Assembly (NCBI GenBank): GCA_002269645.1
Contig: NIVC01000562.1
Span: forward strand, 124,001-188,000
Direction: 5' to 3'
Source of the DNA: Macrostomum lignano
Taxonomy: Eukaryota
Length of the DNA stretch: 64,000 nt
How positions within the stretch are numbered: the stretch's first letter is position 1; the number at the start of each line of letters is the position of its first letter. The position numbers were made by a program, and so were the translations under genes. A model generated the notes under the pieces. It ran no database searches. It had not been told where the DNA came from and saw only the letters and a list, made by a program, of their open reading frames with translations. Shown piece by piece: positions 1 to 64,000 of this stretch.

Positions 1-2
1 TG

Positions 3-623
3 TACAAACTGCTGCCGGCTAAGGACATGGACCGGCTGCGCCTGGCCTGGCCAGGGCCCCCAGCCCGTCTGCACGATCAGCCGCACCGGCTATTGGCCAT
101 CTGTCTGGCCCACGAGGGCCCGGGCAGCGTGCTGGACTGCCTGCGCCGGGCCGGCCTGGCCGCCGAGCTCTGGGCCGGAGTGCGCAACCGCGGCCTGTGC
201 GACAATCCAGCCGCTTCGCTGTTCGAAGTTGGCGTCCGGCTCACGCCGGCCGGACTGCGGGCCTGGGAGAGAATCGTTCGACTCATTTACGCCTACATCG
301 GCCTCATGGGCCAGCGGCTCAACGAGCTGGCGAGAATCTACGCCGAGCGTAGGCGCATCTGGCGGACGGCCTTCCGGTTCCAGGAGGAGGACGAGCCGGC
401 CGACAGCGTTGAGTTTGCCAGCTGCAACATGCACCGCCTGCAGCCGGAGATGTGGCTGATGGGCGATCGGATCGTGCGCCGATTTAACCCCGAAGCAATT
501 GAGGACTATCGGAAACGGCTGCGGCCTCGGAACTGCTGCATTCTGCTGACCTCGCGCTCGTATGGACCAATCTGCGATCAGGTCACCGATGGACCGGCGG
601 TGCGATTCGCTGAGCACAGGTGC

Positions 624-717
<94 letters not shown>

Positions 718-742
718 GTGTTTGTCTGTCTGTCTGTCTTAG

Positions 743-791
<49 letters not shown>

Positions 792-3700
792 GCCTTTCCT
801 TTATGCTTTCATAGTTACATGCAGTTACCTCCCAGTTTTTAGTTATAGCCAAAAAGCATTTCCATATAGATTTTTAAAAACCGTCAAATTAGTCAGAAAC
901 TCTAAATAAACGAAACAAAAAATCTTTGCAAAGCTTAGTAACACCAGTAAATAATGAATTCCAACATTTCAGTTTCAGCGCTACTGCCGTCTTATATTGG
1001 CAACGAAATTTTAGTTTTGTATTGATAAAAACATAGCATCCTATCGGTTTCAATGTATTATAGAGGCAAATAGGCCAGCCTTCAAATACAAATGCACAAA
1101 CCCCGATACCTCGTCCTTAAAGAAACGATACACTTTACTGAATAAAACAAGAAGAAAAATACTTAGCCTATTGTTGTACAATCTTAGCCGCTCTGCCCAC
1201 TGGGAATATTAGCTATTACCTATGGAAAACCTGCTATTTTTAGCAGGCTCCAATCGCAACGAAATGACTAATAGTGCTGTGCTGGCGCATACGTTTCCAT
1301 AGGAAATCGGGTACTATGTGAAAAAGAGTAAAAAAGCCTTGCTTACATTTGCGCTTCACTCCAATTTGCATTCCTATGAGCTATGGCTAGCGATCTATAT
1401 ATATATCTGTGCGAACTGGATTCAGTGTCAACAGTTTTAGAATTACGTTAAAAAGACACGACAGGAAGAGGCAAGGCTGCGGCATGCTATAGCCATAGCC
1501 AAGACTCTAAAGCTATATTATTTTGCAGTCTGTTGCAATGGGATGCGAAAAACTGGTTGAAGTGGTGAGGAAAAGTTGGAGAAGGTTGCTGACAGTTGGT
1601 AAAGAATCAGTGCACAGAGGTCTTAGAAATTCTATATACAGTACCAATAAATCCTTTATTGGGATATTGTGGTATCTATACTTTTAAGAAGGGCCTCTTG
1701 CGGATATTCTTTTATTCTATCTATACTTTGCAGTCTAGTCTAGATTAATAAATTGAATAGTTAAAACCGCAACACTTAGTAAACAATAGTAAACAACAAA
1801 CCTACCGACTTCAACAGCGTATTGTCAACAAGCTGAATAGTTTTAATTGAAGCATATTCTAGAATCCAAGAATTCCACGTTGCCTGTGTATTGGTATTAT
1901 ATTACCAACTAAGAGTTTTTTGTAATGTTGATTAACATCTGGACTTTCGGTTTGGCGTCAAGATTTTACATCTAAGATGTTGTGACCAATTGAAATTGTT
2001 AATCTAAGACGCTACAAGTTTGAATACTTATTTTTTAGGTAATAAAAATGGTTAGTTCAATAGTTAAACTAACTAGGGTAGGGATTCTAGCCTAGTTGTT
2101 AGAGCGTCGGACTCACGACTTGAAGGTCGGGGGTTCGATTCTCAGCCAACCCACTCGATGAACTGTAGTCACTCACTCAATGATGAACAGCAGTCACCCA
2201 CTCAGCTGTCAGTTTGGACATGCATAGACACCTATCAGGGTTGTAGCCTAGTGGTTAGAGCGTCGGTCTCACGACTGTAAGGTCTTGGGTTCGATTCTCA
2301 ACCCACTCGGAACAATCTGTGTCCTTGAGCAAGACACTTAACTCTGCATTGCTTCAGTTCACCCAGCTGTAAAATGGGTGCCAGCATTAGCTGGGGTAAC
2401 TGAGGGTGTGTGGCGACCTCCCAGTCCTTGGACTGAACAGCCGTACGCAGCCTTCAGATACGCCGCGCAATAGCGGCGACTGAACTGTCGGTTGCATATC
2501 TGGCCTAATTGGGGCAGGTGTATGCAGTTATTATTATTACTACTACTATTATTATGATTATTAATAGTTAGTAATTACTTATTAAGAAGTGTTCTAAACC
2601 CGACAAAAATCATTTTAATTGGTACCAAAACTGGAGCAGTAAAGCCTAAAGAGAAATTACCGTAAGATTAAAGGCGTAAAAATACGAAATGACAGTCTCC
2701 AACTGGCACATAAAACTTGCCTCCGGCAGGCTCAGCGAGGCCACAATGGCCGACTGGGAGCTCTGCGTGACGAATCCGGACACTGAGATGCTGAACGCCT
2801 GCCGGCTGCACCTGCCGCTGCCCAACCAGTTCGTGTCCGAGCAGTTTAACGTGCCGTCGCCGGGCGAGGCCTACAGAGAGATGGGACTGGAATGCGTGCC
2901 GGAGGTGGGCGCGGCTGGCGTTTTAATATTGCTCATATTAACATTTCATTTGTATTGCATCTCTGTGCTAAGTTTCCAATTTAGGTACTTGTAATGAAAA
3001 AGATAACTAGATTCTTAATAGGATTCTCCATGAAGATACCTATCTATGTCTATCGAGTTTTCAAATAATTTCACCTCGAATCCAGGTATATCCACCTCGA
3101 ATCCAGGTATATCCACTGAGAATCCAGGTATATCCATTAAAAATCCTGGTATCTCCACTTAGAATCCAGCTATCTCCACTTAGAATCCAGCTATCTCCAC
3201 TTAGAATCCAGCTATCTCCACTTAGAATCCAGCTATCTCCACTTAGAATCCAGCTATCTCCACTTAGAATCCAGCTATCTCCACTTAGAATCCAGCTATC
3301 TCCACTTAGAATCCAGCTATCTCCACTTAGAATCCAGCTATCTCCACTTAGAATCCAGCTATCTCCACTTAAAATCCAGCTATCTCCACTTAGAATCCAG
3401 CTATCTCCACTTAGAATCTAGCTATCTCCATTAAAAAATCCTGGTATCTCCACTTAGAATCCGGGTATCTCAATGAGAATCCAGCCTTTTATCCAGGCAT
3501 CGCCAATAAGATTTCAGGTATCTTTCAATTATGAGGTTAAGAGAATCAGACATGAACTCCGACATCCCATGAGCCTTGATACATTTATGAGTATTTGTCT
3601 ATACTCCTACTTCGCAAGTCGAAAGCTAACTATCTCATGTAGGCTCCGAACGAAACCTGTTGTCCCGCAGTACCCAGTTCGCCTTCTCGTTGGCGACCCA

Positions 3701-6700
3701 GCCGTGGACCGGTTCGGGCCCCTGTTCTATTATAAGGACCGCAAGTTCAAGACGCCAAGAGGTTCGCTTTTTTTTGCAATGCTTTCTGTGCGATGCTTTC
3801 CTATATACTATATAAAAATCAATTTATTAATTTGATTGACACTTTGGATTTCACTTCAGCCGTCGTTCGAGTCAGCTTAGACTCTCCTGTTATTTGTGAG
3901 TCGCTAGAAAAGTAAGTTGCATTTTTGCCTGGTAATCAAATTGACGGTATGATCTGAAAATGTGGGAGGGTAACAGAACAGCATGGTCTGAGAATGTAGG
4001 CGGGTGACAGCATGGTCTGAGAATGTGGGAGGGTGACGGCATGGTCTGAGAATGTGGGAGGGTGACAGCTTGGTCTGAGAATGTGGGAGGGTGACGGCTT
4101 CGTCTGGGAATGTGGGAGGGTGACAGCATGGTCTGAGAATTTGGGAGGGTGACGGCATGGTCTGGGAATGTGGGAGGGTGACAGCATGGTCTGAGAATGT
4201 GGGAGTGTGACGGCTTCGTCTGGGAATGTGGGAGGGTGACGGCATGGTCTGAGAATGTGGGAGGGTGACAGCATGGTCTGGGAATGTGGGAGGGTGACAG
4301 CATGGTCTGGGAATGCGGGAGGGTGACAGCATGGTCTGGGAATGTGGGAGGGTGACAGCATGGTCTGAGAATGTGGGAGGGTGACAGCATGGTCTGGGAA
4401 TGTGGGAGGGTGACGGCATGGTCTGAGAATGTGGGAGGGTGACGGCATGGTCTGGGAATGTGGGAGGGTGACGTCATGGTCTGAGAATGTGGGAGGGTGA
4501 CGGCATGGTCTGAGAATGTGGGAGGGTGACGGCATGGTCTGGGAATGTGGGAGGGTGACGTCATGGTCTGAGAATGTGGGAGGGTGACGGCATGGTCTGA
4601 GAATGTGGGAGGGTGACAGCATGGTCTGGGAATGTGGGAGGGTGACGGCATGGTCTGAGAATGTGGGAGGGTGACGGCATGGTCAGGGAATGTGGGAGGG
4701 TGACGGCATGGTCTGAGAATGTGGGAGGCTGACGGCATGGTCTGAGAATGTGGGAGGGTGACGGCATGGTCTGGGAATGTGGGAGGGTGACGGCATGGTC
4801 TGGGAATGTGGGAGGGTGACGGCATGGTCTGAGAATGTGGGAGGGTGACGGCATGGTCTGGGAATGTGGGAGGGTGACGGCATGGTCTGGGAATGTGGGA
4901 GGGTGACGGCATGGTCTGAGAATGTGGGAGGGTGACAGCATGGTTTGAGAATGTGGGAGGGTGACAGCATGGTCTGAGAATGTGGGAGGGTGACAGCATG
5001 GTTTGAGAATGTGGGAAGGTGACAGCATGGTCTGAGAATGTGGGAGGGGGACAGCATGGTCTGAGAATGTGGGCGGGTGACGGCATGATCTGAGAATGTG
5101 GGAGGGTGACAGCATGGTCTGAGAATGTAGGCGGCTGACGGCATGGTTTGAGAATGTGGAGCCGTGCCAGGTGGTGCGATCCAAGAATGAGCACCTGTAC
5201 ATTTCAGCTCAACACTGGTGCACCTGTGGCTGTACATGTTCGATTTTCAGTTGAGCAAGGAGTTGTACGCCGCCGTCGAGGCCTATCTGTGGTATGTGAC
5301 TGATTTTCAAGCTTTCTACGAGACTTGTTATGCAGCAGTCGGTTTTGCGTTTATCTACATAAAAAATACTCATCACAAAATTTATAGGTACGAAGTTCTA
5401 TACGTAGAGCCATTTTCTATTCGTATTCGAGTTGAAGGCTACAATGACAAGCTGTTTGTAAGTGATTCGTGTTGAGGGCTACAATGACAAGCTGTTTGTA
5501 AGTGATTCGTGTTGAAGGCTACAATGACAAGCTGTTTGTAAGTGATTCGTGTTGAAGGCTACAATGACAAGCTGTTTGTAAGTGATTCGTGTTGAAGGCT
5601 ACAATGACAAGCTGTTTGTAAGTGATTCGTGTTGAAGGCTACAATAACAAGCTGTTTGTAAGTGATTCGTGTTGAAGGCTACAATGACAAGCTGTTTGTA
5701 AGTGATTCGTGTTGAAGGCTACAATAACAAGCTGTTTGTAAGTGATTCGTGTTGAAGGCTACAATAACAAGCTGTTTGTAAGTGATTCGTGTTGAAGGCT
5801 ACAATAACAAGCTGTTTGTAAGTGATTCGTGTTGAAGGCTACAATGACAAGCTGTTTGTAAGTGATTCGTGTTGAAGGCTACAATAACAAGCTGTTTGTA
5901 AGTGATTCGTGTTGAAGGCTACAATGACAAGCTGTTTGTAAGTGATCGTGTTGAAGGCTACAATAACAAGCTGTTTGTAAGTGATTCGTGTTGAAGGCTA
6001 CAATGACAAGCTGTTTGTAAGTGATTCGTGTTGAGGGCTACAATGACAAGCTGTTTGTAAGTGATTCGTGTTGAGGGCTACAATGACAAGCTGTTTGTAA
6101 GTGATCCGTGTTGAAGGCTACAATAACAAGCTGTTTGTAAGTGATTCGTGTTGAAGGCTACAATGACAAGCTGTTTGTAAGTGATTCGTGTTGAGGGCTA
6201 CAATGACAAGCTGTTTGTAAGTGATTCGTGTTGAAGGCTACAATGACAAGCTGTTTGTAAGTGATTCGTGTTGAAGGCTACAATAACAAGCTGTTTGTAA
6301 GTGATTCGTGTTGAAGGCTACAATGACAAGCTGTTTGTAAGTGATCCGTGTTGAAGGCTACAATAACAAGCTGTTTGTAAGTGATTCGTGTTGAAGGCTA
6401 CAATGACAAGCTGTTTGTAAGTGATTCGTGTTGAGGCTACAATGACAAGCTGTTTGTAAGTGATTCGTGTTGAGGGCTACAATGACAAGCTGTTTGTAAG
6501 TGATTCGTGTTGAAGGCTACAATAACAAGCTGTTTGTAAGTGATTCGTGTTGAAGGCTACAATGACAAGCTGTTTGTAAGTGATTCGTGTTGAGGCTACA
6601 ATGACAAGCTGTTTGTAAGTGATTCGTGTTGAAGGCTACAATGACAAGCTGTTTGTAAGTGATTCGTGTTGAAGGCTACAATAACAAGCTGTTTGTAAGT

Positions 6701-9700
6701 GATTCGTGTTGAAGGCTACAATAACAAGCTGTTTGTAAGTGATTCGTGTTGAAGGCTACAATGACAAGCTGTTTGTAAGTGATCCGTGTTGAAGGCTACA
6801 ATAACAAGCTGTTTGTAAGTGATTCGTGTTGAAGGCTACAATGACAAGCTGTTTGTAAGTGATTCGTGTTGAGGGCTACAATGACAAGCTGTTTGTAAGT
6901 GATTCGTGTTGAGGGCTACAATGACAAGCTGTTTGTAAGTGATTCGTGTTGAAGGCTACAATAACAAGCTGTTTGTAAGTGATTCGTGTTGAAGGCTACA
7001 ATGACAAGCTGTTTGTAAGTGATTCGTGTTGAGGGCTACAATGACAAGCTGTTTGTAAGTGATTCGTGTTGAAGGCTACAATGACAAGCTGTTTGTAAGT
7101 GATTCGTGTTGAAGGCTACAATGACAAGCTGTTTGTAAGTGATTCGTGTTGAAGGCTACAATGACAAGCTGTTTGTAAGTGATCCGTGTAGAAGGCTACA
7201 ATGACAAGCTGTTTGTAAGTGATTCGTGTTGAAGGCTACAATAACAAGCTGTTTGTAAGTGATTCGTGTTGAAGGCTACAATAACAAGCTGTTTGTAAGT
7301 GATTCGTGTTGAAGGCTACAATGACAAGCTGTTTGTAAGTGATCCGTGTTGAAGGCTACAATAACAAGCTGTTTGTAAGTGATTCGTGTTGAAGGCTACA
7401 ATAACAAGCTGTTTGTAAGTGATTCGTGTTGAGGGCTACAATGACAAGCTTTTTGTAAGTGATTCGTGTTGAAGGCTACAATAACAAGCTGTTTGTAAGT
7501 GATTCGTGTTGAAGGCTACAATGACAAGCTGTTTGTAAGTGATTCGTGTTGAGGCTACAATGACAAGCTGTTTGTAAGTGATTCGTGTTGAAGGCTACAA
7601 TGACAAGCTGTTTGTAAGTGATTCGTGTTGAAGGCTACAATGACAAGCTGTTTGTAAGTGATTCGTGTTGAAGGCTACAATGACAAGCTGTTTGTAAGTG
7701 ATCGTGTTGAAGGCTACAATGACAAGCTGTTTGTAAGTGATTCGTGTTGAAGGCTACAATGACAAGCTGTTTGTAAGTGATTCGTGTTGAAGGCTACAAT
7801 GACAAGCTGTTTGTAAGTGATCGTGTTGAAGGCTACAATGACAAGCTGTTTGTAAGTGATCCGTGTTGAAGGCTACAATGACAAGCTGTTTGTAAGTGAT
7901 TCGTGTTGAAGGCTACAATGACAAGCTGTTTGTAAGTGATTCGTGTTGAAGGCTACAATGACAAGCTGTTTGTAAGTGATTCGTGTTGAAGGCTACAATG
8001 ACAAGCTGTTTGTAAGTGATCGTGTTGAAGGCTACAATGACAAGCTGTTTGTAAGTGATTCGTGTTGAAGGCTACAATGACAAGCTGTTTGTAAGTGATT
8101 CGTGTTGAAGGCTACAATGACAAGCTGTTTGTAAGTGATTCGTGTTGAAGGCTACAATAACAAGCTGTTTGTAAGTGATTCGTGTTGAAGGCTACAATGA
8201 CAAGCTGTTTGTAAGTGATTCGTGTTGAAGGCTACAATGACAAGCTGTTTGTAAGTGATTCGTGTTGAAGGCTACAATACAAGCTGTTTGTAAGTGATTC
8301 GTGTTGAAGGCTACAATGACAAGCTGTTTGTAAGTGATTCGTGTTGAAGGCTACAATAACAAGCTGTTTGTAAGTGATTCGTGTTGAAGGCTACAATGAC
8401 AAGCTGTTTGTAAGTGATTCGTGTTGAAGGCTACAATGACAAGCTGTTTGTAAGTGATTCGTGTTGAAGGCTACAATGACAAGCTGTTTGTAAGTGATTC
8501 GTGTTGAAGGCTACAATGACAAGCTGTTTGTAAGTGATTCGTGTTGAAGGCTACAATGACAAGCTGTTTGTAAGTGATTCGTGTTGAAGGCTACAATGAC
8601 AAGCTGTTTGTAAGTGATTCGTGTTGAAGGCTACAATGACAAGCTGTTTGTAAGTGATTCGTGTTGAAGGCTACAATGACAAGCTGTTTGTAAGTGATTC
8701 GTGTTGAAGGCTACAATGACAAGCTGTTTGTAAGTGATTCGTGTTGAAGGCTACAATGACAAGCTGTTTGTAAGTGATTCGTGTTGAAGGCTACAATGAC
8801 AAGCTGTTTGTAAGTGATTCGTGTTGAAGGCTACAATGACAAGCTGTTTGTAAGTGATTCGTGTTGAAGGCTACAATGACAAGCTGTTTGTAAGTGATTC
8901 GTGTTGAAGGCTACAATGACAAGCTGTTTGTAAGTGATTCGTGTTGAAGGCTACAATACAAGCTGTTTGTAAGTGATTCGTGTTGAAGGCTACAATGACA
9001 AGCTGTTTGTAAGTGATTCGTGTTGAAGGCTACAATAACAAGCTGTTTGTAAGTGATTCGTGTTGAAGGCTACAATAACAAGCTGTTTGTAAGTGATTCG
9101 TGTTGAAGGCTACAATGACAAGCTGTTTGTAAGTGATTCGTGTTGAAGGCTACAATGACAAGCTGTTTGTAAGTGATTCGTGTTGAAGGCTACAATGACA
9201 AGCTGTTTGTAAGTGATTCGTGTTGAAGGCTACAATAACAAGCTGTTTGTAAGTGATTCGTGTTGAAGGCTACAATGACAAGCTGTTTGTAAGTGATTCG
9301 TGTTGAAGGCTACAATGACAAGCTGTTTGTAAGTGATTCGTGTTGAAGGCTACAATAACAAGCTGTTTGTAAGTGATTCGTGTTGAAGGCTACAATAACA
9401 AGCTGTTTGTAAGTGATTCGTGTTGAAGGCTACAATAACAAGCTGTTTGTAAGTGATTCGTGTTGAAGGCTACAATGACAAGCTGTTTGTAAGTGATTCG
9501 TGTTGAAGGCTACAATGACAAGCTGTTTGTAAGTGATTCGTGTTGAAGGCTACAATGACAAGCTGTTTGTAAGTGATTCGTGTTGAAGGCTACAATAACA
9601 AGCTGTTTGTAAGTGATTCGTGTTGAAGGCTACAATGACAAGCTGTTTGTAAGTGATTCGTGTTGAAGGCTACAATGACAAGCTGTTTGTAAGTGATTCG

Positions 9701-12700
9701 TGTTGAAGGCTACAATAACAAGCTGTTTGTAAGTGATTCGTGTTGAAGGCTACAATAACAAGCTGTTTGTAAGTGATTCGTGTTGAAGGCTACAATGACA
9801 AGCTGTTTGTAAGTGATTCGTGTTGAAGGCTACAATAACAAGCTGTTTGTAAGTGATTCGTGTTGAAGGCTACAATAACAAGCTGTTTGTAAGTGATTCG
9901 TGTTGAAGGCTACAATGACAAGCTGTTTGTAAGTGATTCGTGTTGAAGGCTACAATAACAAGCTGTTTGTAAGTGATTCGTGTTGAAGGCTACAATGACA
10001 AGCTGTTTGTAAGTGATTCGTGTTGAAGGCTACAATGACAAGCTGTTTGTAAGTGATTCGTGTTGAAGGCTACAATAACAAGCTGTTTGTAAGTGATTCG
10101 TGTTGAAGGCTACAATAACAAGCTGTTTGTAAGTGATTCGTGTTGAAGGCTACAATGACAAGCTGTTTGTAAGTGATTCGTGTTGAAGGCTACAATGACA
10201 AGCTGTTTGTAAGTGATTCGTGTTGAAGGCTACAATGACAAGCTGTTTGTAAGTGATTCGTGTTGAAGGCTACAATGACAAGCTGTTTGTAAGTGATTCG
10301 TGTTGAAGGCTACAATACAAGCTGTTTGTAAGTGATTCGTGTTGAAGGCTACAATGACAAGCTGTTTGTAAGTGATTCGTGTTGAAGGCTACAATGACAA
10401 GCTGTTTGTAAGTGATTCGTGTTGAAGGCTACAATGACAAGCTGTTTGTAAGTGATTCGTGTTGAAGGCTACAATAACAAGCTGTTTGTAAGTGATTCGT
10501 GTTGAAGGCTACAATGAGAAGCTGTAATTGGAATGCACTGGTTGGAATGCACTGGTTGGAATGAAACTGTATTGCAGCATGTATTTCTGAAGCAGCATGA
10601 ATAGAAGGCCTGCAGCTGTTTACCTTTCCAATTCCACTAAATTAAAGAGCTGTTTAAATGTATTCTCCACTGTTTAACTGTGGGGCCTCATGCATATGCA
10701 ATTCCCGTGCCATGTGCTACCTTATGCCTGCTATTAAGACTTTTTCGTTGCTTTCACTGTTTGTTGCTAGCCAAGCGAGCATACAAACTATTTTGTCATA
10801 GTTACTAGTATAAGGAACGCAAGCCAAAATCAGTTAGACTTAGAAATATCATTAGTAAGTTTTCGTTTGTCATTGTTATTACTGCTATATTTTTATTTAG
10901 TTACTAAATGTACTATATATAGTCCTTTTGTGAGGCCGCTACTGTCAACTCCGGTTCTTCGCCGACTCATTTCAGAATCTCTATGCGACCATCGGGCGAA
11001 AGCTGAAGCAATTTGGCGAGATGCTCAGCTTGATGGATCAGCGGCTTAACTTTGGATTAGCCAAAGAGGAGGTGCGAAAGATGATGGTGAATTCGCTGCT
11101 TACTCCAGCCCGGCTTATAGCGTAAGTTTTATGAAACCCAATATACTCGGTGCTGTAGTGAATTGGCGGTGTAGTGAATTGGCGGTGTAGTGAATTTACG
11201 GTGTAGTGAATTGGTGATGTAGTGAATTGGTGATGTAGTGAATTGGTGATGTAGTGAATTGGTGATGTAGTGAATTGGTGATGTAGTGAATTGGCGATGT
11301 AGTGAATTGGTGATGTAGTGAATTGGTGATGTAGTGAATTGGCGATGTAGTGAATTGGTGATGTAGTGAATTGGTGATGTAGTGAATTGGCGATGTAGTG
11401 AATTGGTGATGTAGTGAATTGGTGATGTAGTGAATTGGCGATGTAGTGAATTGGTGATGTAGTGAATTGGTGATGTAGTGAATTGGTGATGTAGTAAATT
11501 GGTGATGTAGTGAATTGGTGATGTAGTGAATTGGCGATGTAGTGAATTGGTGATGTAGTGAATTGGTGATGTAGTGAATTGGCGATGTAGTGAATTGGTG
11601 ATGTAGTGAATTGGTGATGTAGTGAATTGGTGATGTAGTGAATTGGTGATGTAGTGAATTGGTGATGTAGTGAATTGGTGATGTAGTGAATTGGCGGTGT
11701 AATGAATTGGTGATGTAGTGAATTGGCGGTGTAGTGAATTAGCGATGTATTGAATTGGCGATGTAGTGAATTGGTGATGTAGTGAATTGGCGATGTAGTG
11801 AATTGGTGATGTAGTGAATTGGTGATGTAGTGAATTGGTGATGTAGTGAATTGGCGGTGTAGTGAATTGGTGATGTAGTGAATTGGCGGTGTAGTGAATT
11901 GGCGATGTAGTGAATTGGTGATGTAGTGAATTGGCGGTGTAGTGAATTGGTGATGTAGTGAATTGGCGGTGTAGTGAATTGGTGATGTAGTGAATTGGTG
12001 ATGTAGTGAATTGGTGATGTAGTGAATTTTTGATGTAGTGAATTGGCGGTGTAGTGAATTGGTGATGTAGTGAATTGGCGGTGTAGTGAATTGGTGATGT
12101 AGTGAATTGGCGGTGTAGTGAATTGGCGGTGTAGTGAATTGGTGATGTAGTGAATTGGTGATGTAGTGAATTGGCGATGTAGTGAATTGGCGATGTAGTG
12201 AATTGGTGATGTAGTGAATTGGCGATGTAGTGAATTGGTGATGTAGTGAATTGGCGGTGTAGTGAATTGGCGATGTAGTGAATTGGTGATGTAGTGAATT
12301 GGTGATGTAGTGAATTGGTGATGTAGTGAATTGGTGATGTAGTGAATTGGCGGTGTAGTGAATTGGTGATGTAGTGAATTGGCGGTGTAGTGAATTAGCG
12401 ATGTAGTGAATTGGCGATGTAGTGAATTGGTGATGTAGTGAATTGGTGATGTAGTGAATTGGCGATGTAGTGAATTGGTGATGTAGTAAATTGGCGGTGT
12501 AGTGAATTGGTGATTTAGTGAATTGGCGGTGTAGTGAATTGGCGATGTAGTGAATTGGTGATGTAGTGAATTGGTGATGTAGTGAATTGGCGGTGTAGTG
12601 AATTGGTGATTTAGTGAATTGGCGGTGTAGTGAATTGGTGATGTAGTGAATTGGTGATGTAGTGAATTTGTGATGTAGTGAATTGGCGGTGTAGTGAATT

Positions 12701-15700
12701 GGTGATGTAGTGAATTGGTGATGTAGTGAATTGGCGGTGTAGTGAATTGGTGATGTAGTGAATTGGTGATGTAGTGAATTGGCGGTGTAGTGAATTGGCG
12801 ATGTAGTGAATTGGCGGTGTAGTGAATTGGTGATGTAGTGAATTTTTGATGTAGTGAATTGGCGGTGTAGTGAATTGGTGATGTAGTGAATTGGCGGTGT
12901 AGTGAATTGGCGATGTAGTGAATTGGCGATGTAGTGAATTGGCGGTGTAGTGAATTTGCGGTGTAGTGAATTGGCGATGTAGGGAATTGGCGGTGTGGAG
13001 AAGTGGCACCGGTGAGAAAGGGCACCGGTGAGAAATGGCACCAGAGAGAGATGGCACCGGAGAGAAATGGCAACGGAGAGGATTGGCACCGGAGAGAAAG
13101 GGCACCAGAGAGAATTGGCACCGGAGAGAAATGGCACCAGGGAGAAATGGCACCGGTGAGAAAGGGCACCGGTGAGAAAGGGGACCAGAGAGAAAGGGGA
13201 CCAGAGAGAAATGGCACCAGAGAGAAAGGGCACCAGAGAGAAATGGCACCGGTGAGAAAGGGCACCAGAGAGAAATGGCACCAGAGAGAAAGGGCACCAG
13301 AGAGAAATGGCACCGGTGAGAAAGGGCACCAGAGAGAAATGGCACCAGAGAGAAAGGGCACCAGAGAGAAATGGCACCGGTGAGAAAGGGCGTCGGACTG
13401 ATAGGACGCCAGGGGTAAAGTTCTCTTCAAGGAAAGGGCAGCAAGACCTTGCAGAATTTCAGCAATCAGCAAGCTTAAATAAAGCGACTTGCGATTTGAT
13501 TCCAATAGCTTATGGCTAATTGTATGTTGTTGGGCGGGGCTGCTGGCCCAGCTTGATTGCTGTGTCAGTGGAATTAGACCAACCGTTGCCAATAAACTCA
13601 ACTGAAGTAGAAGAGCTAAGAAATTGTGCATTTGTGAGTGTATCGTTCTGCTGTTTTTTGCCTCTGTTGGACCCAGTTCTGCTTAATAGTTAATCAAAAA
13701 TACCTATTTTTGGCTCAGGATGTATATATTTAATGGCTTCGGCAATAAGTAGCATAAAAATGTTGTTCACTTGAGTCGCATCTAACTACTGCAAGTAGCC
13801 TAAACTGAGCGTGTGTGTTTTTCTTGTACTTTTCCATTTCCCAGCGAGATGCGGCTGTACCTGTTGGAACGGGATCGCTACCTGCGCAACGATCAGCTGG
13901 CCTGCCTGGAGTCGCTAACCCTGGCCCAAGTTGGCCAGTTTCACAAGCGGCTGCTATCAAAGCTATCTATTAAAGTCTACGTGCATGGCAACCATGGACC
14001 CGAGGTGGGTTAATGAATAAATGCTTGTGATAGATTTGTCAAGCCATGTGTTTTTTGGTACATACTGGCAAATACAGGTGTTTTTGTCCTATCCACATCA
14101 GGCGTATTTACTAACCACATCAGGTATATTCAGTCAGCCATAACGGGTATATTTAATCAGCTAAAACGGCAATATTAATTATTAATTAGCCACATCAGGT
14201 ATATTAATCGGCCACATCAGGTATATTAATCAGCCACATCAGGTATATTAATCAGCCACATCAGGTATATTAATCAGCCACATCAGGTATATTAATCAGC
14301 CACATCAGGTATATTAATTAGCCAAATCAGGTATATTAATCAGCCACATCAGGTATATTAATCAGCCACATCAGGTATATTAATCAGCCACAATGGTATA
14401 TTAATCAGCCACATCAGGTATATTAATCAGCCACAATGGTATATTAATCAGCCACATCAGGTATATTAATCAGCCACAATGCCATGGTATATTAATCAGC
14501 CACATCAGGTATATTAATCAGCCACAATGGTATATTAATCAGCCACAATGGTATATTAATCAGCCACAATGGTATATTAATCAGCCACAATGGTATATTA
14601 ATCAGCCACATCAGGTATATTAATCAGCCACAATGGTATATTAATCAGCCACATCAGGTATATTAATCAGCCACAATGGTATACTAATCAGCCACAATGG
14701 TATATTAATCAGCCACATCAGGTATATTAATCAGCCACAATGGTATATTAATCAGCCACAATGGTATATTAATCAGCCACAATGGTATATTAATCAGCCA
14801 CATCAGGTATATTCAACCAGCCACATCAGGTATATTAATCAGCCACAATGGTATATTAATCAGCCACATCAGGTATATTAATCAGCCACAATGGTATATT
14901 AATCAGCCACAATGGTATATTAATCAGCCACAATGGTATATTAATCAGCCACATCAGGTATATTAATCAGCCACAATGGTATATTAATCAGCCACAATGG
15001 TATATTAATCAGCCACAATGGTATATTAATCAGCCACAATGGTATATTAATCAGCCACAATGGTATATTAATCAGCCACATCAGGTATATTAATCAGCCA
15101 CAATGGTATATTAATCAGCCACAATGGTATATTAATCAGCCACAATGGTATATTAATCAGCCACATCAGGTATATTCAACCAGCCACATCAATTATACTG
15201 AATTGGCCACAAGTAAATTTAATTAGCACAGCACGTATGCATAATTAGTTAGCCACAACAGGTATATATAATGAGCACACCATTTTTATTGAATTAGCCA
15301 CTCCATAGCTCAATATGCACTGGATTATTTGTTTGATTTTCCCACTCTGTGTGTTATGATCGGCTTAGAAGAGCTTTCCTTATAATTATTTCCCTGCTGA
15401 CAGGACGCAAAGAACTACTTTCGTTATATTGTGTCCGTCCTGGATCCCGGCTGCGAAGTTGCCAACTGCCAGGTGAGAGAGTACAGTTACTACTTGGTAA
15501 TTTATTTTTGAAGAAAAGTGTCAATATTGATTTTCTATCAGCTGTCATCAGTTAGGCATTTAAAAACAATAACAAAATACACCTCGCTCCGGTCACGAGT
15601 GGCCACAGAGGGGGGGAGGTATCAGAGCGCACGCCTTTGTGGCCGCACTCCTGAAAAAGTAGCATATTTAAAAAAGAAATCAAAAGAACATACCGCATAC

Positions 15701-18700
15701 CTACATGAAAATATTATGCTAATTATGCTATGTCATAAGTTTTGCAGTACTGTCGCTAATCAAATTGAGTAGCAAATTTCATGCAGAGATTTTAATACAC
15801 TTTTCGTCTATTCTACTGCAAGTAGGATTTCAGAGTGTGACTTAAAAATTATTCTCTCAGCCAAACAAATCTACAAAGCTCTGTGTGATGCGGTACAGTA
15901 CATATATACATAATATTAGAATACATATGCGATCTTCATATAGAGGCATGGCGTGCAAAATTTGCTTAAAGTATTCGTAACAAGATTATTAAATGAGGGC
16001 TCAAAAGTCAGCAGAATGGGCAGAATTGCCGTCAGCGCTGGTGTGTGGGATGATGTCGCCGAAGGCGTTGCGTCAGGGTGCCCGCAGCCCTTTCAGGTAA
16101 AAAATGTCTTAGCAATTTCTAATCAATAGTCAGCCCTAACGTAACTCTGTTTCTGGCTGCATGGGTACTGGGATGATTTGACCATAGACAATCGACTCGG
16201 ACAATCAAACTGAGATCGGCACCATAGATCTCGGCCTCGGCTTGATTGTCTATAGTCTATGGCCAAGCCACCCAGACAACAGATACTTAGCCCTGAATTG
16301 CATACGAAGCATACAATTTGCTTGAATAACAAATCTCATTTTGAGTGTCAGTACGCTCGTAAAAGTTTCAATGATCAACGAATGCCATCTTCAAAGTAGC
16401 CGATGCGCTAGGCCAGCGTTCCGCGCTCCCTGTACCAGCTGACCAGCACAGCCGCGGCCACAATGCAGCTGGGCAGGCAGACCAGTAGGCTAACAGCAGC
16501 TGAGCCAACTAGCATAGCAACGCATTGCCTGTGCGAGCCGACCTGGGCTAGGAAACTGGCCAATACGAATGCCAGGCCGGTGGCCAGCACCAGGCTGTGC
16601 GCTGCGCACGCGCCCAGCTGTAGACGGGCATTGAGAAACAGTCGGCCGCTTAGGCAGCTCAGGGCCACGCTTAGTCCGGCGGTCAGGGCGCTGCTTGCGC
16701 ACGTAGCGAAACCCAGGCCTGCGTGTGGGAGGGATGGAATGGGGAAATTTAGGCCTATCTCTGGTTGTAGGCTGCTTGTGGGCACCCTAGCGCAATGCCT
16801 TCGGCGACACTGTCCCACAACCAGCGCTGAGGTAATTCTGCCCATCCCACTTACAATGACTCTTGAGCACATAAAAGCCCCCCCCCATAGTGGTTAGGGG
16901 TTGTAGCCTAGTGGTTAGAGCGTCGGACTCACGACTTGAAGGTCGGTGGTTCGATTCCCGATCCCACTGGAACAATTTGTGCCCTTGAGCAAGACACTTA
17001 GCTCTCCATTGCATCAGTTCATTCAGCTGTAAAATAATTTCCAGCATTAGCTGGGGTAATTGAGGGTGTGTGGCGACCCCCCAGTCCTTGGACTGAACAG
17101 CCGTACGCAGCCTTCAGATGCGCCGCGCAATAGCTGCGGCTGAGCTGTGGTTGCACATCTGGCCCAATCGAGGAAGAAGGTGTAATCAAAAAAGGCGCGC
17201 CAATACTGTACGCCGACACGCACTCATACACACGCTCACAGGCTGTACAGAGGCCCTGATTTTCTAAACGTCAGGCATGTACGCTCTCTGTGCCTTTGGG
17301 GGGTTGGCCTTCATGGTTGTAAATAGGACGACAACCCCAAAACTTCGTGCACAGAAGCCCCAAATGAATGTTTGCGCACGGAATCGAACCAGGGGTCCTA
17401 GCGCGTGAGTCGATCGCGTTTTTACCGCTGAGCTGCCTTCTAGATACTATGGATTAATATTTGATGGATGGGATCTGGGATCGAAAAAAATTGAAGAATT
17501 GAAGAAATTAGGATTCGGATTAGATATCATATTCTGAACTATACATAGGCATATGAAATTGAGATATTTAGATGCTGGTGACGGTATCTGATATACGAGC
17601 GTATGCTTTGTATTATTGTCATATTGTTATAGAAATTCGGTTTAAAAATAAATCATAATTAATTTCTGCAACTGCTTTTCTTCCGGTCACTGTCGGTGCA
17701 ACATGTGGATTATCTAAATCCTACGGAGGGTGGCAAGTCAGGACGGTGCCGTCTCACCTGAGCATTCTAACATTCTCCTTTAAGATTGACATTAACGGTT
17801 GTTATTCGCGCAGCTAAACTCCTGGGATTCGAGCCCGGGTCCTCTAATACCGCTCTGGCGCTCTAACAAATTAGCCCTTCGACGCCAATTTGAAATTGCA
17901 TTTCCGTGTTTAAGTTGGCTTTGTGGTAGGGGGTAAATTTTTCCTTACATTTTGGTGACTTGCTTCTGTCTGTCGCTTCAACAGGCGGCAGTCGGCATGG
18001 AAAAGGGAGGGGCGGGTGGAGGCAGCAACCCGAAGGTTTGACACTTTTTGTGAACTCTTTTATAAACTTTTATAAACATCTTGGTTGTTAGGCCCGTCTG
18101 CACTTTAAGTCCAGTCCGTCAGTTGTTAGGAGGGAACACGACTTTTTCTTAAAATGTAGCTTGGAATATTTTCCTACTGCAAAAGCATAGAGAAGCACCG
18201 CGGCTGCAGCACAGGGGCATAATGGGATTCTTAGGCAGTGCGGAAAGTTGCGGGGGGCGAAAACTATTGAGAGCGAGTGGCTTCGCATAATGGAATTTGA
18301 GGAAACTATAATATAGAAAAATAATACTGGCCTCGTGCGGCTTCTAAAGTTATTAGGACCTATTTTTAATTCTACTCCGCATAATTATTCAGTCTATTAG
18401 TTATAATAAAAGTCTGAAAGTATGAATAAAGCTTTGTCCCCCCCCTCCCGGGGTGTGTTAACTCAGGCCCGCGATGGACAGTTAATGGGATTTTTCTCAA
18501 ACCCTTCCGATCCAACGCTTGAATGCTTACAGTCGCAGCGTTGCCGAATTCTAATTCGCTTACGCTACGCTCGATTGCGCGCTATGCAATTCCTCTTTCC
18601 TAGACTCCCGCGCCAGCCCCTGGCAAGGCCACGCAGCCTCATTTTGGCACTATCAGACCTGGCCGTGATTTCCAACTCAACTCCGGCTCAGCTTCTGTAC

Positions 18701-21700
18701 TCCTTCAGCTGTTATTCATTTCATAAGCCTAGCTATTTGGCTACCGAAAAAGTGCTTGCAAAAGGTTTTGCGCTTAGCCGTCAGAGTAAAAAATCCTGAA
18801 CTTTTCAGTCAGGTCACCGATACTCTCCAGATCATTCACTGGGTCACTGATACTCACCAAATGCTTTACTGGGTCACTGATACTCCCCAGATCCTTCATT
18901 GGGTCACTGATACTCTCCAGATCATTTACTGGGTCACTGATACTGTCCAGATTATTCACTGGGTCACTGATACTGTCCAGATCATTTACTGGGTCACTGA
19001 TACTGTCCAGATTATTCACTGGGTCACTGATACTGTCCAGATCATTCACTGGGTCACTGATACTGTCCAGATTATTCACTGGGTCACTGATACTGTCCAG
19101 ATCATTGACTGGGTCACTGATACTGTCCAGATTATTCACTGGGTCACTGATACTGTCCAGATCAGTCACTGGGTCACTGATACTCCCCAGATCCTTCATT
19201 GGGTCACTGATACTGTCCGGATCATTCACTGGGTCACTGATACTCTCCAGATCATTTACTGGGTCACTGATACTGTCCGGATCATTCACTGGGTCTCTGA
19301 TACTCTACAGATCATTCACTGGGTCACTGATACTCACCAGATGCTTTACTGGGTCACTGATACTCCCCAGATCCTTCATTGGGTCACTGATACTGTCCGG
19401 ATCATTCACTGGGTCTCTGATACTCTCCAGATCATTCACTGGGTCACTGATCCTCTCCAGATCATTTACTGGGTCACTGATACTGTCCGGATCAGTCACT
19501 GGGTCACTGATACTGTCCAGATCAGTCACTGGGTCACTGATACTCTCAAAATCATTTAATGGGTCACTGATACTGTCTGGATCATTCACTGGGTCCTGAT
19601 ACTGTCCAGATCAGTCACTGGGTCACTGATACTGTCCGGATCAGTCACTGGGTCACTGATACTCTCCAAATCATTTAATGGGTCACTGATACTGTCTGGA
19701 TCATTTACTGGGTCACTGATACTGACCAGATCAGTCACTGGGTCACTGATACTCCCCAGATCCTTCATCGGGTCACTAATACTATCCGGATCATTCACTG
19801 GGTCACTGCTACTGTCCAGATCAGTCACTGGGTCACTGATACTCCCCAGATCCTTCATCGGGTCACTAATACTATCCGGATCATTCACTGGGTCACTGCT
19901 ACTCCCCAAATCCTTCATTAGGTCACTAATACTATCCGGATCATTCACTGGGTCACTGATACTCCCCAGATCTTTCAGTGTGTCACAACTATTTCCTATT
20001 CAAAACGAACGACATCAGACCGATTAGTTAACAAAAGTAAAGACGCCTACAGATTAAGAGTGCATTGCTCTCATCAGCCGTTGGTCAGACAAAGCAAGTT
20101 TTGTATGCTGCCTGGATGCTGTCCGTTGCCTCACGGCTGACCGGCTGTGAATGCTAGGCTAGGCTACTCAATTTAGTATATTAGCCAATTTACTCGAACC
20201 GGACATGCTCGGCCTGCTCTGCTTCCCCTGCCATCTCTCATATAAGAAAGCATTGCTTGACGAAGTGTGCGCTCGTAGGGGCTATTTATCTTACTAACTG
20301 CAACTGCTGTCTGGCTCTCCTTTGTAGCTTTCGTTTCTATCTTTACGGATTCCTATAGGATGCTTGCTGCTTGCATAGAGACAAACCGAGACCAGATTCT
20401 CAATTCTCAATCGATTCTAACTAATAGGTGGTGTGGGGGCTGCTGCGCAATATTGTGCTAAAGTAGAGAGTAGAGTTTTTTAGACTTCAAAGGCGGTGGT
20501 TCTAGTTGAAATGATTAGCGAGTCTCAATTGCTGAAATCTAGTTAATCGGTTCGATTACTTACCGTGGGGTTTCCCAGTCCTCATCTAATGCAAATATAC
20601 TTTCTAGTGCGTATAAGTTGGTTGGATCTAGCTCGTACAGTATTAATTATGAATATTAAATCAACGTCGGATCGGGGAATGGAGCAGAATTCTTAAGTAT
20701 TTCCCATTCTTTATTTCCTTTCTACAGTGTAATGCGATTTGGGCCCACATTAGCAGTGTGGTCGCTACTAGTTGCTACCAACCAACCATTTTTTTTCATA
20801 GCGCTTGGGATTCGTTTTAACTCTTGATGTAAATTTTGGGCAGGCGAGTATAGCTTGGCATATACTACTATATATTATCGAATGATATTTGCGTGTCTCC
20901 TTGAACATAGCTACGAGTATAAATAAGTAGTATCAATATTCGTTTTCTCACGAATAAAATATCCGAAAATTGTAGCCAAATATGAGCACCGCTAATGGCT
21001 AATGGCTTGCTGGGGACAAAAAGATTGAAGGCTGTATTAGATATTTTGCTATAGAATGCGAAATATGCTTGATGGATGCTTGCTTGTCAACAAATTTGGT
21101 TAACCAGTGCTCCATTTTAATGAGCTCAAGGTCTTCTGTTGGACTTCATTTAATGGCTACGAAGGAAGGCATTTGGCTATGAGGGAAGACATTTGGCTAC
21201 AGAGCAAGGCATTTTGCTACAGAGGAAGGCATTTTGCTACGAAGGAAGACATATGGCTATGAAGGAAGACATTTGGCTATGATGGAAGACATTTGGCTAT
21301 GAAGGAAGACATTTGGCTATGAAGGAAGACATTTGGCTATGAGGGAAGGCATTTGGCTATAATGGAAGACATTTGGCTATAATGGAAGACATTTGGCTAT
21401 GAGGGAAGGCATTTGGCTATGATGGAAGACATTTGGCTATGAAAGAAGACATTTGGCTATGAAGGAAGACATTTGGCTATGAGGGAAGGCATTTGGCTAT
21501 AATGGAAGACATTTGGCTATAATGGAAGACATTTGGCTATGAGGGAAGGCATTTGGCTATGATGGAAGACATTTGGCTATGAAGGAAGACATTTGGCTAT
21601 GAGGGAAGGCATTTGGCTATAATGGAAGACATTTGGCTATGAAGGAAAGCATTTGGCTATAAAGGAAGACATTTGGCTATGAAGGAAAGCATTTGGCTAC

Positions 21701-24700
21701 GAAGGAAGACACCTGGCCTTGAATGAAGTAGTTTTAAAGGTTCTCGAATGTCCCTTAAACCTGGTCCATCTTAGTAATTTTGTAGGACGAAAAATTAAGG
21801 GCATTTTGTAGAATTGTTTCTTAAAACAGATTTTTCTATTAAATCGTACAAGAATGTGTTCTCAATTCGAAGCAATCGCTGTCCTTCACTCACCCGTGAC
21901 GCTGGTGCATGAATTGGCAGCGAAAACCGCATCGGCCGTGGCAGCCATGGCGCCGTGCATCAGCACGCCAATAGCGCTGCCTATCAGCTTCCGCTTGTCC
22001 GATAGCACTTTCTCCTCGCGTCCGTCGCCTCCTACTGTGCTCATGTTGGTCTGCATCTTTCTTGTTGGGGGTACAAACGGCATGACTGTTTGCTGTTGCA
22101 CTGTTTGTGCTGTGTCGTTTTGATTATGAAAGATTTTTTCGGTTGAAATTAACTACAACGCTGTATAATGGTTACTGCAGTATCCATGTATATTCAGACT
22201 AACTCACTAGCTAGCTATCTAGCGAGTTAGCAAGGAGTTCTATTGGCTAACGGATCTGTTGTCCAATTGTGCAGAGTTATCCTCGGTCTGGACTCTGGAT
22301 TGTCAGGAACTCCTATGCGGAGAGTTAAACTATCGTTGAAAAATGAGCTTTTTTAAAATTCTAGGAGAAGAAGCTGAGAGAAGATTGAAATTAGGCATCT
22401 CTTCTCTTTTTGCGCTATTTCCAGATTGATGAGTCCACTAGCTATCACTTTTGCTGGATTGCCAAATTTTATTTCTCTCTCCGTGATTGATTAGCTACGT
22501 AAATATGCGCCCAGAACCAAGGAACTCCTAATATAAAATCTGGAGTAGCGGATTCTATCTTGAGTCTCATTTCTTTGCAATAAACGGTTGCTAGTTGTTT
22601 TATACTATTTAATAGCTCGTAAAAAGCAGTAAATTTGCTACGAAGGAAGACATTTGGCTATGGAGAGAGACATCGGCTATAAAGGAATAGTTTTGGCTAT
22701 GATGGAAGACATTTGGCTATAATGGAAGACATATGGCTATGAAAGAAGACATATGGCTATGAAAGAAGACATTTGGCTATGAAGGAAGACATTTGGCTAT
22801 GATGGAAGACATTTGGCTATGATGGAAGACATTTGGCTATGATGGAAGACATTTGGCTATAATGGAAGACATATGGCTATGAAAGAAGACATATGGCTAT
22901 GAAAGAAGACATTTGGCTATGAAGGAAGACATTTGGCTATGATGGAAGACATTTGGCTATGATGGAAGACATTTGGCTATAATGGAAGACATATGGCTAT
23001 GAAAGAAGACATATGGCTATGAAAGAAGACATTTGGCTATGAAGGAAGACATTTGGTTATGATGGAAGACATTTGGCTATGATGGAAGACATTTGGCTAT
23101 AATGGAAGACATATGGCTATGAAAGAAGACATATGGCTATGAAAGAAGACATGGCTATGAAAGAAGACATTTGGCTATGAAGGAAGACATTTGGCTATGA
23201 TGGAAGACATTTGGCTATGAAAGAAGACATTTGGCTATGAAGGAAGACATTTGGCTATGATGGAAGACATATGGCTATGAAGAGAGACATCGGCTATGAA
23301 GGAATACTTTTGGCTATGATGGAAGACATTTGGCTATGGGGGAAGACATTTGGCTATAATGGAAGACATTTGGCTATGAAGGAAGACTTTTGGAAGTTTT
23401 TTGCTAAATAAAAAGTGGTTTTCAACGCCAGATTTCTAGACAGAGATCTCCATGAACCACTCCTTTTTGATTAACAGCTATCAATACCTATCGTGTACTC
23501 CATGATATCCCCGCCTTTCCCGCAGAACACGTGCGCCACTCTGCCGCCGGGCCGCTGCGGCGTCTGCGTTGAGAATCTCAAATCTGGCGACGTGAATAGC
23601 GCATTGTTGGAGTATTTTCAGTTCGAATTCCCGCCAACTCTACGCGACTACGTGATCTCGAATCTGCTGCTGGTTTGTGCAATAGCCTTTACGTTTCTTA
23701 ATTGCTTTTAAGTTTACTTTTTATGGGAACTTGGATGGCAGGTGTTTTAGTTTTTAGGTCTCCCTATAGAACCCCACAGATACCTCATTAGAGTACACCC
23801 AGAGATACCTAACTAGAGTACCTTCAACTGTACCTCACTAGAGTACCCCCAGAGATACCTAACTAGAGTACCTTTAACTGTACCTCACTAGAGTACCCCC
23901 AGAGATACCTAACTAGAGTACCTTCAACTGTACCTCACTAGAGTACCCCCAGAGATCCCTCCCCCAGAGATACCTTACTAAAGGACCCCCAGAGATACCT
24001 AACTAGATTACCTTCAGCGGTACCTCACTAGAGTACCCCCAGCGACACCTCACTTCAGTACTTCCGAAAAAGTCTAAATGTACTTTAATTTCCTCCTTTT
24101 AGTCAAATGTACAATTTCCCTGCTGATTGCTCCGCCGCTTAACACATTATACATATTACCCTCGAGTTCGGTCGGGATCCGGATTTAATCATCTTAATCA
24201 GTCAGTATCAGTCAGCTGACTCCCTCTCAATTCCATTCCGTATCCGTATTAAGATTAAGAACCTTTTTATATCCCTTTTTTGTTACTGCTGCGATTCAGT
24301 GGAAGATCCTATTACTAGCCCCGGTTTCAGGTTTCATTCTGTCGCAAATTATGCACGAATCGCCGGCAATGATATGCCATGCTAGCCTAGCTTGTGTGCT
24401 TTCAATCTATCCCGGAACTGTCGCACTGCTAGTGTGCATAGTACTGTGACTGTACATGTATTTGTAAAAGGATTTACCGAAAAGTTATTCATAGAATATG
24501 CCATATTCTAAGAAACCCCACCGCCAGCGCTGCAAGTTAAGCAGAGCAGACCGGAGGGTGGCAAATTAATAAAGGTTGGCTGCCACACCTGCCACATTTC
24601 TTCTATTAATTTCTATATTAGAAAAGCATTAGTTAAAGCAACATTACAGGTTTAGATTCTCTAGCCATTACAAATTTCAAGTACTAGGCAAGGAAAAACT

Positions 24701-27515
24701 GCTTTCTTAGAAAATATTTGAAGACTGACTTTACCAGACAAATGGACTTTTTATAAGGCAGGAGGGTTGTGTGCACCCTGGCCATACATGCGCAACAGTC
24801 GGCCGAGTCGGCCGATTCGGCCGACCGATTTGGCGGCCAACCAAGGAAGTCGCAAAAATACCCACCCAAAAATTTACCTAAGTAGTAGTACTAAGTAGCT
24901 GACGAGGCATTTTGGCTTAATAAGACAGTTATAGTTACTCCTGCCGTTTACCCAAAGTTGCGTTTATTTTGCTTTAGAGTTTTTTGATGTGTAAGTCGCA
25001 TTTTTGGCCAAAAACTACGTCGCATTTTTGTTAAAACTAAGTCGCATGGCCGACCGAATTTTGGAGGTTGCGCATGTATGACCCTGGCGCACTTTAAGCG
25101 ACATTGTCACACAAGCGCGCGGATACGTACGCAGTCATACGCACAGGCACACACTCACACAGGAGTGTACAGCGGCCCTAACTTTATTTATCGTTAGTCA
25201 TGTACACTTCACTGCGCCTTGGGGGTTGGCTCTTAAGGCCGTTAATTGCACGAGCAGAGCCAAGCCGAGATTCCAATTTAGCCCCAAATTAATGTGACTG
25301 CACTTGGAATCGAGCCTGGGTCGCTGGCACATGAGAGGGCCGGTACGGCCACCCCTAAACAGAAAAATACACTACACGGAGATATAAACTTTTTCATTGT
25401 TTTTTCGGCACAAAAATAGCAATAGTTTTTATATAGGAAGCATTTTCGAATGCTCACTTTCTGATTAGACATACCTGTGTAGTTTTTTGCTACTGTAAGT
25501 AGTCAAACAAACAAGTTCCAACCTGCCGACTGGTTTCAGCACATGATGTCCGAGCCGTGCTACGACTATCTGCGCACCAAGCACCAGCTAGGCTACCAAG
25601 TGTACTGCGACAGTCGGCAGACTAACGGCGCCATCGGGTTCATGGTGCAGGTGAACAGCCAGGCGGACCAGTTCAGCATGGCCCAGCTGCAGGCCAGGGT
25701 GGACAAGTTCACTGGCGGTCGCTTTCTCAAGCTATTGACCGGCATGTCGGACGAGGCGTTCTCGAATTACGCCAGGTCTCTTGTCGACCTGCTGCTGGTT
25801 GAGGATGTCGGCATGACTCAGCAGGCTGATCGGTACTGGTGCGCGATACTGGACAATGGCCCGGCCTGTCCGCCTGCCGCTTTTGGACTGCACTACACCG
25901 AGGCTGAGATGCTGCTGCACTCGGTTACTAAGGCTGAGGCCATCGAGTTCTATCAGCGGGCTCTGCGCTCCACTGGCAGGCGGTCATTCACCTTTCAGGT
26001 GAGTTGGGTCATGGTTTAGATCTTTGTAGCTTTTGGTGGAGTGGAGTAGATTTTGGTACATATTATGCTAGAGTAGAGTGCGTCTGGGTGTTTTGGTAGA
26101 GTATAGTAAAATCGGCGATAGATTATGGTAGAGAGGCTTCATCGTCTTTTATATAGTAGAGTAGATTTTGTAGATTATAGCTCGTAATAGAGTAGAGTGG
26201 GTCTTGGTAGGTTTGGTAGAGTAGATTGGATGTTGGTAGGTTTTGGCAGAATGAGTCTGTGTAGATTTTGATACATTAGAGTGAGTCTTGTTTGGTAGAG
26301 TAGAGTGAGTCTGGGTAGATTTTGGTAGAGTAGAGTGAGTTTTGGTAGATTTTGCTAGAGTAGTGAGTATTGGTAGATTTTGTTAGAGTAAATTGACTCT
26401 TAGTAGAGTAGAGTGAGTCTTGGTAGAGTAGAGTGAGTCTTGGTAGAGTAGAGTGAGTCTTGGTGGAATTTGGTAGAGTAGAGTGCGTCTTGGTAGGTTT
26501 GGTAGACTGAATCTGGATATATTTTGGTAGAGTAGATTGAATGTTGATAGGTTTTGGTAGAGTAGATTGAATGTTGATAGGTTTTGGTAGAGTAGATTGA
26601 ATGTTGATAGGTTTTGGTAGAGTAGAGTGTATCTGAGTAGGCTTTAGTAGGGTAGAGTGGAAATGGGTAGATTTTTTTGTAAAGTAAGAGTAGAATGGGT
26701 GTCTGAGTAGATTCGGCAGAGTAGAGAATAGGTTCGAGTTCAGTAGAGCGGGTCAGCTCAAGTTTAAAGGTGTCTAGACTGGCTTTCAATGCTAATAATT
26801 CAATGGCACGAAGTTTGCAGAAACAATTCGTCACTGGAAGGTGCGATGCAAGCAGTCGGTGCTGTTAATAGCTTAGCACCTTTGATCTTTAATTGTCCAG
26901 CTGCGGTTTCTACCTAATACTTTGTATCTAATATACTGGGTGACATCTGCTATAAGCTCGTGCCCATAAACCTGACTCATTTTTATTAGAATATATACTT
27001 ATTACCGACCTGCTGCCAGGTGGCAGCTCACTTTATAAACGGGTCTGACTCTCGTGCCACGACCCCTGGTTAGATTCCGTGTGCAGGCACATTCATTCAC
27101 TTGGGGCTTGTGTGAACGATTAGACAGTCAGGGCCGCTATTCACTCCACGTGAGCGTGTGCATGACTGCGTGCCTGCGTACAGTATTGGCGCGCTTGTGT
27201 GTGCTCAGGAGTCAGTGGAATGGGCAGAATGGCCTCAGCGCCGGTTGTGAGCCGATATCGCCGAAGGCGTTGCACTGGCAGCCCTCCTGCAATAATCACT
27301 ATTCATCCCCCACACTGTTCAAGGCGGAAGGCGCGACCAAGAAAGTGTCCGGCCGGGCTGGCAAGAAGCCATTCGCCATGCCGCTGTGCTACTCAACAGA
27401 CACTGTCGACAGCCAAGCCAAGGACGGCGACGAAGAAGAGTGCATCGTCTGGACTGGAGACCTGCACCAGTTCAAAGCCAGCCTGCAGTACAATGCAGCT
27501 AGGGCGATTGTTTAA
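3..27515 (+). CDS. NRDC: Nardilysin (M16A metallopeptidase), 5'-partial; C-terminal two thirds in 12 exons
   Basis: Exons built by hand with GT-AG and consistent phases: <3-619, 2730-2904, 3671-3761, 3860-3911, 5208-5291, 5388-5457, 10976-11121, 13845-14004, 15404-15472, 23526-23672, 25540-25998, ~27324-27515 (last acceptor AAG, less certain). Motifs HEGPGSVL, FRFQEEDEPADSVE, LHLPLPNQFV, YPVRLL..YKDRKFKTPRA, IRVEGYNDKL, VHGN, EPCYDYLRTKHQLGYQVY and EDVGMTQQADRYW follow the order in nardilysin. PCYDYLRT..LGYQVY and VNSQADQF fit nardilysin better than IDE. The HXXEH site would lie upstream of the window. Confidence 0.88.
624..787 (+). repeat. (TCTG)n microsatellite directly after the nardilysin donor at 620
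   Basis: Near-perfect TCTG run of about 40 units. Confidence 0.97.
2081..2158 (+). mobile_element. SINE family A, tRNA-derived head only
   Basis: TAGCCTAGTTGTTAGAGCGTCGGACTCACGACTTGAAGGTCGGGGGTTCGATTC has A and B boxes and matches the heads at 2238, 16897, 49264 and 57432. Confidence 0.75.
2238..2575 (+). mobile_element. SINE family A (tRNA head, Deu/Nin-like core, ATT-rich tail)
   Basis: A/B boxes, then CCTTGAGCAAGACACTTAACTC..CACCCAGCTGTAAAATGGGT, ending in (TTA/CTA)n; four near-full copies in the window. Confidence 0.85.
3072..3482 (+). repeat. 21-bp minisatellite ATCTCCACTTAGAATCCAGCT
   Basis: About 19 tandem units in the intron 2905-3670. Confidence 0.95.
3945..5162 (+). repeat. 29-bp G-rich minisatellite TGTGGGAGGGTGACGGCATGGTCTGAGAA
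   Basis: About 42 units filling almost the whole intron 3912-5207; source of the minus-strand pseudo-ORFs. Confidence 0.96.
5425..10525 (+). repeat. 40-bp minisatellite made of the last 33 nt of a nardilysin exon plus its 5' splice site
   Basis: Unit ATTCGTGTTGAAGGCTACAATGACAAGCTGTTT|GTAAGTG. The first copy (5425-5464) is the real exon end IRVEGYNDKLF and donor; ~125-128 copies estimated from length. Confidence 0.97.
11150..13390 (+). repeat. Compound 16-bp minisatellite: (GTGATGTAGTGAATTG)n to ~12995, then (GGCACCAGAGAGAAAT-like)n
   Basis: Two unit families share one period and join in phase; the array starts ~28 bp after the donor at 11122. Confidence 0.95.
14095..15190 (+). repeat. 21/22-bp minisatellite GTATATTAATCAGCCACA(ATG/TCAG)
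   Basis: About 50 interspersed units of two length variants. Confidence 0.95.
16408..22083 (-). CDS. Nested antisense two-exon gene; ~166-aa four-transmembrane protein (MS4A/CD20-like topology)
   Basis: Exon 1 is 22083-21894 (ATG CCG TTT...ACG G|GTGAGT, phase 1). Exon 2 is 16718-16408 (CCCCATTCCATCCCTCCCACACGCAG|GC CTG GGT, phase 1, ends TAG). The joined frame is open: MPFVPP...KLIGSAIGVLMHGAMAATADAVFAANSCTSVTGLGFATCASSALTAGLSVALSCLSGRLFLNARLQLGACAAHSLVLATGLAFVLASFLAQVGSHRQCVAMLVGSAAVSLLVCLPSCIVAAAVLVSWYRERGTLA. It has four hydrophobic segments and exon-like GC content. Alternative ATGs lie at 22056 and 22044. Confidence 0.7.
16897..17170 (+). mobile_element. SINE family A copy
   Basis: Same head and core as 2238-2575. 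Confidence 0.85.
17195..17440 (-). mobile_element. SINE family B copy (diverged)
   Basis: Reverse complement has a GGTTCGATTCC B box and the body shared with 49945-50301 and 50325-50620. Confidence 0.7.
17700..17885 (-). mobile_element. Probable third tRNA-derived SINE head
   Basis: Minus strand reads GGCGTCGAAGGGCTAATTTGTTAGAGCGCC..GGGCTCGAATCCCAGG (A/B-box-like); single copy in the window. Confidence 0.4.
18808..19975 (+). repeat. 30-bp minisatellite GGGTCACTGATACTGTCCAGATCATTCACT
   Basis: About 39 units; the 3n period creates pseudo-ORFs on both strands. Confidence 0.96.
21160..21720 (+). repeat. 20-bp minisatellite ATTTGGCTATGAAGGAAGAC, block 1
   Basis: About 28 units; same unit as 22636-23390. 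Confidence 0.95.
22636..23390 (+). repeat. 20-bp minisatellite ATTTGGCTATGAAGGAAGAC, block 2
   Basis: About 37 units with internal higher-order repetition. Confidence 0.95.
23780..24060 (+). repeat. ~50-bp (2x25) degenerate minisatellite AGAGTACCCCCAGAGATACCTAACT/AGAGTACCTTCAACTGTACCTCACT
   Basis: About 5 dimeric units downstream of the donor at 23673. Confidence 0.85.
24748..25353 (-). mobile_element. SINE family B copy interrupted by a hAT MITE
   Basis: Head at ~25353 on the minus strand and tail at ~24748; the body is split at ACCCTGGC, which is uninterrupted in the 43173-43551 copy. Confidence 0.8.
24783..25080. mobile_element. hAT-type MITE, 298 bp
   Basis: 14-bp TIR CATACATGCGCAAC/GTTGCGCATGTATG; 8-bp TSD ACCCTGGC at 24775-24782 and 25081-25088. 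Confidence 0.92.
26020..26760 (+). repeat. Degenerate ~23-29-bp repeat TTTTGGTAGAGTAGA(GTGAGTCT)
   Basis: Decaying tandem array starting just after the donor at 25999. Confidence 0.8.
27085..27285 (+). mobile_element. SINE family B, 3' part
   Basis: CAGGGCCGCT..GTGCTCAGGAGTCAGTGGAATGGGCAGAATGGCC.. is shared with the other B copies. Confidence 0.7.
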
Positions 27516-28611
27516 GCTTCTGGCTAGCGATATTAATACTGGATGGACTACTGTTTTTGTTTTGGCTAAGTTTCTCTTTTAATTGATAATTTAATTGACT
27601 CCTGTTCTGTAGCCCTTGAAATTGTAGGCAGAGGTTGCTTTATAAAGAGAGCCAACCTCTGGCCCTGGTGCGTACTCCCAACTATTATTAATCAGAGCAC
27701 GAACAGGAGTCTATTAAAATGGACTTTTATAATCTGTAGTATAGGCAACGTTAACCAGTCAAAAGACCATGCAATTATGACAATACGAGTATACTGCTGT
27801 ACTTTAACAAGGTTTTTAAAGGATTTAAAAATTTTTAAGCTACCGTGGTCTCTTGACTGGTTTATTACTCGTATACTCCATAAACAGCCTTTAGATTGCC
27901 TTTATTAGGCATTAGAGTACTTTTATTTAAGCCAAGCGTGTGTTTGTTTTAAATTAAACTTTATTGCTTTTTTCAAACCCTTTCTAAGTAATTTACTAAT
28001 TATTTTGGTTGTATACTACTTAATGCGCGCTCAGTCCTACTGCTATCCATTTCTGCGACTTTAACCGACTTTAAGCATCAGGCTTTACTAGTATACACAA
28101 AGCCCAAAGCCTAAAACTGAACTCCATGCGCTACACTGACTGAAGCACAAACTAAGCAGATAAATCAATTTTTAGGAGTTTTACTTTTTTGCTCATTTTT
28201 TTCTGCCGAAAACTTGTTTAAAGATATTTCAATTGCTTATTTATTTCTTTTTTATCTAGTAGGCATTAGAAAATTGTTTCAGTAGCCGAAATCTATTGTC
28301 TTCTTTCACTTGCTCTATTCTCTCCCTCTTCTCTACCTCTATCTCTCTCCCTCTCTTATCTACCTTTACCTCTCCCCATCTTCACTCTGACTCTCTCCCT
28401 CTCCATCTCCACCACAGCTTCTCCCTCTTCACCTCTTCTTATCCTCCTTCCCCTTCTGCCCTCTTTCTCTACCTCCCACTCACCTCTCACCCTCTTCTTC
28501 CTTTCACTTTGCATCTGTGAACTGTAAGCGCATGTTTATACTGATTTGTGAGAACATTTGAAACATACTAACTATTCTACACCTCTGCCTCTTCCGCGTG
28601 CCCATTTTCAG

Positions 28612-28680
28612 GCGACAGCAGTGGGATACCGCAAGTCGGCTACCGCTGAAGAGTTGCCTCGCAACGGGCAGCAGCAGCGG

Positions 28681-28712
<32 letters not shown>

Positions 28713-31700
28713 ACAGCAGCAAAACGGTACCAGTTCCGGCGGAGCTGCAGTGAGCAACGGCCTGGGGCTGCACCGTCAGCAGCAGCCGGGCCAGTCGGCT
28801 GGCCGGGCGCCTCGCTCCAACAAGCCGCCGGCGCCGCGGCCTCCGCCCCGCCAATCAGCGCCAACTTCGCCTCAGCAGCCGCAGCCTCAGCCGCCGCCGA
28901 CTCCGCCTCGGCCGTCAGCTACGCCGACACACGTCGCCACCAGCAATGGCGCCGCTTCGCTGCAATTATCGCAGCAAAAAAAGCAACAATTAGAAGAGCA
29001 GAAGCTGCTTTTGCAGCAGCAATATTTAGAGCATCTGCGCAAGCGTCAAGAGCAGCAACAACAGCAACAGCAGCAGCAGGAAGAGCGGCAATCAGAATTG
29101 CCCGGTCAGCCACAACGAGGCCAGGCTGTCCGCCAGACCGGCCGGTCCCGCCTTCAGGTGAAGCGCTGCGAGGTGAACGAGAAAATTCACCGCGAGCTGC
29201 AGCTGACCAAAGGCGCTGAGAACATGCTGAGGGTGACGCGAGACAAACAGGCCAAGGCGCAAATTTCTGTTGAATTGAAATACGCCTATTCTAATCTGGA
29301 CCTGCTTCAGCGGGAACTCGCCGACATCAACGAGGCGCTGGAGGTGTACCAGGACACCAGCGCCTGTTTGCCTATGATCCCGCTGGGCTTGAAGGAGACT
29401 CGGCCGCTGGACTATGAGCCTGCGCTGGCCGACTTCATCGAGGAGCACTACAGCGCCAGGCGGGACGACTATCGGCACTGCTTTGTTGAGCTCAACCGCC
29501 TGCGAGAGGCCGCGCGCAGGCCGCTGCGCTCCGAGCAGGGCGTGGCGGACATCTTTGTCTACTTGAATCACCTGTGGTAAGTTGGCCGCTTCAGCTGACT
29601 GCTTGTAGCTGATTAACTCGCTCATGAATTAATCATTTGTAAACTCATTAACTCATAACCTCACTCATGAACTCACTCATAAACTCATGAGCTCACCCAT
29701 GAGCTCACTCATAAATTCGCTCATGAACTCGCTTATGAACTCATGAACTCATTTACTCAACCTTGAACTTGGTCATAAACCCACTCCTGAACTCACTCAT
29801 GAACTCATGAACTCAACCTTGAACTTGGTCATAAACCCACTCATGAACTCACTCATGAACTCATGAACTCAACCTTGACAACAACAACAACAACAACAAC
29901 AAAATACGCGACCCCGCATGCACAGTCACAGTTAGAGCAGGGCGCGTCAGATGGCGCGCCGCAGAGCCTGGGAGCGAACAAAGTCCGCTTCGTTGGCAGT
30001 GTCGGGCGCCCCAGCGTTGCACAGCAGGCAGTCCACGTATCGACGGGTTCGGGCCCGACCCTGCCTGAACGGACCCTGCAAGGTGAGCAGCAGGACGTCC
30101 TGAACAGGTTGGGGGCAGTAGCCCTCGGCCCGGATCACGTGGCCCGCCAGTTGAAGTCGCCGCCGGCGCAGGATGGTGGACGAACCTTGAACCTTGAACT
30201 CACTCATAAACTCCTGAACTCGTAAACTTGTGAACTCAGTTAGGAATTCACTCGCTCATTGAATCAGTCGCTAACTGGCTCTCTCACCCAGGTACCTGGA
30301 CCGCAGGTTCTTCGCCCCGTGGCGCTCGCACAGCCTATTCTTCCACTGGTTCGACTCGTTCACCGGTGTGGCCTTCACCCAGCGCAGCTTGGCATTCGAG
30401 AAGGCCTGCATGGCCTACAATTTGGCGGCCGTATGCAGCCAGCTGGCGCTCTCGTCGGCCCGTCAGCAGCCGGAGGCGGCGCTAAAATGGCTGCTGCGCA
30501 GCTGGGGCGCAATCCTGTTCGTGGCGGAGAACTACACAAATGCGCCCAGTATGGATATGAAGTCGGCCGTACTGGAGATGACTGCAAACCTGTTGAGAGC
30601 GCAAGCCTACGAGTGTCAATATCAATTGGACTATCAGCAGCAGCAGCAGCCTTGTGAGTGCTTGAATAAGTCGTTTTCTTAGAAATGCATTTTTATCACC
30701 CCACCTTTTTATTACTCCCCAAATGGTATCTCAGCAACTCCCCATTGAGCCATGGCATCTCAGCAACTCCCCATTGAGCCATGGTATCTCAGCAACTCCC
30801 CATTGAGCCATGGCATCTCAGCAACTCACCAATCGAGCCATGGCATCTCAGCAACTCCCCATTGAGCCATGGCATCTCAGCAACTCCCCATTGAGCCATG
30901 GCATCTCAGCAACTCACCAATCGAGCCATGGCATCTCAGCAACTCACCAATCGAGCCATGGTATCTCAGCAACTCCCCATTGAGCCATGGCATCTCAGCA
31001 ACTCCCCATTGAGCCATGGCATCTCAGCAACTCCCCATTGAGCCATGGCATCTCAGCAACTCACCAATCGAGCCATGGTATCTCAGCAACTCCCCATTGA
31101 GCCATGGTATCTCAGCAACTCCCCATTGAGCCATGGCATCTCAGCAACTCCCCATTGAGCCATGGTATCTCAGCAACTCCCCATTGAGCCATGGCATCTC
31201 AGCAACTCCCCATTGAGCCATGGTATCTCAGCAACTCCCCATTGAGCCATGGTATCTCAGCAACTCCCCATTGAGCCATGGCATCTCAGCAACTCACCAA
31301 TCGAGCCATGGTATCTCAGCAACTCCCCATTGAGCCATGGCATCTCAGCAACTCCCCATTGAGCCATGGCATCTCAGCAACCCACCATTGAGCCATGGCA
31401 TCTCAGCAACTCAGTTGCTCCAACTAGTGACCTCAAATGACCCCAAATAATTTACCTGCATTAACCTACAGCCCAGCAGCCGCAGTCAAAGCCGAATTCA
31501 ATCCAGGGCCTGGCCGAGTTCTACCTGGTCCGGGCTCAGGCCGCCGAGTTTATCAGCGACGTATTCAACAATGTCGACACTCGACTGTCCGGCGACATTC
31601 TGCGCTACTCGGACTTCATACCGGACACCTGGCTGACTCTGGTACAGCTCAAAACCAACTATTTCAAAGGACTGGCCCGACTCGCCTTGGCCAACTTCAT

Positions 31701-31841
31701 GGTGGACGCCCTGGCCTTGTCCGGGACGGCCGTTCCAGTGGCCGAGGTTGTCACCAGGCTGACCGAAGTCCTGCTGGCCAGGAATTCTAGGAAACCCACC
31801 ACCTCCGGCGAGCTGCGGGCCTTTGGTTAGTTACCTGCTAC

Positions 31842-31898
<57 letters not shown>

Positions 31899-31949
31899 GT
31901 CTGTCTGCCCGTCTGTCTGTCTGTATGTCTATCTGTCTGTCTGTCTGCC

Positions 31950-32017
<68 letters not shown>

Positions 32018-34265
32018 TGTCTGTCTGTCTGTCTGTCTGTCTTTCTGTCTGTCTGTCTGTTTGTGTGTGTGTCTGTCTGTCTGTCTGTCTTTCTGTCTTA
32101 GTGTCTGCCTGTCTGTCTGTCTGTCTGTCTGTCTTGTCTGCCCCTCTCAATCCGTGACTGCATGATAGCATAAAAAATCTAGTATTCTATTCGGCTCACT
32201 CAACTCTCACACGGAATCCCTCAGCCCGACTGTACGCAGCCGAGGCCATGTCGTGCTTCGAGGAGGCCATCCGGTTGATGTCGCTTAACAAGAAGCTGAG
32301 TGACCTGGCAGTGTGCAGCAACACGCTAAATCGGCTGCACTCTAAGTAAGTTCTAATAAATTGGTTTTAAAAGATTCTTTACTTAGCGGAATTAGCCGGT
32401 ACGCTCTGTACCTGCAGCACTAAAAATAGAACTGCTCAGTATGAGAATCCTGTATTTAACCGAAATGTTTTTTGTATTGAAATAGTGTTCAACTGTCTGT
32501 TTAGCTCTCTGTTTTGAAAATATTTCTTGACACCAAGTGTTTTAGTGGGATACTAACTTTTAACTCGTTGAAGGACTAACTCATTTGAGTTGAAGCTACT
32601 GATAGTAGTTTTTGCCATTGTTGCTCAAATCCTCAGTTGCTGTGCCACCGGCACCTTCCCAGATCCTCAGTTGCTGAGCCAGCCTCCCAGATCCTCAGAT
32701 GCTGAGCCAGCCTCCCAGATCCTCAGATGCTGAGCCAGCCTCCCAGATCCTCAGATGCTGAGCCAGCCTCCCAGATCCTCAGTTGCTGAGCCAGCCTCCC
32801 AGATCCTCAGTTGCTGAGCCAGCCTCCCAGATCCTCAGTTGCTGAGCCAGCCTCTCAGATCCTCAGGTGCTGAGCCAGCCTCCCAGATCCTCAGTTGCTG
32901 AGCCAGCCTCCCAGATCCTCAGTTGCTGAGCCAGCCTCCAGATCCTCAGTTGCTGGGCCAGCCTCCCAGATCCTCAGTTGCTGAGCCAGCCTCCCAGATC
33001 CTCAGGTGCTGAGCCAGCCTCCCAGATCCTCAGTTGCCAGGCCACCGCCTGCACCCTCCCAGATCCTCAGCTGCTCATCAATAAAATCATTTCGCCGAGT
33101 CACTTTCGCATGCTCCAAATTTCCTATCGTCGAAAAGTCTTGTCAATCATTTCTACAAGCACGAAACTTCCAAGCAGTTTTGTAAAACTACAAGCTTCAA
33201 TTTTTTTGTTTTCGAAGATGTGATGTTTCATGCTTGTGAGGTTTCGAGCTTCAAACTTTCGTGTTTGCAGAAGGCATCCTTTCAGGGGGCAGAGCAGCTT
33301 AGCGGGCACCAAGGGTGCACATGCCTGACGATCAGAAAGTCAGGGCCGCTGTACACCCTGTGTGAGCGTGTGTATGAATGCGTGCCTGCGTACAGTACCG
33401 GCGCGCTGGCACGTGCTCAGGAGTCAGCGGAATGGGCAGAATTGCCTCAGCGCTGGTTGTGGGATCGATGTTGCCGAAGGCGTTGCTCCAGGATGCTTGC
33501 AGCTCTCTTGCGAATATTTGTTATTATTATAAACACTTGTTTCACCTACCCCTGCCCGCCAGAGCCCGCACGCTGCACATGGACATCGAGCTGGAGCCCA
33601 GCGCCCAGCTGGTCTCATTCTACTCCAGCGGCATCCGGGCCCGCATCGGCCGCGCCCTGTCGCCAGATGAGCCGAACTTCCACCGCCACCCGGTGCAGGA
33701 CCTGTTCACCGCGCTGGGCCCAATCGGGTTTTTCAATTCGCGCAACGCCTGGTCGCAGCCGCGGGAAATTCGGCTACATCGCGGCGAAGGCGACGGCGGC
33801 GGCAGCGGCAGCTTCGGGTTCAGCCTGGCCGGCGAGGCTCCAGTGACCGTGGCCTCAGTAGACGACAGCGGCCAGGCGAAGGCGAACGGCCTGGAGCCGC
33901 GTGATGTAGTCATCGGAGTCGGCGACCAGGATGTGAAATGGGCATCGCACGAGCACCTGAGCCGTCTAATCCGGGAGAGCAGATCGGCACTCCGTCTGTG
34001 GGTTGTCAGCCCGCTGGAGACGCCGCGGCCTCCGCAACAACAGCAGGACGAATCCGCCAATGCTGGCGGCGGCTCCGTCACTGGCAGCGTTCGCTCCGTG
34101 ACTGGCGGCGGTCTTCACCAGATGCAAGCAGCTGGCAAGTCCGGTCAGCAAAGCTGGCGGAAGCGGCTGTCCGGATCTTGGCTGTTCCGTCGGCGGAAGG
34201 CGCGCAGCGAAAGCGCCGGCCGACGCGGCGGCGGTAACAAAGAGTCGGCAAAGTCGACGCTGTGA
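28612..34265 (+). CDS. RHPN: Rhophilin (Q/P-rich N-terminus, HR1, Bro1, PDZ); no ATG in the first coding exon
   Basis: Exons 28612-29576, 30292-30653, 31472-31825, 32225-32345, 33563-34265; phases are consistent, 2505 nt in total. HR1: [42 protein letters not shown]. Bro1: [51 protein letters not shown]: [42 protein letters not shown]. This domain order is diagnostic of rhophilin. Confidence 0.93.
29879..30182 (-). mobile_element. 5'-truncated RTE-clade LINE 3' end
   Basis: Minus strand encodes [40 protein letters not shown], typical of the RTE ORF2 C-terminus. It has a (TTG)n tail and candidate TSD AACCTTGA at 29871-29878 and 30183-30190, inside a degenerate AACTCATG repeat (29630-30260). 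Confidence 0.85.
30722..31412 (+). repeat. 29/30-bp minisatellite GAGCCATGGCATCTCAGCAACTCCCCATT
   Basis: About 24 units filling rhophilin intron 2. Confidence 0.96.
31842..32140 (+). repeat. (TCTG)n/(TG)n compound microsatellite
   Basis: Fills most of rhophilin intron 3. Confidence 0.96.
32630..33075 (+). repeat. 28-bp minisatellite CAGATCCTCAGTTGCTGAGCCAGCCTCC
   Basis: About 15 units in rhophilin intron 4. Confidence 0.95.
33285..33490 (+). mobile_element. SINE family B copy (internally deleted)
   Basis: GGGGCAGAGCAGCTTAGCGG head joined directly to the 3' body. Confidence 0.7.
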
Positions 34266-34492
34266 GCTCCAAAAATCAGCCCACAGGTTGCCTAACTAAA
34301 AATTCTCCTTGTTCAGTAAGTATAAGAATCGTCATTAAGCTATTCCAAGAGACTCCTTAAACTACTGTAAAAGTAGCCCTTAGGCCTTAAGCTATTCCAA
34401 GAAACGCCCCTTAAACAACTCAAAAATCGCTCTATACCTTTTTTATGAACTGCAATTAATAAGCTTTCCTAAATATTGCCTTTCAACTTAGC

Positions 34493-34498
34493 AATAAA
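34493..34498 (+). promoter_or_regulatory. Candidate rhophilin polyadenylation signal AATAAA
   Basis: First AATAAA after the stop at 34265, followed by T-rich sequence. Confidence 0.5.
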
Positions 34499-34941
34499 AT
34501 CATCCAATTTAATTTATTTTGTCTCAACTGATCTGCTTTAATGATTGTCAGAATGTTTCTAAACAATTAACTAAAAAACACGCGCGATCTCCTTTATTAT
34601 TTGCTCCTTTAATTGTTACATTTTTGTCAACTTTTTAAGTCAGTTTTTAGTCTTTCTCAATACATTAGCCGCTTTATTAAGAGATGTCTAAAGAAACAAT
34701 CGAATCTGTCTGAGAAAAGCCTAGCTACATACACAGATACTAGAATAGCTTCCTATGCCACTAGAAATTGAAGTTATGAAAAGCAGAGCGTCTACTCTTT
34801 TTTCAGTAATATGTCTGCGCATGCTACTTAAATTTAATGTAGCAGCTAAATTTTCTTTCCTTCCTCAGGGTTGAGGCCCCAGGAGCATATAGGGTTAAGA
34901 ATAAAGAGAAAGCATTTAACTTGATAAACAATTGAACGCAA

Positions 34942-35160
34942 GACGGACGAAACTCAGTCTGGCCCAATCTAGCTCAGCCAATGAGAGAGCAGTAAGGAGA
35001 GAGGAGTCAAAGTTAGACGGACGAAACTCAGCCTAAGGGGGGGGCAGGGAAATCTAGCTGAGCCAATGAGAGAGCAGTAAGGAGAGAGAAGTCAAAGTTA
35101 GACGGACGAAACTCAGGCTAAGGGGGGCAGGGAAATCTAGCTCAGCCAATGAGAGAGCAG
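34942..35160. promoter_or_regulatory. Three ~84-bp tandem units each carrying AGCCAATGAG (NF-Y-type CCAAT box)
   Basis: CCAAT at 34978, 35063 and 35146 (plus 34964) in duplicated units; function is inferred only. Confidence 0.35.
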
Positions 35161-37373
35161 AAAGTAAAGAGATCAAATTCAGACAAGCGGACAAAAGGGA
35201 GGAAAACCTAACTGTGTATCGGTCTGGCTGGGACTTGGGGCCCTTTTCCCTCTTGCTCGCTATGCACACAGGACAATCAAACAGAATTAAGTTGCTAATT
35301 TATTGGGTCTGCTTGTAGAAAGCCAGCGGCGGTTGTTGCAGCTTAATAACGTTGAATCAATTAAAGTTTATTAGATTTTTTATTTCAGTGACATGTCTAG
35401 CTATTTAAGTATCTGTGGCTACATGTATTCCAACAAATGTTTTTGCTCTAACAGAGCTAATTTCCATCTAGTCGCAAAGTCCTCATAAAAAATTCGTCTT
35501 AATCTCATAGTTTTTTGCCGAGTCCCATCAATTTAATGTGTAATCTCATTTTTCCTGGTGTTTGAGTTTGCCTCTGGTGGGCGCTGTGTTGATAACTCTT
35601 ATCAGAGTTGATGTTTTCTTAGTTTCCGGTGGACTGGCTGAAAGAGAATAATTGGCCTTGTTAGTATCGAATTGCTGTTGCTGCTTCTAATAGAGAGAAG
35701 ACCAAGCAAGCCTGTGAGCTATATATATATTACCGGTTATTTTGTCCACACCTATTTGGCTGTTTTGCTCACCCAAAATTCTCCAAACCCCACAGCTTCG
35801 ATGGCAACATTCCAGTTTTTATTAGGTTTTTGTGCTCCAACTATTTTTGTCATTGTTTCAATTGTGATTTCTCATTAGACTTGTGTGTTCGGTGCGCTTC
35901 TCCTTGCTTGCCTCGTCATATTGGTACACCATTTTAGTGTTCTCATTTTTATTACTTCCCAATATGCATATTTTATATGCCGTTAATCTCATTTTATATT
36001 CTGTACATTTTTGCATTCCATTCTTGTTAAGCAGCTCTACTGTTCCTTATAGCTGGTAGTAGTTTGTTATCGTATCGCTCTCAGTCCACGGAATGCCCTG
36101 TTTTCTGTAAAATCTCCCCCGTGTTTTACTTAACCCTTGCCGTTTTGGTTTCAAACAGCCGCGGACTTGTTAGCAACAGCTGCACGCCTCTCCGTCAGAT
36201 TTTGTTTTATTTCGTCTTGTCAATTTTTACCCGTTCTCATTCAAAGAGTTACAGGATTAGCTGTCTGATTGCTGCATCAATTCAACTCACCCTTCATACC
36301 TCTCATTGTTAAAATAATAGCTATTGTACTCATTGAGTTAGTTTGTCTGGGTGTTTTTTCGTTTAAATATTTATTAAAACTTATTACCAGCGGCTTTTGC
36401 TCCGCTTACTGTGTTTTCCAAGCATGTGTCGCCAATTTTATCTTCCTAAATCCACGGGTGCTTATCTGACCCAATCTCAAATTATATATCAAAGCCCTTT
36501 ACTCTCTATTGCCTGTTCTTTATAAAATGAATTTTAAATATAAATATATGCTAGCACGCATCAGTTCAGTATTATGTGCGCAGTGTATAGCGCAATTTTA
36601 TTCGTTGTTTGTGACTAAAGTGAACAAAGTTCGTACACACTTTTCTTTTCATTTTAACTGTTCGTGTGTTATTATTGTATGGCCTATAGATTATTGCACA
36701 AGTCGCGATTTTCCTATTATTTTAATTCAAAGCTCGGCATGCATGTACATGTTACTATTGTAAAAAAATGAACGCACGCGGCACAAATTTGTGAATTAAT
36801 TACTCTAATTAAAAATTAATTTAGATGCACTCTTAACAGTAAAAAGTAGAATTGTATATTCACAGCCATCAACCATGTGTAATTAATTGGAAATTGCAAC
36901 AAAAGTTAGTGCGTGCTGTACATGCATTTGAGCTATCGTGCAGGAATGCAACGTCATACATGTACTACCTTTATAAGTATACATTTATGCATATGAAAGT
37001 CCATCCATCATGTATTTTGCAAAAAGCAAAAAGCTCACGAGGTACAGTAATATTATTTATCAGTAATGTTTTCGTAGCACTGCTAAGTTCTACTTGATAC
37101 TTAAATCTTAATTGAGGGCTCTACAAAGCCGGTGAGTTCAAATGGACATACATGTATTTTCTGTCATCCTAAATTTAGGAAGAATCAAAATATAGCATGT
37201 ATATAAGCACATGAAATTTGACTGTAAAATAAAAATAAGATTATATTACAATATCAGAATTGCATTTGCGATACATTCAAATCATACACGCATTGAGGGA
37301 CGAATTCAAATTATGTTAACTGTCGCACGTCAAGATCGATCTCGGCCGGTATAATAGGTTGGTTGAAAACCTA

Positions 37374-37634
37374 AGGCCTTTTCATATTACTTGTTCTGGT
37401 TCCAGAACCAGAACCAATATGTGAAGTATAACTTTTTGTCTCCATAAGTAGAGGGAGATACGTGCTATAAAGTTTTTATTATTGAATGACAATCGCCAAG
37501 AAGAAAGTGAAAAATTGTGCTAAGTGAGGTTGTTAAGGCAGTCAAACATTCAACAGAATTAAATAGTTTTACTGCTGTTTTTCTTGGAAGATCCGATCCG
37601 ATTCTGATTCTGGAACTGGTAATATGAAAAGCCT
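37374..37634. mobile_element. PIF/Harbinger-like MITE (opposite orientation to 53254-53513)
   Basis: Ends GGCCTTTTCAT...ATGAAAAGCC; interior is the reverse complement of the 53254 element. Confidence 0.8.
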
Positions 37635-38599
37635 CCTACCTGAATTTTTGGGATGTAGCACACGCGATCGACACAAGTTAAAAAACAGAGTACAAGACAA
37701 CTTTAGATTAGAATTAGTGCTTAGTGCTTAAGAGACATAATTATTTATGTCTCTTAAAAGTATTTATTTGTAGGCCTACTTAAAATAGTTTGTAGATTAC
37801 TTTTCTTGAGTCAAAAAATTTAACAAATGGAACTTGACAATTGCCGGCTCACAGTATTGAAGTATTCAATAGTAGAATAGGCAATGGCTAGAGTTCCGGG
37901 GCACCAGAACCCATTTTCTAACGGCTATAGATCTGGCAGTGCCATTGTAATATAGATGGAACATTATATTTTTCTTTCTACATGTGGCTGATATAATGTA
38001 GTAGGCTTATATAGCCAAATAGACTATGCAAAATATAGGCATAGGCATAGCCTATAGGCCCTGCCCTAGCTTTATCTATACACTTTTTAGCCCCTTTTCT
38101 GGCTTTAATGTAAAATGAAATTGTATCTTATTTAAAGTAAATGAAGCTATTAAATAATAACTTTTTAGACTTTAATAAAGATTTATCAATATCATTCATA
38201 GTAAATATTAATCTAATTCTGATGTCATATCTAAAAACCCTAAAAAATAGCTGCTTTTTATTATCTAAAATACTATCCTTTTGCTTCTTTATATTATCTC
38301 TTTTTTTATTGTTAAACTATTTACCAAGTAAAACTAACTAAACTTAATATAATTGTCAATATAATTTATACCTAATAGTTTCAGTGCTCAAGTGGCAAAC
38401 ATTGTTAGGGGGCCTAATTATCAATTACAAATCCTATAGGCCTATGGCATTACTAATGGTTGTTCGATAATTCAAAAGATTCTTAACTCTTTTTATATAT
38501 TTATTTCAAAGGCCTAGGTTACTAATACATTATACACATTTGTTGAAATAGTGTACTTCAATTCTCTACTATTATAATCAAGAAAGTGGCTTGTATGCT

Positions 38600-38783
38600 C
38601 AGGGGTGGTAGAGCCTAATATTTTAAGGAGGGGGGGGAGCATCGGGCATAGGGCAAAGGGGTATATATACCTTTATAAGCTGTTAATTAGGGCCTCAAAT
38701 CAGAAAAAGCACTAAAAATTACCACATTGATTCATTTTCTGGGGGGTACATGCCCCCAATGCTATAAGCTCCCGCTACCCATG
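38600..38783. mobile_element. hAT-type MITE, 184 bp
   Basis: 8-bp TSD TGTATGCT at 38592-38599 and 38784-38791; imperfect TIR CAGGGGTGGTAG / CTACCCATG. Confidence 0.75.
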
Positions 38784-39490
38784 TGTATGCTAGAAAATTT
38801 TAGCAAATAAACATATATATTTATTCCATTATATTATAAGCTTTTTTCTATTAGCTAGTACCTATTTCAATAATATATAACTTATTAAAATAAAAAACTA
38901 TTCTAAAACAAATTTTGCCAATATAGAGGGCCTATCAAATCTAAAAAAACTGTTAGAAAATTTAGGAAATGTTAAGATATTTGTGAACCTGTTATATAAA
39001 TAAAATAGAAGCAAAATAAGCCTAGAAAACTAGTTTATCTGCCATCTAATAGGGTTTGACTTTTAGAAGAAAAAAGGATTAGTAAAAGTCTAATTGTTAT
39101 TGTTATAGTAGGAACAAGCTATGGTAAGCCATTAAATTTAAAATTTAATCTAGGTAGTTTTTTACCCCCACTTAGTATTAAAAACATTCAAATGTTTTTT
39201 CACATTAAACATGTTCTTAGTCATTAGTCATTTCAATATTTTTTTATTGGATTAGAACTTTTTACTTTGTGTTTTCTATTATTTTAATAATTGAAGTCAT
39301 TCATGTGCGATCTTTAAAGCTAGGCCCCTACTAGTTGATTTTGGCAGCTTGATTTTGACTGAAAATGTTGCTATAACTATTACCTATTTATGATAATATA
39401 ATCATGCATTCAATTGGTAAAATGAACTTGCCATAATCTACCCCTAATGAACCAATAATCATTGCTGATTATCAGATCCAATAAATTCAA

Positions 39491-42317
39491 ATGGCGTCCA
39501 AGTTTGATCTGGGCCAAGAAAATATTTCTCACAGTAGGAGGATGGAAGCGCTGAAGCCAACTGTGCTGCGGAAGAAGACAGCATTCAAGCCATTTGCTGA
39601 TGCTAAATCAACTATTAGCAGGTCTGTGTCTATGCATATTTATTAATTCAAATACAATATCAATGGGATTATTGGTGCTTGGTTTTGTCAATTAGAGATT
39701 AGAAATCGGGTATCCTTGGGATCTTTGCTTGGGAACTAGAATCTGTCTTTAGGTCCATCCCTATGTATGAAAAAATGTGCAGTGTCTGATGGTTTGAAAG
39801 TTAAAGATACCACTGTGCAAACTCTAACGACTATCCTCGATTTATGATCAATAAAATACCATATAAAAGATCCCTTATTGCCTGGGTGCTAACTACGGCT
39901 ATTTTTGCTTAACTTTTCTACTCTAGAAAATCTGAACATTTATAGAACTTCTTGGCTCAGGTTAGATGTAGTCTGAGAGCGGCCAGTCACTGTAGGCTAA
40001 CTACTCAATCTCCCATTTCTTAGCACCCAGTCACTGTAGGCTAACTACCCAATCTCCCATTCTTAGCACCCAGTCACTGTAGGCTAACTACCCAATCTCC
40101 CATTCTTAGCACCCAGTCACTGTAGGCTAACTACCCAATCTCCCATTTCTTAGCACCCAGTCACTGTAGGCTAACTACCCAATCTCCCATTCTTAGCACC
40201 CAGTCACTGTAGGCTAACTACCCAATCTCCCATTCTTAGCACCCAGTCACTGTAGGCTAACTACTCAATCTCATATTCTTAGCACCCAGTCACTGTAGGC
40301 TAACTACCCAATCTCCCATTTCTTAGCACCCAGTCACTGTAGGCTAACTACTCAATCTCCCATTCTTAGCACCCAGTCACTGTAGGCTAACTACTCAATC
40401 TCATATTCTTAGCACCCAGTCACTGTAGGCTAACTACCCAATCTCCCATTTCTTAGCACCCAGTCACTGTAGGCTAACTACTCAATCTCCCATTCTTAGC
40501 ATCCAGTCACTGTAGGCTAACTACTCAATCTCCCATTTCTTAGCACCCAGTCACTGTAGGCTAACTACCCAATCTCCCATTCTTAGCACCCAGTCACTGT
40601 AGGCTAACTACCCAATCTCCCATTCTTAGCACCCAGTCACTGTAGGCTAACTACCCAATCTCCCATTTCTTAGCACCCAGTCACTGTAGGCTAACTACCC
40701 AATCTCCCATTTCTTAGCACCCAGTCACTGTAGGCTAACTACCCAATCTCCCATTTCTTAGCACCCAGTCACTGTAGGCTAACTACTCAATCTCATATTC
40801 TTAGCATCCAGTCACTGTAGGCTAACTACTCAATCTCCCATTTCTTAGCACCCAGTCACTGTAGGCTAACTACCCAATCTCCCATTCTTAGCACCCAGTC
40901 ACTGTAGGCTAACTACCCAATCTCCCATTCTTAGCACCCAGTCACTGTAGGCTAACTACCCAATCTCCCATTTCTTAGCACCCAGTCACTGTAGGCTAAC
41001 TACCCAATCTCCCATTCTTAGCACCCAGTCACTGTAGGCTAACTACCCAATCTCCCATTCTTAGCACCCAGTCACTGTAGGCTAACTACTCAATCTCATA
41101 TTCTTAGCACCCAGTCACTGTAGGCTAACTACCCAATCTCCCATTCTTAGCACCCAGTCACTGTAGGCTAACTACCCAATCTCCCATTTCTTAGCACCCA
41201 GTCACTGTAGGCTAACTACCCAATCTCCCATTTCTTAGCACCCAGTCACTGTAGGCTAACTACCCAATCTCCCATTTCTTAGCACCCAGTCACTGTAGGC
41301 TAACTACTCAATCTCCCATTCTTAGCATCCAGTCACTGTAGGCTAACTACTCAATCTCCCATTTCTTAGCACCCAGTCACTGTAGGCTAACTACCCAATC
41401 TCCCATTCTTAGCACCCAGTCACTGTAGGCTAACTACCCAATCTCCCATTCTTAGCACCCAGTCACTGTAGGCTAACTACCCAATCTCCCATTTCTTAGC
41501 ACCCAGTCACTGTAGGCTAACTACCCAATCTCCCATTCTTAGCACCCAGTCACTGTAGGCTAACTACCCAATCTCCCATTCTTAGCACCCAGTCACTGTA
41601 GGCTAACTACTCAATCTCATATTCTTAGCACCCAGTCACTGTAGGCTAACTACCCAATCTCCCATTTCTTAGCACCCAGTCACTGTAGGCTAACTACTCA
41701 ATCTCCCATTCTTAGCATCCAGTCACTGTAGGCTAACTACTCAATCTCCCATTTCTTAGCACCCAGTCACTGTAGGCTAACTACCAATCTCCCATTTCTT
41801 AGCACCCAGTCACTGTAGGCTAACTACTCAATCTCCCATTCTTAGCACCCAGTCACTGTAGGCTAACTACTCAATCTCCCATTCTTAGCACCCAGTCACT
41901 GTAGGCTAACTACTCAATCTCCCATTTCTCAGCAGCCGTTCGAATCGGCGTCGCGTCGGCGAAGCCGCCACCCAGACGGAGCTGCCGCCAGCTTTTACTG
42001 ATGCCAACGTCCAGACCGGTGTGCCGGACGCCGAGCTGGCCTGGCTGACGGCCGAGGAGCAGCCGGACTCGCCTGAATATCTGGCCAGACTGGCCGAGAG
42101 TCGCCGACAGGCTCTGTCCGAATCGTTGGAAGAGAATGCCAAACTGGCCGAGGAGAATCGGCAGCTGACCGACCTGCTGGCTGCCATGATTAACGACGCC
42201 GACGCCGCCGCCGCTGCTATTGCCGAGTCCGCTGCCTACGCCGTCGCTGAAGACGGCAGCGGCACCTGCCCGCACTGCGGAGGTCGCGGCACCTCGCCGG
42301 TGGCTGGTCAGGAGTGA
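39491..42317 (+). CDS. GMNN: Geminin-family coiled-coil protein (divergent), two coding exons
   Basis: Exon 39491(or 39542)-39621 (AG|GTCTGT, phase 2) joins 41933-42317 (TTTCTCAG|C, NAGNAG, phase 2). PEYLARLAESRRQALSESLEENAKLAEENRQL matches the geminin signature [24 protein letters not shown]. There is no C-terminal TIRT-like domain, so geminin is more likely than multicilin or GemC1. Confidence 0.7.
39983..41932 (+). repeat. 43/44-bp minisatellite containing a branchpoint, pyrimidine tract and AG; last unit is the geminin acceptor
   Basis: Unit CACCCAGTCACTGTAGGCTAACTACCCAATCTCCCATTCTTAG, ~45 copies; only the final unit ends TTTCTCAG. Confidence 0.96.
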
Positions 42318-43172
42318 GTGGAATCCGATCGCTGGTCACTGATCTTCACCAATCACTTATTTTTGTATTTTTAATCAGTATATCGTGTAAACTGCTACTT
42401 GTCTACTTATAGTAGCTTTTGAGTGTTGTCGGGACTTTTTTGTCCTACATTTTTATTAGCTAGCTAAATAATGCCATTTCTCCTGTGTTTGTGCAATCAT
42501 TGTTCTCGATTTGGTCTCTCTTATATATTCATTCTATTTTTGTAAAACAATGTTACCTTCGTTTTATTGGTGTGTCGCATTATTTGCTGTGCTTGCATTT
42601 AGCAGCAATGATAAAGTAATTATTTCAATACTTTTTTAACAAGCTAGCATTTCCAGTTTTTCAATCTATTTTGTTATTGTATCTAAAATATCATCACATT
42701 TAGCTAATATGCTGTGGCCCGCTGTCTATTGTGTGTGACTGTACTTTTCAAATGGTGCTTAGGCATGACTTCCTGTCAGCTTTTTATTGCTAAATATTTC
42801 ATAAGTTGCAACTCTAATAAAAACAGCATTCGTTATTGTTCGCAATCAGCTTATCGCGTGTTTTATACATAATTGTAAACTATTTGGTAGCTTATTTTTT
42901 ATTATTGATTTATGTGTGAGCACGGCTTTGACTGTACATGTATTTTGGCGGTTAGTACTCGTATTAAGGTTCAGTTAAAATTGGTACACGACATGCGGCT
43001 AATTTGAAACTCAGATGAGCATAAATTCGTTAAGGTAACCTTTTAGTCTAGTCTAGAGCCCCCATCCACTAGCTATAGAACTGCATTCGACGATAGCTAG
43101 TAAAGGCAATCGCAGTGGATAATAATTTCTTTTAAAATCAGCACCAAGTGTAGAAATGAAGTTCTGCGGTCA

Positions 43173-43551
43173 AAAATTTTTCATCAGAGGCAGGGGCTGT
43201 GTGCACCCTGGCGCACTTTAAGCGACATAGGCACAACCGACGAGAGGCATTGCTGCCCATTCCGCTGACTCCCCTAAGCAGGCACACAAGCGCGCGGATA
43301 CGTACGCAGTCATACGCACAGGCACACACTCACAGGAGTGAACAGCGGCCCTAACTTTATTTATCGTTAGGCATGTACACTTCACTGTGCCTTGGGGGTT
43401 GGGCCTCAAGCTGAGCGGTTAATTGCACAAGCAGAGCCAATCCGAGATTCCAATTTAGCCCCGAATTAATGTGACTGCACTTGGAATCGAGCCTCGACCA
43501 TGTCACATCTGACATCAGAGCGCCGCGCTAGACCGCTAGATTACGGCGCCC
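43173..43551 (-). mobile_element. Full-length SINE family B copy
   Basis: tRNA-like head at 43551 on the minus strand and an A-rich tail; candidate TSD CTGCGGTCA at 43164-43172 and 43552-43560. Confidence 0.85.
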
Positions 43552-45588
43552 CTGCGGTCAGAATATACTCAGCAACATTGAAAAGTCGCAGTCTTTGCCC
43601 CAGTGAGCAATGTTTTTTGCAACCAGTGTTTATCACCTGGCCAACCATTTTGATTTTTAAAAATGCTAGAAAAAAAACAATGAAAACCGGGCGGAAGCTT
43701 CAATCTATCCAGTCTTCGCCCTCCGCTCTTCCCAATCCCTCCTCACCCAGCCCAGCTCTGCGTCGCGTGGCGCAAGTTGCGTCACTCAAAAGTCAATACT
43801 GAGCTGGAATTTACTGCGCACTGTCAAAGGTGGCGACTTTTTAATGTTGTTGAGTAAACCTGCTTTGAAATCCTCTACTTCAGAGATCGGAAAACTTTTA
43901 CATCAATGGCCAGGTAGAGAACCTAACGCATTACTGCGGGCCAGAGGGGAGAGAGGAGAGTGAATAGAGAAGAGAGATAGGAGAAAGGAGAGGGGAGGGA
44001 ATAAAGGAGAAGAGAGGAGAGGGGAGAAAAGAGGAGCTAATTAAGAGAGCTGAGAAGAGACAAACCTGAAGCTGAAAAGAGACAAAGAAGAGCAGGCTTG
44101 GCATGCAGTCTGATGGTGGGGGGACAAAGCCAAGAATTCTGCATGAATAAATTCCTACATGAGTACTTTGTAACCCAAGTTTGCGATCTGACGCGATTGG
44201 ATGTAGTTTTTTAAATAGATCAGCGACATGGTAAAGTTTCCACCCTGAAACCAGCCAGTGGACAACAAGTGGCAGTTTTAATCCAACTGAAGCCATGACT
44301 TTCCACTCTGGATCCTCACCAGCCTAAGCTGGGGCCTCTGTGACGCAAATTACATCACCCACTGTTGAGACACGTGAATTGCGTCACTTTGAGCTGAGAC
44401 CTGAGAAAAGTACTGGTTTCGGGGTGGAAGTTGCTGCGGATATGCATGGACCACTGTAGTAGGAGTCTGCACTCGCGGCTAATGTTTTTTGTATAGTGTA
44501 TAAGTTTGTGTCACAACTGCTCAATTTTCTGCCCGTTGCTTTCTTCTGTGATGCATTCGGAGTTCTCAGTAGGCAATTACAATAAATATTTCAGGTGAAG
44601 ACAAAGCAGCAGTGCAGAGTCCTTCTACTACAGTGGTCCTTGATGGCATGATGACGGCTTGCCATCAGCACAGGCTGATTTCCGTAACTTTCGTATTGAT
44701 ATAAAAGTTAAATATATAGCCATATTTGATGCTCTTGAACTGGTCCGTTTCAAGTTCATCTACTGGCAGTGCCAGTGCAATCGTGCATCATAGAGTTCGA
44801 GCATGAGAATGCTCAAAGCCCTACGCGCGCCAGCCCCCGAGCTCGCCTGCCCCCTTTGATTTATCCGAGCAAAATTTAGTCGCCAATTTTCGATTGCTAA
44901 TTGCGGGACCATGGAGCGCGGAACAGGCTGGCTGGCTGGCAGAGGCTTGGGAGGTCGGGTCCCAATTGGTCCCAACTGGTGAGACCCGCGGGAGCAGTGC
45001 ATGGCCGGGCCAGTCCCAGTGCCGCATAGCCAAGGCCTTAAATGCAGCAGCAGCAGCTCAAAATGGCTCAGTTTTACTGACGTGTCTGCTCAACTCCGTC
45101 CCCTTCCCGACCAATTTTAGCGCAGAGGCTCGGCAGGTGCCAAATGCCTGAAAAAGCCTCTCAATTCTCTCTTCTTCAATTGTGTATTCCCTGTTTATTG
45201 TTTATTCACCTGTCCAAGTCTAGCGCTATCCAGTATTCTATAGCAGGGAATTTATCGATTTTTATACAAAGCGAAAATCTTTTCAAGTTAAAGACTGCTA
45301 CTCCCTATTGGACGGAATAATAAAGGAATCGCCTTCCGCCGTTCGCTGCACTGCACTTTATAACCTTATTTACTCCCTATAAAAGGAATCGCTGCTTACA
45401 TATAGTGGAAGTGAACGAGCTGCTGGCGTTACCTTTGGTCTAATTGGTCCGGTGTTCTGCCGCTGGAACAATGCCGCAACTGCCGTTCGATGTCGCCGAC
45501 AAGACCGCCTGTTTGACTGTCCGTTCCGCTTGGAAACTGATCGCCCTCCATTGTTATTTATCACGTTAGAGACTGAATTGGCTTAGAT

Positions 45589-62874
<17,286 letters not shown>

Positions 62875-62893
62875 TTGGCCTCGCCAGTCTTCA

Positions 62894-63388
62894 CTGGACT
62901 GAACTGCTGTCTCAGCATTGATCACGTGACTCTGGACTGAACTGCTGTCTCAGCATTGATCACGTGACTCTGGACTGAACTGCTGTCTCAGCATTGATCA
63001 CGTGACTCTGGACTGAACTGCTGTCTCAGCATTGATCACGTGACTCTGGACTGAACTGCTGTCTCAGCATTGATCACGTGACTCTGGACTGAACTGCTGT
63101 CTCAGCATTGATCACGTGACTCTGGACTGAACTGCTGTCTCAGCATTGATCACGTGACTCTGGACTGAACTGCTGTCTCAGCATTGATCACGTGACTCTG
63201 GACTGAACTGCTGTCTCAGCATTGATCACGTGACTCTGGACTGAACTGCTGTCTCAGCATTGATCACGTGACTCTGGACTGAACTGCTGTCTCAGCATTG
63301 ATCACGTGACTCTGGACTGAACTGCTGTCTCAGCATTGATCACGTGACTCTGGACTGAACTGCTGTCTCAGCATTGATCACGTGACTC
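62894..63388 (+). repeat. 38-bp perfect minisatellite CTGGACTGAACTGCTGTCTCAGCATTGATCACGTGACT in the presumed eag 3' UTR
   Basis: 13 identical units starting 20 bp after the stop codon. Confidence 0.97.
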
Positions 63389-64000
63389 CGGTTGCATTGG
63401 TTTGATTCCAGTTGTTGATTTTGCAGTTGATCACCATACTCGTAGCTGTGCATCTATTTCACACCCGACACATTGGCGCCCCTATCAGCGGTGAAATCGC
63501 AAATAATCTCTGATCGCTCACCATTTCCATTACCACGGCTCGAACCTTTTGCTTTTTGTTAATGCTTCGTTGCAAATAATTTCTTCAATCCTCACCAAAT
63601 CGTCTTTAGACGATCGGAAGCTGCCGTAGAGGTTTGCAGCTTCTTGGTTCCGAATTAAATCTAGCTTTTATGCACCCCCAATCTCAATTTGCATTGTTCA
63701 GCACCTACATGTAGCATCCGGCTGCAGAGCATATTTTCCTAGAAAAATAACAAAGCAATGTCAATCTACAACAAGGCACAATTGAGGCGACCTAATCATT
63801 TGAAAAGCTGAAGTGTCGTGTCTGTGTACAGAGTTTGCGTTTGATCATAGTCATTATTTTAACTGGTTATCTGTCTGTGTATGAGATCTCATTTTCTTAT
63901 AAACACATAAAATACAGCTTGCATTGCTCTCCTGTCTCTCTTTGCCTACCCCTGTTAATCTCTCTTCCACTCTCCCCATATGCTTTTGCCTCTTCATCTT

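Follow-up and report, generated by a model that had tools for sequence, protein, structure and literature searches.

A 127-unit minisatellite that reiterates an exon end and its 5′ splice site in a nardilysin-like gene of Macrostomum lignano

Introduction

An array that repeats the end of an exon together with its 5′ splice site 127 times could be an evolved device acting on RNA processing or a by-product of a genome prone to repeats. The question is raised by an intron of a nardilysin-like M16 peptidase gene of Macrostomum lignano (assembly Mlig_3_7), which lies in the window analysed here, a stretch of 64,000 nucleotides of contig NIVC01000562.1 (C562). The gene and array features described below are all on its + strand, and the window was compared with contigs C998, C218 and C1942 of the same assembly.

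Minisatellites whose first monomer lies across an exon–intron boundary are a described class, represented by the human genes F7, IFI6, CBS, LMNB2 and PDGFA; in these, the most upstream donor is used, at times together with the next one or two (PMC1557585). Simple and tandem repeats account for 15% of the Mlig_3_7 assembly, in which redundant blocks amount to 180 Mb (PMC5730564).

Results

Tandem Repeats Finder (TRF), with which the array was called and measured, reported a single head-to-tail array at 5425–10525 (period 40, within the range of 10–100 bp; 127.8 copies, 97% matches, score 9747), the exact copy number depending on an early PacBio/Canu assembly. Splitting and counting the units of this 40-nt minisatellite yielded 127 complete ones and a terminal partial unit of 31 nt. 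Each unit consists of the final 33 nt of a 70-nt nardilysin exon followed by GTAAGTG, as the original prediction had it; the predicted 5-kb array also proved real and correctly placed, while its count of about 125 has to be replaced by 127 donors. GTAAGTG closes 127 of the 127 units, so that the donor recurs unchanged in every later monomer, and is preceded by CTGTTT in 126 units and by CTTTTT in one. Recursive splice sites (AG/GTAAGT) were considered and rejected, since it is these hexamers and not AG that stand before each donor. A regex search placed the starts of GTAAGTG at 5458, 5498 and onwards to 10488, spaced by 40 nt (116 times) or 39 nt (ten times), and the 126 intronic pseudo-donors thus extend from 5498 to 10494 (the last one at 10488–10494). 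The ten 39-nt units resemble indel errors that escaped correction. Unit 1 opens with ATTCGA, which is found in no other unit; the rest open with ATTCGT or, in ten cases, with ATCCGT or ATCGT.

The first copy had been predicted to be the real exon end, and the exon structure agrees with this. The upstream exon (5208–5291; …STLVHLWLYMFDFQLSKELYAAVEAYLW) was delimited by splice contexts, and its joined translation matches the protein models P0001 and P0002 and the M. lignano paralogue P0003. The 70-nt exon at 5388–5457, encoding (W)YEVLYVEPFSIRIRVEGYNDKLF, is bounded by the acceptor tttatag/GTACGA and the donor CTGTTT/gtaagtga; its last 33 nt open repeat unit 1, and it is identical in two to three other contigs, C998 and C1942 among them. 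The authentic 5′ splice site GTAAGT, the first of the 127 donors, occupies 5458–5463. The unique 3′ part of the intron (10526–10975) ends in the acceptor tttcag, and the next exon (10976–11121; NLYATIGRKLKQFGEMLSLMDQRLNFGLAKEEVRKMMVNSLLTPARLIA), which begins in phase 0 (tttcag/AATCTC), is supported by splice contexts, frame continuity and alignment to P0003. When 5457 is joined to 10976, the frame is kept and the product agrees with the DKLF/VLYSTIL of the paralogue, which reads ...EGFNDKLF/VLYSTILSKLEQFG. As P0003 has the same DKLF junction, the donor after DKLF represents the productive, conserved junction. All six intron bases of GTAAGT are complementary to the canonical 5′ end of U1, ATACTTACCTG, a sequence itself found in the M. 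lignano genome. Reading through the first donor adds VSDSC and then meets a TGA at 5473–5475, six codons beyond it (...DKLFVSDSC-stop). Hence the intron contains 126 exact donor copies with an in-frame stop ahead of each, and the expectation that any distal donor would yield a premature stop holds.

The long array was also assembled independently in C998, where at least 74 units run to the end of the contig, and in C218 (117 units). The 117 units of C218 match window units 11–128 one by one, and the 74 of C998 match the first part of the array. The order of unit variants agrees between C562, C998 and C218, with small unit indels. The flanks of the array are 99.4–99.8% identical between C562 and C998/C218. 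In a 590-nt alignment covering the 3′ part of the intron and including the next exon, the window shares 99.8% identity with C218 and 93.9% with C1942. The idea that array copies are hidden in the N-run of C218 was rejected: of 161 reverse-strand matches, 98 lie in C218 and the rest derive from C998, which is on the reverse strand.

The sister copy of the gene in C1942 carries 1.8 units, i.e. one full unit and the same 31-nt stub, and hence a single donor. Its introns are about 94% identical to those of C562, and eight exons show two synonymous differences in 1395 nt, the encoded protein being identical across the 465 amino acids compared. The exon at 10976–11121 is identical in both copies and that at 13845–14004 has one difference; neither exon difference alters an amino acid.

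The copy number of this array thus varies between gene copies, and so does that of its neighbours: according to TRF, C562 and C1942 differ in 11 of the 12 arrays compared. The 40-mer is present in 127.8 versus 1.8 copies, a 16-mer in 115 versus 36 and a 22-mer in 47 versus 91, and the 14-nt mini-array TTGGAATGCACTGG, which adjoins the 40-nt array (10528–10563), in 2.6 versus 29.6. Nearly all introns of the gene hold a minisatellite, and tandem repeats make up 36.7% of the 64-kb window and 50.6% of its first 26 kb. Genome-wide, there are 14,253 tandem triple matches to the consensus donor, compared with 6,538, 7,295 and 12,302 for permuted controls of the same composition. As the donor triples rank first without clearly exceeding the spread of the controls, and as a few big arrays dominate the counts, enrichment was rejected as a sign of anything special; more than 14,000 such triples mean that arrays of donor-like motifs are commonplace in this genome.

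Public gene models from two annotation sources all stop at the array or just within it. P0001 and P0002 terminate in ...DKLFVSDSC, exactly the read-through peptide, and P0011 and P0012 in ...GYNDKL. On the 3′ side of the array, models cover no more than the last two exons, which are annotated apart as partial proteins. Searches with a padded query of 866 amino acids, one of 321 and a junction query of 140 found no protein or transcript model joining 5457 to 10976, and a full-length model was not found for the array-free copy either. Since that copy is affected as well, and since the pipeline dropped transcripts overlapping repeats, the interrupted models may be a product of that pipeline. They could also mean a real disturbance of RNA processing, beyond a confused assembly of short-read transcripts.

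Discussion

The M. lignano array is a new, extreme case of the already known class of boundary-spanning minisatellites (F7 IVS7 type). The 37-bp VNTR of human F7 intron 7 likewise has a first monomer across the boundary, identical pseudo-donors and a polymorphic copy number (PMC1557585). However, F7 has 5–9 units with four exon bases each and a weak donor (UGG/gugggu), whereas the M. lignano array has 127 units with 33 exon bases each and a perfect GTAAGT; in F7, experiments showed that the first donor alone is used, whereas the choice of donor in M. lignano is deduced by analogy. The same reiteration of the junction is found in the far shorter arrays of IFI6 (6-16) intron 2, with 25 pseudo-sites, and CBS intron 13, a 31-bp VNTR with 15–20 repeats, where the authentic donor and the first two pseudo-sites are used (PMC1557585). 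Unlike in IFI6 and CBS, use of a pseudo-site in M. lignano introduces a stop, so that no isoform protein is possible. In LMNB2 (10–15 × 100 bp) and PDGFA (16–18 × 81 bp), the authentic donor alone is used (PMC1557585); their units are longer and about ten times fewer than those of the M. lignano array. The array also resembles the ordinary intronic minisatellites of M. lignano (Wudarski et al. 2017, PMC5730564) in genome, gene, size range and the unstable copy number of its 14–50-nt neighbours, but differs from them in beginning 33 nt inside an exon and therefore carrying a functional-looking donor.

We consider it probable that the array is a copy-specific, hyper-expanded intronic VNTR spanning the exon–intron boundary, which is mostly silent and is a by-product, either neutral or slightly deleterious, of a genome prone to repeats. 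Most likely, it is not an evolved regulatory device, and it points to no new regulatory mechanism. Since both gene copies have the same 31-nt terminal partial unit, the short direct duplication of GTAAGTG and the 33 exon bases before it would be older than their divergence. Slippage during replication or unequal exchange may then have shifted the copy number to about 128 in one of the lineages, and the same process would have swollen almost all other introns of the host gene. The route to the present state may have been an expansion to 128 units or a contraction to 1.8. A clean 40-nt tandem duplication behind the 1.8-copy state was tried and rejected: the periodic stretch is 71 nt and not 80 nt long, and the 9-nt flanks, compared by hand, match at one of nine positions, so the founding event was no simple duplication or its edges have eroded. 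As in the human cases, the authentic donor, 70 nt from the upstream acceptor, is probably selected by exon definition or 5′-to-3′ scanning; the pseudo-donors would remain mostly unused, and a stop-containing RNA would arise now and then from donor 2 or 3.

A stronger effect on the same gene copy is conceivable though doubtful: processing could be diverted or stalled by the 126 decoys or by the 5-kb array as such, giving mostly stop-containing or unspliced RNA, which would make the copy hypomorphic or broken. This reading overlaps with that of a by-product and differs from it in effect size alone. Other copies in the sequenced DV1 line, among them the array-free one with its nearly identical exons, would make such a copy tolerable; the assembly is redundant and DV1 has extra large chromosomes (PMC5730564). 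The gene models that end at the array, with the downstream exons split off, fit this reading as well, but they may come from the pipeline, given the equally incomplete models of the array-free copy. The exons 3′ of the array are intact and show no decay as yet, and in the human precedents processing stays at the authentic donor or reaches no further than the two nearest pseudo-sites (PMC1557585). A graded variant, in which the spliceosome is unreliable at the first of the 127 donors, distal use leads to NMD and the output of the copy falls with unit number, appears improbable. If it were true, the locus would offer an expression allele dependent on VNTR length and a natural 127-way assay of 5′ splice-site competition in an animal amenable to transgenesis.

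It is very unlikely that the array evolved as a device, whether for tuning by copy number through donor competition and NMD, as a U1 snRNP sponge or as a means by which U1 guards a long intron against premature polyadenylation. The 127 identical sites, each able to form six base pairs in a row with the canonical 5′ end of U1, speak for such a role, and a copy-number effect is made conceivable by the association of the 31-bp CBS VNTR with reduced enzyme activity, which Lievers et al. (2001, cited in PMC1557585) state in their title. The splicing/NMD rheostat of the original prediction is nevertheless unsupported, since the sister copy has one donor and encodes the same protein and since the neighbouring arrays vary in copy number likewise. 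The same must be said of a U1 sponge: the cluster of U1 sites is not conserved, being absent from C1942, donor-motif arrays are commonplace, and titration by 127 sites in one pre-mRNA would be unlikely with at least 27 U1 genes in the genome. As to telescripting, a motif scan of 5425–10525 found no AATAAA or ATTAAA that U1 could suppress. That the long array was made or grossly inflated by misassembly of noisy long reads is hardly credible, because the same array with its variants in the same order is present on two further contigs and the window array lies within one contig between unique flanking sequences, even though REAPR rated only 64% of Mlig_3_7 bases error-free (PMC5730564), C998 stops within the array, a 3,176-N gap adjoins it in scaffold C218 and ten units are 39 nt long.

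The array is an apt natural test of 5′ splice-site selection, as had been suggested, although the idea is not new, the F7 intron-7 minisatellite having served the same purpose earlier (Borensztajn et al. 2006; PMC1557585). Its 126 pseudo-donors are about five times as many as in the largest case in the literature reviewed (25 in IFI6), where all cases are human. The donor matches U1 perfectly on the intron side, the sister copy, free of the array and present in the same animal, provides a built-in control, and M. lignano is transgenic-capable, so the locus could probe the limits of the rule that the first donor wins, be it by scanning or by exon definition. For annotators, the array accounts for the two truncated models under which public databases list the host gene. 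An Rfam scan of the window found no RNA family within the 40-nt array; its only match in the window is a tRNA-like sequence at 16897–16966.

Structure of the donor array

The donor array, a 40-mer minisatellite in the nardilysin-like M16 peptidase gene, spans 5425-10525 as one array in the Tandem Repeats Finder output, with a period of 40, 127.8 copies, 97% matches and a score of 9747. Splitting the sequence after every GTAAGTG yielded 127 units in full, with a stub of 31 nt left over. This agrees with the original prediction of a reiterated exon end plus 5′ splice site; the array is real, although its complete units number 127 and not about 125. The consensus unit ATTCGTGTTGAAGGCTACAATGACAAGCTGTTTGTAAGTG accounts for 70 units, GAC>AAC was found in 31 and GAAGG>GAGGG in 8, while 10 are 39 nt long owing to single-base deletions and only unit 1 starts with ATTCGA. 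Donor start positions run from 5458 and 5498 to 10488. The variants recur in multi-unit blocks, a pattern that points to unequal exchange of unit blocks. The array contains no open frame longer than 52 codons on either strand and no Rfam match.

The exon at 5388-5457 (+ strand; tttatag|GTACGA ... CTGTTT|gtaagt) is followed by that at 10976-11121 (+ strand; acceptor tttcag|AATCTC). Eight window exons joined at canonical splice sites give a 465-aa open frame, which agrees with the M. lignano gene models as far as DKLF, and the paralogue P0003 (annotated nardilysin; 41% identical) also agrees at the exon junction (...EGFNDKLF|VLYSTILSKLEQFG...). The Pfam families precomputed for the matching proteins are M16 peptidase domains. 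Judged by this agreement, this is a genuine exon, and its productive donor is predicted to be the one in the first unit (donor 1), as had been proposed. Reading through donor 1 adds VSDSC and then TGA at 5473-5475, so any later donor retains a premature stop, again as anticipated. The U1 snRNA of the M. lignano genome starts with ATACTTACCTG; GTAAGT forms six contiguous pairs with this 5′ end and the exon-side TTT is unpaired.

Copies of the locus

In a search of the assembly, three contigs contained the exon and a fourth the array. Contig C998 carries the upstream exons and 74 units and ends inside the array, its flank being 99.4% identical to the window. Contig C218 (508,910 bp) has a 3,176-N gap (77231-80406), then 117 units corresponding to window units 11-128 with a few unit indels, then collinear downstream sequence encoding the protein PAA87725.1 (GenBank, M. 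lignano); beside the array it is 99.8% identical to the window. The order of unit variants in both contigs aligns with that of the window; the long array was therefore assembled twice independently at similar length. The assembly also breaks at the array, the scaffold gap adjoining it in C218 and C998 (1-3000) terminating within it; past this gap, the C218 sequence bears no relation to that of the window.

The array-free sister copy, C1942, can be aligned collinearly along the whole window (aligned blocks are 86-99% identical, the introns beside the array about 94%), but contains only unit 1 and the same 31-nt terminal stub and hence one donor. Two synonymous changes and no amino-acid difference separate the copies over 1395 exon bases, and both copies are under coding constraint. 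C1942 may be an allele or a recent duplicate. Copy numbers in the window and C1942, respectively, are 127.8 and 1.8 for the donor array, 2.6 and 29.6 for the adjoining 14-mer, 42 and 75 for GTCT, 19.4 and 19.4 for the 21-mer, 41.8 and 25.8 for the 29-mer, 115 and 36 for the 16-mer, 47 and 91 for the 21/22-mer, 39 and 51 + 20 for the 30-mer, 28 and 38 against 37 and 33 for the 20-mers, and 5.8 and 3.9 for the 50-mer. The 32-nt array of the window (12998-13391, 12.3 copies) has no counterpart among the arrays listed for C1942. In this respect the donor array resembles the neighbouring ones, being the most extreme case of a general instability.

Repeat background

For the Mlig_3_7 genome, PacBio, Illumina and 454 data were assembled using Canu and SSPACE; simple and tandem repeats account for 15% of it, redundant blocks of at least 95% identity amount to 180 Mb, and the sequenced DV1 line has extra large chromosomes (Wudarski et al. 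2017; PMC5730564). Tandem repeats make up 36.7% of the window and 50.6% of positions 1-26000. Arrays of the M16 gene start 5-80 nt past each donor and occupy the greater part of each intron. Most mapped introns of this gene are mainly one or two minisatellites, such as the 29-mer at 3942-5159 inside a 1296-nt intron, and would measure about 80-500 nt without them. The (GTCT)n/(CTGT)n microsatellites at 624-792 and 31841-32140 belong to two different genes and begin almost at the donor in each (CACAG|GTGCGTCTGTCT... and TTTG|GTTAGTTACCTGCTACTGTCTGT...). A 38-nt array at 62894-63388 (13.0 copies, 100% identical) is far more homogeneous than any other window array; it either expanded very recently or is an assembly/consensus effect.

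In the whole assembly (764,410,778 bp, 5269 contigs), tandem triples of AGGTRAGT, with the motifs spaced 12-42 nt apart, occurred 14,253 times, as against 6,538, 7,295 and 12,302 for three control motifs of the same composition. Donor-like arrays are thus common; their count is the highest, yet not clearly beyond the control spread. Many of these triples belong to dispersed satellite families, several of whose units, for example AGGTAAGTCGCAAAAAGGATT and AGGTGAGTAATAAAATCTCCA, are found again on different contigs. What distinguishes the donor array is its start inside an exon.

Public gene models

P0001 and P0002 terminate in ...DKLFVSDSC and P0011 and P0012 in ...GYNDKL, the last two exons are covered only by partial models of 212-218 aa, and none of the public models spans the junction across the array. 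The annotation thus splits the gene (5388-5475; 25500-27515) into an upstream model, which runs into the array (...VSDSC*), and a second, 'partial' one of 212 aa downstream (BOX15_Mlig026267g3/BOX15_Mlig016776g1), involving P0001, P0002, P0006 and P0013; P0002 and P0011 also bear unrelated N-terminal extensions. The split and the extensions are probably mis-annotation. The models may stop here since the array breaks short-read transcript assembly, and the annotation pipeline also discarded transcripts overlapping repeats (Wudarski et al. 2017). Alternatively, the array-bearing copy may truly yield read-through RNA; however, a full-length public model was likewise not found for the array-free copy, which favours the technical explanation.

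Origin and likely effect

The structure of the array and its copy-specificity are observed. The founding event would have been a short boundary-spanning duplication predating the split of the two gene copies, as judged by their common 3′ edge, and copy number would later have changed through slippage or unequal exchange. The C1942 stub carries variants of window unit 2, so its 1.8-unit state could equally be a contraction.

Human minisatellites provide precedents (Borensztajn et al. 2006; PMC1557585). In F7 intron 7 (37 bp x 5-9) the most upstream donor alone is used and pseudo-sites become functional once it is mutated, which the authors termed 5′-to-3′ scanning, an effect that weakens with distance. 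The authentic donor alone is also used in LMNB2 (10-15 x 100 bp) and PDGFA (16-18 x 81 bp), whereas IFI6 intron 2 (25 pseudo-sites) uses the first two as well and CBS intron 13 (15-20 repeats) uses two pseudo-sites; the title of Lievers et al. (2001), cited therein, ties the CBS VNTR to reduced enzyme activity. The flatworm array shares every structural feature of this class, donor usage aside, and is a real feature and an extreme case of a known class. By analogy, splicing probably selects donor 1, which lies 70 nt from its acceptor; any leakage to donors 2-3 would produce RNA with a stop.

A regulatory role for the array is unsupported. For the suggested U1 telescripting, the array lacks AATAAA and ATTAAA and so offers nothing obvious for U1 to suppress. 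A U1 sponge acting from one pre-mRNA is implausible given at least 27 U1 snRNA genes, nearly all identical and clustered at a spacing of about 11-22 kb (C1211-C1214, C3672, C3830, C4525, C4853). The array is valuable as a natural test case for splice-site choice and also merits an annotation fix.

Neighbouring features

A tRNA-like Rfam match at 16897-16966 lies within a repeated element whose six-frame translations recur at about 2077-2533, 27040-27300 and 33280-33420, and which is therefore probably a tRNA-derived SINE family. The next gene (28552-34300, + strand) looks rhophilin-like, with HR1-, BRO1- and PDZ-type exons judged by eye and, at 28668-28721, a polyglutamine tract encoded by (GCA)18; 29-nt, 28-nt and CTGT arrays are likewise present in its introns.

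Follow-up and report, generated by a model that had tools for sequence, protein, structure and literature searches.

Within the 64,000-nucleotide stretch of Macrostomum lignano DNA analysed here (the window), a small two-exon gene probably lies on the minus strand, and its coding sequence (16408-22083) is wholly contained in a single intron of a host gene read from the opposite strand. The host intron (15473-23525, plus strand) is of the GT-AG type, the preceding exon ending at 15472 with CAG/GTGAGA and the next one starting at 23526 with CCCGCAG/AAC. The flanking plus-strand exons match the Pfam models Peptidase_M16_M, Peptidase_M16_C and PqqF-like_C_4, and one host exon shows 100% identity to BOX15_Mlig016776g1 of M. 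lignano. By these matches the host is an M16 (nardilysin/insulysin-type) peptidase gene with an 8-kb intron, in which the putative nested gene is situated in antisense orientation. The features of the locus, with TM standing for a predicted transmembrane helix, are as follows.

15404-15472, plus strand: host M16 peptidase exon before the host intron, DAKNYFRYIVSVLDPGCEVANCQ
16408-16718, minus strand: exon 2 of the nested gene, with TM2, TM3 and TM4, the C-terminal WYRERGTLA and the stop codon TAG at 16410-16408
16719-16745, minus strand: polypyrimidine tract and CAG acceptor, TCCCCATTCCATCCCTCCCACACGCAG, with zero differences in the second genomic copy
16719-21893, minus strand: intron of the nested gene, 5,175 nt
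16777-16878 and 17195-17397: second interspersed repeat, within the nested-gene intron
16893-17176: tRNA-derived SINE, within the nested-gene intron
18812-19986: 30-mer minisatellite, within the nested-gene intron
21154-21711: 20-mer array, within the nested-gene intron
21888-21893, minus strand: splice donor GTGAGT, identical in the second genomic copy
21894-22083, minus strand: exon 1 of the nested gene, 190 nt, with the start codon ATG at 22083-22081, the N-terminal tail, TM1 and the first outer loop
23526-23672 (end approximate), plus strand: host M16 peptidase exon after the host intron, NTCATLPPGRC...ISNLLL, donor GTTTGT

A preliminary description had claimed that two minus-strand open reading frames are spliced here in phase 1 through a GTGAGT donor and a pyrimidine-CAG acceptor, and that the resulting gene is nested antisense in the intron 15473-23525. 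Both points are confirmed at the level of the sequence, the former by the sequence of the two exons (190 + 311 nt) and the latter by the GT-AG boundaries with M16 exons on both sides. The junction joins ACGG/GTGAGT to a pyrimidine-rich CAG/, the split codon G/GC giving Gly64, so that exon 1 codes as far as the first base of this residue. Exon 2, 311 nt long including TAG, is directly preceded by TCCCCATTCCATCCCTCCCACACGCAG, and the joined coding sequence of 501 nt would yield a product of 166 aa. The proposed splice junction is validated because the reading frame of a distant homologue, presented below, runs unbroken across the equivalent point. Trained on the neighbouring exons, the codon-usage log-likelihood favours the proposed frame alone (+30 bits, with negative values for all five others), and GC3 of the nested coding sequence is 0.70 as compared with 0.66-0.81 in the neighbouring exons. 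Two other reading frames of the same interval were considered and rejected. The plus-strand frame 16463-16897 is ruled out as a gene by codon-usage scores together with homology. The unspliced 154-aa frame 16408-16872 begins with 51 codons that fall partly in an interspersed repeat and partly in the acceptor tract, and to which the homologues have nothing corresponding.

In an exhaustive HMMER search covering 1.84 billion protein representatives, the whole 166-aa protein was matched by UniRef100_A0A1I8G810 of M. lignano (E 3e-23, residues 1-165 against 1-140, 49% identical from end to end). Either exon finds this protein alone: exon 1, likewise 49% identical, aligns with its residues 1-60 (E 4e-18), while the match of exon 2, collinear with the former, covers residues 59-140 (E 2e-20). 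The paralogue is 141 aa long, is encoded at a different locus and bears the automatic name 'G_PROTEIN_RECEP_F1_2 domain-containing protein', which is unsupported, no 7tm match being found in Pfam. It shares with the window protein the MPF start, the REEKV-x-DKRKL tail before TM1, the order of helices and the C-terminal LP-x-CI-AAA-x-L-x-W-x-R-x-RG, but two segments of 12 residues each are missing from it, one around the splice junction (SVTGLGFATCAS) and the other in the TM2-TM3 loop (FLNARLQLGACA). These two missing segments may be real, or they may come from an imperfect model of either the paralogue or the window gene.

The distant homologue is encoded on contig ctg121051l of ENA assembly ERZ25070786, originating from a metazoan genome at 35% GC, and is about 27% identical to the window protein. 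Its open reading frame (3008-3424, upstream extension included) aligns with window residues 36-162 and runs straight through the junction (tblastn E 5e-11); the frame is preceded by an acceptor of its own, and AATAAA follows about 65 nt past the stop codon. The four-helix layout and short loops are common to both proteins, as are S36, V40, G44, A50, D51, C59, R89, C129-x-A-M (that is C129, A131 and M132), P146, W158 and R162; the same positions are invariant in the alignment of all three sequences, an invariance which, coming from only three sequences, is weak evidence of function. Unlike the window gene, the gene of the distant homologue has no intron at this junction and has one earlier, before TM1. 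An N-terminal exon was searched for on this contig and nothing convincing was found; no M16 exons occur in the 13 kb available there either, and over this length the gene lies in no M16 host.

The homology searches thus place the window protein in a tiny orphan family without a Pfam model, of which only three members were found: the protein itself, the 49%-identical paralogue and the homologue from the metazoan contig. No further member was recovered in a profile search of a 5.8-billion-protein collection, in one started from the distant homologue or in JGI metagenome contigs. The exhaustive search also returned a 2,240-aa translation of a tandem repeat and a repeated, soluble-looking sequence, and both matches were judged to be driven by repeats or composition. 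A small membrane-protein family with one TrEMBL entry is in this way outlined, comprising at least two paralogues in the regeneration model M. lignano and one metazoan relative.

A second genomic copy of the locus is found on contig NIVC01000218.1. It is 97-98% identical to that of the window, with the reading frame and both splice sites intact; the coding sequences differ by six substitutions (three synonymous, three conservative) and no indels, whereas the remainder of the intron contains 41 gap positions. Recent constraint was not detected between these two copies (exon divergence 1.2% against 1.7% in the intron, Fisher p 0.58), a comparison which is uninformative because they differ by only about 1.7%. 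The preliminary description had expected the gene to be missed by annotation, and indeed neither the protein collections searched nor the annotation of the matching GenBank contig contain it: there is no gene annotation over the nested interval on NIVC01000218.1, and the exact 166-aa protein has no match in a collection of 15 billion proteins. The Mlig_3_7 annotation is transcriptome-guided (PMC5730564), and the absence of the gene from it may mean low or restricted expression, although on NIVC01000218.1 the annotation of the host gene, too, is incomplete. Apparently the nested gene has been unannotated until now, which is an ordinary annotation gap, and it supplies the M. lignano annotation with a missing gene model. 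If it were expressed in a restricted cell type, its protein could become a handy marker or an RNAi candidate.

The lack of a gene model in a transcriptome-guided annotation could also be explained by a locus that is not expressed at all, that is to say a decaying duplicate or pseudogene of a gene of the paralogue's type, or an untranscribed or unspliced intronic remnant with an open frame. Such a reading would agree with the repeats lying directly upstream of the acceptor, with the exon divergence between the two copies, which is not significantly below that of the intron, and with the missing canonical poly(A) signal (the 600 nt that follow the stop codon contain neither AATAAA nor ATTAAA). 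Nevertheless it is considered rather unlikely. Two genomic copies carry the frame of 166 codons unbroken and free of indels, together with its start codon and both consensus splice sites, while a dead copy at 49% identity to its paralogue would be expected to have acquired stops or frameshifts; moreover, the codon bias is preserved, and with the distant homologue as reference it is the paralogue, not the window version, that is the less complete. A genuine protein-coding gene of two exons, belonging to the orphan family, remains the probable interpretation of the locus.

The protein encoded by this gene had been described beforehand as having four helices, and in this respect the description holds: hydropathy analysis shows four hydrophobic segments (about 33-56, 65-87, 96-122 and 127-157) and the AlphaFold2 models contain four long helices, albeit at low confidence (pLDDT 69.8 from the single sequence and 60.2 from the three-sequence alignment). 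The expected architecture is that of four transmembrane helices joined by very short loops. The N-terminal tail, predicted to be cytoplasmic, comprises residues 1-32 and ends in DKRKL. The two tails and the TM2-3 loop together carry 11 lysine and arginine residues as against one in the other two loops, and by the positive-inside rule both termini are predicted to face the cytoplasm. The TM3-TM4 outer loop has about eight residues (QVGSHRQC) with one Cys. Each outer loop carries one Cys that is invariant in the three-sequence alignment, C59 and C129, between which an inter-loop disulfide is possibly formed. The interior of TM1 would hold the invariant D51 plus His/Asn (H43). As regards composition, Ala, Leu, Ser and Gly abound in the 166-aa product.

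The likeliest role, put forward tentatively and at well below an even chance, is that of a small tetraspan accessory or organiser subunit, a proposal based on three sequences plus analogy. The buried acidic residue of TM1 would mediate either oligomerisation or association with another membrane protein, broadly as in tetraspans of the MAL/MARVEL or MS4A type, homology to which is undetectable by the tools used. A more far-reaching interpretation, which we hold to be quite unlikely, is that the three sequences define a hitherto unrecognised family of minimal tetraspans, restricted to flatworms or to a wider lophotrochozoan lineage, which would be marked by the invariant Asp within the membrane part of TM1 and by one Cys per outer loop. 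The members would then be ion-conducting oligomers or obligatory subunits of a receptor or channel, with expression coupled to the host gene via antisense transcription.

Among known small tetraspans, the MAL/MARVEL proteins (PF01284), the proteolipid c subunit of the V-ATPase and the MAPEG/LTC4 synthase proteins resemble the window protein in size (about 150 aa), in their four helices and in their short loops. The V-ATPase c subunit has in addition a buried acidic residue, but this is located in TM4 and not in TM1 as in the window protein. V-ATPase c subunits and LTC4 synthase were also the top Foldseek matches, at a non-significant level (E 0.26-1, TM-score 0.35-0.49) and from low-confidence models; these ranks carry no meaning because the model confidence is too low. 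The Pfam models of MAL/MARVEL, the V-ATPase c subunit and MAPEG gave no match at E<=10, nor did any other Pfam model when searched with the window protein, while the two homologues gave sub-threshold and mutually inconsistent matches only.

The preliminary description went further and assigned the protein to the MS4A/CD20/TMEM176 group, which would make it a highly divergent tetraspan of shared ancestry with these proteins and possibly a channel regulator or chemoreceptor. The gross features are of that class, namely small size, four transmembrane helices, termini that are cytoplasmic (predicted here), a short first outer loop and a short inner loop. However, four helices with cytoplasmic termini are common to many unrelated families and so do not discriminate in favour of MS4A. 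In a sequence comparison only, the stretch K-L-I-G-S-A-I-G-V-L-M-H-G loosely resembles the beginning of CD20 TM1, K-T-L-G-A-V-Q-I-M-N-G-L-F-H. The assignment is not supported by the profile tests. The Pfam CD20 model (PF04103), which the preliminary description had named as a check, gave no match at E<=10 in hmmscan against Pfam-A for the window protein, the paralogue or the extended distant homologue. Likewise, CD20 and FcεRIβ (MS4A2) among the PDB sequences were missed at E<=10 by both the single sequence and the three-member profile, whereas in the same database a CD20 query, serving as a positive control, recovered the CD20 entries as well as FcεRIβ (3e-08). The hhalign comparison of the family profile with human CD20 returned a probability of 0.6%, and its sole local match was non-collinear, setting TM4 of the window protein on TM1-TM2 of CD20. 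Neither CD20 nor FcεRIβ appeared in the top 50 Foldseek matches in PDB for either low-confidence model, and nothing reached E<=0.001, only generic helix bundles being returned; given the confidence of the models, this negative result carries little weight.

In the CD20 structures 6VJA and 6Y90 the extracellular loop between TM3 and TM4 is long and holds a disulfide within itself. A long loop of this kind is missing from the window protein, in which the corresponding loop has about eight residues, and the pattern of cysteines differs as well, with one per outer loop as opposed to a disulfide within ECL2 in MS4A/CD20. According to Zuccolo et al. 2010 (PMC2826416), MS4A-like genes are lacking in invertebrates and the family is reported from jawed vertebrates only; the paper also warns about short TM-motif similarities, which are met with in many unrelated membrane proteins, and the resemblance cited in the preliminary description is of this kind. 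The MS4A reading is therefore disfavoured and regarded as very improbable, with no relationship of the window protein to MS4A/CD20 detectable in these searches. The nested gene does not extend the MS4A family beyond vertebrates; it offers a worked example in which a short TM-motif likeness to MS4A fails profile tests, in agreement with published cautions on invertebrate 'MS4A-like' sequences.

That the exons are chance frames in GC-rich intronic DNA and that the 'helices' merely reflect codons high in GC (those for Ala, Leu, Gly and Val) might be suggested by the 63% GC of exon 2, by the abundance of Ala, Leu, Ser and Gly and by the 144-aa frame on the opposite strand (16463-16897, plus), but the probability of this is negligible, since the homology results refute it already, both exons being significantly collinear with an independent M. 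lignano protein and related to one from an AT-rich (35% GC) genome, and the codon-usage score is positive in the proposed frame only. That the two exons of the nested gene form local peaks of 0.58-0.64 GC in a surrounding intron of about 0.40 likewise points to more than chance.

The two short minus-strand exons lying within intron 15473-23525 of a plus-strand M16 peptidase gene probably constitute a genuine protein-coding gene, whose product most likely belongs to a tiny orphan family of minimal tetraspans. The parts of the locus are as follows.

Nested exons and flanking host exons (window coordinates)
22083-21894, minus: nested exon 1, 190 nt, from the ATG at 22083; 3' end ...GTCACGG/GTGAGT at 21894/21893
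16718-16408, minus: nested exon 2, ending with TAG at 16410-16408, 5,175 nt downstream of exon 1; preceded by TCCCCATTCCATCCCTCCCACACGCAG
15404-15472, plus: host M16 exon, GT-AG boundary at intron start
23526-~23672, plus: host M16 exon, GT-AG boundary at intron end

The spliced coding sequence comprises 501 nt with a phase 1 junction (G/GC, Gly64) and encodes 166 amino acids, MPFVPPTRKMQTNMSTVGGDGREEKVLSDKRKLIGSAIGVLMHGAMAATADAVFAANSCTSVTGLGFATC...WYRERGTLA, with four hydrophobic segments in Kyte-Doolittle windows and four long helices in both AlphaFold2 models (two runs). All sequence-level statements of the preliminary description (two ORFs spliced in phase 1, GTGAGT donor, pyrimidine-CAG acceptor, 166 residues, four hydrophobic helices) were found to be correct, and the GT-AG boundaries of the plus-strand exons fall exactly at its limits of the host intron. 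Both nested exons form local GC peaks (0.58-0.64, intron about 0.40), and no further copies of either were found within the window. A codon-usage model built from the M16, rhophilin-like and KCNH exons nearby gave +30 bits in the proposed frame and negative scores in the five others; GC3 of the coding sequence (0.70) is similar to that of neighbouring exons.

When 1.84 billion representative proteins were searched exhaustively with HMMER, the window protein had four matches. The best is P0001 (UniRef100_A0A1I8G810), a 141-aa M. lignano paralogue (E 3e-23, query 1-165 against 1-140). Exon 1 by itself matches its residues 1-60 (49% identity, E 4e-18) and exon 2 by itself residues 59-140 (E 2e-20), so the two blocks are joined, in this order, in an independently predicted protein of the same species. 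Two 12-residue segments shared by the window protein and the distant homologue are missing from the P0001 model, which may point to mis-spliced exon boundaries. Pfam gives no 7tm match for P0001, and the name assigned to it automatically, "G_PROTEIN_RECEP_F1_2 domain-containing protein", seems to stem from a false profile match to a protein rich in TM segments. The fourth match, P0004, is encoded on a 15-kb ENA contig (L001, assembly ERZ25070786; 35% GC), taken as metazoan DNA because it bears mariner-type and non-LTR retroelement fragments. Its frame, open from an acceptor at about L001:3007 and yielding IWVSGICVMLHGLMTVGADTVIMKNRCARIYGFGWAAG..., aligns unbroken with window residues 36-162 (tblastn E 5e-11) and crosses the proposed junction uninterrupted (SVTG/LGFATC against RIYGFGWAAG); this continuity is the strongest available check on the predicted splice. 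The remaining two matches were discarded as translations of repeats. Window residues 1-28 (22083-22000, minus) are about 50% identical to a unit of P0002, a 2,240-aa translated tandem repeat (LPFSPPTQIIQYNPTTVSGIRRQAVVLS); the likeness is probably a chance or repeat-inflated match.

It was proposed earlier that this is a hidden nested gene of MS4A/CD20-like identity, and only the first part stood, as far as sequence evidence reaches. The exact protein is absent from a collection of about 15 billion sequences, a profile search of 5.8 billion 90% clusters added no members beyond P0001 and P0004, and the matching GenBank contig has no called gene in the 10 kb upstream of its partial M16 model, a span covering both nested exons. 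The annotation of that contig was transcriptome-guided (PMC5730564), and the missing call is mild evidence of low or restricted expression, qualified by the host gene itself being only partly modelled there. A silent or decaying duplicate is the first rival, considered rather unlikely. In the second genomic copy (L002, NIVC01000218.1, 97-98% identical) the entire frame is preserved along with its start codon and the splice donor and acceptor, with six substitutions (three synonymous, and S105G, T60S, A52V) and no indels in the coding sequence; the divergence (exons 1.2%, intron 1.7%, p 0.58) is too low to reveal constraint. The window differs from this GenBank Mlig_3_7 contig: between window 14853-36665 and NIVC01000218.1:43905-68523 (reversed) identity in unique sequence is 97-99%, there are indels, and tandem repeats vary in length. 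The window thus represents a second allele, a block that was duplicated, or the neopolyploid genome assembled differently.

Divergent MS4A membership, the second rival, is very improbable. The Pfam CD20 search that had been proposed as a check gave no match at E<=10; across Pfam-A the three family members showed no consistent match of any kind at that threshold, and neither CD20 nor FcεRIβ was found at E<=10 among PDB sequences with the single sequence or the three-member profile. A human CD20 sequence, validated by its 567-bit match to 6VJA, served as control and recovered FcεRIβ in the same database with E 3e-08. By hhalign the family profile matches CD20 with a probability of 0.6%, the sole match being 26 non-collinear columns. 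Foldseek with both models (pLDDT only 70 and 60) gave nothing at E<=0.001 and no MS4A chain in the top 50, which were generic four-helix bundles (such as V-ATPase c subunits, LTC4 synthase and ORAI) at E >0.2; with pLDDT this low, the absence is a weak negative. CD20 has a long, disulfide-containing TM3-TM4 outer loop, whereas that of the window protein comprises about 8 residues. Zuccolo et al. detected no MS4A-like genes in invertebrates and also noted that short TM similarities recur among unrelated membrane proteins (PMC2826416); the MS4A motif put forward in favour of this identity is a similarity of that sort. Chance ORFs, with a practically negligible probability, are excluded by homology.

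The nested gene is a new addition to an uncharacterised family already holding one database entry. The loops between its four hydrophobic helices comprise roughly 8, 12 and 8 residues, and S36, V40, G44, A50, D51, C59, L83, R89, L106, F114, F119, C129, A131, M132, L142, P146, A151, W158 and R162 are invariant in the three-sequence alignment. Both termini are predicted to be intracellular from the distribution of positive charge: the loops and tails contain 12 Lys/Arg residues, and all but one lie in the N-tail, TM2-3 loop and C-tail (11 residues). Under this topology C59 and C129 would be placed in the two outer loops, where a disulfide is possible, and D51 would be buried in TM1 together with H43 (Asn in the paralogue). 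In a protein of this size a conserved buried carboxylate usually points to one of two things, a helix-helix salt bridge to a partner subunit or a cation or proton site in an oligomer; for D51 the salt bridge is preferred. A role as an accessory or organiser tetraspan assembling with itself or another membrane protein is put forward tentatively. The finding helps to mend the annotation and draws attention to a family that Pfam does not model; it is not a surprising discovery.

The host intron is dense in repeats.

Repeats in the host intron (window coordinates)
18812-19986: 30-mer minisatellite
21154-21711 and 22633-23393: 20-mer arrays
16893-17176, plus: ~280-bp interspersed repeat; three other window copies, 2238-2517, 49260-49533 and 57436-57698
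16777-16878 and 17195-17397, minus: second interspersed repeat; related copies near 27061-27276, 33305-33496, 50067-50575 and 16016-16086

The 5' end of the ~280-bp repeat scores as tRNA in Rfam (16897-16966, 34.6 bits), and ARAGORN did not call it; the element looks like a tRNA-derived SINE, and the copy at 16893-17176 is inserted in the second repeat just upstream of the nested acceptor. An unspliced 154-aa ORF (16408-16872) was rejected, its false ATG being supplied by a copy of the second repeat, whose translated signature creates spurious ORF starts in a number of introns. Minisatellites are very abundant (also 3890-5240, 11038-13631 and 59375-61700), with periods from 20-30 nt upwards; GC skew is strong in some of them (window 4-14 kb and 40-42 kb), and long artefactual ORFs arise from them in several frames. 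Their abundance is consistent with the 15% of simple and tandem repeats reported for M. lignano (PMC5730564).

The host exons encode an M16 peptidase (Pfam Peptidase_M16_M, Peptidase_M16_C, PqqF-like_C_4), and exon 25543-26001 (plus) is 100% identical to BOX15_Mlig016776g1 of M. lignano, which places the window in that species. The host gene (window 27-26019, plus; L002 10001-14619) is only partly covered by this GenBank model, a 212-aa partial protein, and further upstream host exons lie outside it, e.g. 27-~600, 15404-15472 and 23526-~23672. The HMMSEPCYDYLRTK segment of the peptidase presumably resembles human NRDC. Its downstream plus-strand neighbours are a rhophilin-like gene (28558-34265; the L002 model in GenBank has HR1, BRO1 and PDZ domains) and a putative KCNH/EAG-type voltage-gated K+ channel gene (51177-58156), recognised by eye from exon translations.

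Follow-up and report, generated by a model that had tools for sequence, protein, structure and literature searches.

The window analyzed here is a 64,000-nt stretch of the Macrostomum lignano genome (assembly GCA_002269645.1, contig NIVC01000562.1, positions 124,001 to 188,000 of the forward strand), and all positions are counted from its first nucleotide. A gene for an M16 metallopeptidase (nardilysin/insulysin-like), cut at the window start, occupies positions 1–27515 of the forward strand, with Pfam Peptidase_M16_M and M16_C matches on its exons and huge introns filled with tandem arrays, e.g., at 3011–3431, 3893–5246, and 11041–13682. It is followed on the same strand by a rhophilin gene, the translational start of which is the subject of this report. 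Farther downstream, a gene for an EAG/KCNH-type K+ channel extends from 45590 to the window end (+) and encodes PAS, Ion_trans, and cNMP-binding domains. Its first exon (45590–45668) has its own ATG and a GTAAGT donor, and its introns include very long, coding-looking tandem arrays (58065–59238 and 59330–61700). A dispersed SINE-like repeat of about 160–200 bp is present in at least eight copies in the window, with 77–88% identity; one copy immediately precedes the final M16 exon and another lies just 5' of rhophilin exon 5 (Table 1). A weak Rfam tRNA match (16897–16966) lies beside one of the SINE-like copies, and ARAGORN found no tRNA.

The five rhophilin exons, when joined, comprise 2,505 nt or 834 codons plus a stop, which gives 835 aa with a donated Met, the length stated in the original prediction. 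All five exons have YAG acceptors, their donors read GTAAGT, GTGAGT, or GTTAGT, and the ORF is uninterrupted from 28612 through the donor at 29576 to the stop at 34265. With residues numbered to include the donated Met and Pfam gathering thresholds applied, the protein contains an HR1 repeat (PF02185, 37.3 bits, cut-off 33.1, residues 186–242), a BRO1 domain (PF03097, 156 bits, residues 256–669), and a PDZ domain (PF00595, 32.2 bits, cut-off 23.2, residues 682–748), and its BRO1 part matches the BRO1 domains of PTPN23, yeast Bro1, and ALIX in the PDB (E 2e-18 to 4e-9). On this predicted HR1–BRO1–PDZ architecture, with the domains in canonical order, the gene is a rhophilin. RHPN1 and RHPN2, which are Rho-GTPase-binding scaffolds, have the same three domains in the same order; unlike them, the M. 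lignano protein is extended N-terminally by a long Q/P-rich stretch and carries Q-rich inserts, and its gene provides no N-terminal ATG.

The closest proteins are insect proteins of the HR1+BRO1 type, with 40–44% identity over these two domains, and homology searches that included a collection of 5.8 billion sequences found none above 44%. A protein look-up returned no exact match to the 834-, 835-, or 630-aa versions of this rhophilin, a metagenome scan gave no match to the start of exon 1, and the searched supplements of the M. lignano genome and transcriptome papers contained no RHPN or rhophilin entry. The rhophilin introns are mostly minisatellite (30723–31412, 31841–32140, 32657–33037, 29651–29878). 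Their arrays include a 29-bp unit repeated 23.6 times, (CTGT) repeated 75 times, a 28-bp unit repeated 13.6 times that carries the short palindrome CTCAG-TTG-CTGAG, and an array of the ACTCATGAACTC type of 56–120 bp.

Table 1. Positions of the features discussed in the text, counted from the first nucleotide of the window.
Feature	Position	Strand	Remarks
Stop TAA of upstream M16-peptidase gene	27513..27515	+	1,096 nt before rhophilin acceptor
Spacer, putative outron	27516..28611	+	1,096 nt, AT-rich, 7 ATGs
In-frame TGA closing the rhophilin frame	28549..28551	+	60 nt 5' of acceptor
Polypyrimidine tract and 3' splice site, CACCTCTGCCTCTTCCGCGTGCCCATTTTCAG	28580..28611	+	Proposed SL trans-splice acceptor
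Rhophilin exon 1	28612..29576	+	174 Q/P-rich low-complexity codons, conserved N-terminus, HR1, BRO1 start; donor TG/GTAAGT
Out-of-frame (+1) ATG, context gcaATGg	28946..28993	+	15-codon ORF, TAG 28991-93
Conserved block, ~35 codons shared with other rhophilins	29119..29223	+	From alignment; 5' of first in-frame ATG
HR1 (Rho-binding) repeat coding region	29164..29334	+	Pfam PF02185
First in-frame ATG	29224..29226	+	Codon 205 of exon 1, in GAENMLRV, inside HR1
Rhophilin exon 2	30292..30653	+	BRO1
Rhophilin exon 3	31472..31825	+	BRO1
Rhophilin exon 4	32225..32345	+	BRO1 end
Rhophilin exon 5	33563..34265	+	PDZ, basic tail, stop TGA 34263-65
SINE-like copies	33300-33500, 27116-27273, 50481-50620, 15999-16081, 55078-55201		
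SINE-like copies	17195-17280, 43232-43380, 25114-25207	-	

The 5' boundary of exon 1 is marked by a strong splice acceptor, …CCCATTTTCAG/GCG, whose last base is 28611, so that the exon begins on a codon boundary (28612, phase 0). The 21 nucleotides at 28591–28611 read CTTCCGCGTGCCCATTTTCAG and are followed by GCG ACA GCA GTG GGA TAC. The 20 nt from -22 to -3 of this acceptor are 80% pyrimidine and lead into TTTTCAG/G. When the 65 AG dinucleotides within 28560–29165 were ranked, the site at 28611 had the best context, which is at least as good as that of the four internal acceptors of the gene. It also fits [T/C]TNCAG, a motif enriched at trans-splice sites in M. lignano (PMC8629364). The rhophilin frame is open over 28552–29577, with a TAA at 29578, and from 28612 onward it runs for 204 codons containing neither stop nor ATG. 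Between the acceptor and codon 205, a distance of 612 nt, the sole ATG in any frame is that at 28946, and its short ORF contains an A7 run at 28976–28982, 30 nt past the ATG. The original prediction, that the exon opens in phase 0 with A-T-A-V (GCG ACA GCA GTG) and first meets an in-frame ATG some 200 codons downstream within HR1, agrees with both the sequence and the frame.

The significance of the missing ATG derives from homology that extends upstream of the first in-frame ATG, and not from the length of the ORF. Conservation with homologs begins at about codon 170–175, and the homolog block GSDPRxATCRGKLQSRRSKLNQEINKELRLRAGAEN aligns here, ending exactly at the first in-frame Met. The Pfam HR1 model begins 20 residues before this ATG. 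Alignment and frame scanning together revealed no in-frame AUG of the gene's own 5' of these phylogenetically conserved N-terminal residues. A start at Met 206 (codon 205) would delete ~35 conserved residues, HR1 positions 1–20 among them, and initiation must therefore lie further 5'.

The Q/P-rich stretch preceding the conserved block is a putative coding region. In dinucleotide shuffles, the chance that a given frame stays open over 28612–29133 was P ~0.065, and over the first 111 codons (28612–28945) it was P ~0.28, so that openness of the frame over the N-terminal stretch weakly exceeds chance. A codon log-odds score and a synonymous-codon score did not set frame 0 apart from the rest over the N-terminal 174 codons, a result of the Q/P/A-rich composition of the region, and the segment just 5' of HR1, which is necessarily coding, likewise scores like non-coding sequence in these tests. 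Other rhophilins have 2–30 residues before the conserved block, which makes the 174-residue extension unusual. A second frame, +2 relative to that of rhophilin, is open for 189 codons on the same strand (28650–29216); it is Ala-rich, GCC-dominated, and devoid of ATG, and is most likely a by-product of composition. Because this frame is open as well, ORF length is weak evidence of coding in this region.

A start codon might be supplied by an upstream exon joined in cis, and the spacer between the M16 stop codon and the rhophilin acceptor was searched for one. A CT-rich tract of ~200 nt (about 28290–28500) lies ~100 nt 5' of the acceptor. Two inverted repeats are present within 27590–27718/27735–27880, one with 18-nt arms of 94% complementarity placed 93 nt apart and the other with 35-nt arms of 74% placed 76 nt apart; these may represent MITE-like insertions or structure in the 3' UTR of the M16 gene. 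The seven ATG-initiated ORFs of the spacer are 3–43 codons in length and allow only 12 combinations of an ATG with a GT. Potential donors were scored on a generic donor matrix, on which the four donors of rhophilin itself score 4.1–9.7 bits. None of the seven ATGs in 27516–28611, in any of the 12 combinations, could be spliced in frame to 28612 via a credible donor. The sole phase-0 pair, ATG 27777 with the GT at 27789 (CGA/GTATAC), was rejected on its donor score of -0.5 bits. Better donors occur at 27668 (7.0 bits), 28524 (5.5 bits), and 27988 (4.5 bits), and none of them is reached by an ATG-initiated frame. The best donor linked to an ATG is that at 28548 (TTT/GTGAGA, 3.7 bits), which is in phase 1; the corresponding join of ATG 28532 to 28612 was rejected, as it shifts the frame and runs into a stop after 17 codons. 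Two earlier statements about this interval are thereby upheld, namely, that no ATG-bearing phase-0 exon was found between 27515 and 28611 and that the donor-like GTAAGC at ~28524 follows no ATG, this donor being outside every ATG-initiated frame.

The alternative source of a start codon is a trans-spliced leader. The spliced leader (SL) of M. lignano is CGGTCTCTTACTGCGAAGACTCAATTTATTGCATG, ending in …TTGCATG (PMC8629364), and this sequence is highly conserved in the SLs of M. cliftonense and M. hystrix, whose final ATG is a likely start codon (PMC10468722). All flatworm SLs reported so far have a 3' ATG in common, and later papers credit Cheng et al. (2006, J Biol Chem 281:733) with establishing the 3'-terminal AUG of flatworm SLs as an initiator Met. 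Several genes of Echinococcus granulosus match conserved N-termini only when the SL AUG is included (PMC3510090). In M. lignano, trans-splicing affects ~30% of genes, and conserved genes make up 70% of these (PMC8629364); calculated from the counts in that study, ~45% of conserved genes are trans-spliced. The established use of SL AUGs in flatworms, together with these gene fractions, confers a high prior on SL-dependent initiation here and also means that the mechanism itself is not new.

Joining the SL to position 28612 in silico placed the first AUG of the mRNA at nt 33, where it is followed by GCG and reads MATAVGYRK. No stop separates this AUG from the main ORF, with which it is in frame; its context, with T at -3, is weak. 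A pattern search allowing three mismatches and an Rfam search found no SL RNA gene in the 64-kb window. The proposed sequence of events is that the rhophilin pre-mRNA would be cotranscribed with the M16-peptidase gene on the same strand, or transcribed from just 3' of it, and would then be trans-spliced to the SL at the acceptor ending at 28611, giving the junction …CAATTTATTGCATG/GCGACAGCAGTGGGATAC. The terminal AUG of the leader would thus be placed before GCG as the only in-frame AUG 5' of the conserved HR1 residues, and ribosomes starting on it would produce a protein of 835 aa, M-A-T-A-V-G-Y-R-K…, with a 174-residue Q/P-rich N-terminal extension. On the genomic evidence, the start of rhophilin at an SL AUG joined to 28612 is the best reading of the locus and is considered rather probable. 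The general premise of the original prediction, that flatworm SLs end in an AUG capable of initiating translation, is borne out by the published M. lignano SL and by Cheng et al. (2006), and those of its predictions that could be tested on sequence held, but it had missed two alternatives, one involving the ATG at 28946 and its A7 run and the other a micro-exon beginning at ATG 28532.

Under the first of these, the assembly would contain an indel, the true sequence at 28976–28982 being A8, so that the ATG at 28946 would be the gene's own start and the CAG/CCG-rich 28612–28945 a 5' UTR, whether trans-spliced or not. This ATG is the sole one before codon 205 and has G at both -3 and +4, the addition of one A to the A7 run brings it in frame with HR1, and the resulting 63-residue N-terminus would be nearer the usual rhophilin length; the unremarkable openness of frame 0 over 28612–28945 is also consistent with a 5' UTR. 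However, the proposal presupposes that sequencing or assembly went wrong at one particular site, while the remaining conserved exons of the window's three large genes contain no frameshift, and as assembled the ATG opens only 15 codons. The presence of a strong acceptor in phase 0 with the ORF would moreover be a coincidence, albeit one expected in one case of three. An indel of this kind is therefore considered improbable. Programmed frameshifting at the A7 run was also considered and dropped as unsupported.

A small probability is likewise assigned to the proposal that no AUG is donated, the 5' end being either unspliced or joined to a non-coding leader exon through the donor at 28524 or 27668, with initiation at a near-cognate codon 5' of HR1 or at the internal AUG 29224. 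The two spacer donors are decent and lie outside every ATG-initiated frame, and the N-terminal 174 codons carry no independent coding signal. Use of AUG 29224, however, would yield a protein lacking the first third of HR1 and the ~35 residues conserved with insect rhophilins, and scanning ribosomes would first meet the out-of-frame AUG at 28946, which is in good context. A housekeeping-type signaling protein rarely has a non-AUG codon as its only start.

The micro-exon proposal concerns cis-splicing of a 16-nt coding segment that begins at ATG 28532 (ATGTTTATACTGATTT/GTGAGA) to an acceptor at 28619, 28859, or 28919, with a product starting MFILIS…. All three joins are in frame and free of stops, the acceptors have CAG and 60–70% pyrimidine, and the donor scores 3.66 bits compared with 4.13 for the weakest real donor of the gene. 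Against this, the same donor joined to the strong acceptor before 28612 gives the frameshift and early stop already described, whereas the acceptors that would keep the frame are less strong and come 3' of a better AG. ATG 28532 stands in a poor context (C at -3, T at +4), and the five-residue hydrophobic start that it would encode has no counterpart in homologs. Its likelihood is accordingly put very low.

Similarly slim is the chance that the SL is joined to a different phase-0 acceptor within exon 1 (28876–28891, 28975, or 29158), which would leave the mechanism unchanged and shorten the protein. Exon 1 offers several phase-0 YAG sites preceded by at least 60% pyrimidine, the site at 29158 (CCGCCTTCAG/GTGAAG) fits [T/C]TNCAG, and a shorter N-terminus would be more like that of other rhophilins, but none of these sites equals 28612 in strength or has a long pyrimidine tract, and use of 29158 would remove the conserved TGRSRLQ block.

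Initiation on an SL AUG joined to 28612 would probably make rhophilin an instance of a well-described flatworm mechanism. Like the SL-AUG-initiated flatworm mRNAs, including those of E. granulosus (PMC3510090), the gene has an acceptor of the same type in phase with the ORF and no in-frame AUG of its own 5' of conserved residues, and the SL of its genus ends in AUG. Its presumed SL-started N-terminus, however, is a low-complexity stretch of 174 residues, whereas those mRNAs encode few residues before the conserved N-terminus. Set beside the trans-spliced genes of M. lignano (PMC8629364; a 2017 study, PMC5730564), rhophilin has an acceptor that fits [T/C]TNCAG and is itself a conserved gene, a class enriched among them. 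The case also resembles that of slORFs, ORFs that begin at start codons of spliced leaders in nematodes, ascidians, and euglenozoa (slORFfinder, PMC9851317), in that the leader would supply the start codon and annotation based on SL-trimmed reads would miss it. In contrast, slORFs mostly use near-cognate NUG codons and often represent new or upstream ORFs, while rhophilin would use a canonical AUG for its main conserved ORF.

An operon-like arrangement of genes has been described in M. lignano (PMC8629364), and the M16–rhophilin pair may be a case of it, with a same-strand gene ~1.1 kb upstream and repeats in the spacer. The raw distance from the M16 stop codon to the rhophilin acceptor, 1,096 nt, includes the ~200-nt CT-rich tract and the short inverted repeats, and is slightly above the 1-kb threshold of M. 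lignano operons, which is repeat-adjusted. The spacing and the partly low-complexity character of the spacer could fit the operon-like arrangement.

Elsewhere in the window, a 135-codon open frame at 41910–42314 (+; also delimited as 41933–42313), which ends in GA/GTGAGT or TGA and is preceded by a tandem array and by TTTCTCAG/CAG acceptors, gives a marginal match to the Geminin coiled coil (22.4 bits, cut-off 22.2), with no in-frame ATG 5' of the match. It was rejected as a second case of initiation on an SL AUG, since none of its acceptors is in phase 0 relative to the ORF and such an AUG would be out of frame. This frame probably represents either an internal exon or the last one of a geminin-like gene that lacks annotation.

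The general understanding of trans-splicing is unchanged by the rhophilin gene, as SL-AUG initiation in flatworms has been documented since 2006 and appears common. A rhophilin transcript not trans-spliced at 28612 would contain no in-frame AUG before the middle of HR1 and would present an out-of-frame AUG first, and trans-splicing could consequently act as a switch. Strict gating of full-length rhophilin by SL trans-splicing, as an on/off control over a Rho-effector scaffold and its lineage-specific 174-residue Q/P-rich extension, is accordingly a possibility, put forward tentatively. For annotation, pipelines that trim the SL would call rhophilin 5'-partial or would start it at Met-205, truncating HR1, and for transgenesis and reporter work in Macrostomum, promoter fusions of SL-AUG genes would need an artificial ATG. 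If confirmed, rhophilin would provide a clean case of a conserved signaling protein that is impossible to make without the AUG of the leader.
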